In this document: one piece after another, positions 1 to 64,000 of the stretch | Position numbering within the stretch: the first letter of the stretch is position 1 | How the letters are laid out: every line of letters starts with the position of its first letter | NCBI GenBank assembly: GCA_019744815.1 | Contig: JAIEUA010000016.1 | Span: forward strand, 11,502-75,501 | Reading direction: 5' to 3' | Length of the DNA stretch: 64,000 bases | Source: Phycisphaerales bacterium | Lineage (GTDB): Bacteria; Planctomycetota; Phycisphaerae; Phycisphaerales; UBA1924 | Made by a program: the position numbers and the translations under genes | The notes under the pieces: model-generated | The model's database searches: none | The model's input: only the letters and a program-made list of their open reading frames with translations | What the model was told of the DNA's origin: nothing

Positions 1-1
1 G

Positions 2-1456
2 GTGAATCTCGCGCGGGCCGCGCGGGTGGCGGAAGCGGAGCGGGCCTTTGCCAAGGCGTGTGAGTTGCAGCCGCGGAACGCCGCGGCGCTCGGGCAGTGG
101 GGGGCGATGCTGCTGACCCTGGATCGGACCGGCGAGGCGGCGAGCGTGCTTCAGCGGGCGACGCAGCTCGATCGCACGAACGCGGAGGCGTGGGGGAATC
201 TGTCGGCGGCGCTTCTGAGGGAGCGGGGGTTTGCGGCTGCGATCCAGGCGGGTGAGCAGGCCGCGCGGTGGAGCGAGCGGAGTGCGGCGTCGCTGTTGAC
301 GCTGGGAGCGGCGCTCTTGGGAGCTCGACGATTTGCCGCGGCGGAGCCCGTGTTCCGGGAGGTGATTGCCACGTCGGCGAGCGCGGACGCATGGAACGGG
401 CTGGGTGTCGCGCTCGAGCGGACAGGACGGGTGGAGGAGGCCTTGTCGGCGTATGCAAAGGCGGTGGAGTTGGACGGGGCGCACACGGTTGCGCGGGTGA
501 ATCACGCGGAGACGCTGCTGCTGACCGGGGACTTTGCTCGTGGTTGGCAAGGGTACGAATCGCGGTTTGCGTTCCTGCGGGACGCCGGAGTGATCGTCGA
601 GATGCCGCGGGCGAGGTGGTCGCGCGGGGCGCGGCGGGCAGATGGATCGCCGCCGCGGGTGCTCTTGATCATGGAGCAGGGCCTCGGCGATGCGATTCAG
701 TTTGTGCGGTACGCGGCGCTGGTTCGACGCGAGGCGGCCCGGGTGATCGTGCGGTCGCCGGAGGCGGTGCGGCGGCTTGTGGCTTCGGCGCCGGGGGTGG
801 ACGAGGTGATCGGCATGGGTGATTCGGCGCCCGAGCACGACTTTGCGATCCATGCCATGAGCCTGCCGCGGGAGTTTGGGACAACGGTCGAGACGGTGCC
901 CTGCGATGTTCCGTATCTGCGGCCGGACGCGGCGTTGTTTGAGGCGTGGGGGGAGCGGCTCAGCCGAACGGGAGTGCGTGGCGGTGGTGTGCGGGTGGCG
1001 TTGGCATGGGCTGGTTCGCCGGGGCACAGCCACGATGCGAGCCGATCGATGGCGTTGTCGGCGTTGATGCCGCTGGCGGCGGTGAGCGGCGTGGAGTGGT
1101 TCAGCGTTCAGAAGGGCCCGGGGGCGGAGCAGTTGGCGGGCGCGGCGACGGCGGGATGGCGGATCATGGATCTGGGTGCGTCGCTGAATGACATGTCGGA
1201 GACCGCGGCGGTGCTGGCGCAGATGGACCTGGTGATCACCGTGGACACCTCGGTGGCTCACCTTGCGGGCGCGATCGGGGCGCGCACGTGGACACTTTTG
1301 GCTCATCCGCCCGAGTGGCGCTGGATGCTGGAGCGGCGGGACACGCCGTGGTACCCGACGATGACGCTGTTCCGTCAGCGTGAGGTGGACCAGTGGGGGC
1401 CGGTGGTGGCGCGGGTGCGGCATCGCCTGGAGCGGCTGGTGCGCTCGAAGGTGTGA
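2..1456 (+). CDS. TPR-repeat protein with C-terminal glycosyltransferase family 9 (heptosyltransferase-like) domain; true 5' end probably outside the window
   Basis: The N-terminal half has repeated A/L-rich TPR-like units (AEAWGNLSAAL, ADAWNGLGVAL). The C-terminal half has LLIMEQGLGDAIQFVRYA and DTSVAHLAGA, typical of GT9-like domains. The ORF opens at the window edge. Confidence 0.7.
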   Translation: MNLARAARVAEAERAFAKACELQPRNAAALGQWGAMLLTLDRTGEAASVLQRATQLDRTNAEAWGNLSAALLRERGFAAAIQAGEQAARWSERSAASLLTLGAALLGARRFAAAEPVFREVIATSASADAWNGLGVALERTGRVEEALSAYAKAVELDGAHTVARVNHAETLLLTGDFARGWQGYESRFAFLRDAGVIVEMPRARWSRGARRADGSPPRVLLIMEQGLGDAIQFVRYAALVRREAARVIVRSPEAVRRLVASAPGVDEVIGMGDSAPEHDFAIHAMSLPREFGTTVETVPCDVPYLRPDAALFEAWGERLSRTGVRGGGVRVALAWAGSPGHSHDASRSMALSALMPLAAVSGVEWFSVQKGPGAEQLAGAATAGWRIMDLGASLNDMSETAAVLAQMDLVITVDTSVAHLAGAIGARTWTLLAHPPEWRWMLERRDTPWYPTMTLFRQREVDQWGPVVARVRHRLERLVRSKV

Positions 1457-1524
1457 CCACGTTGTGGGAGAACTGGCCTTGGGCGTTCGCGGAGGTCCGC
1501 GGAGCTCACGAAAGGCCTGTCAAA

Positions 1525-1598
1525 CACGGGCGGCAGGAGTCGAACCTGCAACCTCCTGATCCGTAGTCAGGTGCTCTATCCAATTGAGCTACGCCCGC
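1525..1598 (-). tRNA. tRNA-Arg (anticodon ACG)
   Basis: Manual cloverleaf on the minus strand: acceptor GCGGGCG/CGCCCGT, D arm GCTC..GAGC, anticodon arm CCTGA-CTACGGA-TCAGG, T arm GCAGG-TTCGACT-CCTGC. Confidence 0.9.
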
Positions 1599-1960
1599 AC
1601 ACGCCGCTTTCGCGGCAGGGGAGAAGGATAGCGGGGTTGTGGACGTTGGCAAGTGGTCGGGGCGGGTTCGGAGGCGGCAGGGGGCTTTTCGAGTTGGACC
1701 GGTAGGACGTTTCGCCGTCTATCGGCAGCGAGGGAAAGGAAGGCACACCCTACCCCGGCCTCGCGGAGGCTCGGCCACCCTTCCCCGCGGCGCGGAGAGG
1801 GGAGTGGTGTTGCGGGCGACAGGCTTGATTTCTGTTCGGTTGGGGTCAATCATTTCGACCCGGTGCGGCTGATGGCCGCGGCGGGTATTGAATCGTTTCG
1901 CAAGCAAACGCGACCGGGCGATGTGCTCGTGCCGCTGTCAGGAAGTTTGAAGGAAAGACC

Positions 1961-2233
1961 ATGGCTCACTCGTTGTCCGCTCAGAAGCGCGTCCGTCAGA
2001 ATGAAGCCGCTCGCGCCCGCAACCGCTGGCGTCTGCGCACCATGCGTGACGCGATCAAGGACTTCGGTGACAAGATCGTCCACGGCAGCGCGGCCGATGC
2101 GGCGGCGGCCCTGAAGAAGGCGACGCAGATCATCGACAAGACCGCGGCCAAGGGCGTGATCCACAAGAATCAGGCCAGCCGTCGCAAGAGCCGCCTGGTC
2201 GCGAAGCTGAAGGCCAAGCAGGCTTCGAAGTAA
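1961..2233 (+). CDS. rpsT: 30S ribosomal protein S20
   Basis: 90 aa, MAHSLSAQKRVRQNEAARARNR..., basic and Ala/Lys-rich, typical S20 N-terminus. AAGGAAAG precedes the ATG and a terminator follows. Confidence 0.9.
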   Translation: MAHSLSAQKRVRQNEAARARNRWRLRTMRDAIKDFGDKIVHGSAADAAAALKKATQIIDKTAAKGVIHKNQASRRKSRLVAKLKAKQASK

Positions 2234-2258
2234 TCCGGCCCGAAGGACCGATGCAACA

Positions 2259-2285
2259 ACGCCGCCGGAGTGGGCGGCGTTTTTC
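2259..2285 (+). terminator. Rho-independent terminator after rpsT
   Basis: Stem ACGCCGCC / GGCGGCGT with a 6-nt loop, followed by TTTT (2281-2284). Confidence 0.65.
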
Positions 2286-2467
2286 ATTGGGGGTCTCTTC
2301 AGAGTTCTCACGGTGCTTCGACGGTGCGTGTGTCGGGGCGAGAGTGGTAGCGGGGGAGTCGGAGACTCGTGCGACGCGAACGGTGCGAAAAACGGTTAGG
2401 CTTCTGCGCCACGGCCAAGGTACGACAGATCCATCGCGGCGTGCAGACAGCGGACGAGTGACACACG

Positions 2468-3271
2468 ATGCCACGGACGGCGACGATCGAGATGCACCCG
2501 GAGAGGCAGAGCTACTGGCGGCTCTCGGTGACGCCTTTGCACACGCTGGTCTTCTTGATCCCGCTGATTCTCCTGTACGAGATCGGCTCGGTGCTGTATC
2601 TGCAGAACGCGACCTCGGGGACGATGCGAACCGTCGGCGCCCGGGCGATCATGACGCGGTTCTTCGAGGCGTTCGGGGCTCCGGGGCTGCATCTGCCGGC
2701 GATCACGCTGGTGGTGGTGTTGTTCACCTGGCACGTCTTTACACGCGAGAAGTGGCGGATCTATCCGGGAGTGATCATCGGGATGGCGATGGAGGCGGCG
2801 GCGTTGGTGCTGCCGCTGTTGGTGCTGGGGCTGATCGTGGATCGGCGTCTGGGGCCGGCGCCGGCCGCGGGGCTGATCGAGATGGCGAACGTCACGACGA
2901 CCGCGGACCTGCGGGCGTTGCCCTGGCAGGAAAGGCTGACGCTCTCGATCGGGGCGGGCTTGTACGAGGAGCTGGTGTTCCGGCTGGTGCTGATCACGGC
3001 GGTGCACGCGCTCCTGGCGGACGTCTTCCGGGTGAATAAGGGGACGGCGGCGGTGGTCGCGTGCGTGATCTCGGCGGTGTCGTTTGCGCTCTACCACGAC
3101 GTGTCGATCTCGGGGGTGCGGGGCACGGCGGACATGAAGGTGCTCGTGTTCCTGACGGTGGCGGGGCTGTACTTTGGCGTGCTCTTTCTGATCCGGGGCT
3201 TTGGCATCGTGGTCGGGGTGCACGCCTTGTACGACATCGTGGTGCTGGTGGGGATCGCGTCCAAGAGCTAG
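2468..3271 (+). CDS. CPBP family intramembrane protease (CAAX/Abi-like)
   Basis: Polytopic hydrophobic protein with the EELVFR motif (GLYEELVFRLVLI) and downstream FALYH and HALYD motifs, characteristic of CPBP proteases. Confidence 0.75.
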   Translation: MPRTATIEMHPERQSYWRLSVTPLHTLVFLIPLILLYEIGSVLYLQNATSGTMRTVGARAIMTRFFEAFGAPGLHLPAITLVVVLFTWHVFTREKWRIYPGVIIGMAMEAAALVLPLLVLGLIVDRRLGPAPAAGLIEMANVTTTADLRALPWQERLTLSIGAGLYEELVFRLVLITAVHALLADVFRVNKGTAAVVACVISAVSFALYHDVSISGVRGTADMKVLVFLTVAGLYFGVLFLIRGFGIVVGVHALYDIVVLVGIASKS

Positions 3272-3420
3272 ACAACGCACCGAAAGACGGGGCCCGAGCG
3301 GCAGGCCCGCGCCCGGCGGGCGGGCTTGATGTTGACGTTGGCGAGTGGGGCGGTCTTGCCGTTGGGGCGGATGCGACCTATCCTCGACGGTCCTGGCACG
3401 CGAGCGATTTCGCAGCCCTT

Positions 3421-3495
3421 GGCCCCATCGTCTAGCCTGGTCCAGGACGTCAGGTTCTCATCCTGAAAACTGGGGTTCGAATCCCCATGGGGTCA
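3421..3495 (+). tRNA. tRNA-Glu (anticodon CUC)
   Basis: Acceptor GGCCCCA/TGGGGTC, anticodon arm TCAGG-TTCTCAT-CCTGA, T arm TGGGG-TTCGAAT-CCCCA. Confidence 0.9.
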
Positions 3496-3599
3496 TTCCA
3501 GCTCCCCGCGAGTCATCGCGGGGTTGCTCGCTTTTGGGGGAAGCGGGGGGATGACGGGATCTTTTGGAGTCGCGGGGGCCGAGTCGCGGAGGAATGGGT

Positions 3600-4088
3600 A
3601 TGAACCGTGCAATGGGGTTGCTGATGGTGGTGGTGGCTTTCGTCGCGTGGCGACTGCCGGCGCCCAGCGGGGGGAATTCGGGGCCGGGGGCGATTCCGTC
3701 TGATGCCGAGTGTGCGGAATGCGGGATGTCGATCGTGGACGCGCGGTACGCGGCGGCCGCGGCGATTGAGAGCGAGGATGGGATCAAGATTCTGTTCTTC
3801 GATGACGCGGGCTGTCTGTTCGATCACGAGCGGGCGAAGCCGGGCTTGTTGGTCGTTCGCCGCTGGTTTGCGGTGGACGCGGGCGGTGCGTGGCGAGACG
3901 GCGAGCGGGTCGCGTTTCGGATCTCGGCGTCGATCGCGACGCCGATGGGGACGGGGTTGCAGGCGTTTGATCCGCAGACCTCGGAGGCACGCGCGATCGT
4001 TCTGTCGGGAGAGCGATTGGTGACGACGCGAGACGCGGCGGCGTATCGACAGCGGTGGATGGAATCGCGATTCGGGAAGCCGCGGTGA
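3600..4088 (+). CDS. NosL-family (copper chaperone-like) protein
   Basis: CAECGMSIVDARYAAA...FFDDAGCLF matches the CxxCGM ... GC pattern of the NosL family, after an N-terminal hydrophobic segment. Start chosen at the ATG 7 nt after GGAGG (3588-3592); the ORF track starts at 3564. Confidence 0.65.
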   Translation: MNRAMGLLMVVVAFVAWRLPAPSGGNSGPGAIPSDAECAECGMSIVDARYAAAAAIESEDGIKILFFDDAGCLFDHERAKPGLLVVRRWFAVDAGGAWRDGERVAFRISASIATPMGTGLQAFDPQTSEARAIVLSGERLVTTRDAAAYRQRWMESRFGKPR

Positions 4089-4186
4089 ACGGCGCGGCGG
4101 CGAGGCCTCGAAAGCACGATGAATCCTCGCAGATGGGCTTTGGTGTGCACGCCGTCGTCTGAACCCACCCACTATCTAGAACGTCC

Positions 4187-4208
4187 TATAATAAATGTTA
4201 TGTAAAAT
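4187..4208 (+). promoter_or_regulatory. Candidate -10 elements inside an A/T-only patch
   Basis: TATAAT at 4187-4192 and TAAAAT at 4203-4208 lie within a roughly 45-nt A/T-rich stretch in GC-rich DNA, about 210 nt upstream of the metalloprotease ATG. No experimental support. Confidence 0.3.
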
Positions 4209-4418
4209 ACAAGTACCCGGCCAGAGCGTGCCGGGGTACGCCCGTTGAATCTCGGACGCACCGGGCGTGGCGTGGTTGCTTGTGCAGGCTTCCGAGCGGC
4301 AATTCCTGACCCATGGCAAGATTTCCCCCGAGAAGAAACATGCACTCAGGTATCGTCTGATTGAGAGCGGGCGCGGGTCGGCTTGTTCCCTGGAGCTTGT
4401 CCCCTGGAGCTTGTGTTC

Positions 4419-6872
4419 ATGCGTATCTCGGTTCGCCCAGGCGTCTGCGTTGCTTCCTTGCTGCTGGCTTCGGGCCTCTGTGCCGCGCACTGCTCGGTGG
4501 CGGGCGCTGCGCCCCCGCCGCCGTTCGTGGTGGAGTCGTTTCAGATTCTGACGGGCGCGGCGACGCCGAACGGGGCTCTCCAAAGCAAAGTGAACGACGC
4601 CGGTCAGTTCATTCATCTGCTGAATCTCGATGGGGGGGGCCAGGCGTACCGAACCGGATCAGGGACGCTCGGCCCTGCGATCGTGGGCGACATCTTTTCG
4701 TTCGCGATCACCCGGTCGGGGCAGGTCTTTGGCAATCGATTCAGCACGAACTCCGCGATAGGGGCCCCGAGCGTCGGTATTACGACGTTCGTCGGCTCAT
4801 CGGTGAGCAGTCTGGATTTCGGGCGGCGGCATTTCAGTGCGTCGGACACGTTCGGCAACACGGTGTACGCCGCCACCCCGAACATTCCGGGCACCGGGAT
4901 GGCCATCGACATTGGGTTTCCGAACGGAGAGAAGCGGCGTTTTCTCGAAGACCCTCGCGTTCGCCCAACCCTGATCGCCGATCGCGACGACCGTGGCAGG
5001 ACCTATTTCGATCTCGTGCAAGTGAACTTTGATGATCCGCCGCCGACCGAGCTGCTGATCGTCAGCACTCCGTCGTTCAGCGAGTTCCGGACGTCGTACC
5101 TTGATCTGTCCCCCATCGGGCCCGCGGGCATCAAGGATGCGGCCCCCAACGGCAACCTCGCCTTCGGTTCCTTGAGCGGCCCCGGCGGGACCTCGCGTGG
5201 CCATGCGTACATACAGGGAGCGTGGTTCACGATGAGCCCCACCACCGGGCTGCCCGCGTGCGACGCCCTCGGCATCACCTCGGCCGGCGTGGTGGTTGGG
5301 AATGACTTCAATAGCGCGACCGGGGCCGCCATTCCCTGGCTCTGGTTCCGGGGTACAACCATCCGCCTCGACACACTGCTCGGCTCCGAACTTCCCGCGG
5401 GCGTCACGCTTCTCACCGCCACGGGCGTGAGCGACACGGGCTGGATCGTCGGCGAGCTGCTCCAGTCCGGGGCGCGGCGCACGTATCGGCTCAAGATCAA
5501 CATCGACTCCGACGCCGACGGCCTCCCCGACATCTGGGAGATGCCCGTCGAGCAGGGGGGTGGCGTCTACGTCGATGCCGACGACATCGTCGACATCGAT
5601 CTGCACGCCATGGGAGCCACGCCGGATCACAAGGACCTCTTCGTTGAGATCGATTCCTCTCCCAACGCGATGATGTCCGCCGCGGCCGCCGATCTCGTCA
5701 CGAAGGCGTTCGCCAAGGCCCCCATCGACAACATCGACGGCGTCCGCGGTATCCGGCTGCACATCATCCGCGACGAGGCGATTTCCAGCGGACTGATGCC
5801 CGCGAAAGGACTCGCAGCGGCTGCCGGGACTGGTGCGGGTTTCCCGGTCGAGTCCGCGAGCGTGACCGAGGCTCACTTTGGCACGCCCCAGATGCGATCC
5901 AAGGCCAACTGGGCGTTGGTCCGTCCGGCGTGGGAGCAGATCGCCCGCTACTGCCTCGCGTTTCAGGACATCGTTCGATCCGACGATTTCAGCGTGAAGC
6001 CCTACGTCGGACTTGCGGAGCTTGGCGGCGATCAGTTCGTTTACTCGTTGAAGGGTGCCGAAGCGCTGACCGGAAGCTCGCTGACCGAGAAGGTCGCCGC
6101 GGCCTTCATGCACGAGCTCGGACACACGCTCGGGCTTGATCACGGCGGGCAGGACCCGATCAACTACAAGCCCAACTACCTGAGCATCATGAACTATCTG
6201 CTGGTGACGCCTCGTCCGTTCTCGAAGTACTTCTATCGCCTCGATTTCGGGCGTGCCCAGGGACGGTCGCAGAGCGAGGAATCGCCAAACGAAATCAACG
6301 GATTCGCGCCCGATCCCAACGATCCGGATGCGTCCGTGTACGCGCGGTACCGGATGCCGTACATCGACGATGCGGGAAAGATCAAGTTCGCCAAACGGGG
6401 CATGGCCCCGATTGACTTGAACGGCGACGGGAACATCGGGTTCTTTCTGCCGCCGCGGGAACTGAACGCGTTCCCGAACTCGGCGGCGTTTCCGAAGGGC
6501 CTCAACTCGCCTTCGTTGCCGCTGTTCGCCGAGCCGATGTCGGTGTGGGACGATTGGGCGAACATCCGGCTTCGCATCGATCGCAACGGGGTGTTTTCCG
6601 CGCTCTTGATCCCGGACCACACGGGCTACGACCCGGATTCCCCGAACGCGATCGACGGCTTCCCGGAAGGGTGCGGAGCGGACTTCAACGACGACGACGT
6701 CGTTGACGACTCGGACTTCCAGGTCTTTGTCGTGGCGTACGACCTCCTTGACTGTGCCGACCCCGCGATGCCCGCGGCCTGCCCGACCGACCTGAATGCC
6801 GATGAGTTCGTGGACGACGCGGACTTTCAGTTGTTCGTGGTGGCGTACGACACGCTTCTATGCCCGTCCTAA
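4419..6872 (+). CDS. Secreted zinc metalloprotease (metzincin-type HExxHxxGxxH) with two C-terminal Asp-rich dockerin/EF-hand-like repeats
   Basis: Signal-like N-terminus MRISVRPGVCVASLLLASGLCAA. Motif HELGHTLGLDHGG. C-terminal pair CGADFNDDDVVDDSDFQVFVVAYDLLDC and CPTDLNADEFVDDADFQLFVVAYDTLLC. GGAG lies 8 nt before the ATG at 4419. Confidence 0.75.
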   Translation: MRISVRPGVCVASLLLASGLCAAHCSVAGAAPPPPFVVESFQILTGAATPNGALQSKVNDAGQFIHLLNLDGGGQAYRTGSGTLGPAIVGDIFSFAITRSGQVFGNRFSTNSAIGAPSVGITTFVGSSVSSLDFGRRHFSASDTFGNTVYAATPNIPGTGMAIDIGFPNGEKRRFLEDPRVRPTLIADRDDRGRTYFDLVQVNFDDPPPTELLIVSTPSFSEFRTSYLDLSPIGPAGIKDAAPNGNLAFGSLSGPGGTSRGHAYIQGAWFTMSPTTGLPACDALGITSAGVVVGNDFNSATGAAIPWLWFRGTTIRLDTLLGSELPAGVTLLTATGVSDTGWIVGELLQSGARRTYRLKINIDSDADGLPDIWEMPVEQGGGVYVDADDIVDIDLHAMGATPDHKDLFVEIDSSPNAMMSAAAADLVTKAFAKAPIDNIDGVRGIRLHIIRDEAISSGLMPAKGLAAAAGTGAGFPVESASVTEAHFGTPQMRSKANWALVRPAWEQIARYCLAFQDIVRSDDFSVKPYVGLAELGGDQFVYSLKGAEALTGSSLTEKVAAAFMHELGHTLGLDHGGQDPINYKPNYLSIMNYLLVTPRPFSKYFYRLDFGRAQGRSQSEESPNEINGFAPDPNDPDASVYARYRMPYIDDAGKIKFAKRGMAPIDLNGDGNIGFFLPPRELNAFPNSAAFPKGLNSPSLPLFAEPMSVWDDWANIRLRIDRNGVFSALLIPDHTGYDPDSPNAIDGFPEGCGADFNDDDVVDDSDFQVFVVAYDLLDCADPAMPAACPTDLNADEFVDDADFQLFVVAYDTLLCPS

Positions 6873-7840
6873 ACGAAGCGGCTGCGCCTCAGGTCAGTTG
6901 GCCGTTGCCCAAACTCCTTCAGGAACGCGTTGGAGAGGTGAGCCTCGCTGCAGAAGCCGTGCTCGAGCGCGATGTCGAGCATTCGGCGTCGGCTGTCGAG
7001 GATGGATTCCATCGCGGCCCGGAGGCGGAGGCGTTCGAGGTAGCGGTGGATGGGCATGCCGGTGTGGCGCTTGAACACACGGCAGAGGTGGAAGGGCGAG
7101 ACGAAGACGGATCGGGCCAGATCGGAGAGCGAGTGCTTCTCGGCCGGCGCGATCGCGAGTCGGCGGCGCACCTCGTCGACGGCTTCGCGTTGGAAGGCCG
7201 CTTGGGCGGGGGAGGGGCGGCGACGACGTGGGGGCAACTGAGCAGACGCGGAGGCGTGGACCATCGAACCGATCACCGCGAGGAGGGTTTCCTCAATCTC
7301 AAACGCCTCGATGCGGGTGCGAGCAGCAGGGTTCTGGAGCATGGAGTCGGATCGGGCACAACCCCCCCGCTGCTCAGCGTGATCACGAGCCTTGGGAGTG
7401 AGCTTGGCGGCCAGATTCGAGACTGCGAGTAGGGGTGCTGTGGGGATCGGGCCGCTGCGCCAGGGGAAGCGTGCGTCCGGGTCGATGGGGTTGCCGGTCG
7501 CGGCCGAGAGCATGTCGGCGAGCGCGGTCGGGTGGACGTCGAGCCAGAGGTTGGAGACGCCCGAGGAGGTGAGAGCCTGACGACGCATGACCGACCCGAC
7601 CGACGTGAAGACCGCGGTGTTGCGATCGCCTTGAACGGGAGGCTCGCGGTCGAAAGAGATCGAATAGGGCAGGCGCGGGATGGTCAGTGTGGGCCAGACG
7701 TACGCGACGCGATCGCGGTTGAGCTCGGGGTGACCCGGGGTCATGCGGATCGTTCCGATGCCCACCAGAGACGACTCAAACAGCGGCCTGGCGGGGTCCC
7801 AGGGCACCGCGTCGGGCCTGATGGCGCATGCGGAAGGCAT
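6869..7840 (-). CDS. AraC family transcriptional regulator
   Basis: C-terminal dual HTH region: LSDLARSVFVSPFHLCRVFKRHTGMPIHRYLERLRL...IALEHGFCSEAHLSNAFLKEFGQRPTDLRR. Confidence 0.8.
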   Translation of the reverse strand: MPSACAIRPDAVPWDPARPLFESSLVGIGTIRMTPGHPELNRDRVAYVWPTLTIPRLPYSISFDREPPVQGDRNTAVFTSVGSVMRRQALTSSGVSNLWLDVHPTALADMLSAATGNPIDPDARFPWRSGPIPTAPLLAVSNLAAKLTPKARDHAEQRGGCARSDSMLQNPAARTRIEAFEIEETLLAVIGSMVHASASAQLPPRRRRPSPAQAAFQREAVDEVRRRLAIAPAEKHSLSDLARSVFVSPFHLCRVFKRHTGMPIHRYLERLRLRAAMESILDSRRRMLDIALEHGFCSEAHLSNAFLKEFGQRPTDLRRSRFV

Positions 7841-7995
7841 AACGCTTCATCCGACCGATCCGCGGGTCCGGTTCGGGTGAAGTGGGCACAATCTCGAAAG
7901 TGCTGCGGAGCTGAGCTCCCCCACTGCTGCTCGACCACGATTCGATGCGGCGCGAGCGTTGCGTTCGGCGTCTCGTTCTCGGGCTTGGGGATCGC

Positions 7996-8904
7996 TCAGC
8001 CGAAGCGACCGGTGACGTAGTCCTCGGTCTCGCGGAGCTGCGGGATCTGGAAGAGGTCGGCGGTGCGGCCGTACTCGACGAGGCGTCCCAGGTACATGAA
8101 GGCGGTGTAGTCGCTGACGCGGGCGGCCTGCTGCATGTTGTGGGTGACGATCAGAACGGTGTAGCGCTCGCTGATCTCGTGGATGAGCTCTTCGATGCGG
8201 AGCGTGGCGATGGGGTCGAGTGCAGAGCAGGGCTCGTCGAGGAGGAGGACCTCGGGCTCGGAGACGATGGCGCGGGCGATGCAGAGGCGTTGCTGCTGGC
8301 CGCCGGAGAGGCCCATGGCGGAGGACTTGAGGCGGTCTTTCACTTCGTCCCAGAGGGCGGCCTGGCGCAGGGCTTTCTCGCATGCGGCGGAGAGCACGGA
8401 CTTGTTGCGTTCGCCGCTGATGCGGAGGGAGTAGACCACGTTCTCGAAGATGGACATCGGGAACGGGTTGGGCTTCTGGAAGACCATGCCGAGACGGCGG
8501 CGCAGGCCGATGACGTCGACGCCCTTGGCGTAGACGGACTCGCCGTTGAGCTCGATGGCGCCGGCGATGTGGACACCCTCGATGAGGTCGTTGAGGCGGT
8601 TGACGCTGCGGAGGAGCGTGGACTTGCCGCAGCCGCTGGGGCCGATGAGGGCGGTGACCTTGTCCTTGGCGATGGGCATGGAGATGCCGTGGAGGGCTTT
8701 GGACGGTCCGTACCAGAGCTGGAAATCGCGGACGTGAAGAATCGGGGTCTCGTCGATGACCGAGGCGTGCACACGCGGCTCAGGGGTTTCGCCGCGTTTG
8801 ATGGCGTCGATGATGGGGTAGGTGACGGCTGACGCGCCACGGGCCGCGGGGGCGGGAGCGCGGAGAGCGATGTCGGGGCGAAGCTGGGTCATCGTCGCTG
8901 TCAT
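7996..8904 (-). CDS. pstB: Phosphate ABC transporter ATP-binding protein
   Basis: Walker [10 protein letters not shown], signature [14 protein letters not shown], Walker [13 protein letters not shown]-terminal YVTGRFG. Start placed at the ATG 8 nt after GGAG; the ORF track begins at 8931. Confidence 0.9.
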
Positions 8905-8947
8905 CGTTCGCACTCCGGGAGGCGTGAGCACGGTTGCGGGTGTGAAA

Positions 8948-9832
8948 TCAGGCCTTGCCCAGTCTGGTGGAGGCGTGTCGAGTCGCCACCAAGCGGATGG
9001 CGATGTTCACGAGAAAGAGCATCGCGAGCAGCACGAGGATGCCGGCCCAGGCGAGCTTTTTCTGCTCGGGGTACGGGCCGGTCGCGTAGGTGTAGATCTG
9101 GAGGGTGAGGGACGGAAAGGGCTCGCTGGGGTTGCGGGTGAGAAGGCGGCTGCCCAGCGCGGTGAAGAGGAGCGGCGCGGTCTCGCCGGCCACGCGGGCG
9201 AGGGCGAGCACGACGCCGGTGGAGATGCTGCCGAAGGCGGTTGGGAGGACGACCCGGAGGACGGTCTGGGCCTTGCTGGCGCCGAGCGCGAGGGATCCCT
9301 CGCGATAGGACTTGGGGACGAGCCGCAGCATCTCTTCGGTGGTGCGTGCGACGATGGGGATCATGATGAACGCGAGCGCGGCGGCACCGGCGTAGCCGCT
9401 GAAGGAGACGGAGTTGCTGGTCATCTTGGCGACGGGCACGACGACGAGCTCGTATCCCAGAATGCCGACGACGATGCTGGGGACGCCGGTGAGCACATCG
9501 GCGATGAAGCGGAGCGGGCCCGCGAAGAGCCACTCGTGCTGGTACTCGGAGAGGTAGACGCCGGCGCTGACGCCCAGGGGAATCCCCACCACCGACGCGA
9601 GGCCGAGCAGGATGATGGTGCCCTCGATGGCGTGGCGCATGCCGCCCGGGTCGTTGAGATCGCCGGTGGGGATCTGAGTGAAGAACGCGGCGTTGATGGA
9701 GCCGGCGCCGATCCAGACGAGGTATCCGGAGACCGCGAGCAGGAGCGCGACGATGACTCCGGCGCAGGCGGCGCAGAGCGCGAACATCGCGTTGCTGAAG
9801 ATCCGTCGGCGTTCGGTGCGTGCCCTGATCAT
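8948..9832 (-). CDS. pstA: Phosphate ABC transporter permease PstA
   Basis: Polytopic permease with the EAA-like loop ([21 protein letters not shown]) in the pstC-pstA-pstB order. Confidence 0.9.
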
Positions 9833-9847
9833 GGGTGAGTGCTGGGG

Positions 9848-10966
9848 TCAGTGTCCGGCGGGGGAGGTCGTTCCGATCACGAGGCGGCGAGCCACGATGT
9901 TGAAGACCAGAGACATCGCCAGCAGCACCAAAGCCACGTACAGCAGGGATGAACGGTGCAGCCCTTCGCTGGCCTCGGCGAACTCGTTGGCGAGGAGGCT
10001 CGCCATCGTCTGGGCGGGCGCGAAGGGGCTGGGGTTGATCTGGTTGTTGTTGCCGATGACCATGGTGATCGCCATCGTCTCGCCGGCGGCGCGGGCGAGG
10101 CCAAGCATCACAGCGCCGAACAGGCCGGCCCGCCCGTAACGCAGCATGGCGATGCAGCTTTGCCACCACGTCGCACCGAGCGCGAGGGTGCCCTCGATCT
10201 GTGTTCGGGGCACGGCCTTGAGGACGTCTCGGCTGACGCTGGTGACGATCGGCAAGATCATGATCGCCAGCACGAGGCTGCCGCACAACATATCTCGGCC
10301 GGTCATCGGGATGGGCCGCTCGACGAGTTTGCCGCTGATGGTGACGGTCTCGAAGAACATCCAGCGAAGCCCGGGGACATTCTGGAGGGTGTTCTGGAAG
10401 GCGGGGCCGACGGTGGTCTGGAGGAACGGGGCGAGGACGAAGAGGCCCCAGATGCCGTACGCGAGGCTGGGGATGGCGGCCAGGAACTCGATGAGGAACG
10501 AGAGCGGGCCGGCGATCCGCAGGGTCGGTGCGACGCGGACCAGGAAGAGGGCGGCACCGAGGCTGAGCGGGACCGCGAAGAGCAGGGCGAGAGCTGAGCT
10601 GACGGCGGTGCCGTAGATGACGGGGAGGGCGCCGAAGGCGGGCTTGATGGTCTCGGTGACGACCTCGCCGTCCTGCATGACGATCTGGCCCGCGGCGTCG
10701 CGGAGCGGACGCTCAAGCTCGTTGACACGCCACTCACGGGAGACGAGGAAGCCCAGACCAAACTCGCGGATGGCGGGCATCGCCGAACTGAGCAGGACCA
10801 GGACTAGCGAGGCGAGCATGAGCGCGATGACGACGGCGCTGGTGCGGCAGATCAACCCGAGCAGAGCGTCACCGACGTTGAAGCGACGGAAGATGGAGTC
10901 GGCGCGTCGCCCTCCCGATGGATTCGAGGCAGAGGACGAGGAGATGGCGTTCGCGTCGGTCGTCAT
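9848..10966 (-). CDS. pstC: Phosphate ABC transporter permease PstC
   Basis: Polytopic permease with IEGTLALGATWWQ and ARAAGETMAITMVIGN motifs, positioned between pstS and pstA. Confidence 0.9.
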   Translation of the reverse strand: MTTDANAISSSSASNPSGGRRADSIFRRFNVGDALLGLICRTSAVVIALMLASLVLVLLSSAMPAIREFGLGFLVSREWRVNELERPLRDAAGQIVMQDGEVVTETIKPAFGALPVIYGTAVSSALALLFAVPLSLGAALFLVRVAPTLRIAGPLSFLIEFLAAIPSLAYGIWGLFVLAPFLQTTVGPAFQNTLQNVPGLRWMFFETVTISGKLVERPIPMTGRDMLCGSLVLAIMILPIVTSVSRDVLKAVPRTQIEGTLALGATWWQSCIAMLRYGRAGLFGAVMLGLARAAGETMAITMVIGNNNQINPSPFAPAQTMASLLANEFAEASEGLHRSSLLYVALVLLAMSLVFNIVARRLVIGTTSPAGH

Positions 10967-11011
10967 CCAATGGCCGACTGTTCCATCGACGGATGTCGGA
11001 GGCCTTGTAGG

Positions 11012-12088
11012 TTACTTGATCTGGACCGGCTTGCCATCGTGGGTCAGGGAGGCGATCGCGGCGTCGACCGCCTTGCGGACGTTGTCGGAGAGCGGGGCGT
11101 AGTCCATCTGGGTGGCGAGGCTCTGCCCCGAGCTGGTAGCCCACTTCAGGAACGAGACGAGGGCCTTGGCCTCGTCGGCGGTCTTGATGTTGGAGAGGTC
11201 CTTGTAGAGGATGATGTAGGTGAACGCGCTGATGGGGTAGGTCTTCTCGCCGGGCTGGTCCCAGATGTCGGCGCGGAGGATGGTGCCCTTCAGCGTGGCG
11301 GCCGCGCCGTCACCCGCGAGCGACATGGTGTCCGGGGTGGCGAGAATGAACTGGCCGGCTTTGTTCTTGACCGAGCCGTAGGCGATCTTGTTGGCGACGG
11401 CGTAGTTCTGTTCGATGTAGCCGATGGAGCCGGCGGTCTGCTGGATGACGGCGGCGACGCCCTCGTTGCCCTTGCCGCCCTGGCCCAAGGGCCACTTCAC
11501 TTGATTCCCGGCACCGACCTCGCCCTTGAAGGTGGGGCTTTGGGTGGCGAGGTAGCTGGTGAAGACGTGGGTGGTGCCGCTGCCGTCGGTGCGGAAGGCG
11601 GGGGTGATGGCGAGCTTGGGGAGATTGACCCCGGAGTTGAGCTCCTGGAGGCGGGGATCGTCCCAGGAGCTGATCTTGCCCAGGAAGATGTCGGCGAGCA
11701 CGTCGCCGCTGAACTTGATGGTTTCCTTGACGCCGGGCAGGTTGTACGCGGGGACGACGCCGCCGATGACGGCGGGGAACTGAACGACCTTGTCCTCGCC
11801 GCCCATCGCGTCGATTTCTTTCTTGTTCAGAGGCGCGTCGGAGGCGCCGAAGGCGACGGTCTTGTCGGTGATGGACTTGACGCCGCCGCCGGAGCCGATG
11901 CTGCGGTAGTCGATCTTGACGGAGGGGTTGACCTTCTCGTATTCGGCGACCCACTTGGTGTAGAGGGGGGCGGGGAAGGTGGCGCCCGCACCGCCCAGAC
12001 GCACCTCACCGGCCGAGGCGACCTGTCCGCCGACGACGATGGAAACGCCGACCGCCGAGACCCACGCCGCCCGCTGGAGAATGCTCAT
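11012..12088 (-). CDS. pstS: Phosphate-binding protein PstS
   Basis: GAGATFPAPLYTKW, IGSGGG and RTDGSGTT motifs. Signal-like MSILQRAAWVSAVGVSIVVGG. The upstream 62 codons in the ORF track look non-coding (R/S/P-rich). Confidence 0.9.
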   Translation of the reverse strand: MSILQRAAWVSAVGVSIVVGGQVASAGEVRLGGAGATFPAPLYTKWVAEYEKVNPSVKIDYRSIGSGGGVKSITDKTVAFGASDAPLNKKEIDAMGGEDKVVQFPAVIGGVVPAYNLPGVKETIKFSGDVLADIFLGKISSWDDPRLQELNSGVNLPKLAITPAFRTDGSGTTHVFTSYLATQSPTFKGEVGAGNQVKWPLGQGGKGNEGVAAVIQQTAGSIGYIEQNYAVANKIAYGSVKNKAGQFILATPDTMSLAGDGAAATLKGTILRADIWDQPGEKTYPISAFTYIILYKDLSNIKTADEAKALVSFLKWATSSGQSLATQMDYAPLSDNVRKAVDAAIASLTHDGKPVQIK

Positions 12089-12278
12089 GGTCCTGCTCCT
12101 GGAGAATGCCGGTGAAGGTGAAACGGAGACGGAGAACTGTAAAGCCGGGGGCTCCTCACAAGGCCGCTGGAGTGCGCTAAGACTCTGCAAAGATGGGCGG
12201 TGTGGGCTCGTGCGTCGGGCGTCCATTCTGACGAACGAGCGTCGGGAACGAGCCGCTCTGATTCGTTCCCACAAAGCG

Positions 12279-12302
12279 AAAACGCCCCTTGCCGGGGCGT
12301 TT
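12279..12302 (-). terminator. Hairpin terminator after the 741-aa repeat protein gene
   Basis: AACGCCCC-TTGC-CGGGGCGTT palindrome. On the minus strand it is followed by TTTTCGCTTTG. Confidence 0.55.
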
Positions 12303-12360
12303 GTGAAAGGCGTGAGTGACGGGCCGGATCGGGCACGACCGGCATGTACGCGGGCGGCCG

Positions 12361-14586
12361 TTACTTGGCTGCCTGGGCGCGACCGCCGAGGATGAATTGG
12401 ATCAGGTCGGCGTTGGGCAGGTTGAGGGCGCCCGCGAGAGCGGCGGCGGCGGTGGATTCCGCGGGATCGCTGCCCTTGGCCATCTCAACGACGCGCCGGA
12501 CGTGGCGGTCTTCGAGCTGGTTTCCGAAGCGCTTGGCGCTCGCGGCGACCTTGTAGATCAGGTCGATGCGGTCGCTGCCGCTGGCGTTGAGGGCCGCGTC
12601 CATGAGGGCGACCTGGGCCCGCTGCTGACCGATGAGCGAGAGCACCTCGGCGATGGCCAGACGGGTGGCGCCGGTGGAGTCGTTGAGGCTCTTGATGAGA
12701 GGCAGCACGGCCTCGTCAACGGGGAGCGCGGTGTTGCGAGAGACCGCGAGGTCACGAAGGACCGCGAGCGAGCGAGAGGCGTAGGCCTTGGCCTCGTCGG
12801 CGTCGATCGGGCCGCCGGACGCGGCGAGGACCAGGTCGTTCGCGGCCTTGCCGATCGCCTCGGGCGAGGTCGCCAGCGGGCGCACACCGATCGACGACTC
12901 GCTGTCGTAGCGACGACGAAGATCCGGATAGGACTCGGCGGTCGTGAGAGCGAGCAAGGGGGTGGCGGCGGTACGGGTGGTGCCGCGGACCTGGGTGATG
13001 AGCGCGGGGACGTCGTTGGGATTGGGATCGACGGCGACGAGGAGGTCGACCGAGGGCACTTCGGAGATGGCCCCGTCGAGGTCGGTCAGGGTGGTGCCGC
13101 GGGAGAGAACGGTGTAGCCGTCTTGCTCAAGGATCTTGCGGATCGCCTGATACTGCTCGGTGTCGCGGGCGAGGATGCCGGCGAACTTGCTGGAGGCATC
13201 GCGGATGGTCGCGGCGAGGGTCGGAACGACTCGCTCGCTGCCCGCAAAGGGGGCCGCGGGCTGCGACGCGCCGAGGGCCAGAGCGGCCTCGTACTGCACG
13301 CGGCGGTTGGGGTAGGTCAGAGCCTCGACCAACGGCTGACGGTCGCCGGTGGTGCCGCCGAGTTTGGCGGTGAGTGCCCCGCTGCCGGCGGTGCGTTCGA
13401 TCGCACCGATCGCCTTGCGCGAGAGCATGGTGTCCTTGGCGTCGATGGCGCGGGCGAGGACGGACTGGCTCGGGCCGGCGCCGGCGGCGACGGCGAAGTA
13501 GGTCGCGTCGCGACGGTCGGCGGGATAAGCCGGGTTCTCGTAGCCCTGGGGCTGCTGGATCTCGCGGCGCAGGTTGCTGGCCAGCCAGAGGCCCAGGGCC
13601 TGCTTGTTGCCGGCGTCGATGGTCAGGGCACGCTCGGCGAGACGCATCGCCATCGCCTCGTGATAGACGGCGGTGCGGATGCCGGTCATGTTGAGACCGG
13701 AGGCCGGGTTGTACGACCAGAGCAGCTGGAAGTCCTCGCCGCCGAAGCTGGTGACGTCGCGGGACTGGCTGTAGTACCGCTCAGCGAGAGCGAGGTACAG
13801 GTCGGCGACGCCGGCGTTGAGGCTGCCGGTGTCGATGCGGTTGATGGCACGCTCGGCCGCGCTCTTGACGTTCGCGACGGTGGACGAGGTGCGGAGATCG
13901 GCGAGGAAGGGCAGCGCGGAGCGGTGACCAATCAAGCCCAGGACGTCGGCGAGGCGCTCGGCCTGCGCGGGCTCGCTGTGGACCATCGCGGTCGCCAGCG
14001 GGATCACCGACTGGCTGCCGATCTCGACCAGGACCCGCTGCACTTCCGACCGGAGGGCCGGGTTGTCACGGTCCATCAGAGCCGACAGGAGCTGGGGCAT
14101 GGCGTACTCGCCCGCGGCCTTGAGGCGGGTGGCGGCGCGGATGCGGCCCTGGACGGTGCCGGTCAGCTTCTTGATGTTCTCGGTGATCTCGCTGGGGTCG
14201 CGAGCCGCGGCGAGGCGGCCGGTCTCGTAGAGCTTGTAGAGCCCGCCCGCGATCGGCTCGAGGGAGCCGACCCGCATGGCGCGGCCCACGGTTTCATCGA
14301 AGCGCTGGTTCTCGCCGGAGCCGTCGACCAGCTTCACGAAATCCTGGGGCTTGATGGCTCGACCCAGCAGCTCGGCGCCGACCTGAGCGGCGACGTCGTA
14401 GCGGGCGATTCGGGTGAAGTGGACAAAGTCCTTAAGCAGGTCGAGGTCGCTCGCGGCTTTGACGCCGCTCTCGGCCGGCTTGGCGTCCTGAGCCCATGCC
14501 GCGTTGGGCAGAGCGAGGCCCGCTCCCGCGATCAACGCGGCGACCGAAAGAATCGAACCGGAACGGCGGATGGTGCGTGCGATCAT
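12361..14586 (-). CDS. Secreted HEAT/ARM-like repeat protein (function unknown)
   Basis: Signal peptide-like SILSVAALIAGAGLALPNAAWAQD. Repeated A/L-rich helical units with motifs such as AMPQLLSALMDRDNPALRSEVQRVLVEIG and ALPFLADL, reminiscent of HEAT_2/PBS-lyase repeats. Confidence 0.55.
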   Translation of the reverse strand: MIARTIRRSGSILSVAALIAGAGLALPNAAWAQDAKPAESGVKAASDLDLLKDFVHFTRIARYDVAAQVGAELLGRAIKPQDFVKLVDGSGENQRFDETVGRAMRVGSLEPIAGGLYKLYETGRLAAARDPSEITENIKKLTGTVQGRIRAATRLKAAGEYAMPQLLSALMDRDNPALRSEVQRVLVEIGSQSVIPLATAMVHSEPAQAERLADVLGLIGHRSALPFLADLRTSSTVANVKSAAERAINRIDTGSLNAGVADLYLALAERYYSQSRDVTSFGGEDFQLLWSYNPASGLNMTGIRTAVYHEAMAMRLAERALTIDAGNKQALGLWLASNLRREIQQPQGYENPAYPADRRDATYFAVAAGAGPSQSVLARAIDAKDTMLSRKAIGAIERTAGSGALTAKLGGTTGDRQPLVEALTYPNRRVQYEAALALGASQPAAPFAGSERVVPTLAATIRDASSKFAGILARDTEQYQAIRKILEQDGYTVLSRGTTLTDLDGAISEVPSVDLLVAVDPNPNDVPALITQVRGTTRTAATPLLALTTAESYPDLRRRYDSESSIGVRPLATSPEAIGKAANDLVLAASGGPIDADEAKAYASRSLAVLRDLAVSRNTALPVDEAVLPLIKSLNDSTGATRLAIAEVLSLIGQQRAQVALMDAALNASGSDRIDLIYKVAASAKRFGNQLEDRHVRRVVEMAKGSDPAESTAAAALAGALNLPNADLIQFILGGRAQAAK

Positions 14587-15114
14587 CGTGGAGTGATCCT
14601 CTGAATACTACAAGTCCGTGCCTCAGGCCAAGCCCGCGTCCTGCGGGACCGATTCCAAGAGCCGGCGGGCAGGTCCGCCCGTGGTTCTCGTGGTCATGCT
14701 GTTCGAGCCGCAGGGCCTGAGGTTGCACATGCTTCCCCAGACAGCGACTCGACCCCCCACCACACCCCTGCAGAGCGTCCCAAACCTCGACCCATCCCGC
14801 GCGATCTGCAAGGGGCAAAGAGTAGCCAATCTACTAGGGTGGAGCGGGTCTTGTCAAAGCGGGCAAGATGGGTAGGTTGTTCTGGCAAACGCCGTCGGAG
14901 AAGGACGCCGCAAGCGCCGGTTGGCGTGCTCGGACCGTCGCGACCGGATAACCCGCCAAACACGGAAAAACCGCATTTTCTGGCCCGACTGATTCTCTCG
15001 GGATGAACCGCGAACGCCGCATGGCCGATTTCTTGGCGTCGAGGGACCCCCGTTCGGGTCCTGACCTGCCTTGGGCGTCATCCGCCGCCCGTTGTGTACC
15101 CGCGAGGTGAAGCG

Positions 15115-15693
15115 ATGGCCATTGACAAAGAAGTGCTGACCACCGGCGAAGTCGCGAAGATCTGCAATGTCGCGCCCCGCACGGTGTCGAAGTGGTTCGA
15201 CTCCGGTTCGCTGAAGGGCTATCGCATCCCGGGCAGCCGGGACCGGCGCATCCCCACCAGCGAGCTCATCCGATTCATGAAGGCCCACAACATCCCTCTC
15301 GAGGGGATCGCGTCGGGTCGCACGCGGGTGCTGATCGTGGACGGCGACAAGGAAGTCGCCGCGACGCTCGAGAAAATCCTCAGCGAGCAGACCAGCTATG
15401 AAGTTCGCGCCGCGTCGACCGGCTTTGCGGCCGGCGTCGAGGCCGAGCGGTTCAAGCCGCATGTGCTGCTGATGGACCTTGAGCTCGGCAACGGCGACTC
15501 CAAGGCCTTGACCGAGGTCGTGAAGAAGAACGAGAACCTCCAGATCACCAAGCTCATCGCCATGAGCAGCAAGCTCACCGACGGCCAGGCGTTCAGCCTC
15601 AAGGGCCAGGGCTTCGACGGGTTCCTCCGGAAGCCCTTCCAGGTGCGTCAGGTCGTGGAAGCGATCGAGAATGTGACGAATCTGGTGGCGTGA
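15115..15693 (+). CDS. Response regulator with N-terminal excisionase/MerR-type HTH and C-terminal receiver domain
   Basis: LTTGEVAKICNVAPRTVSKWFDSGSLKGYRIPGSRDRRIP (HTH_17-like). This is followed by a receiver with VLIVDGD, LLMDLEL (phospho-Asp), IAMSS and LRKPF. GAGGTGAAG precedes the ATG. Confidence 0.75.
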   Translation: MAIDKEVLTTGEVAKICNVAPRTVSKWFDSGSLKGYRIPGSRDRRIPTSELIRFMKAHNIPLEGIASGRTRVLIVDGDKEVAATLEKILSEQTSYEVRAASTGFAAGVEAERFKPHVLLMDLELGNGDSKALTEVVKKNENLQITKLIAMSSKLTDGQAFSLKGQGFDGFLRKPFQVRQVVEAIENVTNLVA

Positions 15694-15719
15694 GGAAAAG
15701 GCATCAGCCAACAAGAACT

Positions 15720-15748
15720 AGTGGGACCGGCCTCCGGCCGGTCCTTTT
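15720..15748. terminator. Bidirectional terminator hairpin, member of a repeated family
   Basis: AGTGGGACCGGCCTCCGGCCGGTCC followed by TTTT. It lies between convergent genes (15693 stop on +, 15748 stop on -). The same core occurs twice at 26455-26512. Confidence 0.6.
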
Positions 15749-17145
15749 CATTTGTGCGGAGACGGTTGAGCCTGTGCGTTCGCGGGTCCTTCTTCGAATC
15801 GCTTCACCTTCGCATCGATCCACGCGGCGATGTCCGACGCGTACGCGTTCAGACGCCAGAAGAGCAGCGTGTGCCCGCCGTGGAATGTCCAGCGCTCGGG
15901 GCGGCCGAGTCGCTCCCATAACCGGTCCCCGGTCTGCGTGGGCACGATCCGGTCCATCGAGGCCTGGATGACGAGCACGCGATCCGCCGGGATCGCGGCG
16001 GCGGTGTGGAACGGGTCGACCGTGCACGCGTCGAGCCAGGTTGAAATGAACTGCTCGCGTTGCTCGGACACGGGGTGATCCGGGAGCCATCGGACGCGAC
16101 CGCTCGGGTCGGTCAGTTCCGAGTCCAGATAGACGCTCGCGAGGTCGGCTCCGCCCCCGATCAGAACCACCGCGGCCACGCGGTCGATGTGGCGTGATGC
16201 GAACGCGAGGGCGGCGGGAACTCCGCCGCTGCAGCCGACGACGACCAAGGGACGCTGCCGCAGGATCGGGGTTTCCCTCTCCAGGTACGCACGTAAAAAC
16301 TCAACCCCGCCGGTGACGCGCAGGAGCCGGGCTTCGAACTCACCCGCTGCCTCTCGCGCGGCGGCCTCGGCGTTCACGGCGCGACGCTGCCATGGCGAAC
16401 CGAACGGCCGCGCGAGGTCCTCCGAGAGTTCGGCCTTCAGCCCGTCCGAGTTGGGCTCTGGGCGGAGAACGAACCGTTCCGCGGCAAGGCTGCCGAGCGC
16501 CGAATCGGTCGCGATCGCGCAGGCATATCGCCGCGTCGCAACCGCCACCATCGCATCGGCCTCGTACTGCCAACTGTTCCCGATGCCGTTGAACCAGACC
16601 GCCGTCGCCTCGGGTTGGCTGTCGCGCACCAGCACGTTCAGCATCGTGTTCGCGCCGTCATCGATGCGATTGAACAGCCCGTTCCTGCGAAGACTCGAGA
16701 ATGGCTCGTCCTTCGCCCGGGCCGCGAGCTCTTCCTTCCAGTTTGGCGTCGCCACGAACGCCCTGCGCTGCACGGGCGAGAGCCGCTCCGTCCCCGCGGA
16801 CATGGTCACGCGGTGCTGATACTCAACTGACACGTACCCGTCGATCGCGACCGCGGACTTGATGACAAACGCTTCGTTGCGTTGTAGACGCCGATCGTCG
16901 AACTCTTTCGTCTGCTCGCTGATTCGTTCGGCAACCTGTTCGTACATTGGAACGACCGGAGGGATTGCCTTCGCGAACTCCGCGGCGGCAACGGGATCTG
17001 CTTGGGGCCAAAGGATCTTCGCGGTGACCAAGCCGCCGCGCTCATCCACGCCCGCGACCTCGCGGTGCATGCAGCCGCCGCTTGCGATGGCAAGCACAGC
17101 GATGTGCATCGAGAACATGCCCCACCGAAGCTTCGATCCCGCCAT
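15748..17145 (-). CDS. Alpha/beta-hydrolase fold lipoprotein (function unknown)
   Basis: Lipobox-like LAIASGGC near the N-terminus. C-terminal domain has nucleophile elbow GCSGG (VVVGCSGGVPAAL), VIQASMDRIVP and FHGGHTLLF. Confidence 0.6.
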   Translation of the reverse strand: MAGSKLRWGMFSMHIAVLAIASGGCMHREVAGVDERGGLVTAKILWPQADPVAAAEFAKAIPPVVPMYEQVAERISEQTKEFDDRRLQRNEAFVIKSAVAIDGYVSVEYQHRVTMSAGTERLSPVQRRAFVATPNWKEELAARAKDEPFSSLRRNGLFNRIDDGANTMLNVLVRDSQPEATAVWFNGIGNSWQYEADAMVAVATRRYACAIATDSALGSLAAERFVLRPEPNSDGLKAELSEDLARPFGSPWQRRAVNAEAAAREAAGEFEARLLRVTGGVEFLRAYLERETPILRQRPLVVVGCSGGVPAALAFASRHIDRVAAVVLIGGGADLASVYLDSELTDPSGRVRWLPDHPVSEQREQFISTWLDACTVDPFHTAAAIPADRVLVIQASMDRIVPTQTGDRLWERLGRPERWTFHGGHTLLFWRLNAYASDIAAWIDAKVKRFEEGPANAQAQPSPHK

Positions 17146-17282
17146 TGCACCTACTCCCAGATTCGCTCGTGCATGGAAACCGGCGCGTCGTGGACCGCGA
17201 TGCGGAGCGGTCGAATGCAGGGTTACCCGCGACGCTTCCCAGGCTCGATCGTGGTGGACTTCGAGCAGCCCACGGTCTGATC

Positions 17283-18809
17283 TTATTGGTCAATCGCTTT
17301 GTGCCACCTTCCGACCATTCGCTGTCGCACGAAGAGATGCTCGCCGCCATCGATGTAGTCCACCGTTTGTGGCGGCCAATACACAAAGTCCCCCACATAG
17401 CGAGATTGATCCCGTAGCTTCGCGAATGTCTCGGGAGTCATCCACGTTCCAGATGCATCGCCGGGTTGCCCGTGATCGTCCGTCCGATCGACCCCGACCG
17501 AGTACAGCAGCGGCGGCTCTCGCCCTTGTTCACGGAAGCGAAGACCCTGACACACGAAGCGATCCATTGGAACACCGTCAAAGCCAGCCGCCATTACTTG
17601 CTCGACGGAGGTGGGATAGGCGCCGTGCCGAAGGCGATGCCGCTCGATCGCGATGACAAGCCGAGCGGCATCCAGCGTGACGGCTGCGTCTTCACGCGCA
17701 GTGATCGCCTTCCGAAGCGTGGGGAGCATGATCACCACTGGACACTGAGCCACAACTTCGGGCTTGTTCAGCCCCTTGAAATCCAGATCGTCGGACGCCC
17801 AACGTGTCCGCTTGCAAGGCAGAGCATCCGCGTCTTGCTTGAGAGCCGTTCTCGCGCCTTCGAGCACGCTATTCGCTTGGGCCCGTGTCCCAAAGGCTCG
17901 GACGGTTCCTGCGAGTCGAGAGTTCTCCAAGACGAGACCCAGTAGACGCTGAACGAGTGACGGCGGCGGCTTCGATGCACCAGCCATCAATCCGCTGTAC
18001 GTCACGATGCCATTTCCACGCCCGTCATCGCTGTACACACGCTGGATCCAGTCGCTGACGCTCTCCAAATCGCCGTCGATGTTCACCGCTGGAAGACCCA
18101 TCCTCGCGGTCAGCAAGTCGGCCGACAAGCACTGGAGGTCGTCGTCATCGAGCAGACCGGGGTAGGCCGCGATCACATAGCCAATCTCGTTCGAAGCGAC
18201 ATTCAAGATCGCGAAGCCGACAAGCTGGCCGATGATCTGCGGGCAATCAAACGCCAATGTCGGCAGAGCGAGGATCGCTCGAACATCCCGGAGCACGCGA
18301 GCGGCGTCGCCGAACTCGGCCGCCACGCGACAGTCCGCCATCAACGACCGGGCCATGCGTCGCAGCACGCCGAGTTGAGGCAACGCGACCGAGAGTGGCG
18401 GCGGACTGCTCTCAACATCCACCCGATCGAGATTGGCCCACCAACTCTCGTCCATCGCGCCGTCGGAGAACGCTACAGCCGGCATGCCCATCCGAGGCCT
18501 CCGGCCAGCCTCGATGGCGAGCTGAATGAGCTTCTGATCGCGCTCAACGGCATCAACCAAGGCGGGCCAGAGAGGATCGTCCGGGGTTGTTGCGACAATC
18601 CCGACGTCCTCGTACTTCGAACCCTTGATGTTCACCTTCGGAAGGAGCGCGGCCTCTCGGATCAGCCGCCAAGCGACTTGGTCCGGAGGCAGAGTGACGA
18701 CCTCGCGGTTGTAGTCGGACACGAAACGACGCGAGACCACTGGCTCCCCGAACCAGAAGGGCGCGGCGAGACCGAGCGAACACGCTTTCACAAGAAACCA
18801 GTAGATCAC
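17283..18809 (-). CDS. Hypothetical protein with N-terminal hydrophobic segment
   Basis: 508-aa ORF starting 24 nt after the M42 peptidase gene on the same strand. No motif recognised; composition is protein-like, unlike the antisense frames. Confidence 0.45.
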   Translation of the reverse strand: MIYWFLVKACSLGLAAPFWFGEPVVSRRFVSDYNREVVTLPPDQVAWRLIREAALLPKVNIKGSKYEDVGIVATTPDDPLWPALVDAVERDQKLIQLAIEAGRRPRMGMPAVAFSDGAMDESWWANLDRVDVESSPPPLSVALPQLGVLRRMARSLMADCRVAAEFGDAARVLRDVRAILALPTLAFDCPQIIGQLVGFAILNVASNEIGYVIAAYPGLLDDDDLQCLSADLLTARMGLPAVNIDGDLESVSDWIQRVYSDDGRGNGIVTYSGLMAGASKPPPSLVQRLLGLVLENSRLAGTVRAFGTRAQANSVLEGARTALKQDADALPCKRTRWASDDLDFKGLNKPEVVAQCPVVIMLPTLRKAITAREDAAVTLDAARLVIAIERHRLRHGAYPTSVEQVMAAGFDGVPMDRFVCQGLRFREQGREPPLLYSVGVDRTDDHGQPGDASGTWMTPETFAKLRDQSRYVGDFVYWPPQTVDYIDGGEHLFVRQRMVGRWHKAIDQ

Positions 18810-18833
18810 GGCGCCCCCAATGCCATTCTCAAA

Positions 18834-19910
18834 TTACGCAACCGCCCCCATGTACGCCGCCAAGATATCCCGCGCCGCCGCGAGATCCTTTCGATCAACC
18901 ATTTCGGTCACTGTGTGGATGTACCGCGTTCCCACCGTGATGCCGACGGCCCGGGCGCCCGCTGCGGCCTGCTGGGCCGCCGCGCCGTCTTGGCCGCCCG
19001 CGGCCAGGATTGAGCGCTGGTACGGGATCTTGTTTTTGATCGCCAGCTTCTCGATCTCGTTCACGAGCTGGTGATCGGAGATGAACGAGCTGTCTTTGAT
19101 GTGCAGCGCGAAGCCCTGGCCGTGGCGGGTCACGGCTTCCTCGGGCGGCACGCCCGGGGTGTCGCACGCCAGCGTCACGTCGATGCCCAAGCCGATGTCC
19201 GGCTCGACCGCGTGGCTGGCGGTCTTGGCGCCGCGGAGGCCGACTTCTTCCTGCACGGTGAACGCGACGACGACCTCGCAAGCGTGGCCGTTCTTGTTCT
19301 TGTCGAGCTGGCGCACGCTCTCGATGCCGAGCCAGCAGGCGACGCGGTTGTCCATCGCCTTGCTGACGAGCTTGTCGCCGACCTCGATCAGCGGCTCGTC
19401 CATGACCACGTAGTCGCCGATCTTGACCTTCTTCTTCACCTTGTCGCCGGGGAGGCCCATGTCGACGAAGAATTCCTTCACCTCGGGGACCTTTTCGCGG
19501 TCCTTGGCGCTGGCGATGTGCACGGGACGGCCGCCGGGGTTCATGACGGCCTTGAAGTCGCCGCTGTCGGTCACGACGAGCACGCGGCGGCTGAAGAGGT
19601 TGCGGGTGTCAAACCCGCCGGCGTTGTTGAGCCAGAGGTAGCCCTTGTCGTCGATGTAGGTGACGTAGAACCCGATCTCGTCCATGTGGCAGAGCTGCAT
19701 GACGCGGGTGGGGCGGGATTGCGAGCCCTTCTTCTTGCCGCCGGCGGCCTTGCCGCGGGGGTGACGGGTGCAGATGAGCGAGCCCATCGCGTCGGTGCGG
19801 ACCTCGTCGAAGAGGCCTTCGACTTCTTTTTCGATCAACGCCCGAACCCGCTCCTCGCGGCCGGGGACGCCAGGGGTTTCGCAGAGACGCTTGAGAAGGT
19901 CGGTGTTCAT
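18834..19910 (-). CDS. M42 family metallopeptidase (glutamyl aminopeptidase/FrvX-like)
   Basis: MNTDLLKRLCETPGVPGREERVRALIEKEV, CHMDEIGF, DNRVACW, VQEEVGLRGA and GTRYIHT are characteristic of M42 peptidases. Confidence 0.85.
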   Translation of the reverse strand: MNTDLLKRLCETPGVPGREERVRALIEKEVEGLFDEVRTDAMGSLICTRHPRGKAAGGKKKGSQSRPTRVMQLCHMDEIGFYVTYIDDKGYLWLNNAGGFDTRNLFSRRVLVVTDSGDFKAVMNPGGRPVHIASAKDREKVPEVKEFFVDMGLPGDKVKKKVKIGDYVVMDEPLIEVGDKLVSKAMDNRVACWLGIESVRQLDKNKNGHACEVVVAFTVQEEVGLRGAKTASHAVEPDIGLGIDVTLACDTPGVPPEEAVTRHGQGFALHIKDSSFISDHQLVNEIEKLAIKNKIPYQRSILAAGGQDGAAAQQAAAGARAVGITVGTRYIHTVTEMVDRKDLAAARDILAAYMGAVA

Positions 19911-20121
19911 AGCGAGTGGGAAGGGGTGAGGGGTAAGTCAGACGGGGACGGCGGCATTGCCTGCCACGCGGCAAGAATGCACGGCAGAGCATACCGCGCC
20001 GCCCGAGATCGGTTGAAGGCCACGTATCGTCCCTCCAGCCTCCTACTGGCACTTTCCTCTCCTACTGCTGCTTTCGCTCACCCCTCACCACTCACCAGTT
20101 ACCACTCAACCCGTCCCACTC

Positions 20122-21432
20122 ATGTCTCACCCCAGCCCCATCAACCCCCTCCACGAGCAAGCCCAGGCGATGGTCCTTGCGTACGGGCCGGACGCCGCCG
20201 CGTCCACCGCTGACGCCCCCACAACCGGGTTGACGCCGTCCGCTCCCATCGCGGTCGTGGGTACTTACGGCGAGCTCGAGCTCGAGTACGCCGCGCTTCG
20301 CAAGGGCTGTCTGCTGCTCGATCTCCCCCACCGCTCGGTGCTCGAAGTCACGGGTTCTGAACGCCTCGAGTTTCTGAATCGGATGGTCACGCAGGAGCTC
20401 AAGCCCGGCAAGCAATGGCTGCCGCCGGGGCGGAGCGTGAACAGCTTCTGGCTCAATCGCAAGGGGCGTATCGACGCCGATTTGCGAGTGATCGTGCTCG
20501 AAGGCCGCGTGCTGCTCGAGTGCGACGCCCACGCCGCCGAGCGCACGCTGAAAGGACTGGGCTCGTTCATCATCAGCGAGGACGCCGCGATCAAGGATCT
20601 CTCGCAGTCCATGCACCGGCTCGCGCTCCACGGCCCGACCGCCGCGGTGCTGCTCGATGCCGTGCGCGATGCTTCCGGCACGACCTCCCCCACTGCTGCC
20701 GTCGCGTCGCTCGCTGACCACCACAGCACCAGCATCGCGATCGCCGGAGCCGATGTGCTCGTGGATCGCCGCGATCAAGCCGGCGTGCCGGGGTTCGATC
20801 TTCTCGTTCCCGCCGCGTACGCGGTCAAGGTTTATGAGCTCCTGCTCACTCGCGGCTTCAGCCACGAGCACCCGCACGATCGCCTCGCCTCGCAGGAGCT
20901 CTCGGCCAAGGTCCGCCTCCGCCCCGGCGGGTGGCACGCCTTCAACATCGCCCGCATCGAGGCGGGATCGCCGTTCTACTACGTGGACTTTGGGCCCGAC
21001 TCGCTCCCCGCCGAGAGCGGCGTGCTCGACGACCGCGTGTCGTTTACAAAAGGCTGCTACCTCGGCCAGGAAGTCGTGGCCCGCATGCACTCCCGCGGCC
21101 ACTCCAAGCGTCAGCTCGTCGCGCTCAAGAGCGAGCCCGCGAAGTTCGACGTCACGCCAGAGTCCATCGCGGCGGGCGAGAGCCCGATGCACTCGATCGC
21201 ACAGCCTATCGGTGGCTCGCCCGTCTTCCTGCCCGGTGCCGATGGCCAACCCGGGCCGGGTGCCGAGCCGGTCGGAACGGTGACCAGTTCCACCATCGCG
21301 CCGATGCTCGGGGCTGCGGTGGTTTGCTTTGCGTCGATCAAGCACGACGCGATTGGGCAGAACGCGTTTCTCGTCCCTGCGGAGGGCCAGATGGTGCCGA
21401 TGAGCAAGAACCCGACGCTGCGCACGGTGTGA
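20122..21432 (+). CDS. Folate-binding YgfZ/GcvT-family protein
   Basis: GcvT-like fold segments and the YgfZ-type signature FTKGCYLGQEVVARMHSRG. Longer (436 aa) than typical YgfZ. Confidence 0.7.
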   Translation: MSHPSPINPLHEQAQAMVLAYGPDAAASTADAPTTGLTPSAPIAVVGTYGELELEYAALRKGCLLLDLPHRSVLEVTGSERLEFLNRMVTQELKPGKQWLPPGRSVNSFWLNRKGRIDADLRVIVLEGRVLLECDAHAAERTLKGLGSFIISEDAAIKDLSQSMHRLALHGPTAAVLLDAVRDASGTTSPTAAVASLADHHSTSIAIAGADVLVDRRDQAGVPGFDLLVPAAYAVKVYELLLTRGFSHEHPHDRLASQELSAKVRLRPGGWHAFNIARIEAGSPFYYVDFGPDSLPAESGVLDDRVSFTKGCYLGQEVVARMHSRGHSKRQLVALKSEPAKFDVTPESIAAGESPMHSIAQPIGGSPVFLPGADGQPGPGAEPVGTVTSSTIAPMLGAAVVCFASIKHDAIGQNAFLVPAEGQMVPMSKNPTLRTV

Positions 21433-21543
21433 TCACGGTGGCTCGTCTTGCGAACCCTTCTGCGCAGGCGGCGGGTGACTCGGGCTTTGGGACCTCAGTG
21501 CCAAGTCCGCAACGGCGACCCTCCGCTTGCGCGGGAGGGTTCG

Positions 21544-22689
21544 TTAGGGGCGTCTGCGGTACACCACTTCGAGATCGTTCTCGATCTGCTTGGCTCGGAG
21601 CAGTTCGTAGCGCTGGGCCATGGACAGCGTGGGCGCGATCCGGCCCGCCGCCGCGGCCCGCGCCATCTCGTCGCCCAGCATCATCGGCGCGACGTAGACG
21701 ACGAGCTCGTCCACCAGGTCGGCGTCGAGCATCGACCCCAGCAGCCCGGGGCCGGATTCGATCAATACCGACGACACGCCGTGCTCGCTTGCCAGTCGAC
21801 GAAGCAATGCCGCCAGATCGAGACGCTCTCCGACCGTCGGCACGCCCATCACGATCGCGCCCGCAGCCGCGAGCCTGTCGCGCTTGGCGCGGGTGATCTC
21901 ACCCGTTGCCAGCTCTGCCGAGCACGCGATGACGGTCCGCAGGCTCTGAGCCGTCGTCACTAGCTTGGACGATTCGGGGATGTCCAGGTCGGTGTCCGCG
22001 ACCACCCGGATCGCGCTGCGCCGCACACGGCGCACGTCGCGAGCTGTGAGCATTGGGTCATCGGCGAGAACCGTTCCCATGCCCGTCAGCACGGCATCCA
22101 CGCGAGCTCGCAATCGATGCACCCGCTTGCGCGAGCGATCGCCGCTGATCCATTTGCTCTCGCCGTTGCGGGTCGCGACTCGCCCGTCGATCGTCTGCGC
22201 CCACTTGGCGATCACCCACGGCAGGCCCGTCTTCACCCGCTTCACGAACGGGTCCGACAGCGCGATCGCGGCGCGACTTGCGCCGCTGACGCGGCATCGA
22301 ATCCCGGCCTTTTCCAGGGCTTCGAAGCCGCCTGCCGCCAGCGGGTTCGGGTCTCGCCGAGCGGCGACCACTTCTATCACGCCTGCCTCGATCAGCCCAC
22401 GCGTGCAGGGCGGCTGCTTCCCGGTGTGATTGCATGGCTCGAGCGTTGCGTACACCGTCGATCCACACGGATCGTGACCGCGACGCACGCAGTCCGCGAG
22501 TGCCGCCCGCTCGGCGTGTGCGTCACCGAATCGCCGATGATGCCCGATCCCGATGACTTCGGGCGTCGATCCCCCCCACCGCACAACCACCGCGCCCACC
22601 AGCGGGTTGGGCTCCACATTGCCGACCGAGCGCATCGCCACCCGAGAGGCGAGGTCGAGCAGGCGGCGATCAAACGCGGGATCGGACAT
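21544..22689 (-). CDS. ribD: Bifunctional riboflavin biosynthesis deaminase/reductase
   Basis: Deaminase motifs HAERAALADC and LEPCNHTGKQPPC, followed by the reductase domain (KWAQTIDGRVA...). Start set at the internal ATG (MSDPAFD); the upstream 44 codons look non-coding. Confidence 0.9.
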   Translation of the reverse strand: MSDPAFDRRLLDLASRVAMRSVGNVEPNPLVGAVVVRWGGSTPEVIGIGHHRRFGDAHAERAALADCVRRGHDPCGSTVYATLEPCNHTGKQPPCTRGLIEAGVIEVVAARRDPNPLAAGGFEALEKAGIRCRVSGASRAAIALSDPFVKRVKTGLPWVIAKWAQTIDGRVATRNGESKWISGDRSRKRVHRLRARVDAVLTGMGTVLADDPMLTARDVRRVRRSAIRVVADTDLDIPESSKLVTTAQSLRTVIACSAELATGEITRAKRDRLAAAGAIVMGVPTVGERLDLAALLRRLASEHGVSSVLIESGPGLLGSMLDADLVDELVVYVAPMMLGDEMARAAAAGRIAPTLSMAQRYELLRAKQIENDLEVVYRRRP

Positions 22690-22863
22690 GGTGGGATTGT
22701 TGGTCGCGCCGTCGAGTCGTTTCAGCTCACCGGAGCATCGTGGCCTCGGCATGGCGGGGGGCCTCATGGAAAGTGAGCTGAGATGTCGAGGGTCGGATCT
22801 GATTCCAACGCGTTTGCGCACGGGGCGAGGACGCCCCGGCTCGCTTTCCGGGCACCGCGAGGA

Positions 22864-23868
22864 TTACGCTTTCCGGATCATCGCTTCGCGATCCTGGCGT
22901 GTGAGCACTTTTCCGGCGTCACCGAGCCACCGCCGCGCGTCGAGGCGGTACCCCGCCGTCGGCTTCAGCTCCGGCATTTTGCCCTGCCAGAACAGGTTGA
23001 ACCGGTGCATGGCCATCTCTCGCACGATCTTGGCGATCATCGACGCGAGCGCGACGGGTAAGTGGGCGTCTTCTGCTTCGGGCTGGAAGCTGATCCGGAG
23101 CACCCCGCTGGGCAGCAGCTCCGGCCGAGGCGGAGTCAGGTCGTATCGCGACCTTTTGGCACCCTGCTCCACAATGCGGCAGTGCCACCCCGGCAGCAGT
23201 TGTTGCAGCACCGGCGCGTACGAATCTCGTCCACCGAGCTTGTCGCAGACGATGCGGATCGCGGCGTCGGGGTTCTCCTGCGCGAGCGTCAGGGCCAATG
23301 TCAGGTGGTCCGCCAACGCCGCGATGCTCACGTCCGCCTTGTTCCCCGTGCGGTCGATGATCGCGTTGAACTCCCGCTCCGCAACCACGCGGCAGCGCAT
23401 CGCCAAGAGCGATACCCCCGCGTCCTCCATCGCACCGCTCACCAGATTCGCTGCGATCGCGTGCAGGGAGGCGTTCGCCGACAGGGGCAGTCCAACCGGG
23501 TTGGCTTCTTGATACCAGGGCTGCCCGTCCAGCTCCGCGTGCAGCAACTCGTAGAGGATCTCGTCGGAATCGAGCGCCACCTCTGCTAGGCGTGCCGCGA
23601 AGGCCAGCACGCCGCGCTCAAGGTGCGTCAGCGGATGCCGCTTCGCCGACGAGTTCGCGAGTTTGAGCGCCTTGGAGTCCGCGACCGCGACGCGCCCGGC
23701 GGCGTCCCGAGGCTCCTTGCACACGCCGCGCGAGAGGAGCTTCCACAGATCCGGCCGCGGCTCGCCCTCGGCCCACTCTTCCACGCGAAACGCGCTGAGG
23801 CCGACGCACAAGGGCCCGAGCAACGGCCCGAGCCCGGCTTCGTCGATTCCTACAACAACCAGCGGCAT
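22864..23868 (-). CDS. Ribonuclease HII-family protein with extended C-terminal region
   Basis: VVGIDEAGLGPLLGPL, ADSKALK and ASMIAKIVRE resemble the RNase HII catalytic motifs. 334 aa, versus about 200 aa for canonical RnhB. Confidence 0.6.
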   Translation of the reverse strand: MPLVVVGIDEAGLGPLLGPLCVGLSAFRVEEWAEGEPRPDLWKLLSRGVCKEPRDAAGRVAVADSKALKLANSSAKRHPLTHLERGVLAFAARLAEVALDSDEILYELLHAELDGQPWYQEANPVGLPLSANASLHAIAANLVSGAMEDAGVSLLAMRCRVVAEREFNAIIDRTGNKADVSIAALADHLTLALTLAQENPDAAIRIVCDKLGGRDSYAPVLQQLLPGWHCRIVEQGAKRSRYDLTPPRPELLPSGVLRISFQPEAEDAHLPVALASMIAKIVREMAMHRFNLFWQGKMPELKPTAGYRLDARRWLGDAGKVLTRQDREAMIRKA

Positions 23869-24014
23869 GCGGGCATGATACCCAACAGGCGAATTCCCGT
23901 GAGGCCTCCGCGTAGAGCCTCTCGCGTAAACGAGAGATCGCGAGACGCTGCGTTGACGACACACGCCACCGACCTCGCCCTGACGGGCGAGGCTCTATCG
24001 GAATTGCGTCCCCC

Positions 24015-24050
24015 AAAAACCGACAAGGCCCGGAAGACCGGGCCTCGTCG
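24015..24050 (-). terminator. Rho-independent terminator after tRNA-Leu
   Basis: CGACAAGGCCCGG-AAGA-CCGGGCCTCGTCG hairpin, followed on the minus strand by TTTTT. Confidence 0.55.
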
Positions 24051-24054
24051 AAAG

Positions 24055-24138
24055 TGCGGCTGAGAGGAGTCGAACCTCCACGGGTGTGACCCCACTAGAA
24101 CCTGAATCTAGCGCGTCTGCCAATTCCGCCACAGCCGC
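24055..24138 (-). tRNA. tRNA-Leu (anticodon CAG)
   Basis: Acceptor GCGGCTG/CAGCCGC, anticodon arm CTAGA-TTCAGGT-TCTAG, long variable arm, T arm GGAGG-TTCGACT-CCTCT. Confidence 0.9.
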
Positions 24139-24189
24139 AGCGGGTCGAAAGGATATGCGTCATCTCTGCCGCGGACAAACCCGCGGAGC

Positions 24190-24268
24190 CTTGACGAGCC
24201 CCGAGCGTGAGCGAGTGGGTCGGCCGTCCGACCAAAGCACCCGTCGCTTACGCTCCGGGCTCGTCAAG
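24190..24268. other. 79-nt near-perfect extended hairpin (about 30 bp paired)
   Basis: Arm pairs CTTGACGAGCCC/GGGCTCGTCAAG (12/12), GAGCGTGAGCGA/TCGCTTACGCTC (11/12 plus one G-T) and GGTCGG/CCGACC around loop CCGT. Lies between the gcvT stop and tRNA-Leu. Confidence 0.6.
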
Positions 24269-24286
24269 TCAGCTGGCTCGAGCTGT

Positions 24287-25420
24287 TCACCCCGCCTTGG
24301 TCGGCGAGTAGAACGGCATCTTCACGACCTTGCCCTCGAACAGCGCGCCCTCACGGCCCGTGTCCACCTGGACCGGCGTTCCCAGCGCCGTCATGCCGGC
24401 GTCGACGAACGCCATCGCGATCGGGTAGCCCAGCGTCGGGCTGACGCAGCCGCTGGAGACGGTGCCGATGGGCTTGCCACCCGACAGAACCGTCATCCCC
24501 TGGCGTGCCGCACGCTTGCCTTCGAGCTGCAGGCCCACGAGCTTCTTCTGGATGCCCGCCTTCTGGGCGGCTTCGAGCGCGTCCTGGCCGACGAAGCGCT
24601 CGCCGCGGTCCTGCGTGTGCTTGTCCATGGAGATCGCGAAGTCCACGCCGCAGGAGAGAGCGTTGATCTCTTCGCCGAGTTCGTGGCCGTAGAGCGGCAT
24701 GCCCGCCTCGATCCGCAGCGTGTCGCGAGCGCCCAAGCCGGCGGGCTTGATGACCGCGTCGGGGGAGTCCATGTCGATGTCCTTGAGGATGAGCTTCATC
24801 GCCATGCCGAGCATGCCGGCGGGGAGGATGGCTTCGACGCCGTCCTCGCCGGTGTAGCCGGTGCGGCTGACGATCACCTTCATGATCATCAGGTTCTTCA
24901 CCGCGAAGCGGTAGCGCTTGAGATTCGGGATCTCGCTGCTGAACTTGCGGATCATGTCGATGACCTTGGGGCCCTGCAGCGCCACCATCGCGGTGCTGAG
25001 GGTCTGGTCCTCGATCTTGAGCTGCATCTCGCCGGCGGTCTTCACCTTTTCGAAGTGCGGCAGGAGCTTCTCGCGGTTGCTGGCGTTGACCACGAGCAGG
25101 AAATCGTCCTCGTCCATGCGGTAGACGATGATGTCGTCGTGCACGCCGCCGTGGTCGTTGCAGACCAAGCTGTAGCGGCACTGACCGGGTTGCATGTCGC
25201 TGATGCGGCGGGTGCAGAGACGCTCGAGGAACCGGCGCGCGTGCCGGCCCTGGACCTTGACGCGACCCATGTGCGAGACATCGAAGAGGCCGCCGTTCTT
25301 TCGGACCTGGTGGTGCTCTTCGAGGATGCCGGTGTAGAACATGGGCATGTCCCAACCGGCGAAGTCGACCATCTTGGCTTTGCGATCAAGGTGAAAGGCG
25401 TGAAGAGGCGTCTTGTGCAC
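24287..25420 (-). CDS. gcvT: Glycine cleavage system aminomethyltransferase T
   Basis: HKTPLHAFHLDRKAKMVDFAGWDMPMFY, FDVSHMG, SRTGYTGEDG and AGLGARDTLRIEAGMPLYGHE. GTG start with GGAG 8 nt upstream. Confidence 0.9.
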   Translation of the reverse strand: MHKTPLHAFHLDRKAKMVDFAGWDMPMFYTGILEEHHQVRKNGGLFDVSHMGRVKVQGRHARRFLERLCTRRISDMQPGQCRYSLVCNDHGGVHDDIIVYRMDEDDFLLVVNASNREKLLPHFEKVKTAGEMQLKIEDQTLSTAMVALQGPKVIDMIRKFSSEIPNLKRYRFAVKNLMIMKVIVSRTGYTGEDGVEAILPAGMLGMAMKLILKDIDMDSPDAVIKPAGLGARDTLRIEAGMPLYGHELGEEINALSCGVDFAISMDKHTQDRGERFVGQDALEAAQKAGIQKKLVGLQLEGKRAARQGMTVLSGGKPIGTVSSGCVSPTLGYPIAMAFVDAGMTALGTPVQVDTGREGALFEGKVVKMPFYSPTKAG

Positions 25421-25478
25421 GAACGGGCTCCGGGTCTGGTGGACGGGTCGGGTGGTGTGATGACCGTCGTGTCCAAGC

Positions 25479-26303
25479 CTACGCGAGGTCGGGCCAGGCG
25501 GCGTTGTCGATGAGGCGGACGCTGCCGAGCTTGGCGGCGATGAGGGCGCGGCGGGGGCGGCCGGAGATCGGGGCTTCGAGGTACTGCGCGTCCCGGACGA
25601 CGGCGTACTGGACTTCGAGGCCGGCGGCTTGGATCACGTCGCGCATGTGGGCTTCGGCGGCGGCGGGCGTGGGCTTACTCGCGGCCTCGCGGAGGGCGCG
25701 GGAGATGGACGCGGCCCGGGGACGCTCGTCGGCGGTGAGGAAACGGTTGCGGCTGGACATCGCCAGGCCGTCGGGCTCGCGGATCGTCGGGCCGGGGATG
25801 ATGCGGATGGGCAGGCCGGTCTCACGGGTCATGGCGGAAAGGACTTGGAGCTGCTGCCAATCCTTCTCGCCGAAGAGGGCGGCGGCGGGCTGCACGAGAT
25901 CGAAAAGACGGCGGACGACCTGGCAGACGCCTGCAAAGTGGCCGGGGCGGAGCTTGTCCTCGAGGCCGGGCGCGGTGGCGACGCGGGGGAGCGGTGGCAC
26001 GGGGATGGGCGCGTCCGCGGGGTAGACGTCCTGCGGCGTGGGGGCGTAGACGTGTGTCGCGCCGCTGCGGCGGCAGATGTCGAGATCGGCGTCCAGGGTT
26101 TTGGGGTAGCGGGCGAAGTCGGCGGGGTCGTTGAACTGGGTGGGGTTCACGAAGATGCTGACGACAACCGGGCCCTGGTGGACGGCGGCGGCGTGACGGA
26201 TCAGGCTGGCGTGGCCTTCGTGCAGGGCACCCATCGTGGGAACGAAGACGGCGCCGGTGGAGAGCGTGGCGCGGAGTTCGGCGTGGGAGGTCGCGAGGTG
26301 CAC
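25479..26303 (-). CDS. panC: Pantoate--beta-alanine ligase
   Basis: VPTMGALHEGHASLI, FVNPTQF, GHFAGV, FGEKDWQQ and SSRN motifs. GTG start at 26303 chosen; the 492-aa ORF-track extension runs through three terminators and is P/S/A-rich. Confidence 0.85.
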   Translation of the reverse strand: MHLATSHAELRATLSTGAVFVPTMGALHEGHASLIRHAAAVHQGPVVVSIFVNPTQFNDPADFARYPKTLDADLDICRRSGATHVYAPTPQDVYPADAPIPVPPLPRVATAPGLEDKLRPGHFAGVCQVVRRLFDLVQPAAALFGEKDWQQLQVLSAMTRETGLPIRIIPGPTIREPDGLAMSSRNRFLTADERPRAASISRALREAASKPTPAAAEAHMRDVIQAAGLEVQYAVVRDAQYLEAPISGRPRRALIAAKLGSVRLIDNAAWPDLA

Positions 26304-26395
26304 GGGGGAGTTCCGGGTGCGTGAGCGACAGAGTAGGCGGCGCGTGGGTGAGGGCGGTGATGGGATGGCGGCGCGGGCGTGGTTGATCACCAATG

Positions 26396-26513
26396 AAAAA
26401 CCGTCGGGGATGCCCGACGGTTTGGTGGTGTCATGGAGAGTTTGAGAAAAAGAAGACCGGCCGGAGGCCGGTCCCACTGAGCGGTGAAGACCGGCTGGAA
26501 GCCGGTCCCACTG
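26396..26513 (-). terminator. Three tandem terminator hairpins after the TPR lipoprotein gene
   Basis: Read on the + strand: GACCGGCTGGAAGCCGGTCCCACT (26489-26512), GACCGGCCGGAGGCCGGTCCCACT (26455-26478) and CCGTCGGG-GATG-CCCGACGG (26401-26420). On the minus strand the 26455-26478 and 26401-26420 hairpins are each followed by a T-run; the 26489-26512 copy is followed by TTCACC, with no T-run. Confidence 0.6.
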
Positions 26514-26517
26514 ATGT

Positions 26518-27747
26518 TCAGTTCTCTTCGGTGACCGTTGCGACCGCGCCGTTCTGGGTCTGGGCGAGCAGGTTGGCGGCGAGGGTGTTGGTGGGTTCGA
26601 GCTCGATGGCTTTGGCGAAGCTGGTGCGGGCTTCGGTGCCGCGGCCGAGCTGGCGCTCGATGAGGCCGAGCAGGACGTAGTTCTCGGCGTTGGGAGCGAT
26701 GGCTGCGGCGCGGACGGCGTTCTCATGGGCCTGGTCGAGCGAGCCGAGGCGGCGGAGGACCATGGCGCGGAGCTGGTAGCCCTCGGGGCGTTCGGGAGCG
26801 ATCGCGACGAGTCGAGCCGCGGCGGTGCGAGCGCGGTTGTAGTCCTTGAGCTTGAAGGAGACCTTGCCGAGCTCGATCCACGACTCGGCGTCGGCGGAGC
26901 CGCCCTCGCTGGTGGTGAGCTTGATGAGCAGGTCGCGGGCCTCGATGGCGCGTTCAACCTGCACGAGGCAGCGGGCCCGCATGAGCTGCAGGTCGCGGCG
27001 ATCGGAGTAGTCCTTGTTCTTGAGCAGGCGCGAGATGGCGAGCTCGGCGTCGGCGAACTTGTTGAGCGCGATCTGAGACGCGATCAGATTGGAATGGATC
27101 GCCGGATCGTCGGGGGCGGCGAGGCGGGCTTCTTCGAAGAAGGTCAGTGCCGCCTCGTGGTTGCCCCGGAGCGAGGCGATGTGGCCGCGGGTCTGGTTGA
27201 CGGCGGCGTTGTGGGCGAACTGGGTCTGCTTGGAGTTCAGCTCCGCCTCGGCCTCGTCGAGCTTGCCCTGATCGATCAGGACCTCCGCGGCCGCGACGAT
27301 GTACTGCGGGTTGGAGGGTTCGAGCTCGGCGGCGCGGCGGTAGTTGGTGATCGCGACTTGGGGCTGGCGGAGACGCTCGTTGACGACACCGGCGTAGTAC
27401 GACGCCTCGACGTTTTCGGGTTCCAGAGCCTGAGCGCTCGAGAACCAGTTGAGCGAGCCGTCGAGGTCACCCTGCTCCATGAGGATGCGGCCCTTGAGGA
27501 CGTGGCTCTTGGCGACGTTGGGGTTGAGCGCGAGCGAGCGATCGATGGACTGCAGAGCCTTCTCGGGATCGCCGCCGAGGAGTTGCTGCTTGGCGGTCTG
27601 CCACTCCATGGCGGACTTCATCGCGGCCATTTTCTCCTTGGCGGCGGAGGTGGCCTGACGGGTGTAGTTGCCCTGGATACCGGAGCAACCGGTGATCGCG
27701 AGAGCGAGCGTGAACAGAGCGATGGGGGCGGCGTGACGGATCTGCAT
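26518..27747 (-). CDS. TPR-repeat lipoprotein (possible secretin pilotin, PilF/PilW-like)
   Basis: MQIRHAAPIALFTLALAITGCSG lipobox, then about 9 TPR units. GGAGG precedes the ATG at 27747. Immediately downstream of the secretin gene on the same strand. Confidence 0.7.
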   Translation of the reverse strand: MQIRHAAPIALFTLALAITGCSGIQGNYTRQATSAAKEKMAAMKSAMEWQTAKQQLLGGDPEKALQSIDRSLALNPNVAKSHVLKGRILMEQGDLDGSLNWFSSAQALEPENVEASYYAGVVNERLRQPQVAITNYRRAAELEPSNPQYIVAAAEVLIDQGKLDEAEAELNSKQTQFAHNAAVNQTRGHIASLRGNHEAALTFFEEARLAAPDDPAIHSNLIASQIALNKFADAELAISRLLKNKDYSDRRDLQLMRARCLVQVERAIEARDLLIKLTTSEGGSADAESWIELGKVSFKLKDYNRARTAAARLVAIAPERPEGYQLRAMVLRRLGSLDQAHENAVRAAAIAPNAENYVLLGLIERQLGRGTEARTSFAKAIELEPTNTLAANLLAQTQNGAVATVTEEN

Positions 27748-27875
27748 GGGTCCCTCCGAAGGGGCGCGGTGTGCGCCGGGCAGGCCCGGAAACCGGGCGT
27801 GTTCTCGGAAGTTGATCGACCCACGAGGGGCGGCACTTTGGCCGCGGTCTGGTGTTGACCGGGAAATCATGCGAA

Positions 27876-27904
27876 AGAAAAACCGCGCCGGTTGCGGCGC
27901 GGTT
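27876..27904 (-). terminator. Rho-independent terminator after the secretin gene
   Basis: AACCGCGCC-GGTTG-CGGCGCGGTT hairpin. On the minus strand it is followed by TTTTTCTTTCG. Confidence 0.55.
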
Positions 27905-27929
27905 GAGGGAGATTGGAATTGGATTGAAG

Positions 27930-30521
27930 TTAGTGCTGGCCGTCGTTCTCGGGAACGGTGGAGACCTTGGGCTGCTCGGGCTGCTGATTGCCCTGCTGCT
28001 TGGAGCCGCCGAAGAGCTTGCTGAAGGCGCTGGTGCGCTGCTTGGCCTGGGCGGGGTTGGCCGGTCCGTTCTGCGGGGCCTGAGCGACCGCGGTGCCGTT
28101 GCTGCCGTACTGCGTGCTGCTGGCGATCACCTGCCCGCGGCTGTTGAACTGCATGGTGTCGTAGCGGGGCACGAAGGCGGGCTGGGCGGGGACGTTGGCG
28201 ACAGCCTGCGGCGCGGGCTGCGAAGCAACCGGGTTCGCGGGCTGCTGCTGAGGCGCGGCGTTGGCAGCGACGGGCTGTGTCGAGGCCTGGGCCGCGGTGT
28301 CCGTGGACGCCTGTGAAGAGCTCGCCGCGGGCTGTTGGGCAGCGACCGGCGCGGGGTTCACCGGAGCGGAGGCGGCCGGGGCGGCGGCGACGGCGGGAGC
28401 GTTGCTCATGCCGGCGTCGGCGCGGGTCTTGGCGTTCTTGCCCTCGGAGGTGAGCATGTCGTCGAGCATGCTGCGGCTGGGCCAGCTGGACTTGCTGCCG
28501 CTGAGCTTCTCCTTGAGCTCGATGGCGTCGGGCTGGTGAGGGTTCATCGAGAGAGCCATGTGGAGCTTCCACAGCGCCTTCTCGTTCTTGCCCTCGGCGG
28601 CGAGCTTGCGGGCGTCGCTGACGAACTGGCTGGTCAGACGCTCGCGGCTGAACTCAAGGAGGCCCTCGCGAGCGCCGGCGCGGACGCGGGAGACGATCTC
28701 GTTGGACTTGGTGCCGGCCTCGGCGAGGAAGGAGTCGCTGACGACCGAGGGCGTGATCAGGAACATGATCTCCTGACGCTGGACCTCGTCTTCCTGGCCG
28801 CGGAAGGCCTTGCCGACGAGCGGAATGTCGCCCAAGAGCGGGACCTGGCGGCGGGCGGACTCGGTGCTCTCGCGGAAGAGACCGCCGAGGACCACGGTCT
28901 GCCCGTCACGGACGATGACGTTGGTGGTGAGCTCGTTGGTGATCTCGTCGGGAACGGTGACGGTGGAGCCGCCGCTGTTGCGGACGTCGCGGATGACGGC
29001 CGAGGAGACACTGGGCTTGAGCTCGAGGCGGATGGTGCCGTCGTTTCCGACGAAGGGTCGGAAGTGCAGCTGGGTACCAGTATCGAGGAACTGAACGGTC
29101 TGGGTGGTAGCGGTGTTGGTGCTGGTGGTGTTGAGGTAGCCGATGCGCTGACCGATCAGCACGCGGGCGGGCTGGCGGTTGAGGGCGAGGATCTTGGGGT
29201 TGGAGAGGATGGTGGTGTCGGTCACTTCATCGAGCATGCGGATGAAGACGCCGACGTTGCTGTTGTAGAGGCCGAGCTTCATGGTGCCGGGGCCGGAGGT
29301 GTTGCCGGGGGTGGAGGCGAGGCCGAACGCCTTGCCGACCTGGCCGGGGCCGACGACGGGAATGTCACCGGCGGAGGGGCTGGAGAGGCGGGACTTGTTG
29401 TTGACGATCATCGCGTCCGGCACGCGGAGCGGGCCGCCGACGGAGAGGAAGTCGCCGAAGTTGAGGTTGCCGAGGAGGGCGAAGTCGACGCCGAAGGCGT
29501 TGTTCTCGTTGAGCTGCGCCTGGAGGATGGTGGCCTCGACGAGGACCTGGGCCGGGCGGGTGTCGATTTCCTTGATGAGCTTCTCGATCTGCTCGACCTG
29601 CTCGGGGAAATCCCACACCATGATGGTGGACTCGCCGGAGTAGTCTTCGCCGCCGACCGGGACGTCGCTCTTGCCGGGGAAGTTGCCGACCTTGGCGTTG
29701 GTCTTGATGACGGATTCCTTGCTCAGGAGGGCCTGGGCGAAGGCGGCGGCGTCGACCGCGGAGATGTAGTTGAGCTTGATGACTTTCCAGACGCGCTGGC
29801 GAGCGGCCTGCTCGAGCTTCTGGAGGTCTTCGAGGGTGTAGACGTAGATGAAGTTGCCGCGCTCGATGTAGCCGTAGCCGTTGGCGTGGAGCAGGGCGTC
29901 GAGGGCTTCGTAGAAGGTCACGCCGTAGAGATTGGCGAAGACCTTCCCGTTGACGTTCTTGTGCGGGATGATGTTCTTCTGGCTCTGGAGGCTGAGCATC
30001 TCGAGCACCGCGGCGATCTCTTCGCCGTTGACGCGGAGATCGACGACGCCGTTGTCATCGACCTTGACGGCGTTGGAGCGGAGCGGCTTGACGGTGCGGG
30101 GCTCGTCGCCGGTGGCCTGAGTGCCGTTGAACGAGCTGGCGGGCTTGCCGGAGAAGGGGTCGGCGACCTGCGAGGCCTGGGCGTTCTGGTTGTTCGTCTG
30201 CGAGCCGCCGGTGACGGCGTTGGCGACGTTCTGCACGAGCTGGTTGAGCCCGGTGCTGGGGGCGTTCTGAGGGTTGGCCTGCGGGTTGGCCTGATTGTTG
30301 TTCTGGTTGTTGTTCTGGTTGTTGTTCTGGCCGTTGCCCTGGGTTGGGTTGTTGGGCTGAGCCGCGGGCTGGGAGCCGCCGCCCGCGACGGTGCTGACCT
30401 GAGCGCGGCCGACGGCGGCGCCGCAGATGGAGATGAGGATCGCGGCGGGCCAAGCGAGCTTGGACCAGTCGACGCGGGCGAGGCCGACGGAAGTCTTGGT
30501 GTGCGAGACGGTCTGCTGCAT
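27930..30521 (-). CDS. Secretin (GspD/PilQ family) with long low-complexity N- and C-terminal extensions
   Basis: Secretin core motifs ILSNPKILALNRQPARVLIGQ, ELKPSVS and VPLLGDIPLVGKAFR. N-terminal QNNNQNNNQNNNQ tract. C-terminal part of about 270 aa has a TPR-like helix pair and a PAQ-rich tail. Confidence 0.85.
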   Translation of the reverse strand: MQQTVSHTKTSVGLARVDWSKLAWPAAILISICGAAVGRAQVSTVAGGGSQPAAQPNNPTQGNGQNNNQNNNQNNNQANPQANPQNAPSTGLNQLVQNVANAVTGGSQTNNQNAQASQVADPFSGKPASSFNGTQATGDEPRTVKPLRSNAVKVDDNGVVDLRVNGEEIAAVLEMLSLQSQKNIIPHKNVNGKVFANLYGVTFYEALDALLHANGYGYIERGNFIYVYTLEDLQKLEQAARQRVWKVIKLNYISAVDAAAFAQALLSKESVIKTNAKVGNFPGKSDVPVGGEDYSGESTIMVWDFPEQVEQIEKLIKEIDTRPAQVLVEATILQAQLNENNAFGVDFALLGNLNFGDFLSVGGPLRVPDAMIVNNKSRLSSPSAGDIPVVGPGQVGKAFGLASTPGNTSGPGTMKLGLYNSNVGVFIRMLDEVTDTTILSNPKILALNRQPARVLIGQRIGYLNTTSTNTATTQTVQFLDTGTQLHFRPFVGNDGTIRLELKPSVSSAVIRDVRNSGGSTVTVPDEITNELTTNVIVRDGQTVVLGGLFRESTESARRQVPLLGDIPLVGKAFRGQEDEVQRQEIMFLITPSVVSDSFLAEAGTKSNEIVSRVRAGAREGLLEFSRERLTSQFVSDARKLAAEGKNEKALWKLHMALSMNPHQPDAIELKEKLSGSKSSWPSRSMLDDMLTSEGKNAKTRADAGMSNAPAVAAAPAASAPVNPAPVAAQQPAASSSQASTDTAAQASTQPVAANAAPQQQPANPVASQPAPQAVANVPAQPAFVPRYDTMQFNSRGQVIASSTQYGSNGTAVAQAPQNGPANPAQAKQRTSAFSKLFGGSKQQGNQQPEQPKVSTVPENDGQH

Positions 30522-30853
30522 GACGAATCCCCTCTGGGTACGGATGTCGCGTTTTCGGCCTCAAGCCCTGCGTGTGGGCGGCGCGGCACGTAGCGGACCT
30601 TCCGCCCGAGCACCGGCTGCGGGTTGTTTCGTCTGCTCCGGAGCGCGACTTTGGTGCAACTGGTTGGCGTGTGGCGGACTGTGCGCGTGCGCCGGTCCGT
30701 TTCGCCTCCGGGGGCGTGAAACCGCAAAATCTGCACGCCCAATAACGGGTCGGGTACACTGAACGCCGGGTGTGAGGCCCGGCGTTTGCAGAGGTGCGGC
30801 ACGGCGAGGGTTCTCGCTCCTGCCGCACGCACTGGCCCCCTGAGGAGACTCGG

Positions 30854-31951
30854 ATGGACTGGATCAAGAAACTGAAGGGCGAGCTGATCGACATCGTCGA
30901 GTGGCTCGACGATTCGCGGGACACTCTGGTCTATCGCTTCGAACGGCTCAACAACGAGATCAAGTACGGCGCGAAGCTGATCGTGCGCGAGAGCCAGGTC
31001 GCGGTGTTCGTCGACCAGGGCAAGATCGCGGATGTCTTCAAGCCCGGCATGTACACGCTCGACACCAAGAACCTGCCCATCCTTTCCACGCTGATGGGAT
31101 GGAAGTACGGGTTCGAGTCGCCCTTTAAGTGCGAGGTCTACTTCGTCAACACGCGGCAGTTCACCGACCTCAAGTGGGGCACGGCCAACCCGATCATGCT
31201 CCGCGACGCGGAGTTCGGGCCGATGCGGCTGCGGGCGTACGGCACGTACGCGTTCAAGGTCGGGGACGCGGGCGTTCTGGTCAAGGAGGTCGCGGGCACC
31301 AGCGGGCGCTTCACGGCCGACGGCATCACAGAGCAGCTCCGCAACTTCATTGTGACGTGCTTCAGCGATGCGCTGGGCGAGTCGAAGGTGCCGGCGCTGG
31401 ACCTGGCGGCTCGGTACCAGGAGATCGGCGGCGAGATCGCTTCGCGGATTCGGCCGACGTTCTCGCAGTACGGGCTGGAGCTGACGGCGTTCTTGATCGA
31501 GAACGTCTCGCTCCCGCCAGAGGTTGAGGCGGCGCTCGACAAGCGGACGAGCATGGGCGTCTTGGGCGACCTGAACAAGTTCACGCAGTTCCAGACCGCG
31601 ACGGCGATCGGGGACGCGGCGAAGAACAACGGGAACGGCGCGATGGCCCAAGGGATGGGCATGGGGGCCGGGTTTGCGATGGCGCAGCAGATGGCGGGGA
31701 GCATGAACGCGGCGACGAGCGCGCCGCCGCCGATGCCGGGGAGCGCGGCGGTGAAGTTCTTCGTGGCGCTCGACGGGCAGCAGGCGGGGCCGTTTGATAT
31801 CCACGCGCTGGGCGAGTTGGCCCGCAGCGGCAAGCTGACGGGCGAGACGCTGGTGTGGAAGCAGGGCATGGCGGCCTGGACGGCGGCGTCGAGCGTCGCG
31901 GAGCTGGGAGGAACGATCGGCGGGGCGCCGCCTCCGTTGCCTCCGAGGTAG
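30854..31951 (+). CDS. SPFH-domain protein (COG4260, YdjI-like) with C-terminal GYF_2 domain
   Basis: MDWIKKLKGELIDIVEW...KLIVRESQVAVFVDQGK...YFVNTRQFTDLKWGT is typical of the virion-core-like SPFH family. C-terminal FFVALDGQQAGPFDIHALGELARSGKLTGETLVWKQGMAAWTAA is GYF_2-like. GAGGAG precedes the ATG. Confidence 0.8.
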   Translation: MDWIKKLKGELIDIVEWLDDSRDTLVYRFERLNNEIKYGAKLIVRESQVAVFVDQGKIADVFKPGMYTLDTKNLPILSTLMGWKYGFESPFKCEVYFVNTRQFTDLKWGTANPIMLRDAEFGPMRLRAYGTYAFKVGDAGVLVKEVAGTSGRFTADGITEQLRNFIVTCFSDALGESKVPALDLAARYQEIGGEIASRIRPTFSQYGLELTAFLIENVSLPPEVEAALDKRTSMGVLGDLNKFTQFQTATAIGDAAKNNGNGAMAQGMGMGAGFAMAQQMAGSMNAATSAPPPMPGSAAVKFFVALDGQQAGPFDIHALGELARSGKLTGETLVWKQGMAAWTAASSVAELGGTIGGAPPPLPPR

Positions 31952-32022
31952 TGGCGGACGAGTCGGCGCGGCTGGCTGCGCTCGTTCGCGAGAGCGAGCA
32001 ACGCGGCGGGATGCTCCGGTCC

Positions 32023-32061
32023 ATCCGAGGCTTCCTCGCGGACTCGTCAGCCTCGGCGTCT
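32023..32061 (+). repeat. 39-nt intergenic repeat element, copy A
   Basis: ATCCGAGGCTTCCTCGCGGACTCGTCAGCCTCGGCGTCT; 37/39 identical to 40637-40675. Contains the CCGAGGC/GCCTCGG stem. Confidence 0.8.
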
Positions 32062-32116
32062 TTGCTGCGTGAACTATTGCGAACCGCGCTCCACCAAGAC
32101 TTTGCAAGCAGTTGTT

Positions 32117-32172
32117 CTGTTCGCCTGTTCTCCTGTTCTCCTGTTCGCCTCTTCTCCTGTTCCCTTGTCCTC
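32117..32172 (+). repeat. 7 x 8-bp tandem array (CTGTTCKC) ending 4 nt before a start codon
   Basis: Units are ctgttcgc, ctgttctc, ctgttctc, ctgttcgc, ctcttctc, ctgttccc, ttgtcctc, then gccc and the ATG at 32177. Confidence 0.9.
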
Positions 32173-32176
32173 GCCC

Positions 32177-33325
32177 ATGCCGGACGCTGAATCACAGACA
32201 GAACGCGGTGAGATCGAGCCGGTGGCGTCGGGGCTGGCGGCTTCACCGCGGACGTTTCCGTGCAAGGCGTGCGGGGCGGATCTGACGTTCTCGCCAGAGG
32301 ACCAATCGCTCAAGTGCTCGCACTGCGGGGCGGCGAACGAGATCGCGTTCACGCTCGAGGCGGTTGAGGAGCAGGACTATCAGCAGGCGCTGGCGACGAT
32401 TGAACGCACGGCGTTGACGGTGGAGCGGCTGGAGGTCCGCTGCGAGGCGTGCGGGGCGAATGTCCAGTTTGAGGACAACGTCACGAGCAAGGTGTGCTGC
32501 TTCTGCGGCACGCCGCTGGTGGCGGGCGCGGTGAGCGCCAAGCGGCTGAAACCGACGGGGCTGCTGCCGTTCGCGCTGTCGAAGCGGGATGCGGTCGAGA
32601 AGTATCGCGCCTGGCTGGCGTCGCTCTGGTTTGCACCCTCGAAGCTGGCACGGGAAGCGTCGATCGACTCGGCGCTGGTCGGGGCGTACATGCCGTTCTG
32701 GACGTACGACTGCGTGGCGACGACGGCGTACACCGGGATGCGGGGCGAGGACTACTGGGACACCGAGACGTACACGACGACGGTCAACGGGAAGCTGACC
32801 ACCCAGACGCGGCAGGTCCGCAAGACGCGGTGGTACCCGGCGGCGGGACGGGTGGTCGATGACTTCGACGATGTGCTGGTGCCGGCGAGCACATCGCTGC
32901 CCATGGAGAAGCAGATCGAGGCCGAGCCGTGGGGCTTGCGAGATCTGGTGGCGTACAAGGACGAGTATCTGGCCGGCTTCCGGTGCGAGTCGTACAGCGT
33001 GGACCTGGCGGAGGGGTTCAACGGCGCGAAGGTGCGGATGAGGCCGAAGATCGAGGAGACGATCCGGAGCGACATCGGGGGCGATCACCAGCGGATCCAG
33101 TCGATGAGCTCGCGGTACGACGAGATCCGGTTCAAGCACATCCTGCTGCCGTTGTGGGTGAGCACCTATCGCTACAACCGCAAGGTGTTCCGGGTGATCG
33201 TGAACGCGAGGACGGGCGAGGTGGTGGGCGATCGGCCGTGGAGCGGGTGGAAGATCGCGGGGTTGGTGATGACGATCCTGGTGATCGCGGGGATCGTGGC
33301 TCTCATCATCGCGGCGACCCGCTGA
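32177..33325 (+). CDS. Double zinc-ribbon membrane protein (YdjG-like partner of SPFH protein)
   Basis: Two CxxC...CxxC ribbons (CKACGADLTFSPEDQSLKCSHCG; CEACGANVQFEDNVTSKVCCFCG) and a C-terminal TM helix (IAGLVMTILVIAGIVALIIAA). Confidence 0.65.
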   Translation: MPDAESQTERGEIEPVASGLAASPRTFPCKACGADLTFSPEDQSLKCSHCGAANEIAFTLEAVEEQDYQQALATIERTALTVERLEVRCEACGANVQFEDNVTSKVCCFCGTPLVAGAVSAKRLKPTGLLPFALSKRDAVEKYRAWLASLWFAPSKLAREASIDSALVGAYMPFWTYDCVATTAYTGMRGEDYWDTETYTTTVNGKLTTQTRQVRKTRWYPAAGRVVDDFDDVLVPASTSLPMEKQIEAEPWGLRDLVAYKDEYLAGFRCESYSVDLAEGFNGAKVRMRPKIEETIRSDIGGDHQRIQSMSSRYDEIRFKHILLPLWVSTYRYNRKVFRVIVNARTGEVVGDRPWSGWKIAGLVMTILVIAGIVALIIAATR

Positions 33326-33389
33326 CCGCGATCCGGAAGCTCGTCCTCCCCAGTCTGGCCTCGTGCGGTACAGTCTGCTCGTGCTACCG

Positions 33390-34781
33390 ATGTCACGAAC
33401 CCGCCGATGGATCCGAGCGCTGCTCTTGCTGATCGCCGCGTGGACGCTGGTCGCGCTGCCATCGTGCTCTCGTTCGGAAGGTGCCGATCAGCCGGTCGAG
33501 ATCGAGTTCTGGACGATCGCCCTGGCGCGATTCGATTCCTACATCAACGCACAGATCCGCGGCTTCGAGCAAGCCCATCCGGGTGTCAAGGTCCGCTGGG
33601 TTGATGTTCCCTATACCGTGCTGGAGCGCAAGCTCATCTCCGCGGCCGCGGCGGGCCGGGCGCCCGACGTCGTCAACATGTCAGACGTGAACTACGCCCG
33701 GTTCGCCTCGCTCGGCGCGTTCGCCGATCTCACGACGCTGATCCCGACCGGCGCGGAAAGCCCTGAGCAACGCTATCTGCCCGGCTCGCTTTTCTTGTGC
33801 AAGGTGTACACCGGAGGCGGCAAGCGGCAACTGCTCGCCCTGCCGTGGTACGTCAACCCGCAGTCGAGCATCATCAACACCGATCTGCTCCAGCAGGGAG
33901 GACTGACGCTCGAGACCCTGCCGACGACCTGGCGGGGATTGCTCGCGCTGGCTCCGGAGTTCCGTCGGAAGACCGGCAAGTATCTCATAAGTCAGCCGCT
34001 GGGCCAAGAGAGCCAGCTCCCGATCATGCTGCTCTCCGAGGGGCTGCCGCCGCTGAAGGCCAAGGACCCCAAGAACCCCGACGCGGGCATCGAGGCCGAT
34101 CTGACTCGCAAGGACGTTCGCGACTACATCGCGCTGTGGGTGGAGACCTTCAAGAGCGGCGACATCCCGCGGGCCGCCGGAACGCAGGGGCACAGCCATC
34201 TGCTCGACCTGTATCAAGAGCAGTCCATCGCAGTGATCAGCACGGGTCCGAATCTGCTGAAGAATGTCCGCGACGTTTCTCCTAAGGCGTACGCCAACTC
34301 CACGGTGCGTGACGGCGTTCACGGACGCCTTGGGCGGGCGCACATGCCGATCATGGTGCTGTCGGTCACGAGCCAGTCCAAGCACCCCAAGGAGGCGGCG
34401 GCGCTGGCGTGGTGGATGACCGGACCCGAGGTCCAGCTGGAGTTCTGCAAGACCGTCCCGATCATGCCGAGCACGATCGCCAGCGTCAGCGATCCGTTCT
34501 TCAAGCCTTCCGACGCCGAGATGACAGGTGCGGACGGCTTGCTGGTGCGTGCCCGGCGGGTGGTGGCCGAGAGCCTGCCGACGGCGGTCGGCTTCACCGC
34601 GGCGCTGGAATCCTGGCCGGACCTTCGCCGGAGCTTCGAGGAGGGCATGAAGCGGGTGCTGCTCGACAACGCCGATCTCGATCAAGTTCTTGCCGAATTG
34701 AACGTCGAGTGGAACCGGATCCTCGCGGAGGCGTCGCCTGCGACCATGGAGGCGGTGCCGCAGCCCGACGTCGCTCGATAG
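33390..34781 (+). CDS. ABC transporter substrate-binding lipoprotein (family 1, sugar-type)
   Basis: Signal/lipobox LLLLIAAWTLVALPSCS. EFWT..., PDVVNMSD and LPWYVNPQ motifs typical of extracellular solute-binding family 1. Followed by two permease genes. Confidence 0.8.
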   Translation: MSRTRRWIRALLLLIAAWTLVALPSCSRSEGADQPVEIEFWTIALARFDSYINAQIRGFEQAHPGVKVRWVDVPYTVLERKLISAAAAGRAPDVVNMSDVNYARFASLGAFADLTTLIPTGAESPEQRYLPGSLFLCKVYTGGGKRQLLALPWYVNPQSSIINTDLLQQGGLTLETLPTTWRGLLALAPEFRRKTGKYLISQPLGQESQLPIMLLSEGLPPLKAKDPKNPDAGIEADLTRKDVRDYIALWVETFKSGDIPRAAGTQGHSHLLDLYQEQSIAVISTGPNLLKNVRDVSPKAYANSTVRDGVHGRLGRAHMPIMVLSVTSQSKHPKEAAALAWWMTGPEVQLEFCKTVPIMPSTIASVSDPFFKPSDAEMTGADGLLVRARRVVAESLPTAVGFTAALESWPDLRRSFEEGMKRVLLDNADLDQVLAELNVEWNRILAEASPATMEAVPQPDVAR

Positions 34782-34876
34782 CCGTCACAGCCGATTCCGA
34801 CTACCCGGGCGCGGATCTTCGTCCGCCCTCCGGAACATTCCCGACACGGCGGACACATTGCCGCTACATTCTGGGT

Positions 34877-35746
34877 GTGTCCGCGAACCGAAAGAACCAT
34901 CCCCTGGCTCCGGTGGCGTTTCTCGCGCCGGCGGTGATCGTGTTGGGCGTGTTCTTCGCGGGCTCGCTCGCGCAGGTCGTGTATCTGTCGTTCACTCGCT
35001 ACACGGCGTTCAGCGGGCCGGATTGGGTGGGGCTGGAGAACTACAGCCGCCTGCTAGCGAGCGAGCGGTTCTGGCGTGGGCTCCTCAACAGCGGCTTGTA
35101 CCTGCTCGTGACGCCCGCGATCATCGTGCTGAGTCTGCTGGCGGCGATGGCGGTCGAGGTGCGGCTTCGCGGCATGTCGTGGATGCGGTTGGCGTTGTTC
35201 CTGCCGGTCGTCACCCCCACCATCGTGGCGGCGTTGATGTGGCGGCTCTTGTACAACGAGGACTCGGGCGTGCTGAACGCGGCCCTGAAGGGGTTGGGGT
35301 TCGAGGGCATCCGCTGGCTGAGCGAGCGGCCCTGGACGCTGATCTCCGCCGCGCTCGTGACGCTGTGGAAGGGCTTCGGGTTTTACATGATGGTGTTTCT
35401 GGCCGCGTTGGCGAGCGTGCCGCGGGAGTTGCGTGAGGCGGCGGCCCTGGACGGTGCGAATCGGGCGCAGGTGTTCTGGACGGTGACGTTCCCGTCCATT
35501 CGCCCGGCGATCGCGCTCGTGTTTGTCATCTCCTCGATCTCGGCCCTGAAGGTCTTCGAGGAGTTGTTTGTCACGATCAAGGGTGCGCCGGTCTCGCACC
35601 AGACGGTCGTGCCGCTGATCTACCAAGTGGCGTTCGAAGAAGGCAACTACGGCATGGCCAGCGCGATCGGGATCACGCTGTTCGTCATCATCCTCGCGTT
35701 CAGCGTCGTGCAATTGAAACTCACCAGCCGCGGCGAACGCACCTGA
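34877..35746 (+). CDS. Sugar ABC transporter permease (MalF/UgpA-like)
   Basis: Six-TM permease with EAA loop (ELREAAALDGANRAQVFWTVTFPSIRP). GTG start at 34877 chosen; the ORF-track start at 34409 lies inside the SBP gene. Confidence 0.8.
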   Translation: MSANRKNHPLAPVAFLAPAVIVLGVFFAGSLAQVVYLSFTRYTAFSGPDWVGLENYSRLLASERFWRGLLNSGLYLLVTPAIIVLSLLAAMAVEVRLRGMSWMRLALFLPVVTPTIVAALMWRLLYNEDSGVLNAALKGLGFEGIRWLSERPWTLISAALVTLWKGFGFYMMVFLAALASVPRELREAAALDGANRAQVFWTVTFPSIRPAIALVFVISSISALKVFEELFVTIKGAPVSHQTVVPLIYQVAFEEGNYGMASAIGITLFVIILAFSVVQLKLTSRGERT

Positions 35747-35780
35747 TCGCCCGTTTCGCTTTTCCGACTGCTTTTCTGCC

Positions 35781-35820
35781 CCACTCCCCCACTGCTCCAC
35801 TGCTCCACTCCCCCACTGCA
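35781..35820 (+). repeat. 5 x 8-bp perfect-phase tandem array (CCACTSCY) ending 5 nt before a start codon
   Basis: Units are ccactccc, ccactgct, ccactgct, ccactccc, ccactgca, then cgccc and the ATG at 35826. Confidence 0.9.
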
Positions 35821-35825
35821 CGCCC

Positions 35826-36662
35826 ATGCCCTCCGACGTTCCCATGATCGACCGCCGCCCTGTCTGGAGCCTCACGCTCTGGTATCTGGTGGCGGCGTTG
35901 CTGATCCTGATGGCGGTGGGCCCGGCGATCTGGCTGATCGTGATCGCGTTCCAGCCTCCCGGCGGCGAGTTGTACTCGCTCAAGGGCGGCTTTACGCTCG
36001 ACAATTTCAGGGCGGCGTGGAGGGATGGGAATCTGGCCGGGCCTCTGTTCAACAGCGTGCTGGTGACGATCGTGCGGGCCGCGCTGAATGTCTTCATTGC
36101 AGCGCTGGCCGCGTACCCGCTGGCGCGGATGCGGTTCCGGGGGCGGGACACGGTGTTCGTGCTGCTGCTGGCAACGATGATGATTCCCGAGCAGGTGATC
36201 GTGGTGCCGATGTTCCGGATGATCGTGGGGATGGGTCTGTACGACACGCTGATCGCGGTGGTGCTGCCGTTCAGTGTGACGGCGTTCGGCATCTATCTCT
36301 GCCGCCAGGCGTTTCTGGCGATCCCCGATGAGGTGGAAGAGGCGGCCCGGATGGACGGGGCGGGAAGCCTGCGGATCTGGTGGAGCGTGATCCTGCCCTT
36401 GAGCGCGCCGACGCTGGCAACCCTGGCCCTGTTCAGCGTGATCGGAGCTTGGTCAGAGCTGCTGTGGCCGTTGATTGTGCTACAGGAGCAGAACAAGTTC
36501 ACGCTGCCGGTGGCGCTCAACAACATGCTGAGCCAGTTCGAGGCCAACACCCGGGCGGCGTACGCGGGCGCGGTGCTCTCGCTGGCGCCGATTCTTCTTC
36601 TCTTCGCGATCGCGCAGCGGTTCCTGAAGGCGGAGATCTTCGGCGGGGCTGTGAAGGGCTAG
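35826..36662 (+). CDS. Sugar ABC transporter permease (MalG/UgpE-like)
   Basis: EAA loop VEEAARMDGAGSLRIWWSVILPLSAP; six predicted TM segments. Confidence 0.85.
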   Translation: MPSDVPMIDRRPVWSLTLWYLVAALLILMAVGPAIWLIVIAFQPPGGELYSLKGGFTLDNFRAAWRDGNLAGPLFNSVLVTIVRAALNVFIAALAAYPLARMRFRGRDTVFVLLLATMMIPEQVIVVPMFRMIVGMGLYDTLIAVVLPFSVTAFGIYLCRQAFLAIPDEVEEAARMDGAGSLRIWWSVILPLSAPTLATLALFSVIGAWSELLWPLIVLQEQNKFTLPVALNNMLSQFEANTRAAYAGAVLSLAPILLLFAIAQRFLKAEIFGGAVKG

Positions 36663-36786
36663 CAGTCACCGTCCCGTCGGTGGCGGTGCCCGCCCTCTCG
36701 AGTGCGACGCATTCGGCCGGCCGAACACAGGACGATTCGGGTTGAGGGCGATATGCTTAGCACCGCGGCAAGGGCCGCGACATGCT

Positions 36787-36860
36787 GTGCCCGTAGCTCA
36801 ACTGGATAGAGCGCTGCCCTCCGAAGGCAGAGGTTACAGGTTCAACTCCTGTCGGGCATG
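36787..36860 (+). tRNA. tRNA-Arg (anticodon CCG)
   Basis: Acceptor GTGCCCG/CGGGCAT, D arm GCTC..GAGC, anticodon arm CTGCC-CTCCGAA-GGCAG, T arm ACAGG-TTCAACT-CCTGT. Confidence 0.85.
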
Positions 36861-36963
36861 TTTTCTGGTACGAAGGTAAGCCCCGGCGGGCGTCGCGATG
36901 CCCGAAGCATCGCTGACGCTCTGGCTCTCGACCATCGAAACGGGGAGCCGCCGAGGGCGGCGC

Positions 36964-37055
36964 TCATCCCTTCGTCCACATGTTCTTGCCGTAGATCGCG
37001 CTGTCGCCGAGTTCTTCCGCGATACGGAGCAGCTGGTTGTACTTGGCGTTGCGGT
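36964..37055 (-). pseudogene. Truncated duplicate of the enolase 3' end
   Basis: Encodes ...[29 protein letters not shown], versus the intact eno C-terminus [28 protein letters not shown]. About 75 nt align with 4 mismatches to 39135-39210. Similarity decays and the frame breaks upstream of 37055. Confidence 0.8.
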
Positions 37056-37102
37056 GCTGTGGAAACCGGCTCGAGCGGGCCAGCCGGTGGCGGCAGAGCG
37101 GA

Positions 37103-37516
37103 TCAACCAACAACGGTCGCGAAACTCGCCCAGACGAAGACCGTGGCAAAGTAGACGCAAAGTCCCGAAACAATGATGCGCAGGCTCGTCTTTGCGGTGT
37201 CGCCTTGCCAAAGGGTCCGGTCGTAGTACCACAGTTGCACGGCGAGTCGGGCGGCCCAGAACACACCAAGCCCAAGATAGATCACTCGTCCAAGCTCGCC
37301 ACTGCGGAGGATCGTTCCCGCATGGAAGAGCAACAGCAAACCCACAAGCACCAGAATCAGAACGACAAAGAGCGTGTGAACGACGAATATCTGCCGGTTC
37401 AAGAGACTCAGCCGATTCAGTTCTTCACGCCAGCGAAACCACCTTGGGAAGAACGCATGGACGCCGGCAATCAGCAGCATGAGGAGACCGATCGCGCGAA
37501 GATGCCATTCGATCAT
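37103..37516 (-). CDS. Small integral membrane protein (4 predicted TM segments)
   Basis: MIEWHLRAIGLLMLLIAGVHAFF... ATGA start/stop overlap with the upstream methyltransferase-like gene. Low-GC cassette. Confidence 0.5.
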   Translation of the reverse strand: MIEWHLRAIGLLMLLIAGVHAFFPRWFRWREELNRLSLLNRQIFVVHTLFVVLILVLVGLLLLFHAGTILRSGELGRVIYLGLGVFWAARLAVQLWYYDRTLWQGDTAKTSLRIIVSGLCVYFATVFVWASFATVVG

Positions 37517-38292
37517 TCCGATGCCCTTTGAAGTTCGAACACACGCACGAACGGGGTGATCCGGCGTTCGGACACCACTCGCAGCGAGGCGGCTGAGAAG
37601 GTCGCGAGCCACACGCGTTGAGACAGGAAGTGGACAAATCCGCCGCCGAATGCGACGAAGTTCGCCGCATCCCGCAAGTGCTCGACGACGAAACACCGGC
37701 CGCCAGCGGACAAGCGTGAAGAAAGATCGGACATCAACTCAGCGCGGCGATGATCGCGTCGCACCTCGTGCAGGCAGAAGATCGCAAACATGACATCCAC
37801 GTTCTGGACTTGGTCTGGAACAGTCCCGGTGAATCGAACCGACGGCCAAGCCGGTGCCGCATCCTTGCGAGCTCTAGCGATCGACGGTTCCGTCATCTCG
37901 GCCGGATCAAAGATGTCGAGGACGAGAAGGGGAGGCTGACCGAGCACCGCGGCCAAGCCCGGTGTCGACTCGTCCAACCCCGCGTGAACATTGATCCAAC
38001 GGATCGGAGCTCTGAGACCGATCTCTCGAACCCAGGTCCACTCGTACAGCCTGGACCGGTCGTACACCCAGTGAGACACGACGGCCGACGCCAACAGCCA
38101 CCACCCGGCGAGGGCGGCTCCTATCAGAAGGACGGTCGTCGCCCACAGGGGCAGGGGGACCAAGATCGCGGACAAACTCGCCGCCGCCACAACAACGGTC
38201 CCTACCAGATACTGCGGCCAGTTGTAGCGCAGAATCTTGGCGACTCCTTCGAAGGGTCGGCGTTGCGCTGCTTGGAGGAGTTGATCGCTCAT
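37513..38292 (-). CDS. Membrane-anchored class I SAM-dependent methyltransferase-like protein
   Basis: Two N-terminal TM helices, then VLDIFDP, DVMFAIFCLHEV and GGRCFVVEH segments resembling the methyltransferase fold. ATGA overlap with the upstream gene at 38289-38292. Confidence 0.55.
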   Translation of the reverse strand: MSDQLLQAAQRRPFEGVAKILRYNWPQYLVGTVVVAAASLSAILVPLPLWATTVLLIGAALAGWWLLASAVVSHWVYDRSRLYEWTWVREIGLRAPIRWINVHAGLDESTPGLAAVLGQPPLLVLDIFDPAEMTEPSIARARKDAAPAWPSVRFTGTVPDQVQNVDVMFAIFCLHEVRRDHRRAELMSDLSSRLSAGGRCFVVEHLRDAANFVAFGGGFVHFLSQRVWLATFSAASLRVVSERRITPFVRVFELQRASE

Positions 38293-39050
38293 GGCGATGA
38301 CGTTCCAAGCTGCTCCGTGATTCCACGTTCCCACCGATAGTCGATGCCGGATGTGTAGAACGCGCTGGCGAATCTGGCGCCCACGCCCTTGAAGATGGCC
38401 GATCGCAGCATCGACACCTCTCGGACTTCTACTGGTACCGGACGCGGATTCCAGTGCTCTCGCATTCCCTTGATTCGGACGATGGAATGCGTTTCCTTCT
38501 CGTAGTCGAATGTGTACGGCAACGGCCCGGCGAATCGCCGCGCTTCCTTCCACGTCGAGAAGATACCAGCAGGCGGCTCGGCGACCTCGCGATCAACATG
38601 GGCAGTGAGATCAATGTCCGCCTGTTGATCTCCGGAACGAACCCGCACATCAAGTATTCCGTCGACAAATCGAACGTCTGCCTCACAGAGCCGATACTGG
38701 TAGTGGGTCAGCAGATTGCCGCCCCAGACCATCCGCCGCTTGTTGGCATCGCTTCTCAGAATTCGTAGGCCCCGAAGCGTCCGACCTTCCGCGGTCCGAT
38801 ACGTTGCGAATACCCGGTAGCCGGTCAGGAAGAAATCGGATCCCAAAGCCGCGGGGAGACCTACGGGTCGAAGTCGCTCAGTCTGCACCATCGCGACCGC
38901 GACGAATCCGGCACCATTCCATTCGTCCACGGTAAGTCCCGGCGGAAGAAGCGGCTGCAAGATCTCGACCGGGAACGCATACGTGAGCACGAGGCAGTAA
39001 CGAAACCGCGCCTGAATCGGAATGGGATGCCGTTTCAGTCGGTGCAGCAC
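38289..39050 (-). CDS. DUF2071-like (acetoacetate decarboxylase-fold) protein
   Basis: 253 aa. The pattern LVLTYAFPVEILQPLLPPGLTVDEWNGAGFVAVAMVQ...FFLTGYRVF resembles DUF2071 family members. First gene after eno on the same strand. Confidence 0.5.
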   Translation of the reverse strand: MLHRLKRHPIPIQARFRYCLVLTYAFPVEILQPLLPPGLTVDEWNGAGFVAVAMVQTERLRPVGLPAALGSDFFLTGYRVFATYRTAEGRTLRGLRILRSDANKRRMVWGGNLLTHYQYRLCEADVRFVDGILDVRVRSGDQQADIDLTAHVDREVAEPPAGIFSTWKEARRFAGPLPYTFDYEKETHSIVRIKGMREHWNPRPVPVEVREVSMLRSAIFKGVGARFASAFYTSGIDYRWERGITEQLGTSSP

Positions 39051-39116
39051 CGGCCCTCCTGCTCAGGGTACGAATCGTGGCTCGTGCGTGTTCGAGGGTT
39101 CCGAAGCCGGCCCCGA

Positions 39117-41716
<2,600 letters not shown>

Positions 41717-41717
41717 G

Positions 41718-42239
41718 TCAGGACGGCTCCTCGGGGGCTGCTTCGGTGGTCGCTTCGGGAGCGGCGTCGGTCGATGCCTCGAATGCTGAGGCGGCGGCCT
41801 TCTTCGACTTCTTCCCGGCGATGCGTTTTCCGGCGGCGTCGAGCAAGGCGTTGATGAAGCCGGGCGACTTCTCCGTCGAGAACTCCTTGGCGAGCTCCAC
41901 CGCAGAGTCGATGGCCAATGCCGCGGATGCGCGGCCACTGAACATCTCGAAGTGCGCCAGCCGCAGCAACGCGCGATCGACCGCGGCCTGGCGGTACGCG
42001 GGCCATTCGGGCGAGAGGTTCTTCATCAGGTCGTCGCAGCGCTTGCGATCGGCGTAGGCGGCGCGAGCGAGCTCGAAAGCCTCGGCCTGCACTCCCTTGG
42101 CGATGCGGTCGGCGTCGATGGACGGGTCTTCGCTGTGGCTCACGGCGGCGACGAGTTCGTCGTCGGTGAGCTCGCCTCGGGCATCGAGCTGGAAGAGGGC
42201 GACGAAGGCGAGTCTTCGCACCATGCGGGGATCGCTCAT
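41718..42239 (-). CDS. nusB: Transcription antitermination factor NusB
   Basis: RRLAFVALFQLD, AAVDRALLRLAHFEM, AIDSAVELAKEFS and GFINALLD. ATGA overlap with the ribH stop; conserved ribH-nusB order. Confidence 0.85.
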   Translation of the reverse strand: MSDPRMVRRLAFVALFQLDARGELTDDELVAAVSHSEDPSIDADRIAKGVQAEAFELARAAYADRKRCDDLMKNLSPEWPAYRQAAVDRALLRLAHFEMFSGRASAALAIDSAVELAKEFSTEKSPGFINALLDAAGKRIAGKKSKKAAASAFEASTDAAPEATTEAAPEEPS

Positions 42240-42793
42240 CGGCGGCCTCCGCGCTTGGGCTTCGGCGCCTTGGACTTGGAACGCCCGTTGGCCTTGTCGG
42301 CAACCGTGCGGCTGATGCGGGAGTCGCCACCGGCAGAGGCAGCGTTGACGGCGGCGATTGTGTCGAGTAGGGCACCCATGGCTTCGTCGCCCTTGTTGCC
42401 GTGTTCGCCACCGGCGCGGGCCTCGGCTTGCTTGGCGTTCTCGACGGTGAGCACGCCGAAGGCGATGGGGACGCCGGTCATGATCATGGCTGCCTGGATC
42501 GCTTGGGCGACGGCGTCGGCGATGACGCGATCGTGGATCGTTTCGCCGCGGATGAGGCAGCCGAGGGCGACCACGCCGTCGAAGTGGCCCGAGCTGGCGG
42601 CGGCGTGAGCGATGACGGGCAGCTCGAACGCGCCGGGGGCTTCGAGCACGGTGGGCGTGCGGCCGGTCCGACGGACGCAAGCCTCGATCGCGCCGAGGCA
42701 GAGCCGGTCGGTCACCGAGGCGTTGTACCGACTGACAACAACCGCGACACGGGGCTGGCCCGCCCGCTTGGACACTCGTTTCGATGGTGGCAT
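42236..42793 (-). CDS. ribH: 6,7-dimethyl-8-ribityllumazine synthase with basic C-terminal tail
   Basis: VAVVVSRYNASVTDRL, PGAFELP, LGCLIRGETIH and FGVLT motifs. Extra K/R-rich tail (KANGRSKSKAPKPKRGGRR). Confidence 0.9.
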   Translation of the reverse strand: MPPSKRVSKRAGQPRVAVVVSRYNASVTDRLCLGAIEACVRRTGRTPTVLEAPGAFELPVIAHAAASSGHFDGVVALGCLIRGETIHDRVIADAVAQAIQAAMIMTGVPIAFGVLTVENAKQAEARAGGEHGNKGDEAMGALLDTIAAVNAASAGGDSRISRTVADKANGRSKSKAPKPKRGGRR

Positions 42794-42852
42794 CGGGCGA
42801 TCGTAGGAGTTCAGAGGGGCGTCGCGGCGGCGATCACGACAACAATCGGAGC

Positions 42853-43542
42853 ATGGGCGAGCCCGCGAAACGGCTGATCGACGCGTGGACGCTGGAGCAG
42901 GCGCTGGCCGCCGCGAACGAGGGTGTCGCGAATGCATCGGCCGTGGTCAGGGCTGCGGAAGCCGCCAATGCGGGGAAGATCGACGAAGCGGCGGCAGGCC
43001 TGCGTCTCTCCATGCACAACTGCGGGGACATCCGGCTGCTCTTTCTGGGCTTCCAGTTCTTCTTCCGCACCGGAGATCACGCGACGGCAGAGCTGCTCAC
43101 GCTTCGGCGGCTTAGGGTCGCAGAACGCGATTGCGAAACGCAGCACGTGGCGCGTGCGTGCACCAACCTCGGCCTGATTCATCTCACAACCGGACGCCTG
43201 CAGTCGGCGCAGGAACTCTGTGAGCGGGCCCTCGCGATCGATGAGCGGCTGGTGAACCACGCTGGCATCGCGAGAGATCTCGGCAATCTCGCGAACGTGC
43301 ACGAGGCTCGCGGGGAGTTCGACACAGCCGAGCGGCTCAATCATCGCTCGCTGACGCTGGCTCGCGAATTGGGCGATGAGATCATGGCCGCGGGAAAGCT
43401 GGCCAATCTAGGCGACATCGCCGAGGCGACGGGTCGGCGCGCACTGGCTCGGCAGCTCTGGTCCGAAGCGGCGGAGCTGTTCACACGATCCGGAGATGCC
43501 GCGACGGCACAGAAGTACCGCTCCCTCGGCGGCGGAGCGTGA
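42853..43542 (+). CDS. TPR-repeat protein
   Basis: TPR_12-like units: ACTNLGLIHLTTGRLQSAQELCERALAI, ARDLGNLANVHEARGEFDTAERLNHRSLTLA and AGKLANLGDIAEATG. Confidence 0.6.
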   Translation: MGEPAKRLIDAWTLEQALAAANEGVANASAVVRAAEAANAGKIDEAAAGLRLSMHNCGDIRLLFLGFQFFFRTGDHATAELLTLRRLRVAERDCETQHVARACTNLGLIHLTTGRLQSAQELCERALAIDERLVNHAGIARDLGNLANVHEARGEFDTAERLNHRSLTLARELGDEIMAAGKLANLGDIAEATGRRALARQLWSEAAELFTRSGDAATAQKYRSLGGGA

Positions 43543-43559
43543 GTCGCTAGGCTTGTCCC

Positions 43560-44054
43560 ATGCCGACGAGTGGCCCACGCGAGATCGTGCTTCGGCGAAC
43601 GACCGCCCAAGACCTGCCGCTGCTGCATGGCTGGGAACTGGACGAAGCGTCGAACACGTTGGCGGGAATCAAGCCTCGCGACTGGCCGACGTTTCGAGCT
43701 CGTTGGCAACAGATCCTGGACGATAACGACGGAACGGCCACCGGGGTGACGCCGCGAGTGATCGTGGCCGACGGCCTGCTCGTCGGAGCGATCAACATTG
43801 CCCCGCATGACGGGAGCGATTCGATCGGATACTGGATCGCACGCGAGCACTGGGGCCGCGGCATCGTCACTCGGGCGATAACGCTCATGCTGACCGAGTT
43901 CCGTCGTCGGCCCCTGTATGCGACGGCGGCCAGCGGCAATCTTGCGTCGATCCGGGTCCTTGAGAAGAACGGCTTTGTCCTTGTGAGCCGTCGCATGACA
44001 CCGGAAACGCCTCGGACGATTGAACGCGAGACCCTGACGCTCGTGCTGCGCTGA
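43560..44054 (+). CDS. GNAT family N-acetyltransferase (RimJ/RimL-like)
   Basis: LRRTTAQDLPLLHGW, IGYWIAREHWGRGIVTRA and NLASIRVLEKNGF. Confidence 0.75.
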   Translation: MPTSGPREIVLRRTTAQDLPLLHGWELDEASNTLAGIKPRDWPTFRARWQQILDDNDGTATGVTPRVIVADGLLVGAINIAPHDGSDSIGYWIAREHWGRGIVTRAITLMLTEFRRRPLYATAASGNLASIRVLEKNGFVLVSRRMTPETPRTIERETLTLVLR

Positions 44055-44328
44055 CGTTCGCTGAGGGCCAGCACTTTTCGGAGCACGCTGTGCCTCGGAG
44101 GCCGCGCTCTTGCCTCGTGAATCCGGAACACGCCGATCGACGCCTCCGTTCCATACGGACGTGAAGGGACGCCTATCGGATGAGAGCTCGTGTGTCGATC
44201 CGCGATAGCGCGAATCCGGGACTGGACGCAGGCACGCGATTGCCCGGCTCGGTCGCCACGGGCCGGATGCTTGATAGCATGGCGGTTGTTGTGGGGCTCG
44301 GTGCTCGTGATCTGACGGAGCTTGATCC

Positions 44329-44697
44329 ATGTCCAAGTCCACGCCCGACCACGATGAGCGAATCGCTACGATGACCTTCGCATCGGTCTATCCCCACTAC
44401 GTCGCGAAGGTCGAGAAAAAGGGCCGAACGACGAAGGAACTGCACGAGGCCATCGAGTGGCTCACGGGCTTCGACGAACGGCAGATCCAGAAGCACATCG
44501 ATGAGAAGATCACCTTCAAGGAGTTCTTTCGGCGGGCCACACTGAACTCCAACGCGCATCTGATCACCGGCGTGATCTGCGGCTACCGCGTCGAAGAGAT
44601 TGAGAATCCAGTGACACGGCAGGTCAGATACCTGGACAAGCTGGTAGACGAGCTCGCCAAGGGAAAGACAATGGACAAGATTCTGCGTCGCGGCTAG
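44329..44697 (+). CDS. DUF2200 family protein
   Basis: RIATMTFASVYPHYVAKVEKKGRTTKELHEAIEWLTGF matches my recollection of the DUF2200 consensus. Lies in a lower-GC patch. Confidence 0.6.
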   Translation: MSKSTPDHDERIATMTFASVYPHYVAKVEKKGRTTKELHEAIEWLTGFDERQIQKHIDEKITFKEFFRRATLNSNAHLITGVICGYRVEEIENPVTRQVRYLDKLVDELAKGKTMDKILRRG

Positions 44698-45200
44698 ACG
44701 GCCACATCTTTCACGGGGCGCCCCGCCGAGTAACGAGAGCGCCCGCGTCGTGCGACGCCGGGTTCTTGAGAGTCGATGAAAGAGCCTGCTCAGTTCTTGC
44801 CCGACGGACCCGAGATCCGTCCCGCGAGTTCTGCCACGACCCGCTCGATCGAGTTCAGACGTTCGCGAAGTGCCGCGTTCTCCGCACGAAGGACGGCGGC
44901 CTCGTTCTTCATGGCGTTGATCTGCGTTTCCTTCTCACTGCACAGATCACGCAAGGCCTCGACCGGGAGCGCCAATGCCCAAGATGTTGAGCGACTTGGT
45001 GTCCTGGTCGAACGTGCCGAACCACTCTTGCGAATGGAGGATTGGTGACGGCCTGACGACTCGCGTGTCAGAGCCCCTCAGACTAGGCGGCGGGATGGCA
45101 CCGCCCGGCATTGTTCTTCCACGACTTGATTGAGCTCTGGGCTCCGAGGACTTGACCATTTGTGTTTGACTCTTTTCGCAAATGGTGATATCTTTCTGCC

Positions 45201-45878
45201 GTGGATCACCAAGAGGCCATCACCCAGAGCCCACGTGCCGTGCCTTTGCCCGTATGGAAGCAGCTGATGACTCCAGTACGCGCGGAGATCATCGAGGCCA
45301 TGCGCACGCTTGGGCCCGCCACCATCAAGGAAGTCGCGGGCTTGCTCTCTCGCGCCCCGGCATCCCTTTACGCGCACTTTACTCGTCTCGTCTCGCTCGG
45401 AGTCCTCCTTGAACGCGAGCCCCGTCGGCTCACGAGGCACACCGAGAGCGTCTTCGAGCTCGCTGCGCACGACTTTGTTCCCCAGTTTCGCCGCGCGAGC
45501 GACGCTTCGATCGGCGACATCGCAACGATTACGGCCCAAGGCGTTGTGCGCTCCGCCCTGCGCACGCTCCGGGCTGCGGCCCGCGCCGATCAGCTGAGCT
45601 TCGGTCCGGATGAGGCGAACCACGGAATCCTGCACGAGGTGGTCTGGCTGAACCGGTCCGAGCTCGCCGAACTGCGGGCGGCTCTCCGATCTGTCAAGAG
45701 ACTGTGCGGAACGCGGAAGACGCCACACGGTCGCCAGCCGCACCTGCTGATCGCCCTGTACATGCCGGTCGTCGGAGCATCACGTCGACGCTCACGCGCG
45801 AGCACGGCCCCCAAGGCGGCGAAGGCCCGCGCGCAAGGCGCTCGCAGAGCTCGGAGATTGCATCCCGATGAATCCTGA
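45201..45878 (+). CDS. Winged-helix (ArsR/MarR-like) transcriptional regulator
   Basis: VRAEIIEAMRTLGPATIKEVAGLLSRAPASLYAHFTRLVSLGVLLE is HTH-like. Overlaps the start of the S8 peptidase gene by 11 nt. Confidence 0.55.
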   Translation: MDHQEAITQSPRAVPLPVWKQLMTPVRAEIIEAMRTLGPATIKEVAGLLSRAPASLYAHFTRLVSLGVLLEREPRRLTRHTESVFELAAHDFVPQFRRASDASIGDIATITAQGVVRSALRTLRAAARADQLSFGPDEANHGILHEVVWLNRSELAELRAALRSVKRLCGTRKTPHGRQPHLLIALYMPVVGASRRRSRASTAPKAAKARAQGARRARRLHPDES

Positions 45879-47850
45879 TCTTTTTCGCGTTTCCATTCTC
45901 TACCCCACCGCTGCCTCGGCGATGCTCTGCGCACTCTCCGGACTTTCCGGATGCCGCGCCACGGCTCCAGCTTCGGACGCTCGCATCGTGGTCGCGTCGA
46001 TGAGCGACCTGCCCAGCAACGAGTATCGGATCGGGACCTCGAGCATGGACATCGTGAAGGACGACGCGGCATTCCGTGCGTTCGCGATGCAGGTCGTCGG
46101 CGATCGCATCGAACTGCTCCGCACCCACCGCTTCAGCGATCCGGGGATGACCCGGCGTTGGTACCGATCCATCGCTCGGATCTACCGGCAGATTCCGGAT
46201 TTCGAGTCCGCATCGCGATACGAAGCGATGGCCGGGAGCGTCGGCCCCGACTACTCGCTCGGGCGGATCGTGGCGACCGTCGAGGCCGAGCTCGGCGCTG
46301 AAGGCACGAAACGAGGCGACCCTGGCTTCGACGATCGCTTTGCGGAGAAGCTGCGGGCAGAGATCCGGGAAGCGCCCTTTCCCGCCGTCCGTGAGGAGCT
46401 CTCGATCTGGCGAGGGGCCGCGGATATCCCTGATGAGGATGGCATCCGCGCGGCGGCGCAGGGGATCACGGACCCCAAGCTGAAAGCCTCGAACGGGGCA
46501 GCATCAGACGCCATCGTCGCCGAGGTCATCAACTGGCGGGAGGCGTATCGCAGCTTGTACTGGCTCCGACTGATCGGCCCGATCGCCGCTGCACTGCTCG
46601 ATGAGAACGCCGCCCTGGAGCGAGACGAGGATCGCTGGACACCCCGCCAGGTCGCTCTTGACCCCGCGGGGCCCGGCCGCGAGGTTCGCATCGGCGTCTG
46701 GGATACCGGAGTCGATCCGCTCACGCTGGGCGAGTCGATGTGGCACAATGACCTCGAGCAGATCAACGGCCTCGACGACGACCATAATGGCTATGTGGAC
46801 GATGTGCACGGCATTGCGCTCACCAATGCCGGCAGCCACCGCCCGGGCACCATCTGGTCTCTCGGAACGCTCTCTCGTCCCTACGGCGAGCTGCTCGATG
46901 CGGTTCTCGCGGAGGCAGACATCGCGCGTGGCGCCGAGAACGCGGGAACGCTCGCGTTCAAGCAACACCTTCGGTCTCTCTCCGTTCCGGACCGTGTGAT
47001 GTTTGACGAAGAGCGCGGACGTGTCGCGAACTTCGTTCACGGCACGCACGTGGCGTCGATCGCGGTGGCAGGCAACCCCTTCGCTCGGGTTGTCGCCGCC
47101 GCGTACGGATTCCCAGACGAAACGGAAGACGCACGCCCACCCTCGCTGGATTCGGTGATTGCCGAAGCCGAGACCGCGACGAAGACCGTGCGGTACCTGC
47201 GGCAACAAGGCGTCCGTGTCGTGACCATGAGCTGGCTCACCTCGGCCAACCTCCTCGAGGCCGAGCTGGAACGCCACGGTATCGGGAGCAGCGCGGAGGA
47301 GCGGAGTTCGTTGGCGCGGTTGTGGTTCCGCGAGCATCGCACGCGCCTGGAGGCCGCGATCCGCGAGTCTCCCGAGATCCTCTTCGTCTGCGGAGCCGGA
47401 AACTTCTCGGATGACGTTGACTTCGCCGAGTACATTCCCGCAGGGCTTCGGCTTTCCAACCTCGTCACCGTGGGCGCGGTCGATGCCCTCGATCGCCCCG
47501 CGTCATTCTCGAGCTCGGGCCGCGGCGTTCGGCTCTACGCCAACGGAAGCAACATCTCCGGGCTGGTCCCCGGCGGCCGGCACGCTGTCTTCTCCGGCAC
47601 ATCCGCGGCCGTCCCCCAGGTGGCGAATCTGGCCGCGAAGATGCTCGCGGTCAACCAGTCGTTAACTCCGACGCAGATCCTCGACCTCATCTCCGAGACC
47701 GGAGTCCCGGTTGTCGGGCTTCCAGAAGCTCGTTCGATCGATCCTCGTGCGGCTCTGGCGGCCGCAAGACGATTGGACAAAGCAGCCAGCGGCACAGATG
47801 CACCCCCAAAGGCAACCCCCGGGCCTGGGGCGACGGGCGCTCTCGAGTAG
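45868..47850 (+). CDS. S8 family serine peptidase (subtilisin-like) lipoprotein
   Basis: Lipobox LSGLSGC. Catalytic triad motifs GVWDTGVD, HGTHVASIAVAGN and SGTSAAVPQVANLAA. Confidence 0.85.
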   Translation: MNPDLFRVSILYPTAASAMLCALSGLSGCRATAPASDARIVVASMSDLPSNEYRIGTSSMDIVKDDAAFRAFAMQVVGDRIELLRTHRFSDPGMTRRWYRSIARIYRQIPDFESASRYEAMAGSVGPDYSLGRIVATVEAELGAEGTKRGDPGFDDRFAEKLRAEIREAPFPAVREELSIWRGAADIPDEDGIRAAAQGITDPKLKASNGAASDAIVAEVINWREAYRSLYWLRLIGPIAAALLDENAALERDEDRWTPRQVALDPAGPGREVRIGVWDTGVDPLTLGESMWHNDLEQINGLDDDHNGYVDDVHGIALTNAGSHRPGTIWSLGTLSRPYGELLDAVLAEADIARGAENAGTLAFKQHLRSLSVPDRVMFDEERGRVANFVHGTHVASIAVAGNPFARVVAAAYGFPDETEDARPPSLDSVIAEAETATKTVRYLRQQGVRVVTMSWLTSANLLEAELERHGIGSSAEERSSLARLWFREHRTRLEAAIRESPEILFVCGAGNFSDDVDFAEYIPAGLRLSNLVTVGAVDALDRPASFSSSGRGVRLYANGSNISGLVPGGRHAVFSGTSAAVPQVANLAAKMLAVNQSLTPTQILDLISETGVPVVGLPEARSIDPRAALAAARRLDKAASGTDAPPKATPGPGATGALE

Positions 47851-48081
47851 AGAGCAAAGAGCGGTGTGACGACGGGCCGTTGGCCGCACGTGGGGCATCC
47901 GGATCTGACCGTTCACCTTCAACGCGGCGGGCAGCAACACCGGCATGCCGATTCGCGTCGCCCGACCTGCCGCGCACCGATTCGCGGCGGGGCGGTGCTT
48001 TCGGCAAGACTTTCCCGTTCGAGCGACAGACGCGACTCGTCCGCGCATCTCCGAGTGCCGCGACGAGCTCAAGGAGCAGAC

Positions 48082-49236
48082 ATGCCTCATCGGATACGCG
48101 TCGGTTTGATCATGGTGTGCGTCCCGCTGGTGGGTCTGCTCGGATGTCAGACGGCTCCGACGTCATTGGCCCCGTCCGCCGCCTTCAAGCGCACGCCCCT
48201 CCCCACCGATGCCGGCGTGCCCGTCAAGCAGTGGTACATGAACACCGAGGACGAGGTGGTGCACTACGTCGCCGAGTACGGCACAGAGACCAAGCCGGGG
48301 AACGTGGTCGTCGTGCTGCACGGCGGCTGGGGCGCTGAGCACAGCTACCTGCTCCCCGCCATCCGCCCGCTCGCAGACGAGTACAAGTTCGTGCTGTACG
48401 ACCAGCGTGGCTCGCTGCGGTCGCCGGTACGTCCGCCGGCCAAGATCACCTACGCCGCTCTGGTCGAAGACCTCGAACAGCTCCGCCAACGCCTCGGACT
48501 CGAGAAGATCACACTGATGGCCCACTCGATGGGCAACCACCTCGCCTACGGCTACCTGCGGGCCCATCCGGAGCGCGTCGCCGGTTTGGTCCTCGTCGGC
48601 GCGACCGTCCCCGCCCCGTTCGGGGAGCAGCGCCCCGCGTTCCTCTCCGACGTCTGGCCCGACTTCGCCGACGCTGACGCTGAGGCGATCGCCGCAAGGC
48701 AGAAGCACTTCGACGACGGCATTCTCAAGCGGACGCTGCGGATCGCCGCCGATGAGGGGATCATTCCCATCGAGGCCGCCTCGGCGACGCCCGAGACGGT
48801 CAAGAGCTTCGGGCTTCAGGAGATCATCAAGACCGATCAGCAAAAGACCGACTGGTGGCGGATTCAGTTCACCTGTGTCAATACACACAACGGTCGAAAC
48901 TGGCGCGAGATGCTCGGCGGTCAGGTCTTCTACAACGGAGAGGCCGGGCAGGCGGTGCTCGAAGATCCGGAGTATCAGGCCGCCACCCGCGACTTCTGGA
49001 GAGCCCTGCGGTCCTTCACCGGGCCGATTCGTGTGATCATCGGTACGGACGACTACGTGGACCTTGGTCCCACGATGTGGCCCCGTCTCGTCGCGCACCT
49101 CCCAACCGCGAAGCTCGACGCCATCCCCAACGCCGGGCATTCCATCTGGATGGATGAGCCGAAACGTTTCCGGCGATCGCTCCGTGCCGCCCTGGGCGCG
49201 ACGACAGCCCGAACCACCGAGCCGCGGCCGCGCTGA
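48082..49236 (+). CDS. Alpha/beta hydrolase lipoprotein (prolyl aminopeptidase-like)
   Basis: Lipobox LVGLLGC. VVLHGGWG, nucleophile elbow MAHSMGN, C-terminal NAGHSIWMDEP. AAGGAG precedes the ATG at 48082. Confidence 0.8.
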   Translation: MPHRIRVGLIMVCVPLVGLLGCQTAPTSLAPSAAFKRTPLPTDAGVPVKQWYMNTEDEVVHYVAEYGTETKPGNVVVVLHGGWGAEHSYLLPAIRPLADEYKFVLYDQRGSLRSPVRPPAKITYAALVEDLEQLRQRLGLEKITLMAHSMGNHLAYGYLRAHPERVAGLVLVGATVPAPFGEQRPAFLSDVWPDFADADAEAIAARQKHFDDGILKRTLRIAADEGIIPIEAASATPETVKSFGLQEIIKTDQQKTDWWRIQFTCVNTHNGRNWREMLGGQVFYNGEAGQAVLEDPEYQAATRDFWRALRSFTGPIRVIIGTDDYVDLGPTMWPRLVAHLPTAKLDAIPNAGHSIWMDEPKRFRRSLRAALGATTARTTEPRPR

Positions 49237-49336
49237 GTTGAAACTGGCCGAATCGCGCGAGCAGGGAACCACCCGAGGACGCTGGATGCAAGCGACCGCT
49301 TGCGGGGCGGCAGCACTGGGCAGATCCCAAAACGAC

Positions 49337-49368
49337 AACCCCCGAGTCTTGCGACCCGGGGGTTCTTC
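49337..49368 (+). terminator. Hairpin downstream of the hydrolase gene
   Basis: AACCCCCG / CGGGGGTT 8-bp stem with a 12-nt loop, followed by CTTC; the T-run is weak. Confidence 0.4.
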
Positions 49369-49521
49369 GAATAGAGGATGGATAGCGGGGATCGAACGGG
49401 GCTGCGCCGCTCACGCCGATATTCGCCTCTATCGGGAGGCGAGCGCGTCTCGCGGACCACTCCGCTCGGCCCGATGAGGCGAGTTGAGAATGCCACTTCT
49501 CGGCCTCTCGAAGGCCAACCG

Positions 49522-51048
49522 TCAGCCCCCCAGGCCGCTGTCGGGCTGCTTGTACCCCTCCGCCACGGCTCGCTCGAGTCGGTCAATTTCTTCATTGGTC
49601 AACAGCCGGAAGTGCGACTCCCGCTTCCGCTGGGACAACTTCCCGTTGTTCTGCAGACAGAATCGGATGAACAGGTCGATATCGCGATCGGGCATGTCGA
49701 CGATCGCCTGCACGGAGCGCTTTGTGTCGTCGTAGTTCGCCAGGAAGGCCAGCTCTTCGACGAGTTCCGTTTCGATGGTCTGCTCGACGAAGGTGAACAG
49801 GCTCTCGGCCTGCACGGTCATGTCCGGGTACCTGTACCAAACGCCGGGATCGTTGTGGACCGTCATGCGCCCCTGATCGTCGAGCGTGTATTCCACCAAC
49901 GCCAAGAGCGGGCGTGAGAAGGCCTCCAGCGACGCGTCATACGCTGCGGCCTGCTTGCGCATCGCCGCTGAAACTGGGAAGATCACCCCTTCCGGCACGA
50001 AACCTCTCCGACTGAGGATGTTGTGGATGAGGAGACGGTGGATGCGGCCATTGCCATCCTCGAACGGGTGAACGAACACGAAGCCGTATCCAACGATCGC
50101 CGCCTGGATAACTGGATGGACGGAGCCGCGCTCCATCCGTACGTGCGCCGAGATGATCCCCGCCATCAGGGCCGTGACGTGCTCGGGCTTCGGGCAGACG
50201 TAGTGCACGCGCTCCTTCCCGATGGAGACCGTCTCGCCGACGTAGTTTTGGCTGTCGCGGTAGTCGTCATCCTTGAACCGAGGGTCCACGATCTGATTCT
50301 GGAGATCGATCAGCCGCGGCTTGGTGCACAGGTCCTCTTTTAGAGCGACTCGCAGAAGAGCGATGAATCGCTCGGTTCTGTTCGCGTCCGGTTTGATGTT
50401 CTCGATCTCGAAGGACGACTTTGTCTCCTTCGTGTACAGGTAGCTCAGTGCTCGTCGGAGGAGTTCGGGAGAGTACGACGAGATCAGCGTTCTGCACCGG
50501 GCGGAAAGATCCCGTGCGATGAATGCCGAAATGGTCTCCGTTTTCCGAATCGTCGGACAGAAGCTCGCGTCGCCGAGCAGATTGTTGTTGACACGCTGGC
50601 GTCGAATCGGCTCCGCGCGATCGAACGTGAAGTGCTCCTCGCTCTCCAGGAGATCCACGTAGTTTCCCTGCGTCAGGTCGGCAAGCGGGAGACGATCGCC
50701 GGTCAGCATCTCGTAGAAGTACCAGATGCGGCGGGCGTATTTCCCGTTCGGCTTCGAGTTGATGTATCTGGCGATCTCGTTCGCCCCGATCGCCGGCAGA
50801 AGGACCGCCAGGATGCCAAGGTTCATTCCGTCGTACTTCAGGGCGAACTCGAGGTGGTCTCCTGGACTCTCACCCGGCCAGTACGCAGCCGGGTATGTCT
50901 CGACGACCTCGCCCGCTGATGAATCGGTTCGTCGGGTACTACCCTCAGAAATGACGGACCGATGCCAGTTTGGCATCGCGCGGATCGCATATCGATCGAG
51001 CAGCGCGGTGTAGCCTGCGGGCCGGGTTGTCGCCTTTGGCTGGTCCAT
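49522..51048 (-). CDS. Fic/DOC family protein (508 aa) with internal inhibitory-helix motif
   Basis: Fido core HPFEDGNGRIHRLLIH (HxFx[DE]GNGRxxR). Upstream SSFEIEN fits the [ST]xxxE[GN] alpha-inh motif. GAGGAG precedes the ATG. Lower GC than the flanks. Confidence 0.85.
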   Translation of the reverse strand: MDQPKATTRPAGYTALLDRYAIRAMPNWHRSVISEGSTRRTDSSAGEVVETYPAAYWPGESPGDHLEFALKYDGMNLGILAVLLPAIGANEIARYINSKPNGKYARRIWYFYEMLTGDRLPLADLTQGNYVDLLESEEHFTFDRAEPIRRQRVNNNLLGDASFCPTIRKTETISAFIARDLSARCRTLISSYSPELLRRALSYLYTKETKSSFEIENIKPDANRTERFIALLRVALKEDLCTKPRLIDLQNQIVDPRFKDDDYRDSQNYVGETVSIGKERVHYVCPKPEHVTALMAGIISAHVRMERGSVHPVIQAAIVGYGFVFVHPFEDGNGRIHRLLIHNILSRRGFVPEGVIFPVSAAMRKQAAAYDASLEAFSRPLLALVEYTLDDQGRMTVHNDPGVWYRYPDMTVQAESLFTFVEQTIETELVEELAFLANYDDTKRSVQAIVDMPDRDIDLFIRFCLQNNGKLSQRKRESHFRLLTNEEIDRLERAVAEGYKQPDSGLGG

Positions 51049-51059
51049 TGCTGACTCCT

Positions 51060-51186
51060 CAAAACGGATACGACGACGCCAAAATCGTTATGGAAGGCCA
51101 TTGTACCACCAAAACGGTTACGGAAGCGGATCAAACTCGGTATGTTTGGATTGTGGACGGATTTTTCGTCCCAAAACTGGTACAGA
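51060..51186. promoter_or_regulatory. Phased direct repeats (CAAAAC-GGTTAYGGAA-like) in the fic/jetA divergent control region
   Basis: Copies at 51060 (CAAAACGGATACGA), 51080 (CAAAATCGTTATGGAA), 51110 (CAAAACGGTTACGGAA), 51132 (CAAACTCGGTATG) and 51172 (CAAAACTGGTACAGA). Spacings are 20, 30, 22 and 40 bp. Confidence 0.5.
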
Positions 51187-51351
51187 GCACACGGCCTTCG
51201 ACACGAACGGACACTCGCAGCCGGATTTGCTCGCCAGAGCACCGGACAGGCATGGTCTGAAGCCGCCACGCGATCTCCATCGGAGCGCTGCCCGCAGATG
51301 CCGTGGCAACTACCCTATTCCCGTGGAAACCAGAGCGATCGGAAAGCCGCC

Positions 51352-52821
51352 ATGCGCCTTGACCTGCTTCTCGCATATTTTGGCACGTCGCCAGCGCTGA
51401 AGTTGCTGCGGGCACAACACGCGCCGTTCGTGATTGACTTTCTCCACCGGCAATTCAAGGCACCAGGCCGCATCTCGCTACCCGCGTCTGATCTTGTAAG
51501 CGCTTTGAACGACTACCGGGAGTCCGTGCAAACAACCCATCCGGACGCCTTGCGCGACAAACCCGAGCACTACCTGTCCGCTTGGTGTAGTGGGGAAACA
51601 CGCTGGCTGCACCGCTCCGTCGAAGGGGGCCGGAACGAGCCGGTGTTTCAGTTGACGCCGCACACAGAGGACGTGTTCATATTCCTCGACCGCGCGCTCC
51701 AGAAAGACCTGGGGTTCGTCGGCACCGAGTCCCGCCTGCGCGTCGTGATCAGCACTCTGGCCGATCTCGTCGCCGGTGCCTCGCACGATCCCGAAGTTCG
51801 CTTGGCGCATCTCCGAGAGGAACGCACAAGGATCGATGATGAGATCGGACAGATCCTGAGAGATGGCGGGGTCGAGGCGCGGTATGAACCGGCAGCGGTG
51901 CGAGAGCGGTTCGCCACCGCTGTTGGACTGCTCAAGGAACTGCTCTCGGATTTCCGCGCCGTTGAAGACCGCTTCAAGGAGATCACCCGCCAGGTACAGC
52001 GGCGGCAACTTGATGGAAAGGACTCCCGAGGCGAGATTCTTCAGTTCGCGCTCGACGCAGAGGATGTTCTGAAGCAGGACGATCAGGGCGTGAGTTTCTA
52101 CGAGTTTGTGCGCTTCATTCTCTCGCCCACCCAACAGGAAAAGCTCCAGACGATCATCGCCGAACTCGGGAGGATCGACGAACTTTCGCAGCAATCCGAC
52201 GGGCTCGCCACGGTGCGCCGAATGGTGCCGTCACTGATCGCGGACGCCGAAAAGGTGATGCGGACCAATCAACGTCTCTCTGCCACGCTGCGTCGACTGC
52301 TGGATGTCCGGACCGCGTCGGATCGGCGTCGAGTAACCCAACTACTCGCGGACATCCGGGGTCTCGGTGCCGCCCTTGCCGATGCGCCCCCCGCGGCGAT
52401 CAGCGCCACGGTGGATGTTGGCGTCCATGTGGCATTCCCGTTCTCGCGGACGTTCTGGAGCCCTCCCGCCGAGTTTGCGAAGATGGACCTTTCGGAGGGA
52501 CAGGTTGACGATGCACGGCGTGTCGAGTTGTTCAGGATGCTCGCCCAACTCCATCGCCTCGACTGGGCAGCGATGCGACAACGCATTCGTGCCCTTACAT
52601 CCCGCACCGGCAGGTCCATGACCCTTTCCGAGGTGGTGCGGGAGTTTCCACCGGAAGCAGGCATTGTCGAGCTCTTGGGATACATACAGATCGCCAAAGA
52701 TGACGGACACATCATCAGCCGTGAACGGTCCGAGGACATCCAGGTCGACGGGGCCGTCTCTCGCCGCGTCACCGTCCCGCTGATTGTGTTTCTCCCTCCC
52801 CAGGAGACCGCGAATGCCTAA
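51352..52821 (+). CDS. jetA: Wadjet system protein JetA (DUF3375, MksF-like kleisin)
   Basis: MRLDLLLAYFGTSPALKLLRAQHAPFVIDFLHRQF... and FVGTESRLRVV resemble DUF3375. First gene of a four-gene overlapping operon. Confidence 0.75.
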   Translation: MRLDLLLAYFGTSPALKLLRAQHAPFVIDFLHRQFKAPGRISLPASDLVSALNDYRESVQTTHPDALRDKPEHYLSAWCSGETRWLHRSVEGGRNEPVFQLTPHTEDVFIFLDRALQKDLGFVGTESRLRVVISTLADLVAGASHDPEVRLAHLREERTRIDDEIGQILRDGGVEARYEPAAVRERFATAVGLLKELLSDFRAVEDRFKEITRQVQRRQLDGKDSRGEILQFALDAEDVLKQDDQGVSFYEFVRFILSPTQQEKLQTIIAELGRIDELSQQSDGLATVRRMVPSLIADAEKVMRTNQRLSATLRRLLDVRTASDRRRVTQLLADIRGLGAALADAPPAAISATVDVGVHVAFPFSRTFWSPPAEFAKMDLSEGQVDDARRVELFRMLAQLHRLDWAAMRQRIRALTSRTGRSMTLSEVVREFPPEAGIVELLGYIQIAKDDGHIISRERSEDIQVDGAVSRRVTVPLIVFLPPQETANA

Positions 52822-53434
52822 CCCCTCTTCATCTCCGATCCCCGAGTTCCGCGAATGGAGCATCGCGGCAGTTCGATTGCTGCAGGGGGTCATCTACGCG
52901 GACGAAGACCGGGTGTGGAACATTTTGCTGTCCAATCGGTCGCAGATTGAGACCTTTTTGGCCCGCTTGGGTCTCACGCTCGTCGTCGACGAAGCGGAGG
53001 GATACGCATACGTGCGTCAATGGGGAGAAGACGAATGCCCGAGTGGGTACGAGCAGCTGCCGAAGCTGGTTCGTCGCAGCCAACTCGGATATGCGCCCAC
53101 GATGCTCGCCGTGCTGTTTCGGGACGAGCTCCGGCGGTTCGAAGAAGATGATCTTCACAACGAACGATGCGTTGTCGAGATCGACGCCATCTTCGACCAA
53201 TGGAAGGGGTTCTTTCCCGCCCAATACGACGAAGTGCGTCAGCGCAAGGAGTTCAGCGCCGCCCTGCACAAACTCGATGACCTGGGGTTCGTGCGAAAGT
53301 TCGCCGACAATCCCGAAGCGTGGGAAGTCCGCCGCATTCTGAAGGCGAAACTCCCCGCGTCCGAGCTCGAAACGCTGAAACAACAGTTGGCAGCAGCCGC
53401 GGCGGCTCGCACGCAGGGGGATTCTGATGCATGA
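52814..53434 (+). CDS. jetB: Wadjet system protein JetB (DUF4194, MksE-like)
   Basis: AVRLLQGVIYADEDRVWNILL...LGLTLVVDEAEGYAYVRQ...LGFVRKF...WEVRRILKA matches the DUF4194 pattern. 8-nt overlap with jetA; GGAG upstream. Confidence 0.75.
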   Translation: MPNPSSSPIPEFREWSIAAVRLLQGVIYADEDRVWNILLSNRSQIETFLARLGLTLVVDEAEGYAYVRQWGEDECPSGYEQLPKLVRRSQLGYAPTMLAVLFRDELRRFEEDDLHNERCVVEIDAIFDQWKGFFPAQYDEVRQRKEFSAALHKLDDLGFVRKFADNPEAWEVRRILKAKLPASELETLKQQLAAAAAARTQGDSDA

Positions 53435-56400
53435 TGCTCCGCGACTAACACCCGGCTACCGGCTCCAAAAGCTCGAAGTTTCCAACTGGGGAACGTTCGA
53501 CAGCAGCCGTGGCACGGTGCATGTGGTCAAGCCCTGCGGCGCTACCACGCTCCTGATCGGCCAGAATGGTTCGGGCAAGTCCACTCTGGTGGATGCCCTG
53601 TTGACCCTGTTCGTGCGTCCGGTTGTTCGCAACTACAACGTCGCCGCCGGTGCTCAGAAGACCGAGCGTGATGAGCGGACCTACATCAAGGGGGCGTTCG
53701 ACCGGCGAAGCCGTGACGAAGACAATCGGGCGGAGGTCCAGTTCCTCCGACCCGATGGACGGCACTACTCGACCTTGCTGGCGACCTTCAAGAACGATCG
53801 CGGCGAGGCCTTTACTGTCGCGCAGGTTCTGTACCTTGGCGGTGACGGAGGTGCCGAGAAGGTCTACGCCTTCGCGCAGGGCGAGAAGTCGATCGCCGAG
53901 CACTGTGCCAACCTTGCCACCACTGAGCGGGTGCGCCAGCAGATGGAGAAGCGCGGTTTCCGCGCCACCGACAAGTACAACGAGTATCACGGCTGGGTTG
54001 CCAAGTTCACAGGCATGCAGCCAAAGGCGATGGATGTGTTCAACCAGACCGTCGCGGTCAAGGACATCCAGAGTCTGAACAAGTTCATCCGTGAGCACAT
54101 GCTCGAGCCGAAGCCGTGGATGGAGAAGATCGAGACGCTGCAGGCGCACTTCACCCAGCTCACGGAAGCCTATCAAAGCCTGGTGCGCGTCCGTCGGCAG
54201 TTCGAACTGCTCACGCCGATTGCGGCGAAGGGCGCAACCTTCACGGCGCAATCGGACGCGTTGCGACTCGCTCAAGCCATGTGCGGTGCCGCAGGTCCGT
54301 ACTTTCGGGCGATGACGATCGAGCTTCTCGGGCCGGCGGCAGAGTTCCTTAAGAAGGAACTCTCGGCGCTCGTGGTCACCAGGGATCGTCTCGATACGGA
54401 GTTGCGGGACGCGGCCGACGAAGAGCGGCAGTTGAAGAATGAGATCGAGAACGCCGGGGGCGAGAGGCTTCGTCAGATTCCGTTGCTTATTAAGCAGCAC
54501 GAGACCGAGAGCGCCAACCGGCGAGAACGCAGCGTTCGTTTCATGGCTGCGCTGGCCACGACGGGGGTCGCCGCGGATGTGACGGACGACGCCTCGCTGC
54601 GCGAGCTGCACCAACGTCTGCCGGAGTTCATCAAGGTCTTGAGCACTCGCGAGGAAGCGCTCCGGCGTGAACATCAGGATGTCGTGCTCGATCGCGGCGA
54701 TGCGCACCGCGAACTCAGCGAGAGCAAGCGGGAGCTCGAGGCGCTCGGCACCCGCCACACGAAGCTCCCGGAGCGTCATGTGGAGATTCGCCGGCAACTC
54801 TGCGAAGCGCTGCGGCTGCCGGACAGCGAACTCCCGTTCGCGGCGGAGCTCATCACCATCCCGACGGAGGAGAAGAGCTGGGAGGCCTCGATCGAGCTAT
54901 TGCTCCGATCCTTTGCGCTCAGTTTGCTGGTGCCACAGAAGCACTACGCCGTTGTCAGTGCCCACATCGACCGGAACCGGGTCCGTGATGGCCGCGGCGT
55001 CGGTCAGAAGCTCGTGTATCTCCGCGTCGGTGGGCGTACTGCGCCACAATCACGCCCTGTCGCCCATTCTCAGTCGTTGCTCCGCAAGGTCAAAGTCAAG
55101 GACGGGCACGGCCTTGCGCCCTGGGTGAAGGGGGAGTTGGAGGAACGGTTCGACTACCTCTGCTGCGACACCATCGAGCAGTTTCAGGCTGCTCACGATA
55201 TGGCCCTTACCCGTGAGCGCCACATCAAGGGAAGGGGCACGCGACACGAGAAAGACGACCGGGATCGCGCGATCGATCCACGCGAGTTCGTTCTAGGGTG
55301 GGACAATCGCGAGAAGCGGAAGGCGCTCGCCGAGAACGTCCGGCAGCTCGAAGCCGAACTGTCCACGATGGATGCCCGGCTGAATAAGTTGAATGCAGAG
55401 ATCACGGGACTTGACGCTCAGCGCCGCTCGGCGGACGTGCTGCGAGAGACCGCGGTGTACTCCTTGATTGACTTCGCGTCGGAACAAGTCGCCATCGCGG
55501 CACTGCGGGAGGAGAAGCGCGCGCTTGAGGAATCGAGCGATGCGTTGAAAACGCTGAAGCGTCGCATCTCCGAAGTCGAGGCAACTCGGCAGCGTCTCAG
55601 CGGCGAGCGCGACGATGCTATCCGGCAGCACGAGCGTGCCTCGCAGGATTTGCGCTTTGCGGAACGCCAGATTTCGGACGCCACCCAGGCCATCTCGACG
55701 CTCCGGAAGACGGGCGAATGGTCGCGGCACGAGGAGCTGTTCCCCGAACTTTCCAAGCTCTTTGAAGGGGAGCCCCTGACTGTACACAACGTCACGCAGA
55801 GGGAGGCAGGCTTCCTTGCTGACCGGCATGCCGAAGTCGAACGTCTGAAGAAGGAGCTGGAGCCACTGGAGCGTGAGATCTGCAAACTCATGAATCAGTA
55901 TCTCCGAGACTTTGCAGATCAGCAGGCCGATCTGGACGCATCCATCGAGTACCTGGGGAGCTTCTGTGCCGCGTGCGAGCATATCCGGCGCGAAGACCTG
56001 CCCCGGCACGAAAACCGCTTCAAGGAACGGCTCAACGAGAAGGTCACGCAAGAGATCGGCATTCTCAACGGCGCCTTCCAAACCGAGAAGCAGGAGATCG
56101 AACAGAAGATCGAGATCCTCAACCGCTCGCTCAGGCAACTGGAGTACAGGCCAGGGACGTACATGAAGCTCGAGCCGCGGGCGGTCCGAGACGTGGAGAT
56201 CCAGCAGTTTCAGTCCAGCCTGCGCGAGTGTCTCGCCGATTCGTTTGAGGGAACGCTCGCAGCGGATGAGGCGCGCTATGTCCGGATTGCCAAGCTCATC
56301 GAAAAGCTCCGCGAGGAACAGCGCTGGCGAGAGAAGGTCACCGATGTCAGGCGATGGTTTGACTTTGCCGCACGAGAGCTTGACGCTGAGTCGGGCGCGG

Positions 56401-56822
56401 AGCGGGGCTACTACGAGGACAGCACCGGCCAATCTGGGGGAGAGAAGGCCAAACTTGCGTTCACCATCCTGGTCGCAGCGATCGCGTACCAATACGACAT
56501 CGACCCGAGCCGGCCCAGCAGCGATCGCTTCCACTTTGTGGTGGTCGACGAGATGTTTTCAAAGGTCGACGACCGCTATGCCGAGTACGCCCTGTCGCTC
56601 TTCCGGCAGTTCGGGCTTCAGCTGTTGATCGTGGCCCCTTTGGACGCCAAGGCCCGGGTCACCGAGCCATACGTGGAGTGCTATCTCCACGTCGTCAAGG
56701 ACTCCAAGACGCACCAATCGGAGATCTTCAGCATGACGGCGAGAGAGTTTGAGGACACCGTGTTGGGTCGACCCGCGGTGGTGACAGTTTCCCCAGCATC
56801 GGCGGCAAGCGTGACTCGATGA
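53427..56822 (+). CDS. jetC: Wadjet system SMC-like ATPase JetC (MksB-like)
   Basis: 1131 aa. N-terminal LEVSNWGTFD and Walker A GQNGSGKST, long coiled-coil middle, C-terminal SGGEKAKLAF and Walker B FHFVVVDEMFSKVD. 8-nt overlap with jetB. Confidence 0.85.
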   Translation: MHDAPRLTPGYRLQKLEVSNWGTFDSSRGTVHVVKPCGATTLLIGQNGSGKSTLVDALLTLFVRPVVRNYNVAAGAQKTERDERTYIKGAFDRRSRDEDNRAEVQFLRPDGRHYSTLLATFKNDRGEAFTVAQVLYLGGDGGAEKVYAFAQGEKSIAEHCANLATTERVRQQMEKRGFRATDKYNEYHGWVAKFTGMQPKAMDVFNQTVAVKDIQSLNKFIREHMLEPKPWMEKIETLQAHFTQLTEAYQSLVRVRRQFELLTPIAAKGATFTAQSDALRLAQAMCGAAGPYFRAMTIELLGPAAEFLKKELSALVVTRDRLDTELRDAADEERQLKNEIENAGGERLRQIPLLIKQHETESANRRERSVRFMAALATTGVAADVTDDASLRELHQRLPEFIKVLSTREEALRREHQDVVLDRGDAHRELSESKRELEALGTRHTKLPERHVEIRRQLCEALRLPDSELPFAAELITIPTEEKSWEASIELLLRSFALSLLVPQKHYAVVSAHIDRNRVRDGRGVGQKLVYLRVGGRTAPQSRPVAHSQSLLRKVKVKDGHGLAPWVKGELEERFDYLCCDTIEQFQAAHDMALTRERHIKGRGTRHEKDDRDRAIDPREFVLGWDNREKRKALAENVRQLEAELSTMDARLNKLNAEITGLDAQRRSADVLRETAVYSLIDFASEQVAIAALREEKRALEESSDALKTLKRRISEVEATRQRLSGERDDAIRQHERASQDLRFAERQISDATQAISTLRKTGEWSRHEELFPELSKLFEGEPLTVHNVTQREAGFLADRHAEVERLKKELEPLEREICKLMNQYLRDFADQQADLDASIEYLGSFCAACEHIRREDLPRHENRFKERLNEKVTQEIGILNGAFQTEKQEIEQKIEILNRSLRQLEYRPGTYMKLEPRAVRDVEIQQFQSSLRECLADSFEGTLAADEARYVRIAKLIEKLREEQRWREKVTDVRRWFDFAARELDAESGAERGYYEDSTGQSGGEKAKLAFTILVAAIAYQYDIDPSRPSSDRFHFVVVDEMFSKVDDRYAEYALSLFRQFGLQLLIVAPLDAKARVTEPYVECYLHVVKDSKTHQSEIFSMTAREFEDTVLGRPAVVTVSPASAASVTR

Positions 56823-58027
56823 TTCAGCCCGAAGACATCTCGCGCAAGGCCCTCGCGATCTATCGCGAGTACCTGCGTGCTTGGGTTCAGGGGGATGGTC
56901 AGTACTTTCCACGGCGCGTGCCCGCTCAAAGGGACCCGGGACCTGATGTCGTCACCGCGATTGACCAGGTCAGACGGTTGCGCGAGGGTTCAGAGGAAGT
57001 GCTCGGGTACGGATACTCCGTGGAGTGGAAGGAGGTTCAGTCGCGGCGGCACGGAAAGAACCTGTTCCCCAGCAAGGTGCTTTTCGCCACCGAGCTTGAT
57101 CTCTTGCGTGTAATTGGTAAGGAACGGGAGTTCCGAAGGTTCACAGAGGCGGTCACTCGCCTCAGGGCCGAGTTTCCCGAACTGGATTCATGGGTCAGGT
57201 CAAACATCGGGGTCTTCACTGACGCCGCGCCAGACCTGGAGGGTCTGGTCGAAGTCCTTCGGTACTTCAAGGAGCATCCACGCCCGAATCTATTCGCTCG
57301 GGAGCTCCCACTGTCCGTGGACTCCAAGTTCATCGAGCGCCATGAGCGACTCCTCGCGCAATGGCTGGACGTCATCCTGCCGCCGCACGAAGTGCGTGCA
57401 GACGAGGACCACTTTGCGCGTCGGTACGGACTCCGCTATCACGAGCCCGACATATTCGTGCGATTTCTCGACCCCGCCGTTCAGGCTGAGCTGGGGATTC
57501 CCTACGAGGCTCTGGCGGTCCCGCTGCACACGGTGGGTGGTTGGACCATTCGGAACGTCCGCGCAATGATCGTCGAGAACCGCGTGAACCTGATGACTTT
57601 GCCGAAGTGCACGCGCACTGTCGCCATCGGCGGCCTGGGGAACGGTGCATCGCTGCTGCGGTATGTCTCCTGGCTCCAGCACGCCCGCGTGTGTTATTGG
57701 GGCGATCTGGACAGCGAGGGCATTGTGATCCTGTCTCGAGTCCGATCCATATATCCGGCGACCGAGAGCCTGTTCATGGATTGCGCGACGCTAGATCTCT
57801 TCCGCCACCTCGCGGGCAAGGGCAGCGGACGTCGCCCTCCCGGGCCCCCAGCAAATCTGACACCATCCGAGGCGGAGGCGTTCAGGATCTGCGATGAAGA
57901 AGGGCTGCGACTCGAACAGGAGCGCATTCCACAGGCGGCCGTGGTCGAGGCGTTCGCGCACAGGCTGGGTGCGAGGCATGACGCTCCGATGTCCAGTTCT
58001 CTCGTCGCTTCCAAGCGTCAGGTCTGA
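56819..58027 (+). CDS. jetD: Wadjet system Toprim nuclease JetD (DUF3322 + DUF2220)
   Basis: N-terminal YFPRRVP...GYGYSVEW...HGKNLFPSKVLF (DUF3322-like). C-terminal Toprim residues MIVENRVN and YWGDLDSEGIVIL. ATGA overlap with jetC. Confidence 0.8.
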   Translation: MIQPEDISRKALAIYREYLRAWVQGDGQYFPRRVPAQRDPGPDVVTAIDQVRRLREGSEEVLGYGYSVEWKEVQSRRHGKNLFPSKVLFATELDLLRVIGKEREFRRFTEAVTRLRAEFPELDSWVRSNIGVFTDAAPDLEGLVEVLRYFKEHPRPNLFARELPLSVDSKFIERHERLLAQWLDVILPPHEVRADEDHFARRYGLRYHEPDIFVRFLDPAVQAELGIPYEALAVPLHTVGGWTIRNVRAMIVENRVNLMTLPKCTRTVAIGGLGNGASLLRYVSWLQHARVCYWGDLDSEGIVILSRVRSIYPATESLFMDCATLDLFRHLAGKGSGRRPPGPPANLTPSEAEAFRICDEEGLRLEQERIPQAAVVEAFAHRLGARHDAPMSSSLVASKRQV

Positions 58028-58308
58028 CGCAGGCAGTTGCAGGGAATCAGAAACCGATATACCAAGACACCAACAATCTCTGGCATTCGCCTGCCGAAGT
58101 CGCAAAGGCGCATGGTGTGCCCCTTGTCCCCTCACTCCGACGGCTTCCGGGGCGACCCCGCACACCGGAGCCTTCGTCGGTCCGCACCCTTAAGTCCAGC
58201 GGATTGTCTCTCTATGAAGAACTGTCGCAGAGATGTAGTGCGCTGAGGGTCGGGTGGTTCGGCGATTCGGACGGTGCCGAGGCTGCGCGGTTGGGAATAT
58301 GTGTGTAG

Positions 58309-60555
58309 CTAACTGGCTTTGGCATGTGAGCGAGAGTGCGCCACACGAAGGGTCCTCAAGCCGTTCCCCACCACAAGCAGACTCGCCCCGACATCGGCGA
58401 CCACAGCCATCCACATCGTGGCCCCCCCTCCCACCGCCAGGCCGAAGAAGATCACCTTGATGCCGATGGCCAGCGCGATGTTCTGGGTCAGAATCGCCCC
58501 GGTGCGGCGAGAAAGCAGCACGAATTCCGGCAGACCGCGAAGGTCGTCCTGCATGAGTGCCACGTCAGCGGTTTCGAGGGCCGTGTCGGTGCCCGCCGCG
58601 CCCATCGCAACGCCGATGGTGGATCTGGCGAGGGCCGGGGCGTCGTTGACGCCGTCGCCGACCATGCCGACGGCGTCCCCGTGCCTCTCGAGCAGGCGTT
58701 CGATCTCGGCGAGTTTGTCCTCGGGGAGCATCCCGCCGCGGGCTTCGTCGATGCCGACCGTCTTGGCGATCGCTGCGGCGGTGGTCTGGTTGTCGCCGGA
58801 GAGCATGAGTGTCTTGATGCCCAGATCGTGCAGCGACTTGATTGCGGCAACACTGCTCTCACGGGGCGTGTCGGCCACGGCGATGACGCCCAGCACGGCG
58901 CTCTCAGAGGCGACGACCACCGTCGTCTTGCCCTGTACCTCGAAGTGACTCAGAACGGCCTCTACCTCCAACGAGCAGACCTTGCGCTCCTCCGCGAGAC
59001 GGTGATTACCAACGAAGTACACGATTCCGTCGATGCGTCCTTCGACGCCCCGGCCAGTGAGCGACTTGAAGTTTGCGACGCTCGCCCGCTCGCCATTCCA
59101 CGCCGCCACCACCGCAAGCGCGACCGGGTGCTGCGAGAGCGCATCCAGACTCGCCGCGATTCGCAGCACCTCGTCCTTGCTCGCGTTTCCGATCGGCTGC
59201 ACGTCTGTCACGCGGGGCTTGCCCTCGGTGATCGTCCCGGTCTTATCCAGCGCGACGACTTTCAGTTTGCGCCCGTTCTCCAGATGCACGCCGCCCTTGA
59301 TGAGGATTCCGCGGCGGGCCGCCGCCGTCAGGCCGCTGACGACCGTCACGGGCGTCGAGATCACTAGGGCGCAGGGGCACGCGATCACTAGGAGCACCAG
59401 CGCCTTGTACAGCCACGGGTAGAACGGCTGCCCGAACGCGAGCCACGGCACCACAGCAACCAGCACCGCCGCGACGCACACAACCGGCGTGTAGACCCGG
59501 GCGAAGTTGTCCACGAATCGCTGCGTCGGCGCTCGGCTCCCTTGCGCCTCCTGCACCGTCCGGATGATCTTGGCGAGCGTCGTCTGGTCCTTGCCGCCAG
59601 TGGTTCGGAACTCGAGCACGCCCGACTCGTTGATGGTCCCGGCGAAGACCTTGTCGCCCGCCTTCTTGTCCACTGGCACGGACTCGCCCGTCACCGGGGC
59701 CTGGTTGACGCTCGACTCGCCCGCGACCACCACGCCGTCGAGCGCGAGCCGCTCGCCGGGCTTCACCTGCACGATGCCCCCCACGGGCACCTCACCGGCG
59801 CGCGTCAGATTCCACGATCCGTCGGGCTGCTTGACGCTCGCCTGGTCGGGGGCCATCGCCATGAGCCCCTTGACGGCGTTGCGGGCGCGGTCCAAGGCCT
59901 TGGCCTCGATCAACTCGGCGAGGCCGAAAAGAAACGTCACCAGCGCGATCTCCGGCCACGCGCCGATGAACGCCCCGCCGACGATCGCCACCGTCATCAG
60001 GAAGTTGATGTTGAGCGTGAAGGTCCGAAGCGCGACCCAGCCTTTCTTCAATGTCGGCAGGCCGCCGAGCAAGATCGAGAGGACCGACGCCGCGATCACC
60101 GGGGCCGAGGTCTCCTTCACACCCGCGAAGTACATCGCCTCCGCGCCGGCCGCAAGAATCCCGGCAAGGATGAACAGCCCATACTTCTTCCACCACGGCC
60201 GCGCATCCTCCTTCGCCGCAGCGTGGTCATCGCCGGGCGCGCACGCCGCGCCGCCGCAGTCGCCGCCCGCCTCCGTGCCGGTCCCGCCTGCGGGCGAAAC
60301 CAGCGTCGGCGTCATCCCCACCGAGCGCACCTTCTTCGCCAGTTGCTCGGGCGTGGCCGCCGCCGCGTCGTGCGAGACCGTCATCGTCCGCGTCACCACG
60401 TTGCACTCGACCGACAAAACCCCCGCCATCCCGCCCACGGCCTTGCGCAGCACCTGCTCCTCGGCGGCGCAGTCGAGTTGGTCAATACGGATGATTGTTG
60501 TCGCCGCGCCGGGCTTGGCGGGGGGCGTGGGCGGCATTGCGCGGGTCGTGGGCAT
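58309..60555 (-). CDS. Heavy-metal translocating P1B-type ATPase (Cd/Zn/Co-type)
   Basis: N-terminal HMA-like domain (IRIDQLDCAAEEQVL), CPC motif (IACPCALVISTP), DKTGTIT, GDGVNDAPAL. Start set at the ATG at 60555, preceded by GAAGGAAAAG. The ORF-track extension to 60846 was rejected. Confidence 0.9.
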   Translation of the reverse strand: MPTTRAMPPTPPAKPGAATTIIRIDQLDCAAEEQVLRKAVGGMAGVLSVECNVVTRTMTVSHDAAAATPEQLAKKVRSVGMTPTLVSPAGGTGTEAGGDCGGAACAPGDDHAAAKEDARPWWKKYGLFILAGILAAGAEAMYFAGVKETSAPVIAASVLSILLGGLPTLKKGWVALRTFTLNINFLMTVAIVGGAFIGAWPEIALVTFLFGLAELIEAKALDRARNAVKGLMAMAPDQASVKQPDGSWNLTRAGEVPVGGIVQVKPGERLALDGVVVAGESSVNQAPVTGESVPVDKKAGDKVFAGTINESGVLEFRTTGGKDQTTLAKIIRTVQEAQGSRAPTQRFVDNFARVYTPVVCVAAVLVAVVPWLAFGQPFYPWLYKALVLLVIACPCALVISTPVTVVSGLTAAARRGILIKGGVHLENGRKLKVVALDKTGTITEGKPRVTDVQPIGNASKDEVLRIAASLDALSQHPVALAVVAAWNGERASVANFKSLTGRGVEGRIDGIVYFVGNHRLAEERKVCSLEVEAVLSHFEVQGKTTVVVASESAVLGVIAVADTPRESSVAAIKSLHDLGIKTLMLSGDNQTTAAAIAKTVGIDEARGGMLPEDKLAEIERLLERHGDAVGMVGDGVNDAPALARSTIGVAMGAAGTDTALETADVALMQDDLRGLPEFVLLSRRTGAILTQNIALAIGIKVIFFGLAVGGGATMWMAVVADVGASLLVVGNGLRTLRVAHSRSHAKAS

Positions 60556-60585
60556 GGTCTTTTCCTTCGCGGTGCGCGTCGCCGC

Positions 60586-60800
60586 GACCGTCCGAATCAC
60601 ATGGACACCCGTCCGCTTCGCCCGGACGTTCGTCCGGGCACCTCGCACGCCCGTGCGGGTCGGCGGGGTAGTCGTCCGGCATGCTCGACCGACCGTCCGG
60701 GTGGGTGGGACGGTCGTCCGGTTCAGTCGGACGGTCGTCCCGATGAGCCGGACGGGGGGCCCGGCCGGTCGGACGAGCGGGCGGACCGTGCGTCCGGTGG
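60586..60800. repeat. Dense array of CGTCCG/CGGACG half-sites and GGACG-N2-5-CGTCC palindromes
   Basis: At least 13 half-sites in about 215 bp. They include CCCGGACGTTCGTCCGGG (60621-60638), GGACGGTCGTCC twice (60709-60720, 60730-60741) and CGGACCGTGCGTCCG (60783-60797). Located just upstream of the ATPase start. Confidence 0.7.
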
Positions 60801-61080
60801 CGGCTTCGCGCGCCTCCGGCTCCGCCGCCAGAGCATCCATCCCCACACGGAGAGGCCGGTCAGCCCGAGGGCTACCACAACGAGCCAGACATCAATATGG
60901 AGGTGCCCGGAGCGGCGGAACTCGCCCAGCATCCCCGCGCTGACGGCCCAGTCGGTCACCAGGGCCAGCGCGGAGATGACGATGATGAACACCAGCAGCC
61001 AGGGCGGGGACTTGCCCCGCGCCCGCCGCTGCGGAGGCGATCCGGACGGGCCAGCGCGCGACCGCTGGGTGTGTCGGCCC

Positions 61081-61377
61081 TTACTTCTTGGGCGCGGGCT
61101 TGGCATGGTCGTGCCCGTCGCCTTCCTTGTGGTCATCGTCCTTGTGACCCTTGGCCGCGCATTCCTTGCACTCGCCGTGGGCGACGACGCGGATGGATGT
61201 GCCCTCACGCACCCACAGGTGGGCGCCTTCGCCGTCGGGCGTGACAAAGTACTGCGGCTCACTCTTGACGGGCTGGCTGGCCCCCTGGCCCATCATCACG
61301 GCGGCAAGGGCGGTCAGGCCAACACCGGCGGCGAGGCCAACGAGCAGGGACTTGGAACGCGGAGTGGACTGGTTCAT
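61081..61377 (-). CDS. Small secreted His/Cys/Asp-rich protein (putative periplasmic metal-binding protein)
   Basis: Signal-like LLVGLAAGVGLTALAAVMMGQGA. C-terminus HGECKECAAKGHKDDDHKEGDGHDHAK. GGAG lies 8 nt before the ATG. Sits between the RND pump and ATPase genes. Confidence 0.5.
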   Translation of the reverse strand: MNQSTPRSKSLLVGLAAGVGLTALAAVMMGQGASQPVKSEPQYFVTPDGEGAHLWVREGTSIRVVAHGECKECAAKGHKDDDHKEGDGHDHAKPAPKK

Positions 61378-61455
61378 TGAAAGGCTCCATTCTGAAAGGA
61401 GAACACGGATGAGATCGCCGGGCGCTCGCGGGGCACATGCCCGCGAGGTCGGCGA

Positions 61456-64000
61456 TCACGATTTGGGATCGGGCTTTGGGTCCGCCGAGGGCGGCGTGGT
61501 GGGTGGCGGCGTGGGTGGTGAAGGCGGCGGAGGCGGTGGCGCGGAGACTGGGCCGGGGGTCACCTCGTTGTGGCCCGTTTGTAGAGCGCCCTCGGTTGCG
61601 TGCGCTGTGACAACCACTGCGCCGCCCGCGAGTGCGGGAGTCGGTTCATCCTTCTCCCATACCTCGGGCCTCGGGCCGGGCAGGCCGTCCTTTCTCGTGC
61701 CGGTGAAGATGCGGTAGAGGGCCGGGAGCACGATGAGCGTGAGCAACGTGCTCGAGATCAGGCCGCCGATGACGACGGTGGCGAGGGGACGCTGCACCTC
61801 CGCGCCCGTGCCGCGGGCCAGCGCCATCGGCACGAAGCCGAGCGATGCGACGAGCGCGGTCATGAGCACGGGACGCAAGCGCGTGATCGAGCCGTGGATG
61901 ATCGCGTCCTCCACGCGTTCGCCCTTCTCTCGCAACTGGTTGATGAAGATGATCATCACCAGCCCGTTCAGAACCGCGACGCCCGAGAGGGCGATGAAGC
62001 CCACCGCCGCCGAGATCGAGAAGGGCATGCCGCGGACCCAGAGCGCGATGACGCCGCCGGTCAGCCCCAGCGGCACCGCCGCGAAGACCAGGAGCGAGTA
62101 CTTGAAGCTCTTGAAGGTGGCGAAGAGCAGCAGCAGGATCAGGACAAAGCAGATCGGCACGACGATGGTGAGCCGCTCTTTGGCCGCGACCAGGTTCTCG
62201 TACTGCCCGCCCCACACGAGCCACTGCCCGGCGGGGAGGCTCACCTGCGCCATCTTGGTCTGGGCTTCGTTCACGAACGACCCCAGGTCTCGCCCGCGGA
62301 CGTTGCACTGCACGACGATGCGCCGCTTGCCGTTCTCGCGGCTGATCTGGTTGATGCCCTCGGCGATCTCGACCCGCGCCACCGCGCCCAGCGGGACAAA
62401 GCCCATCTCCTGCTGCCCTTGCAAGAGGCCCGTGCCGCCGTCGATGCTGGCGGTTTGGATGACCTGCTTTGCCTCGCCCTCGCCGCGCGGCAGCGGGATC
62501 GGGAGGCGTTCGAGCATGTCGATCTTGCCGCGCAGGTCGTCGGGGAGACGCACCACCAGGTCAAAGCGGCGGTCGCCCTCAAAGACGAGGCCCGCCTCGC
62601 GGCCGCCCATCGCGACTGCCACGACCTCCTGCACGTCTGAGACGTTCAGCCCGTAGCGAGCAAGGGCCGCGCGATCCGGCTCGACGGTCATGACGGGCAG
62701 CCCCTCGGTCTGCTCGACCTTGGCATCCGCTGCGCCCGGGACGGATTGCAGCGTGGCCAGCACACTCGCGGCGGTCTTCTGCATCGACGCGAAGTCGTCG
62801 CCATACACCTTGACCGCCACATCGCCACGCACGCCCGAGATCAACTCATTGAAGCGCATCTGGATCGGCTGCGTGAACTCGTAGTTCTGACCCGGCTGGG
62901 CTGCTGAGATCGCCTGGATCAGCTCCAGCAACGCGCCTTTGTGCCCCGCGAAGCTCGGCCCTTCCTCCTTCTCCGCTTCACCTTCCTGGTGCCCACCAAG
63001 TCCCGCGCGCTCATTCTCTTCTCGCCTCTCGGCGGCAAGGCGACGGAGTGCCTCTTCGCTTCGCCACTCGGACCTTGGCTTGAAGATCACAAAGGTGTCT
63101 GAGATGTTTGGGGGCATCGGGTCGGCTGCCAGCTCCGCAGTACCCGTCTTGGAGAAGATGAACGCCACTTCGGGAAGGGTGGAGATCGCCTTCTCCAGGC
63201 TCTGCTGCATCGCATGGGACTGCGAGAGCGAGGTGCTTGGCATGCGCAGTGCCTGCAAGGCCAAGTCCTTCTCATCGAGCGTCGGGACGAACTCCTGCCC
63301 GAGCCGGGTGAAGAGGGCCAGCGAGCCCAGGAACGCCACCACCGCGCCGATCACCACTGCGTAACGGAGCCTGACGGCCCAGCGGACCACCGGCTCGTAG
63401 ACCTTCTTGGCCCAACGGATCAGGAACATGTCCTTTTCGGTAACCTTGCCGGTGATGCACAGGGCGACCATCGCGGGGATGAAGGTCAAGGACAGGATGA
63501 ACGCCGCGATGAGGGCGAGGATGACGGTCAGGGCCATCGGATGGAACATCTTGCCTTCCACCCCGGACAATGCCAGGATTGGGAAGTAGACCGTGATGAT
63601 GATCGCCTCGCCGAAGGCGGTGGCCTTGCGGACCTCTTTGCTCGCGTCGAAAACGATGTGCAGCCGCTCTTGCAGCGTGAGCAATCTGCCCTTGTGGTGC
63701 TGCTCCTCGGCCAAACGCCTGAGGCAGTTTTCCACGATGATGACCGCGCCGTCCACGATCAGGCCGAAGTCGATCGCCCCCAGCGACATCAGGTTGCCGC
63801 TTACCTTGCTCTGCACCATGCCGGTGGCGGTCATCAGCATCGACAGGGGGATCGCCATCGAACAGATGAGCGCGGCCCGCCAGTTGCCCAGCAGCAGCAA
63901 GAGCACCACGATCACCAGGATCGCGCCCTCGAGCAGGTTCTTCTGCACGGTCTTGATCGTCGCGTCCACGAGTTTGGTGCGGTTCAGAACCGTCTTGGCC
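61456..64000 (-). CDS. CzcA/CusA-family heavy-metal efflux RND permease; N-terminus outside the window; Pro-rich C-terminal tail
   Basis: AIDFGLIVDGAVIIVEN, LSGVEGKMF and typical 12-TM RND layout. The frame stays open to the window end. The last 80 aa or so are P/T-rich (PPPPPPSPPTPPPTTPP). Confidence 0.9.
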   Translation of the reverse strand, partial: AKTVLNRTKLVDATIKTVQKNLLEGAILVIVVLLLLLGNWRAALICSMAIPLSMLMTATGMVQSKVSGNLMSLGAIDFGLIVDGAVIIVENCLRRLAEEQHHKGRLLTLQERLHIVFDASKEVRKATAFGEAIIITVYFPILALSGVEGKMFHPMALTVILALIAAFILSLTFIPAMVALCITGKVTEKDMFLIRWAKKVYEPVVRWAVRLRYAVVIGAVVAFLGSLALFTRLGQEFVPTLDEKDLALQALRMPSTSLSQSHAMQQSLEKAISTLPEVAFIFSKTGTAELAADPMPPNISDTFVIFKPRSEWRSEEALRRLAAERREENERAGLGGHQEGEAEKEEGPSFAGHKGALLELIQAISAAQPGQNYEFTQPIQMRFNELISGVRGDVAVKVYGDDFASMQKTAASVLATLQSVPGAADAKVEQTEGLPVMTVEPDRAALARYGLNVSDVQEVVAVAMGGREAGLVFEGDRRFDLVVRLPDDLRGKIDMLERLPIPLPRGEGEAKQVIQTASIDGGTGLLQGQQEMGFVPLGAVARVEIAEGINQISRENGKRRIVVQCNVRGRDLGSFVNEAQTKMAQVSLPAGQWLVWGGQYENLVAAKERLTIVVPICFVLILLLLFATFKSFKYSLLVFAAVPLGLTGGVIALWVRGMPFSISAAVGFIALSGVAVLNGLVMIIFINQLREKGERVEDAIIHGSITRLRPVLMTALVASLGFVPMALARGTGAEVQRPLATVVIGGLISSTLLTLIVLPALYRIFTGTRKDGLPGPRPEVWEKDEPTPALAGGAVVVTAHATEGALQTGHNEVTPGPVSAPPPPPPSPPTPPPTTPPSADPKPDPKS

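Follow-up and report, generated by a model that had tools for sequence, protein, structure and literature searches.

Results

Organization of the eno locus

Here, we describe a three-gene cassette that adjoins the 3′ end of the enolase gene (eno) in an uncultured bacterium of the order Phycisphaerales. The stretch of DNA that was analyzed, hereafter the window, comprises 64,000 nt of the assembly GCA_019744815.1 (Phycisphaerales bacterium; contig JAIEUA010000016.1, positions 11,502–75,501, forward strand). On the minus strand, eno is followed by a 66-nt spacer, a gene for a DUF2071 protein, a gene for a protein with a methyltransferase fold, a gene for a small membrane protein, and a relic of the eno 3′ end (Table 1). 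The three genes share the strand of eno and overlap by ATGA at both junctions (gene 1/gene 2 and gene 2/gene 3), as described in a preliminary annotation made from the letters of this DNA alone (the sequence-only reading). The window eno is 93–96% identical at the nucleotide level to those of four relatives (L001, L002, L081, and L083), and the locus is flanked by an ABC transporter and a tRNA gene on one side and by ftsY-nusB-ribH on the other.

The proposal that no terminator separates eno from the cassette held up: in the eno-DUF2071 spacer, the terminator scan detected no terminator-like hairpin on the gene strand, and the fold z-score was +0.82. Judged from the sequence, read-through of the cassette from the eno transcript is plausible. 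A single terminator match overlaps the spacer area (39160–39184); it lies on the plus strand, inside eno.

Table 1. Features of the eno-cassette locus, with positions in the window
Feature	Position	Strand	Basis or remarks
Intact eno (432 codons + stop)	39117–40415	-	full-length Pfam Enolase_N + Enolase_C matches; N-terminus MSFEIQ
Spacer eno/DUF2071, 66 nt	39051–39116	-	AGGAGG ribosome-binding site conserved (7-locus alignment)
Cassette gene 1, DUF2071, 253 aa	38289–39050	-	Pfam PF09844, E 1.6e-17
Cassette gene 2, methyltransferase-fold (predicted), 259 aa	37513–38292	-	AF2 model + Foldseek; hydrophobic N-terminal helices
Cassette gene 3, small hydrophobic membrane protein, 137 aa	37103–37516	-	hydrophobic segments; homologues in all cassette loci
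eno relic, decayed 5′ part	37065–37104	-	collinear with eno nt 1153–1194
eno relic, well-kept part	36985–37064	-	genus type; 93.7% over 79 nt to L001 eno tail
eno relic, divergent end (NMWTKG + stop)	36964–36984	-	differs from TWNR* of close relatives
102-nt stretch with GC-rich hairpin beside fragment stop codon	36862–36963	.	without counterpart in fetched relatives
tRNA-Arg(CCG)	36786–36861	+	ARAGORN; 102 nt from fragment stop codon

Relic of the eno 3′ end and the neighboring tRNA gene

The end of eno is repeated beyond the cassette, with positions 36951–37055 and 39101–39205 forming a 105-nt direct repeat of 82% identity, in the core of which (CGCAAC to GGCAAG) 65 of 69 nt are identical, far above chance. 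The similarity of the fragment to eno, which the sequence-only reading had left to a significance test, withstood it: the fragment matched the enolases of relatives in tblastn with E ~1e-12, and the ORF containing it passes the Pfam Enolase_C threshold (22.2 bits, cutoff 21.5; E 9.5e-5). Taken earlier for the last 29 or so residues of enolase, the fragment is real eno sequence but longer, extending in the 5′ direction in decayed form. Specifically, the 40 nt between gene 3 and the well-kept part are decayed eno (local alignment against shuffled sequences, p ~0.009; MAFFT), the L087 stretch homologous to this decayed part yielded p = 0.0003 against shuffles, and the stop codon and last codons of gene 3 fall within the decayed relic. 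The well-kept part is equally close to the L001 eno tail and to the L081 fragment (93.7% over 79 nt). In L087, the identity of the fragment to eno is 68% in the 5′ part and 92% in the 3′ part (Fisher p = 2e-4); in L081, the mismatches of the fragment are clustered in its first 20 nt.

The divergent end of the relic is identical in 18 of 21 nt to the eno terminus of a distant MAG (L032), and the 90 nt preceding this end are only 71% identical to L032. A search for the source of 36862–36990 gave as its sole match a 15-nt exact match to the L032 eno end, and 36862–36963 had no significant match in about 185 loci. L087, the nearest relative, shares the cassette-fragment junction of the window; at the place of the window's NMWTKG it has TCGACGTGGAATCGGTGA, and its fragment ends in ...STWNR* and leads into an OMP-like gene, so that the NMWTKG* end, the hairpin, and the tRNA neighborhood are specific to the window lineage. 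The suggestion that the hairpin is the old eno terminator, retained after the cassette, gained no support: the hairpin 3′ of the fragment lacks a U-tract, its stability does not exceed that of shuffled sequence (z = -0.39), and it is absent from the terminator-scan matches and lies in this lineage-specific neighborhood.

The tRNA-Arg(CCG) gene, placed by the sequence-only reading about 100 nt from the fragment, is 102 nt from its stop codon. The 3′ end of this gene is an exact synteny boundary, with similarity to L096–L098 stopping at 36862; in these three loci, a permease gene is likewise followed by tRNA-Arg(CCG), which there faces a gene for a 223-aa protein. The tRNA gene is native, in synteny with the ABC-transporter operon. 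The window contains a single tRNA-Arg(CCG) copy and no tRNA-derived repeat, and a search for an inversion found none of the OMP-like, DUF1254, DUF1801, MlaD, and 223-aa genes of the relatives within the window. The tRNA gene was considered as an integration target and rejected, because relatives with the permease-tRNA arrangement have another gene after the tRNA and the cassette loci of relatives are without a tRNA. Contrary to the expectation that tRNA-Arg would face eno directly in cassette-free relatives, no sampled relative shows this arrangement; where the cassette is absent, eno faces an OMP-like gene or MlaD.

Base composition and substitution rates

The GC content of the window averages 65.2% (sd 2.9% in 750-nt windows), so that the contrast with the cassette is smaller than suggested by the core value of about 70% or more given earlier. 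The cassette genes (56–62% GC) fall within the lowest 5% of windows, a level matched at six other places in the window. The contrast between cassette and core is better captured by GC3, at 65–72% in the cassette against 85–92% in eno and ftsY. The dN/dS ratios of 0.1–0.2 (about 0.12 for DUF2071) indicate that the cassette genes are under purifying selection. In pairs other than window/L087, dS amounts to 0.21–0.25 for eno and 1.1–2.6 for the cassette, the latter falling on the trend of neighboring genes with low GC3 (TPR-GNAT, dS 1.04; nusB, 0.63). High divergence of the cassette was therefore dropped as proof of a foreign origin, and its low GC3 and high dS would be compatible with vertical descent of weakly expressed genes, too.

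Predicted products of the cassette

The assignment of gene 1 as DUF2071-like was confirmed by a match to PF09844 of 64.3 bits (cutoff 27) that spans profile positions 2–197 of 212. The AF2 model of this protein (pLDDT 93.8) matched 3bgt, 5upb, and 3c8w in Foldseek searches (E from 3e-10 (2.7e-10) to 2e-9; TM about 0.56–0.60), the structural matches being acetoacetate decarboxylases, MppR, and an aldolase-dehydratase, and the protein is predicted to have an acetoacetate-decarboxylase-like fold. When a catalytic lysine was sought in an alignment of 63 homologues, there was no lysine among the invariant or near-invariant columns. The literature found on DUF2071 describes the fold only, and the Schiff-base lysine is reported not to be conserved in PF09844 (PMC4520260).

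The gene 2 protein contains hydrophobic segments at residues 26–73, and its AF2 model (pLDDT 94.0) produced 784 PDB matches at E ≤ 0.001 in Foldseek. Nearly all of the top matches listed (E 2e-8 to 4e-7) are SAM-dependent methyltransferases or other enzymes of that fold, and several are non-methylating; from the model, the protein has a class I methyltransferase fold. Distant family members match Methyltransf_11 and Methyltransf_25, and the window protein itself has no Pfam methyltransferase match. Motif I is non-canonical throughout the family, reading NVHAGLDE, with H103, G105, and D107 invariant and no E/DxGxGxG; the window protein keeps all invariant family residues. Given the lack of a glycine-rich motif I and of a Pfam methyltransferase match, methyl transfer by this protein is only putative.

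The C-termini of the gene 3 proteins vary between loci past a WASFA-like motif. Searches gave no sequence match in the PDB and no NCBIfam match above threshold, the nearest being a weak likeness to quinone/lipid methyltransferases in a homologue from Thermoanaerobaculia, and the cassette matched no PADLOC defence family. In Thermoanaerobaculia, the operon is conserved but located away from eno, with a gene 3 homologue at 46%; the cassette is conserved across phyla. With low confidence, the products can be viewed as a membrane-associated trio that modifies small molecules and is probably read through from eno.

Filled and empty sites among relatives

All sequences compared here are metagenome assemblies. 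The arrangement of eno followed by the cassette occurs in at least seven lineages and three downstream contexts and is widespread in this Phycisphaerales clade, often without an eno fragment, which argues against a one-off capture of foreign DNA as originally envisaged. The cassette follows eno without any eno fragment in L003, L083–86, L088, and L176/177, and four related loci have the order eno-cassette-MlaD without an eno copy. Fragment-free relatives with a high-GC cassette had been named in advance as a contrary observation: fragment-free relatives exist, but their cassettes are also low in GC3. In the lineages L081, L181, and L087, an eno fragment follows the cassette and is itself followed by an OMP-like gene. 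Such fragments recur in separate assemblies (L081/L082; L181/L182/L183; L087 and the window). The repeats are of unequal length (window, 105 nt at 82% identity; L081, 175 nt; L181, about 155 nt), and L003, L083, L088, and L176 have none.

At every locus with a fragment, the far joint falls at a roughly similar eno position (about nt 1125 to 1150); in L087 and the window, it is within decayed eno sequence. Similar far joints fit both one old event followed by spread or deletion and several independent events. Fragment lengths of 33, 52, and 56 codons were initially taken as proof of several events; this argument was dropped because the fragment of the window and L087 proved to continue in the 5′ direction as decayed sequence.

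The cassette constitutes an insertion relative to close relatives, in agreement with the sequence-only reading: L001 and L002, with enolases 98% identical, retain the upstream ftsY synteny and lack the cassette. The association of the insertion with a duplicated eno terminus, also suggested earlier, is seen when L081 (filled) is compared with L001 (empty). Positions 1–5926 of L081 correspond to 1370–7295 of L001 at 96.1% identity, and 8025–12762 to 7121–11856 at 98.1%, the difference being an insertion of 2,098 nt, with the eno tail duplicated over 175 nt. Within eno, there is 1 mismatch in nt 1–230 and there are 60 in nt 231–1299 (94.5% identity over nt 201–1299), an excess over the downstream flank (Fisher p = 2e-9) in a pair whose flanks are 96.4% and 98.1% identical; in all other pairs, eno is more conserved than the flanks. 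The displaced fragment of L081 matches the L001 tail in 171 of 175 nt, and the intact L081 tail in only 161 of 175. The L081 eno is, by these counts, a mosaic, foreign from about nt 231 onward, and its displaced fragment is of the L001 type.

A second pair is free of scars: in L002, eno is followed by an 89-nt spacer and MlaD, and in L083, with the same flanks, a 2,002-nt cassette replaces the spacer. L002 is nested among cassette-bearing genomes (its MlaD is 95% identical to that of L083) and yet is cassette-free. Among the sampled relatives, no cassette-free conspecific of the window was found. The window and L087 are 91–95% identical across the cassette and only 91% in the adjacent eno tail, and third-position identity is 76% in the eno tail against 82–91% in the cassette, a reversal of the usual ratio. 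Because the eno tail is less conserved than the cassette in this pair, the cassette and eno have different histories.

Discussion

Probable recombinational import anchored in eno

The presence/absence pairs, the duplicated tail, and the mosaic eno of L081 are evident from the alignments, and together they make it likely, in our assessment, that the cassette came by recombinational import anchored in eno, with no integrase. Under this interpretation, an accessory operon would be joined to eno on its 3′ side within one Phycisphaerales clade, with its presence varying among close relatives, and would move between related genomes as chromosomal DNA via RecA-type homologous recombination, without a recombinase of its own. 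The anchor would be eno, which is far better conserved than the remaining genome, at 93–96% nucleotide identity where the genome is at about 82–85%, so that eno still supports recombination between species. When both flanks (eno and MlaD) are common to donor and recipient, the exchange would leave no scar; when a different gene follows the recipient eno, homology would come from eno alone. In that case, the incoming tract would run from a crossover inside eno through the donor eno end and the cassette and rejoin the chromosome inside the recipient eno 3′ end, and the last 100–175 nt of the recipient eno would be pushed downstream as a dead duplicate. By analogy with L081, we infer that the window/L087 event took the same route: the window fragment would be the displaced older tail, and the intact 3′ part of eno probably arrived with the cassette. 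In principle, the polarity of the L081/L001 pair could be the reverse, L001 having lost the cassette when one repeat recombined with the other; eno nt 231–1124 would then have had to be converted in addition.

The first rejoining may have been illegitimate, by homology-facilitated illegitimate recombination (HFIR); each later far joint may have formed in this way as well, or later spread may have drawn on the old eno relic for a second arm of homology. A tentative extension, which we regard as possible but doubtful, is that the cassette carries the old eno 3′ relic as a built-in right arm, with the whole of eno as the left arm, and inserts by double crossover within eno, whatever lies downstream. 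Such an arm would account for the mosaic fragments, in which the 5′ part is old and decayed and the 3′ part fresh and of the recipient type, for the clustering of mismatches at the start of the L081 fragment, for the same junction in two contexts (the OMP-like gene in L087 and tRNA-Arg in the window), and for the different, possibly native, NMWTKG* tail of the window fragment with its own hairpin. If true, the cassette would be self-targeting without a recombinase, hitch-hiking on a gene that ranks among the most conserved in the genome. An origin of the spacer 3′ of gene 3 from the MlaD 3′ end, as in a donor with the MlaD context, was also considered and set aside (best uncorrected p = 0.02 among 9 tests, not significant).

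Alternative explanations

Purely vertical inheritance, with the cassette placed after eno since the clade ancestor, the fragment produced by one local duplication or rearrangement, and the cassette-free genomes explained by deletions, is in our judgment unlikely. It draws on the rough agreement between the ranking of cassette identities and eno-based relatedness, on the cassette divergence that tracks the neighboring MlaD/ABC/NUDIX genes in the MlaD-context loci, on the cassette dS that lies on the trend of low-GC3 genes, and on fragment start positions that are alike across loci. It is at odds, however, with the mosaic L081 eno and its L001-type fragment, with the near-identical cassettes of the window and L087 beside eno tails that have diverged like those of separate species, with fragments that are themselves mosaics of decayed and fresh parts, and with the nested, cassette-free L002.

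A Campbell-type event, in which a circle carrying the cassette and one eno tail, for example after excision elsewhere, integrates through one homologous crossover within the eno tail, would yield exactly the order eno, cassette, eno-tail duplicate, and direct repeats of 100–175 nt would permit loop-out; single-crossover integration of circularised DNA has been documented (PMC3240628). We nonetheless hold this route to be decidedly improbable, given that donor-type sequence in L081 spans eno nt 231–1299, against a duplication of only 175 nt: an arm of that length cannot bring in the 1.07 kb of eno upstream, and a longer arm would leave a longer duplication. Moreover, the circle would be non-replicating and without an obvious transfer route.

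Direct repeats of the target gene 3′ end that flank an insert are the classic signature of integrative elements, and with a tRNA gene 102 nt away, a non-autonomous element could be envisaged that uses an att site in the eno 3′ end, supplies a replacement eno tail, and depends on an integrase encoded elsewhere. Nevertheless, site-specific integration of this kind appears very improbable. The repeats are long (100–175 nt), imperfect, and of a length that differs by locus, many cassette loci lack a repeat, the foreign tract of L081 reaches more than 1 kb into eno, well past any att core, and the tRNA gene adjoins the cassette in no relative examined. The absence of an integrase, asserted by the sequence-only reading, holds with the window flanks made up of the ABC transporter, the tRNA gene, and ftsY-nusB-ribH, all core genes; no integrase was found within 6 kb on either side in the window, nor at L081, L181, and L083, and no transposase is nearby.

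Finally, an assembly artefact, in which a chimeric join at a conserved eno k-mer made the duplicated tail or the tRNA junction, might be suspected where all data are metagenomic assemblies, the eno tails of co-occurring relatives are highly similar, and the stretch 36862–36984 is found in the window only, but is hardly credible when the cassette-fragment junction of the window recurs in the independent sample L087, that of L081 in L082, and that of L181 in L182 and L183, and when genus-typical sequence on both sides of the unique stretch would require two chimeric joins.

Comparison with known systems

HFIR has been shown experimentally, the examples given in the cited papers including natural transformation in Acinetobacter, Streptococcus pneumoniae, and Pseudomonas stutzeri and conjugation in E. 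coli, and displaced 3′ ends at T6SS and Rhs loci have been explained by it (PMC3240628; PMC5361080). The second joint of an HFIR product is non-homologous, as a rule at a microhomology of a few bases. As in HFIR, incoming linear DNA would recombine at one of its ends within a conserved anchor (eno), and the non-homologous cargo so introduced would be rejoined to the recipient nearby, with no element-encoded recombinase. The mismatch pattern of L081/L001 places the homologous crossover inside the anchor (for L081 only, and for the window by analogy), and the cargo is missing at the same site in a recipient-type genome (L001 for L081; L002 for L083). Unlike the HFIR experiments, the present case is natural and deduced from genomes, and, to judge from the mosaic fragments, later transfers may have proceeded by ordinary double crossover via the eno relic arm.

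The displaced eno ends also resemble the orphan 3′ ends at Rhs, CDI, and T6SS effector loci, where a module that enters via conserved 5′ homology supplies a new 3′ end and leaves the former one displaced downstream (PMC5361080). In contrast to those loci, the anchor here is a housekeeping glycolytic gene instead of a polymorphic toxin, the protein end specified by the incoming eno 3′ end is the same as before, with no new toxin domain, and in place of an immunity gene the cargo is an operon of metabolic appearance. Only one remnant is present, not an array of them.

Integrative islands insert at the 3′ ends of genes for tRNA, tmRNA, or proteins, and the interrupted end is restored from attP. 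The present locus shares with them a direct repeat of the target 3′ end that flanks the insert and a target gene that stays intact, but differs in the lack of an integrase, in an insert of three genes only, in repeats that are long, imperfect, variable, and often absent, and in an imported tract that reaches 1 kb into the gene. In integration hotspots between conserved core genes, accessory genes are gained and lost by recombination in the flanks. Presence/absence polymorphism at one spot between core genes and the clean allelic replacement seen in L002 versus L083 are hotspot-like; however, the sampled genomes have a single cargo type at this spot, and some lineages share one flank only.

Implications for Phycisphaerales genomes

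No new mechanism is proposed here; the type of event is already known, and current understanding stands. The locus offers a readable natural example of what appears to be an accessory operon crossing species boundaries in uncultured, little-studied Planctomycetota (Phycisphaerales) without mobile-element machinery. It also draws attention to an uncharacterised three-gene module that would encode an ADC-fold protein that lacks the catalytic lysine, a protein of methyltransferase fold that is anchored in the membrane and has an unusual motif I, and a small membrane protein. The displaced eno ends can be regarded as datable scars that could serve to count and time transfers in metagenome-assembled genomes.

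Structure of the eno locus

The cassette, composed of genes for a DUF2071 protein, a methyltransferase-fold protein and a small membrane protein, lies on the same strand as eno and is followed by a non-functional copy of the eno 3' end. ftsY, nusB and ribH are located upstream of eno, and an ABC-transporter operon lies beyond tRNA-Arg(CCG), on the far side from eno.

Features of the eno locus in the window
Feature	Position	Strand	Evidence or remarks
eno	40415-39117	-	full-length Enolase_N and Enolase_C matches
eno/DUF2071 spacer	66 nt, between eno and the DUF2071 gene	-	sequence
DUF2071 gene	39050-38289	-	Pfam, E 1.6e-17
Cassette gene 2, 259 codons	38292-37513	-	ATGA overlap with the DUF2071 gene
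Cassette gene 3, 137 codons, hydrophobic product	37516-37103	-	ATGA overlap with gene 2
eno-derived stretch	stop codon at 36964	-	after cassette gene 3
tRNA-Arg(CCG)	36786-36861	+	102 nt beyond the fragment stop codon

The eno-like fragment that the sequence-only reading placed after the cassette is real: it matches the enolases of relatives at E ~1e-12 and forms with the eno tail a direct repeat of 105 nt at 82% identity (65 of 69 positions in the central part). Its last 29 codons are as described there, but the fragment is longer than the 29 codons it was given. The decayed sequence behind the last cassette gene, in both the window and L087 (a relative's locus from a different sample, with 91.6% identity to the window across 2.4 kb), looks like a spacer but is collinear with eno nt ~1140-1199 (p = 0.009 and p = 0.0003, respectively); the relic therefore spans ~160 nt and contains the stop codon of that gene. 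Low GC of the cassette genes was borne out (56-62%), but the window averages 65.2%, not the 70% assumed for the core; GC3 is 65-72% in the cassette versus 85-92% in eno and ftsY. The hairpin behind the fragment, taken for a retained terminator, lacks a U-tract and is of unremarkable stability. As anticipated, inspection of the flanking genes revealed no integrase or transposase near the locus. GC below 60%, as low as in the cassette, also occurs in 750-nt windows at 44251-45250, 50001-51750, 52501-53250 and 55751-56500, which may represent further accessory or weakly expressed genes.

Distribution of the cassette

Comparison with 80 eno loci from GTDB genomes puts the window among uncultured Phycisphaerales (phylum Planctomycetota). 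The DUF2071 protein has thousands of homologues, and the genomic surroundings of the closest ones were scanned by tblastn. Four arrangements around eno were found among these loci (L numbers, all from metagenome assemblies): (a) eno-cassette-MlaD-ABC-NUDIX without an eno fragment (L003, L083-86, L088, L176/177; eno identities of 82% to 96% nt); (b) matching flanks but no cassette (L002); (c) eno-cassette-eno fragment followed by an outer-membrane-like (OMP-like) gene and DUF1254/DUF1214 (L081/L082, L181-183, L087); and (d) the OMP-like gene directly after eno (L001), with 12 nt separating the two stop codons. The three-gene operon is not linked to eno in Thermoanaerobaculia (L094/95); in other Phycisphaerales (L092, L178, L184) it is likewise found, whole or in part, at sites not next to eno. 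The cassette is accordingly a conserved operon whose linkage to eno arose in one clade, where its presence is polymorphic.

L002 (7297-7385) and L083 (1319-3320) constitute a clean presence/absence pair with both flanks in common: L002 has an 89-nt eno/MlaD spacer with a strong hairpin, CGCCGCCGTG...CACGGCGGCG, then TTTG, where L083 has 2,002 nt comprising the cassette, the last gene of which ends ~16 nt inside the converging MlaD gene. In a relative where the cassette is not adjacent to eno (L184:5247-5986 and L185:2680-3419), the DUF2071 match is split into two overlapping segments (query residues 1-79 and 70-248) and the gene is annotated as at least two short genes, probably a frameshifted pseudogene.

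Probable acquisition by recombination within eno

The mechanism is most clearly traced by comparing L081 with L001. These loci are 96.1% identical upstream and 98.1% downstream, and L081 has an additional 2,098 nt, made up of a spacer, the three genes and a second, short spacer. It also carries a duplicate of the final 175 nt of eno. Inside eno itself, nt 1-230 contain a single difference between the two loci and nt 231-1299 contain 60, a reversal of the usual pattern, in which eno is far better conserved than its flanks. The L001 eno tail matches the displaced L081 fragment at 171/175 positions and the intact L081 tail at 161/175. On the simplest reading, L081 would have gained the cassette in a single import with a crossover inside eno, the donor tract running through the end of the donor eno and the cassette and rejoining 175 nt before the recipient's own eno stop. 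Loss of the cassette from L001 by recombination between the repeats fits less well, as it would need a second conversion event; so does Campbell-type integration of a circle bearing a 175-nt arm, which leaves 1.07 kb of foreign eno unexplained.

A single import into L081 would show the pattern of homology-facilitated illegitimate recombination (PMC3240628), the same model that has been proposed for displaced 3' gene ends in T6SS and Rhs loci (PMC5361080). The position of the joint plausibly has a functional reason: in L001-type genomes, a joint further downstream would destroy the OMP-like gene because that gene ends 12 nt after eno, whereas a joint inside eno would do no damage, the complete eno end being provided by the donor. 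In general terms, the locus records the probable capture and exchange of an accessory operon by recombination anchored on a highly conserved housekeeping gene, with a displaced copy of the eno end left behind. The feature is real and well explained; the mechanism is already known and the instance is new.

The eno genes of the window (39117-40415), L001, L002, L081 and L083, five genus-level relatives, are separated by near-equal, star-like distances (93-96% nt), including L081 versus L001 despite their 96-98% identical flanks, which suggests that eno itself is often exchanged between these species.

History of the relic

In the window and in L087, the last cassette gene meets the fragment at the same junction. 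The L087 relic is a mosaic, with 68% identity to eno in its 5' part and 92% in its 3' part (Fisher p = 2e-4). The window and L087 share 91-95% identity over the cassette but only 91% over the adjoining eno tail (third positions, 82-91% and 76%), whereas other pairs show the opposite ratio (eno dS 0.21-0.25, cassette dS 1.1-2.6); therefore, eno and the cassette have different histories here too. Together, these observations suggest joint transfer: the cassette may move together with its old eno relic, the right-hand crossover falling inside the relic. The L081 fragment and L001 differ at 4 positions, 3 of which lie within the first 20 nt, and this points the same way. Only this part, in which the relic might serve as a travelling homology arm, would be somewhat novel. 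Differing fragment lengths were considered as a sign of independent insertions, an argument dropped because the window/L087 fragment reaches further 5' in decayed form; the lengths would fit both several insertions and a single old event that later spread.

The tRNA side

In L096, L097 and L098, a converging 223-aa gene comes after the permease operon and tRNA-Arg(CCG), and the match to the window breaks off at precisely the last base of tRNA-Arg (window 36862). L098 and L081 belong to the same MAG, and L097 and L181 to the same sample. Three different neighbours, MlaD, the OMP-like gene and tRNA-Arg, occupy the 3' side of eno in a single genus; given also the exact tRNA boundary, both ends of the junction are synteny breakpoints. 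The L087 fragment ends in ...GKSTWNR* and runs into the OMP-like gene; the window departs from it from GGCAAG onward. Over its last 21 nt (NMWTKG*), the window fragment agrees with the eno terminus of the distant L032 at 18/21 positions, whereas over the preceding 90 nt it is only 71% identical to L032; the 102 nt that follow the fragment have no counterpart anywhere among the fetched loci. Two readings accommodate these data: either the eno of an ancestor of the window already ended in the NMWTKG* tail and was followed directly by its hairpin and tRNA-Arg, the cassette then arriving by crossovers within eno, or the OMP-like side was replaced by a later rearrangement involving another eno allele.

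ARAGORN reports a minus-strand tRNA-Ile(GAT) at L032:7123-7206, within the 3' end of the eno CDS; this is probably a false positive. In one distant relative (L062:9454 onward), eno is followed ~2 kb downstream by another enolase-like C-terminus (…SERLAKYNRMLWIE…), which is very divergent.

Expression and predicted functions

The eno/DUF2071 spacer contains a conserved AGGAGG and, in agreement with the sequence-only reading, no terminator-like structure; read-through of transcription from eno into the cassette is plausible. With dN/dS of 0.1-0.2, the cassette genes are under purifying selection. The DUF2071 protein is confidently modelled with an acetoacetate-decarboxylase-like fold; the homologue alignment contains no invariant lysine, and the Schiff-base lysine is likewise reported as not conserved in PF09844 (PMC4520260). 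The second protein is predicted to combine N-terminal hydrophobic helices with a class I methyltransferase fold. Its family has NVHAGLDE throughout in place of the glycine-rich SAM motif (GxGxG). Numerous His, Glu and Arg residues are also invariant in the family, as are HE.R and EHLRD motifs, and it may not be a methyltransferase at all. The eno-linked Phycisphaerales versions (window 37513-38292 and the homologous proteins P0121-P0128) have no precomputed Pfam match; more distant homologues match Methyltransf_11 and Methyltransf_25. The third is a small membrane protein. Sequence searches of the cassette proteins against solved structures, curated families and defence families yielded no match. 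As a tentative working guess, the cassette might be a membrane-associated module that modifies small molecules.

Follow-up and report, generated by a model that had tools for sequence, protein, structure and literature searches.

The 64-kb stretch of DNA analysed here (the window) carries two divergently transcribed units: the operon jetABCD and fic, a gene for a Fic-domain protein (Table 1). Pfam and PADLOC models match all four Jet proteins over their full length, the genes are intact and in canonical order, and the best PADLOC matches are all to type I Wadjet models. At the level of sequence, the assignment of this operon as a canonical type I Wadjet is fully supported. The 8-, 8- and 4-nt overlaps between successive genes are borne out by the coordinates and form the pattern expected for translational coupling. 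The catalytic motifs claimed in the initial annotation are likewise present and intact: in JetC, GQNGSGKST (Walker A, residue 45) and VVVDEMF (Walker B, residue 1038), and in JetD, VEN (residue 252) and DLDSEG (residue 296). The operon resembles the type I Wadjet, an MksBEFG-like anti-plasmid SMC system, in gene order, domains and catalytic motifs, with no structural differences, and it constitutes a Planctomycetota (Phycisphaerae) representative of this type.

In Wadjet systems generally, the SMC-like JetABC complex loads on DNA and extrudes loops, and it recognises small circular molecules through stalling of this process. The stalled complex then activates the Toprim nuclease JetD, which cuts the small circular DNA. 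In the list of open reading frames, jetA reaches back to position 51142. However, matches to the Pfam and PADLOC profiles start only around residues 71-76 of this longer frame, and therefore we take the ATG at 51352 as the start codon. The block immediately upstream of this codon is conserved between the window and the closest genome record, a Phycisphaeraceae MAG (locus L001). It yields no match to the sigma-70 consensus. In relatives of the window's Wadjet subclade, a DUF2924 gene paired with a large serine recombinase gene is often found nearby.

Table 1. Features of the fic-jetABCD region, in window coordinates.
Feature	Position	Strand	Description
Intrinsic terminator of the fic unit	49337..49364	-	12-bp stem with 8 G-C pairs, then GTCGTTTTGG
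fic	49522..51048	-	508 aa, Fic-domain protein, PADLOC PDC-S24 family
Block common to L001	49533..57991	.	One 8476-bp alignment, 88% nucleotide identity
Repeat D	51059..51074	-	GTATCCGTTTTGA on the fic strand; directly 5' of the GGAG ribosome-binding site
Repeat C	51079..51094	-	ATAACGATTTTGG; 20 nt from D; family-consensus copy over the -10 box
Repeat B	51109..51124	-	GTAACCGTTTTGG; 30 nt from C; family-consensus copy over the -35 box (GTAAnnnTTTTTCTTGAC)
Repeat A	51171..51186	-	GTACCAGTTTTGG; upstream copy, 62 nt from B
jetA-proximal block	51265..51351	+	Conserved between window and L001; presumed jetA promoter and leader
jetA	51352..52821	+	489 aa, DUF3375; PADLOC JetA1, E 5e-105
jetB	52814..53434	+	206 aa, DUF4194/MksE-like; PADLOC JetB1, E 4e-50
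jetC	53427..56822	+	1131 aa, SMC-like ATPase; PADLOC JetC1, 1049 bits
jetD	56819..58027	+	402 aa, DUF3322 and JetD_C Toprim-type domain; PADLOC JetD1, E 4e-116

The divergent 508-aa Fic protein carries the active-site motif HPFEDGNGRIHR at residues 327-338, within the Fic core, and the inhibitory-type motif SSFEIEN at residues 211-217, of which E215 is invariant. Both motifs had been noted previously, and they support its reading as a class II-type Fic enzyme whose inhibitory motif is internal. Its match to solved structures is limited to the Fic core, where the nearest folds are SoFic-type structures. Pfam searches with the N- and C-terminal parts return no match, and a model of the N-terminal domain (approximately residues 1-200) retrieves nothing significant from the PDB (best E 0.15). 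Weak fold matches of this domain include AbiEi and Rv2827c (E 0.4-0.9, probability at most 0.35, not significant), such that neither Pfam nor this model demonstrates a DNA-binding fold. The middle of the modelled domain (residues 127-170) is of low confidence, and the C-terminal region (approximately residues 410-497) is helical. The gene is followed, just past its stop codon, by a strong intrinsic terminator, at which homology with three sister contigs (L081, L083 and L084) also ends on the left. A tRNA-like remnant had been proposed for this location, but none is found there by ARAGORN or by Rfam (E<=5, 48900-51400); the nearest tRNA lies at 36786-36861.

Class II Fic proteins of the SoFic type are a validated defence type (PMC11514479; PMC12249575). 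SoFic (Shewanella oneidensis SO_4266 type) and the window protein share the core HPFx(D/E)GNGR, an inhibitory-type motif N-terminal to this core, regulation within a single polypeptide and an extra C-terminal domain. However, alignment is confined to the core (PADLOC SoFic model, 80 bits, residues 261-379), and the score with the NCBIfam SoFic equivalog, 27 bits, falls far below its cut-off of 550. Unlike SoFic, the window protein also possesses ~200 additional residues at its N terminus, forming a domain that lacks a detectable relative. A far closer counterpart is PDC-S24, which is carried by PADLOC as a single-gene phage-defence candidate. This profile matches Fic over its full length (E 1.3e-183, 609 bits, residues 8-500 to positions 4-490 of 497), and there are no differences at the protein level. 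Both are solitary genes with variable neighbours, although the PADLOC definition does not include an upstream repeat array. Our literature search found no published function or experimental paper on PDC-S24, which we regard as a catalogued, candidate stand-alone defence family.

The distribution of the family bears on whether the cassette serves immunity at all. Members that are 58-65% identical (tblastn) occur across at least 15 phylum-level groups, with hosts ranging from archaea to Bacillota, and no conserved neighbour accompanies them. Full-length homologues of 38-44% identity reside on 261 plasmids and in 0 phages, and a Rhodovastum plasmid copy is flanked by transposases. Many neighbours of fic are ordinary metabolic or regulatory genes, and serine-recombinase elements lie beside the block in relatives of the window. 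These features are what would be seen if the cassette were a selfish toxin of the addiction type, or an enzyme of stress signalling, that spreads horizontally and stabilises its island or plasmid, and if it had come to lie beside Wadjet simply through insertion into a recombination hotspot. Such a role seems unlikely to us, given that the family is listed among phage-defence candidates, that several immediate neighbours elsewhere are defence genes and that class II Fic proteins such as SoFic protect against phage; the immune and non-immune roles are also not mutually exclusive. In a further difference from SoFic, small downstream antitoxin-like ORFs of the AS1 kind are not conserved at loci of the fic family.

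Phased repeats had been recognised in the 303-bp divergent spacer (51049-51351), and they are indeed present as four direct repeats of 13-16 nt, phased at multiples of 10 bp, that overlie the promoter and 5' leader of fic. The sequence CAAAAYNGNTAY occurs four times in the window, exclusively in this spacer, whereas the chance expectation is 0.05 and none of 100 shuffles reached four occurrences. Repeat A is retained in L001 despite divergence of the surrounding sequence. The repeats prove to be tied to fic across phyla, and not to jet. In most family members, a strand-specific array of GTAAnnnTTTTT with spacings of 20, 30 and 50 nt covers the promoter together with the 5' leader, and ~83% of loci have at least two copies. 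Consensus copies are placed over the -35 box, over the -10 box and just 5' of the ribosome-binding site. In 78 fic upstream regions, GTAANNNTTTT (at most one mismatch) gives 259 sense and 8 antisense matches, whereas shuffled controls average 21.8 and never exceed 34. The modal spacings are 20 (43 cases), 50 (41) and 30 nt (37), and the density reaches ~1.5 copies per 100 nt between -200 and 0 versus ~0.05 elsewhere. Even a plasmid homologue of 42% identity exhibits the 30 plus 20 spacing. From this distribution, the array is best read as a cis-element of fic and not of jet, and it is the sole thing that travels with the fic gene.

Each repeat unit includes a T4-T5 tract, with units spaced by multiples of ~10 bp, and phased T-tracts in this geometry produce static curvature. 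Therefore, the repeats might act simply by bending DNA, or through a general nucleoid protein in the manner of an UP-element or a silencing site. This proposal strikes us as very unlikely, because a column-wise consensus reveals that the GTAA positions carry as much information as the T-tract, from which they are separated by a constant 3 nt, because orientation is strictly strand-specific, and because the element is kept from archaea to Bacillota in hosts that have no common nucleoid proteins. Moreover, in one subclade (Planctomycetota, Lentisphaerota, Kiritimatiellia and Nitrospirota) GGCGC replaces GTAA in every copy while the T-tract is kept.

All 6-7 residues that distinguish the proteins of this GGCGC subclade fall within the N-terminal domain, a covariation that counts as one evolutionary event because it is seen in one clade. 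A precedent for a Fic enzyme acting as a DNA-binding autorepressor is CccR of Yersinia pseudotuberculosis, which combines Fic and HTH domains and represses the promoter of its own gene (PMC9755527), and the window array likewise covers fic's own promoter region. Together, the covariation and this precedent suggest that Fic may itself bind the array, probably through its N-terminal domain. CccR is a T6SS effector whose C-terminal HTH binds a palindrome with a long spacer, whereas the fic family has four to six head-to-tail direct repeats, for which the N-terminal domain is the likely reader. There is also a likeness to AbiE, a type IV toxin-antitoxin system with a wHTH antitoxin (AbiEi), in that both would be autoregulated toxin modules with repeated operators (putative for Fic). 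However, AbiE consists of two genes, and its toxin is a nucleotidyltransferase rather than a Fic protein.

The alignment to L001, whose flanks on both sides are unrelated to those of the window, indicates that fic and jetABCD are passed on together, as one block of 8.5 kb, within this Phycisphaerae lineage. All population contigs that carry this exact Fic also carry the Fic-jetABCD block. Because the block is co-inherited with unrelated flanks, co-selection of its genes may operate in this lineage, and because fic and jetA diverge within 303 bp, promoter cross-talk is possible in principle. The description of the block as a low-GC island needs correction. The three sampled 60-nt lines do measure 55-58% but are unrepresentative, and a core average of 70% or more does not hold: GC content is 61.1% in the block, 65.7% in the left flank and 66.8% in the right flank, and thus the dip is ~5 points rather than 12-15. 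A metal-resistance cluster does lie to the right (a heavy-metal P-type ATPase, then an RND pump). The reported lack of an integrase also stands, with no serine recombinases in the window and no recombinases among the flanking ORFs scanned. In relatives, serine-recombinase elements adjoin the block.

The initial annotation had proposed that Fic is coupled to Wadjet as a second effector or regulator. Among 80 species-level Fic loci, which span at least 15 phyla, a single one has jet genes, and this exception is the near-identical Phycisphaeraceae relative. Upstream sequence exceeds 2 kb in 59 of these loci and 5 kb in 47, and the outcome was the same whether jet genes were sought by tblastn, by phmmer or with profile HMMs derived from 24-70 diverse Jet proteins. 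In the other direction, Fic accompanies JetA at only four of 80 loci, each of which belongs to the same population as the window (JetA identity 99-100%), and no HPFxxGN[GK]R ORF is present at the 76 non-clonal loci. Fic is also absent upstream of jetA in the nearest out-of-clade relatives, with JetA identities of 74% (L171/L172) and 69% (L173/L174); a further locus with 74% JetA identity (L170) says little, because it has 193 nt of upstream sequence. No neighbouring protein family recurs at more than six of the 80 Fic loci, where immediate neighbours are heterogeneous and include defence or toxin-antitoxin genes (AbiEii, AbiLi, PtuA, a type I methyltransferase and PD-T4-6). Because the census reveals no non-random association in either direction outside this narrow lineage, the proposed coupling is not supported. 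A lineage-restricted version, in which Fic serves this Wadjet as a growth-arrest back-up after failed plasmid cleavage or by AMPylation of a Jet subunit, would fit the start codons 303 bp apart and the maintenance of the unit in two genomic contexts and in the population contigs, but we judge it the least probable of the readings considered, since no association extends beyond the clade of at least 97% JetA identity, the array has the same layout in cassettes without Wadjet nearby and stops short of the jetA-proximal block (which is separate from it and contains no repeat copies), and the mosaic identities to L001 (JetD 75%, Fic 91%, JetABC 96-97%) do not suggest tight co-adaptation.

Since fic and jet are never neighbours outside one narrow lineage, they look like two defence modules rather than one new system. 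It is probable that the region is a small, laterally acquired or mobile defence islet in which two self-sufficient modules are neighbours by chance. The first would be the canonical type I Wadjet operon, and the second a single-gene PDC-S24 Fic cassette equipped with its own promoter region, terminator and repeat array. We envision that Fic, most likely via its N-terminal domain, binds the array and represses its own transcription, while the internal glutamate helix (E215) holds AMP-transferase activity low. Infection or some other stress would lift one or both of these brakes, and the released enzyme may then modify an essential host or invader protein and so arrest growth in the manner of an abortive-infection system or a toxin. 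Within an otherwise ordinary region, the one feature that stands out is the conserved array upstream of fic, which serves as a putative operator for this widespread Fic family.

The four jet genes constitute a complete type I Wadjet operon, as evident by the agreement of Pfam searches with the PADLOC comparison that the initial annotation had recommended. JetA is a DUF3375 protein (PF11855, E 1.5e-90; PADLOC JetA1, E 5.4e-105), and JetB is DUF4194/MksE-like (PF13835, E 7.6e-37; PF21980, E 6e-11; PADLOC JetB1, E 4.4e-50). JetC is an SMC-like ATPase that matches PADLOC JetC1 across residues 8-1110 with 1049 bits, and JetD, which matches PADLOC JetD1 (E 4e-116), combines a DUF3322 N-terminal domain (PF11795, E 1e-35) with a Toprim-type C-terminal domain (PF09983, E 9e-32). 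Every motif quoted previously for these proteins was located. The Walker A (GQNGSGKST, residue 45) and Walker B (VVVDEMF, residue 1038) sequences of JetC are both intact, and JetD keeps the acidic residues of VEN at residue 252 and DLDSEG at residue 296. In Wadjet systems, JetABC is a DNA loop extruder that detects small DNA circles and permits the Toprim nuclease JetD to cut. By analogy, the system in the window would proceed through the same steps of loop extrusion, circle sensing and cutting by JetD. The locus adds a Planctomycetota example to type I Wadjet.

The five open reading frames are arranged as initially described, with overlaps of 8, 8 and 4 nt between successive jet genes. In a mechanical list of open reading frames, the longest one in the jetA frame opens at position 51142 and would traverse the repeat array of fic. 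The DUF3375 and JetA profiles begin near residues 71-76 of this longer frame, at the ATG at position 51352. Because the profile matches, the gene calls in relatives (489 aa) and sequence conservation all agree, position 51352 is taken as the true start of jetA, and therefore the spacer between the divergent genes is 303 bp.

Coordinates of the fic-jet genes in the window and of recombinase modules adjoining related loci (L001, Phycisphaeraceae MAG; L081, sister contig; L163, compared locus; L173, relative with 69% identical JetA)
Feature	Location	Strand	Remarks
fic	49522-51048	-	508 aa
jetA	51352-52821	+	ORF list, profiles
jetB	52814-53434	+	ORF list, profiles
jetC	53427-56822	+	ORF list, profiles
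jetD	56819-58027	+	ORF list, profiles
DUF2924 + serine recombinase	L001:356-2340		jetD side
DUF2924 + serine recombinase	L081:1383-3493		fic side
DUF2924 + serine recombinase	L163:10850-11667		fic side
DUF2924 + serine recombinase	L173:14418-15485		jetD side, 3' of jetD

The Fic protein matches the PADLOC family PDC-S24 (PDLC04966) from end to end, over residues 8-500 (E 1.3e-183, 609 bits). PDC-S24 is a single-gene "phage defence candidate", a term explained in PMC11514479, and our literature search for the family name returned no matches. The active-site motif HPFEDGNGRIHR reported for this protein is present at residues 327-338, where it fits the Fic catalytic motif HxFx(D/E)GNGRxxR (PF02661, E 2.9e-14). 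The motif residues are invariant in 20 homologues, save for the nearly invariant E329 (at least 90%). The proposed inhibitory sequence SSFEIEN is likewise present (residues 211-217, positions 50398-50418) and provides an inhibitory-type motif (S/T)xxxE(G/N), S212-F-E-I-E-N217, that lies N-terminal to the core. Residues S211-E215 are invariant in the family, for which the consensus is SSFEIEH; the SSFEIEN form occurs in the window and in L001, a related locus from a Phycisphaeraceae MAG. In the canonical class II motif the last residue is G or N; most family members deviate at this position, while the glutamate is invariant. The predicted structural model has low confidence around this motif, at residues 208-221.

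Resemblance to solved Fic structures, both by sequence and by fold, is confined to approximately residues 265-390, and a fold search with the whole protein returned Fic proteins alone. Pfam searches with the N-terminal 200 and C-terminal 120 residues gave only noise at E<=10, and the N-domain modelled separately has no significant neighbour in the PDB. Two basic motifs in this domain, KPxGKYARRxW and RRQRxNxN, are invariant. An NCBIfam search yielded a sub-threshold match to the SoFic core and nothing else. Assignment as SoFic was rejected, as the equivalog model NF046030 reaches 27 bits where the cut-off is 550, with the catalytic core alone aligning, and the PADLOC SoFic model spans just residues 261-379.

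The initial annotation had proposed that Fic is a partner of Wadjet and had set a census in advance as the test. On the Fic side, a scan of one genome per species gave 585 relatives, and the best 80 were retained with flanks of up to 10 kb; the sequence upstream of fic exceeds 2 kb in 59 of the 80 loci and 5 kb in 47. Searches with the window Jet proteins by tblastn, by phmmer and with profile HMMs built from 24-70 diverse Jet proteins found jet genes in one of these 80 loci, which is L001. On the Jet side, 80 loci were recovered from metagenomes with a JetA profile, and Fic is present in four. All four encode a JetA that is 99-100% identical to that of the window and represent the window's own population; no open reading frame with the Fic active-site motif was found in the other 76. 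Among the nearest relatives outside this clade, the one with a 74% identical JetA (L171/L172) lacks Fic and carries a different divergent gene. The one with a 69% identical JetA (L173/L174) also lacks Fic, and its upstream genes are RmuC and a type I restriction-modification system. A further 74% relative, L170, is uninformative on this point, as its upstream sequence extends for just 193 nt.

The outcome of the census, conducted from both the Fic and the Jet sides, contradicts the proposed partnership at the family level: there is no non-random association (1/80 and 4/80), and all loci that carry Fic and jet genes together belong to one near-clonal clade. Only incidental co-mentions of Fic and Wadjet were found in the literature. 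The arrangement is best regarded as a lineage-specific juxtaposition, and coupling is not supported. A real functional coupling, in which the cassette was recruited in this Phycisphaerae lineage as a back-up effector for Wadjet, would fit the presence of jet genes on every contig that encodes an identical Fic protein. Given the census, we consider it very improbable. The adjacency of fic and jet probably results from the accumulation of defence genes in the same mobile hotspots, and each of the two modules is of a known kind. The neighbouring Fic is to be treated as an independent, already catalogued candidate defence gene, and a new Fic-Wadjet system should not be claimed.

In this lineage, the five genes form a single block. 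One alignment of 8476 bp (window 49533-57991, 88% nucleotide identity) joins the window and L001, with unrelated flanks on either side. The block is a mosaic, with 96-97% protein identity for JetA, JetB and JetC (97% for JetA) and 91% for Fic. JetD (L001:2994-4232) is only 75% identical; either recombination has replaced the nuclease gene or its evolution is much faster. The claim of a low-GC island held in direction, since the block has 61.1% GC versus 65.7-66.8% around it, but the three sampled lines that had read 55-58% are not typical of the block. The absence of an integrase was borne out, since the scanned flanks lack any recombinase and the window as a whole lacks a serine recombinase. 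So was the metal-resistance neighbourhood, as a heavy-metal P-type ATPase and an RND pump lie to the right; an alpha/beta hydrolase and a subtilase lie to the left. In contrast, the tRNA-like remnant assigned to the left edge was not found by ARAGORN or by a relaxed Rfam search. A tRNA-derived attachment site at this edge was also rejected, as the structure found here is that of the fic terminator, a strong hairpin at 49364-49337, 160 nt past the stop codon.

The block lies in a hotspot that varies between strains. The right flank is common to the sister contigs, which diverge on the left exactly at the fic terminator; the point of divergence falls between window positions 49328 and 49370 in different contigs, and homology with L081, L083 and L084 opens near this element. 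In L083, a 63-bp segment containing the terminator hairpin (window 49326-49388) occurs twice, at 1683-1744 and 3978-4040, on either side of a 2.3-kb insert with a gene for a DUF1214/DUF1254 protein. This segment may be a recombination or attachment site. A DUF2924 protein and a large serine recombinase (Resolvase + Recombinase + Zn_ribbon_recom) adjoin the block or its Wadjet relatives at the loci listed in the table, and two of these recombinases are 51% identical to one another. This pattern points to carriage of this Wadjet subclade on or beside serine-recombinase elements. The sequences upstream of jetA were also compared with those of Fic-less relatives to define the insertion junction, but they do not align. 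Overall, the block looks like a small mobile defence islet, for which the comparisons demonstrate co-mobilisation and not co-function. Elsewhere in the window, a second low-GC patch (37000-39000, 59.8-60.6%) directly follows a tRNA-Arg(CCG) gene (36786-36861). Its open reading frames have no Pfam match or DUF2071 only, and enolase and ftsY come next. This patch may be a small tRNA-associated insertion.

The Fic family is both large and remarkably well conserved. It comprises 4746 clusters at E<=1e-10. Apart from the window's near relatives, the matches listed are 62-73% identical across distant phyla, and members that are 58-65% identical by tblastn fall in at least 15 phylum-level groups. Each neighbouring protein family is found in six or fewer of the 80 Fic loci, and the immediate neighbours of fic are ordinary genes with a scattering of AbiEii, AbiLi, PtuA, type I methyltransferase, PD-T4-6 and PDC-S01. 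A class I Fic toxin-antitoxin arrangement (FicT/FicA or VbhT/VbhA type) was rejected on this basis, as no small antitoxin gene recurs beside fic. Likewise, no AS1-like (SoFic) antitoxin reading frame 3' of fic is common to the loci, and small same-strand downstream frames recur at most three times among the 74 of 80 loci with a usable downstream flank. No k-mer is enriched 3' of fic or beyond -300 upstream that would mark a conserved flank or cassette end. Because no 3' flank, small reading frame or neighbour is conserved, the transferable unit appears to be fic plus ~220 bp of control DNA.

Full-length homologues with 38-44% identity were also found on 261 plasmids, 125 of them from Pseudomonas, and in zero phage records. 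One plasmid copy, from Rhodovastum atsumiense (NZ_OW485604.1), is ringed by IS transposases. In a Methanosarcinales archaeon MAG, the Fic cassette is present on a 2.7-kb contig together with a full repeat array and a TTGACT/TATAAT promoter of bacterial type, which reflects either cross-domain transfer or a mis-binned bacterial contig.

The phased repeats noted in the 303-bp spacer were confirmed as four direct repeats at 51059, 51079, 51109 and 51171, with spacings of 20, 30 and 62 nt. Across the 64 kb of the window, the degenerate pattern CAAAAYNGNTAY has four matches, all in the spacer, whereas 0.05 would be expected. Between the window and L001, conservation extends over ~90 nt beside fic, which include repeats D, C and B (lettered such that D is nearest fic), and over the distant repeat A. 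Another ~85 nt beside jetA is conserved separately, and the middle has diverged. The same element lies upstream of fic in most other genomes. At one mismatch or fewer, 78 upstream regions contain 259 sense and eight antisense copies of GTAANNNTTTT, compared to 21.8 +/- 4.7 (maximum 34) in mononucleotide shuffles. Two or more copies are present in ~83% of loci, with a mode of four, and the dominant spacings are 20, 30 and 50 nt. Repeat density is ~1.5 per 100 nt within 200 nt 5' of the start codon and ~0.05 elsewhere. The repeats belong to fic.

When 41 loci are anchored on the -35 box, the consensus is gTAA.TaTTTTTCTTGAC - N - TaTAA.tATAaTTCttg - N - gTAAtcgTTTTTc.gGagga - ATG. One unit therefore sits on the -35 box, the next lies 30 nt on at the -10 box, and another precedes the ribosome-binding site after a further 20 nt; one to three additional copies occur upstream. 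Units D, C, B and A of the window follow the same layout (20, 30, then upstream) in the GC-shifted form GTAWCNRTTTTGR. This high-GC version has altered forms of the TTGAC and TATAAT-like boxes that most of the family possesses, and no sigma-70 consensus promoter was found in the window spacer. The Rhodovastum plasmid homologue, which is 42% identical, keeps the 30+20-nt spacing with a different unit sequence again. A repeat RNA antitoxin of the type III toxin-antitoxin kind was rejected: the motifs are short, their spacers are not repeated, and most copies would go untranscribed because the units lie on or upstream of the promoter boxes.

The repeat element is conserved in hosts ranging from the archaeal MAG to Bacillota, and no second gene travels along with it. 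This makes the Fic protein itself the simplest candidate for a reader of the array. An operator variant bears on this possibility. In five loci (L006, L011, L012, L020 and L044), every unit carries GGCGC in place of GTAA and keeps the T-tract, such that units read GGCGCnTTTTTC instead of GTAAnnnTTTTTC. These loci span Planctomycetota, Lentisphaerota, Kiritimatiellia and Nitrospirota, and their Fic proteins are mutually closest. The six to seven residues that cleanly separate the variant from the GTAA class (37, 43, 48, 101, 127 and 129, plus 30) all reside in the N-domain, with zero in the core or the C-terminus. This covariation represents one evolutionary event, and a second, deeper subfamily shows no such domain bias.

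A precedent exists in CccR, a Fic protein that represses its own promoter (PMC9755527). Self-reading is therefore supported by the covariation of operator and N-domain, by the invariant basic motifs and by this precedent. The repression envisaged for the window protein would be CccR-like. Its operator-like array lies over the promoter and is conserved family-wide; neither a DNA-binding fold nor a Pfam domain was recognised by Pfam searches or PDB comparison. Phased T-tracts might instead act through DNA curvature, as their regular spacing could allow. This explanation has a low probability, as the repeats are strand-specific and include a conserved non-T half-site, the GTAA columns of which match the T-tract in information content.

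Returning to self-reading, we tentatively propose, as a possibility that falls somewhat short of probable, that PDC-S24 genes are single-gene, self-repressing toxin cassettes that cross phyla with ~220 bp of control DNA. Their ~200-residue N-domain, which has no recognisable fold relative, would read four to six head-to-tail phased 16-nt units (GTAAnnnTTTTTCnnG) placed over the -35, the -10 and the ribosome-binding site. The promoter array would serve as a first brake and the internal glutamate motif (invariant E215) as a second. Once released, Fic would AMPylate a target and arrest growth, a step drawn from analogy with SoFic, a class II Fic protein with a validated role in defence (PMC11514479; PMC12249575). 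SoFic is reported to act on EF-Tu.

The operator-like array of PDC-S24 Fic and its apparent link to the N-domain are the only new element at this locus, and a limited literature search found no earlier description of them. The family is very widespread yet unstudied, and its array variants track N-domain residues. The array can serve as a cis-signature for finding and delimiting PDC-S24 cassettes, and it offers a handle on how a single-polypeptide Fic toxin stays silent. If the proposed autoregulation is true, the level of the toxin would be coupled to its own occupancy of the array, giving a one-protein counterpart of the conditional repression of toxin-antitoxin systems.
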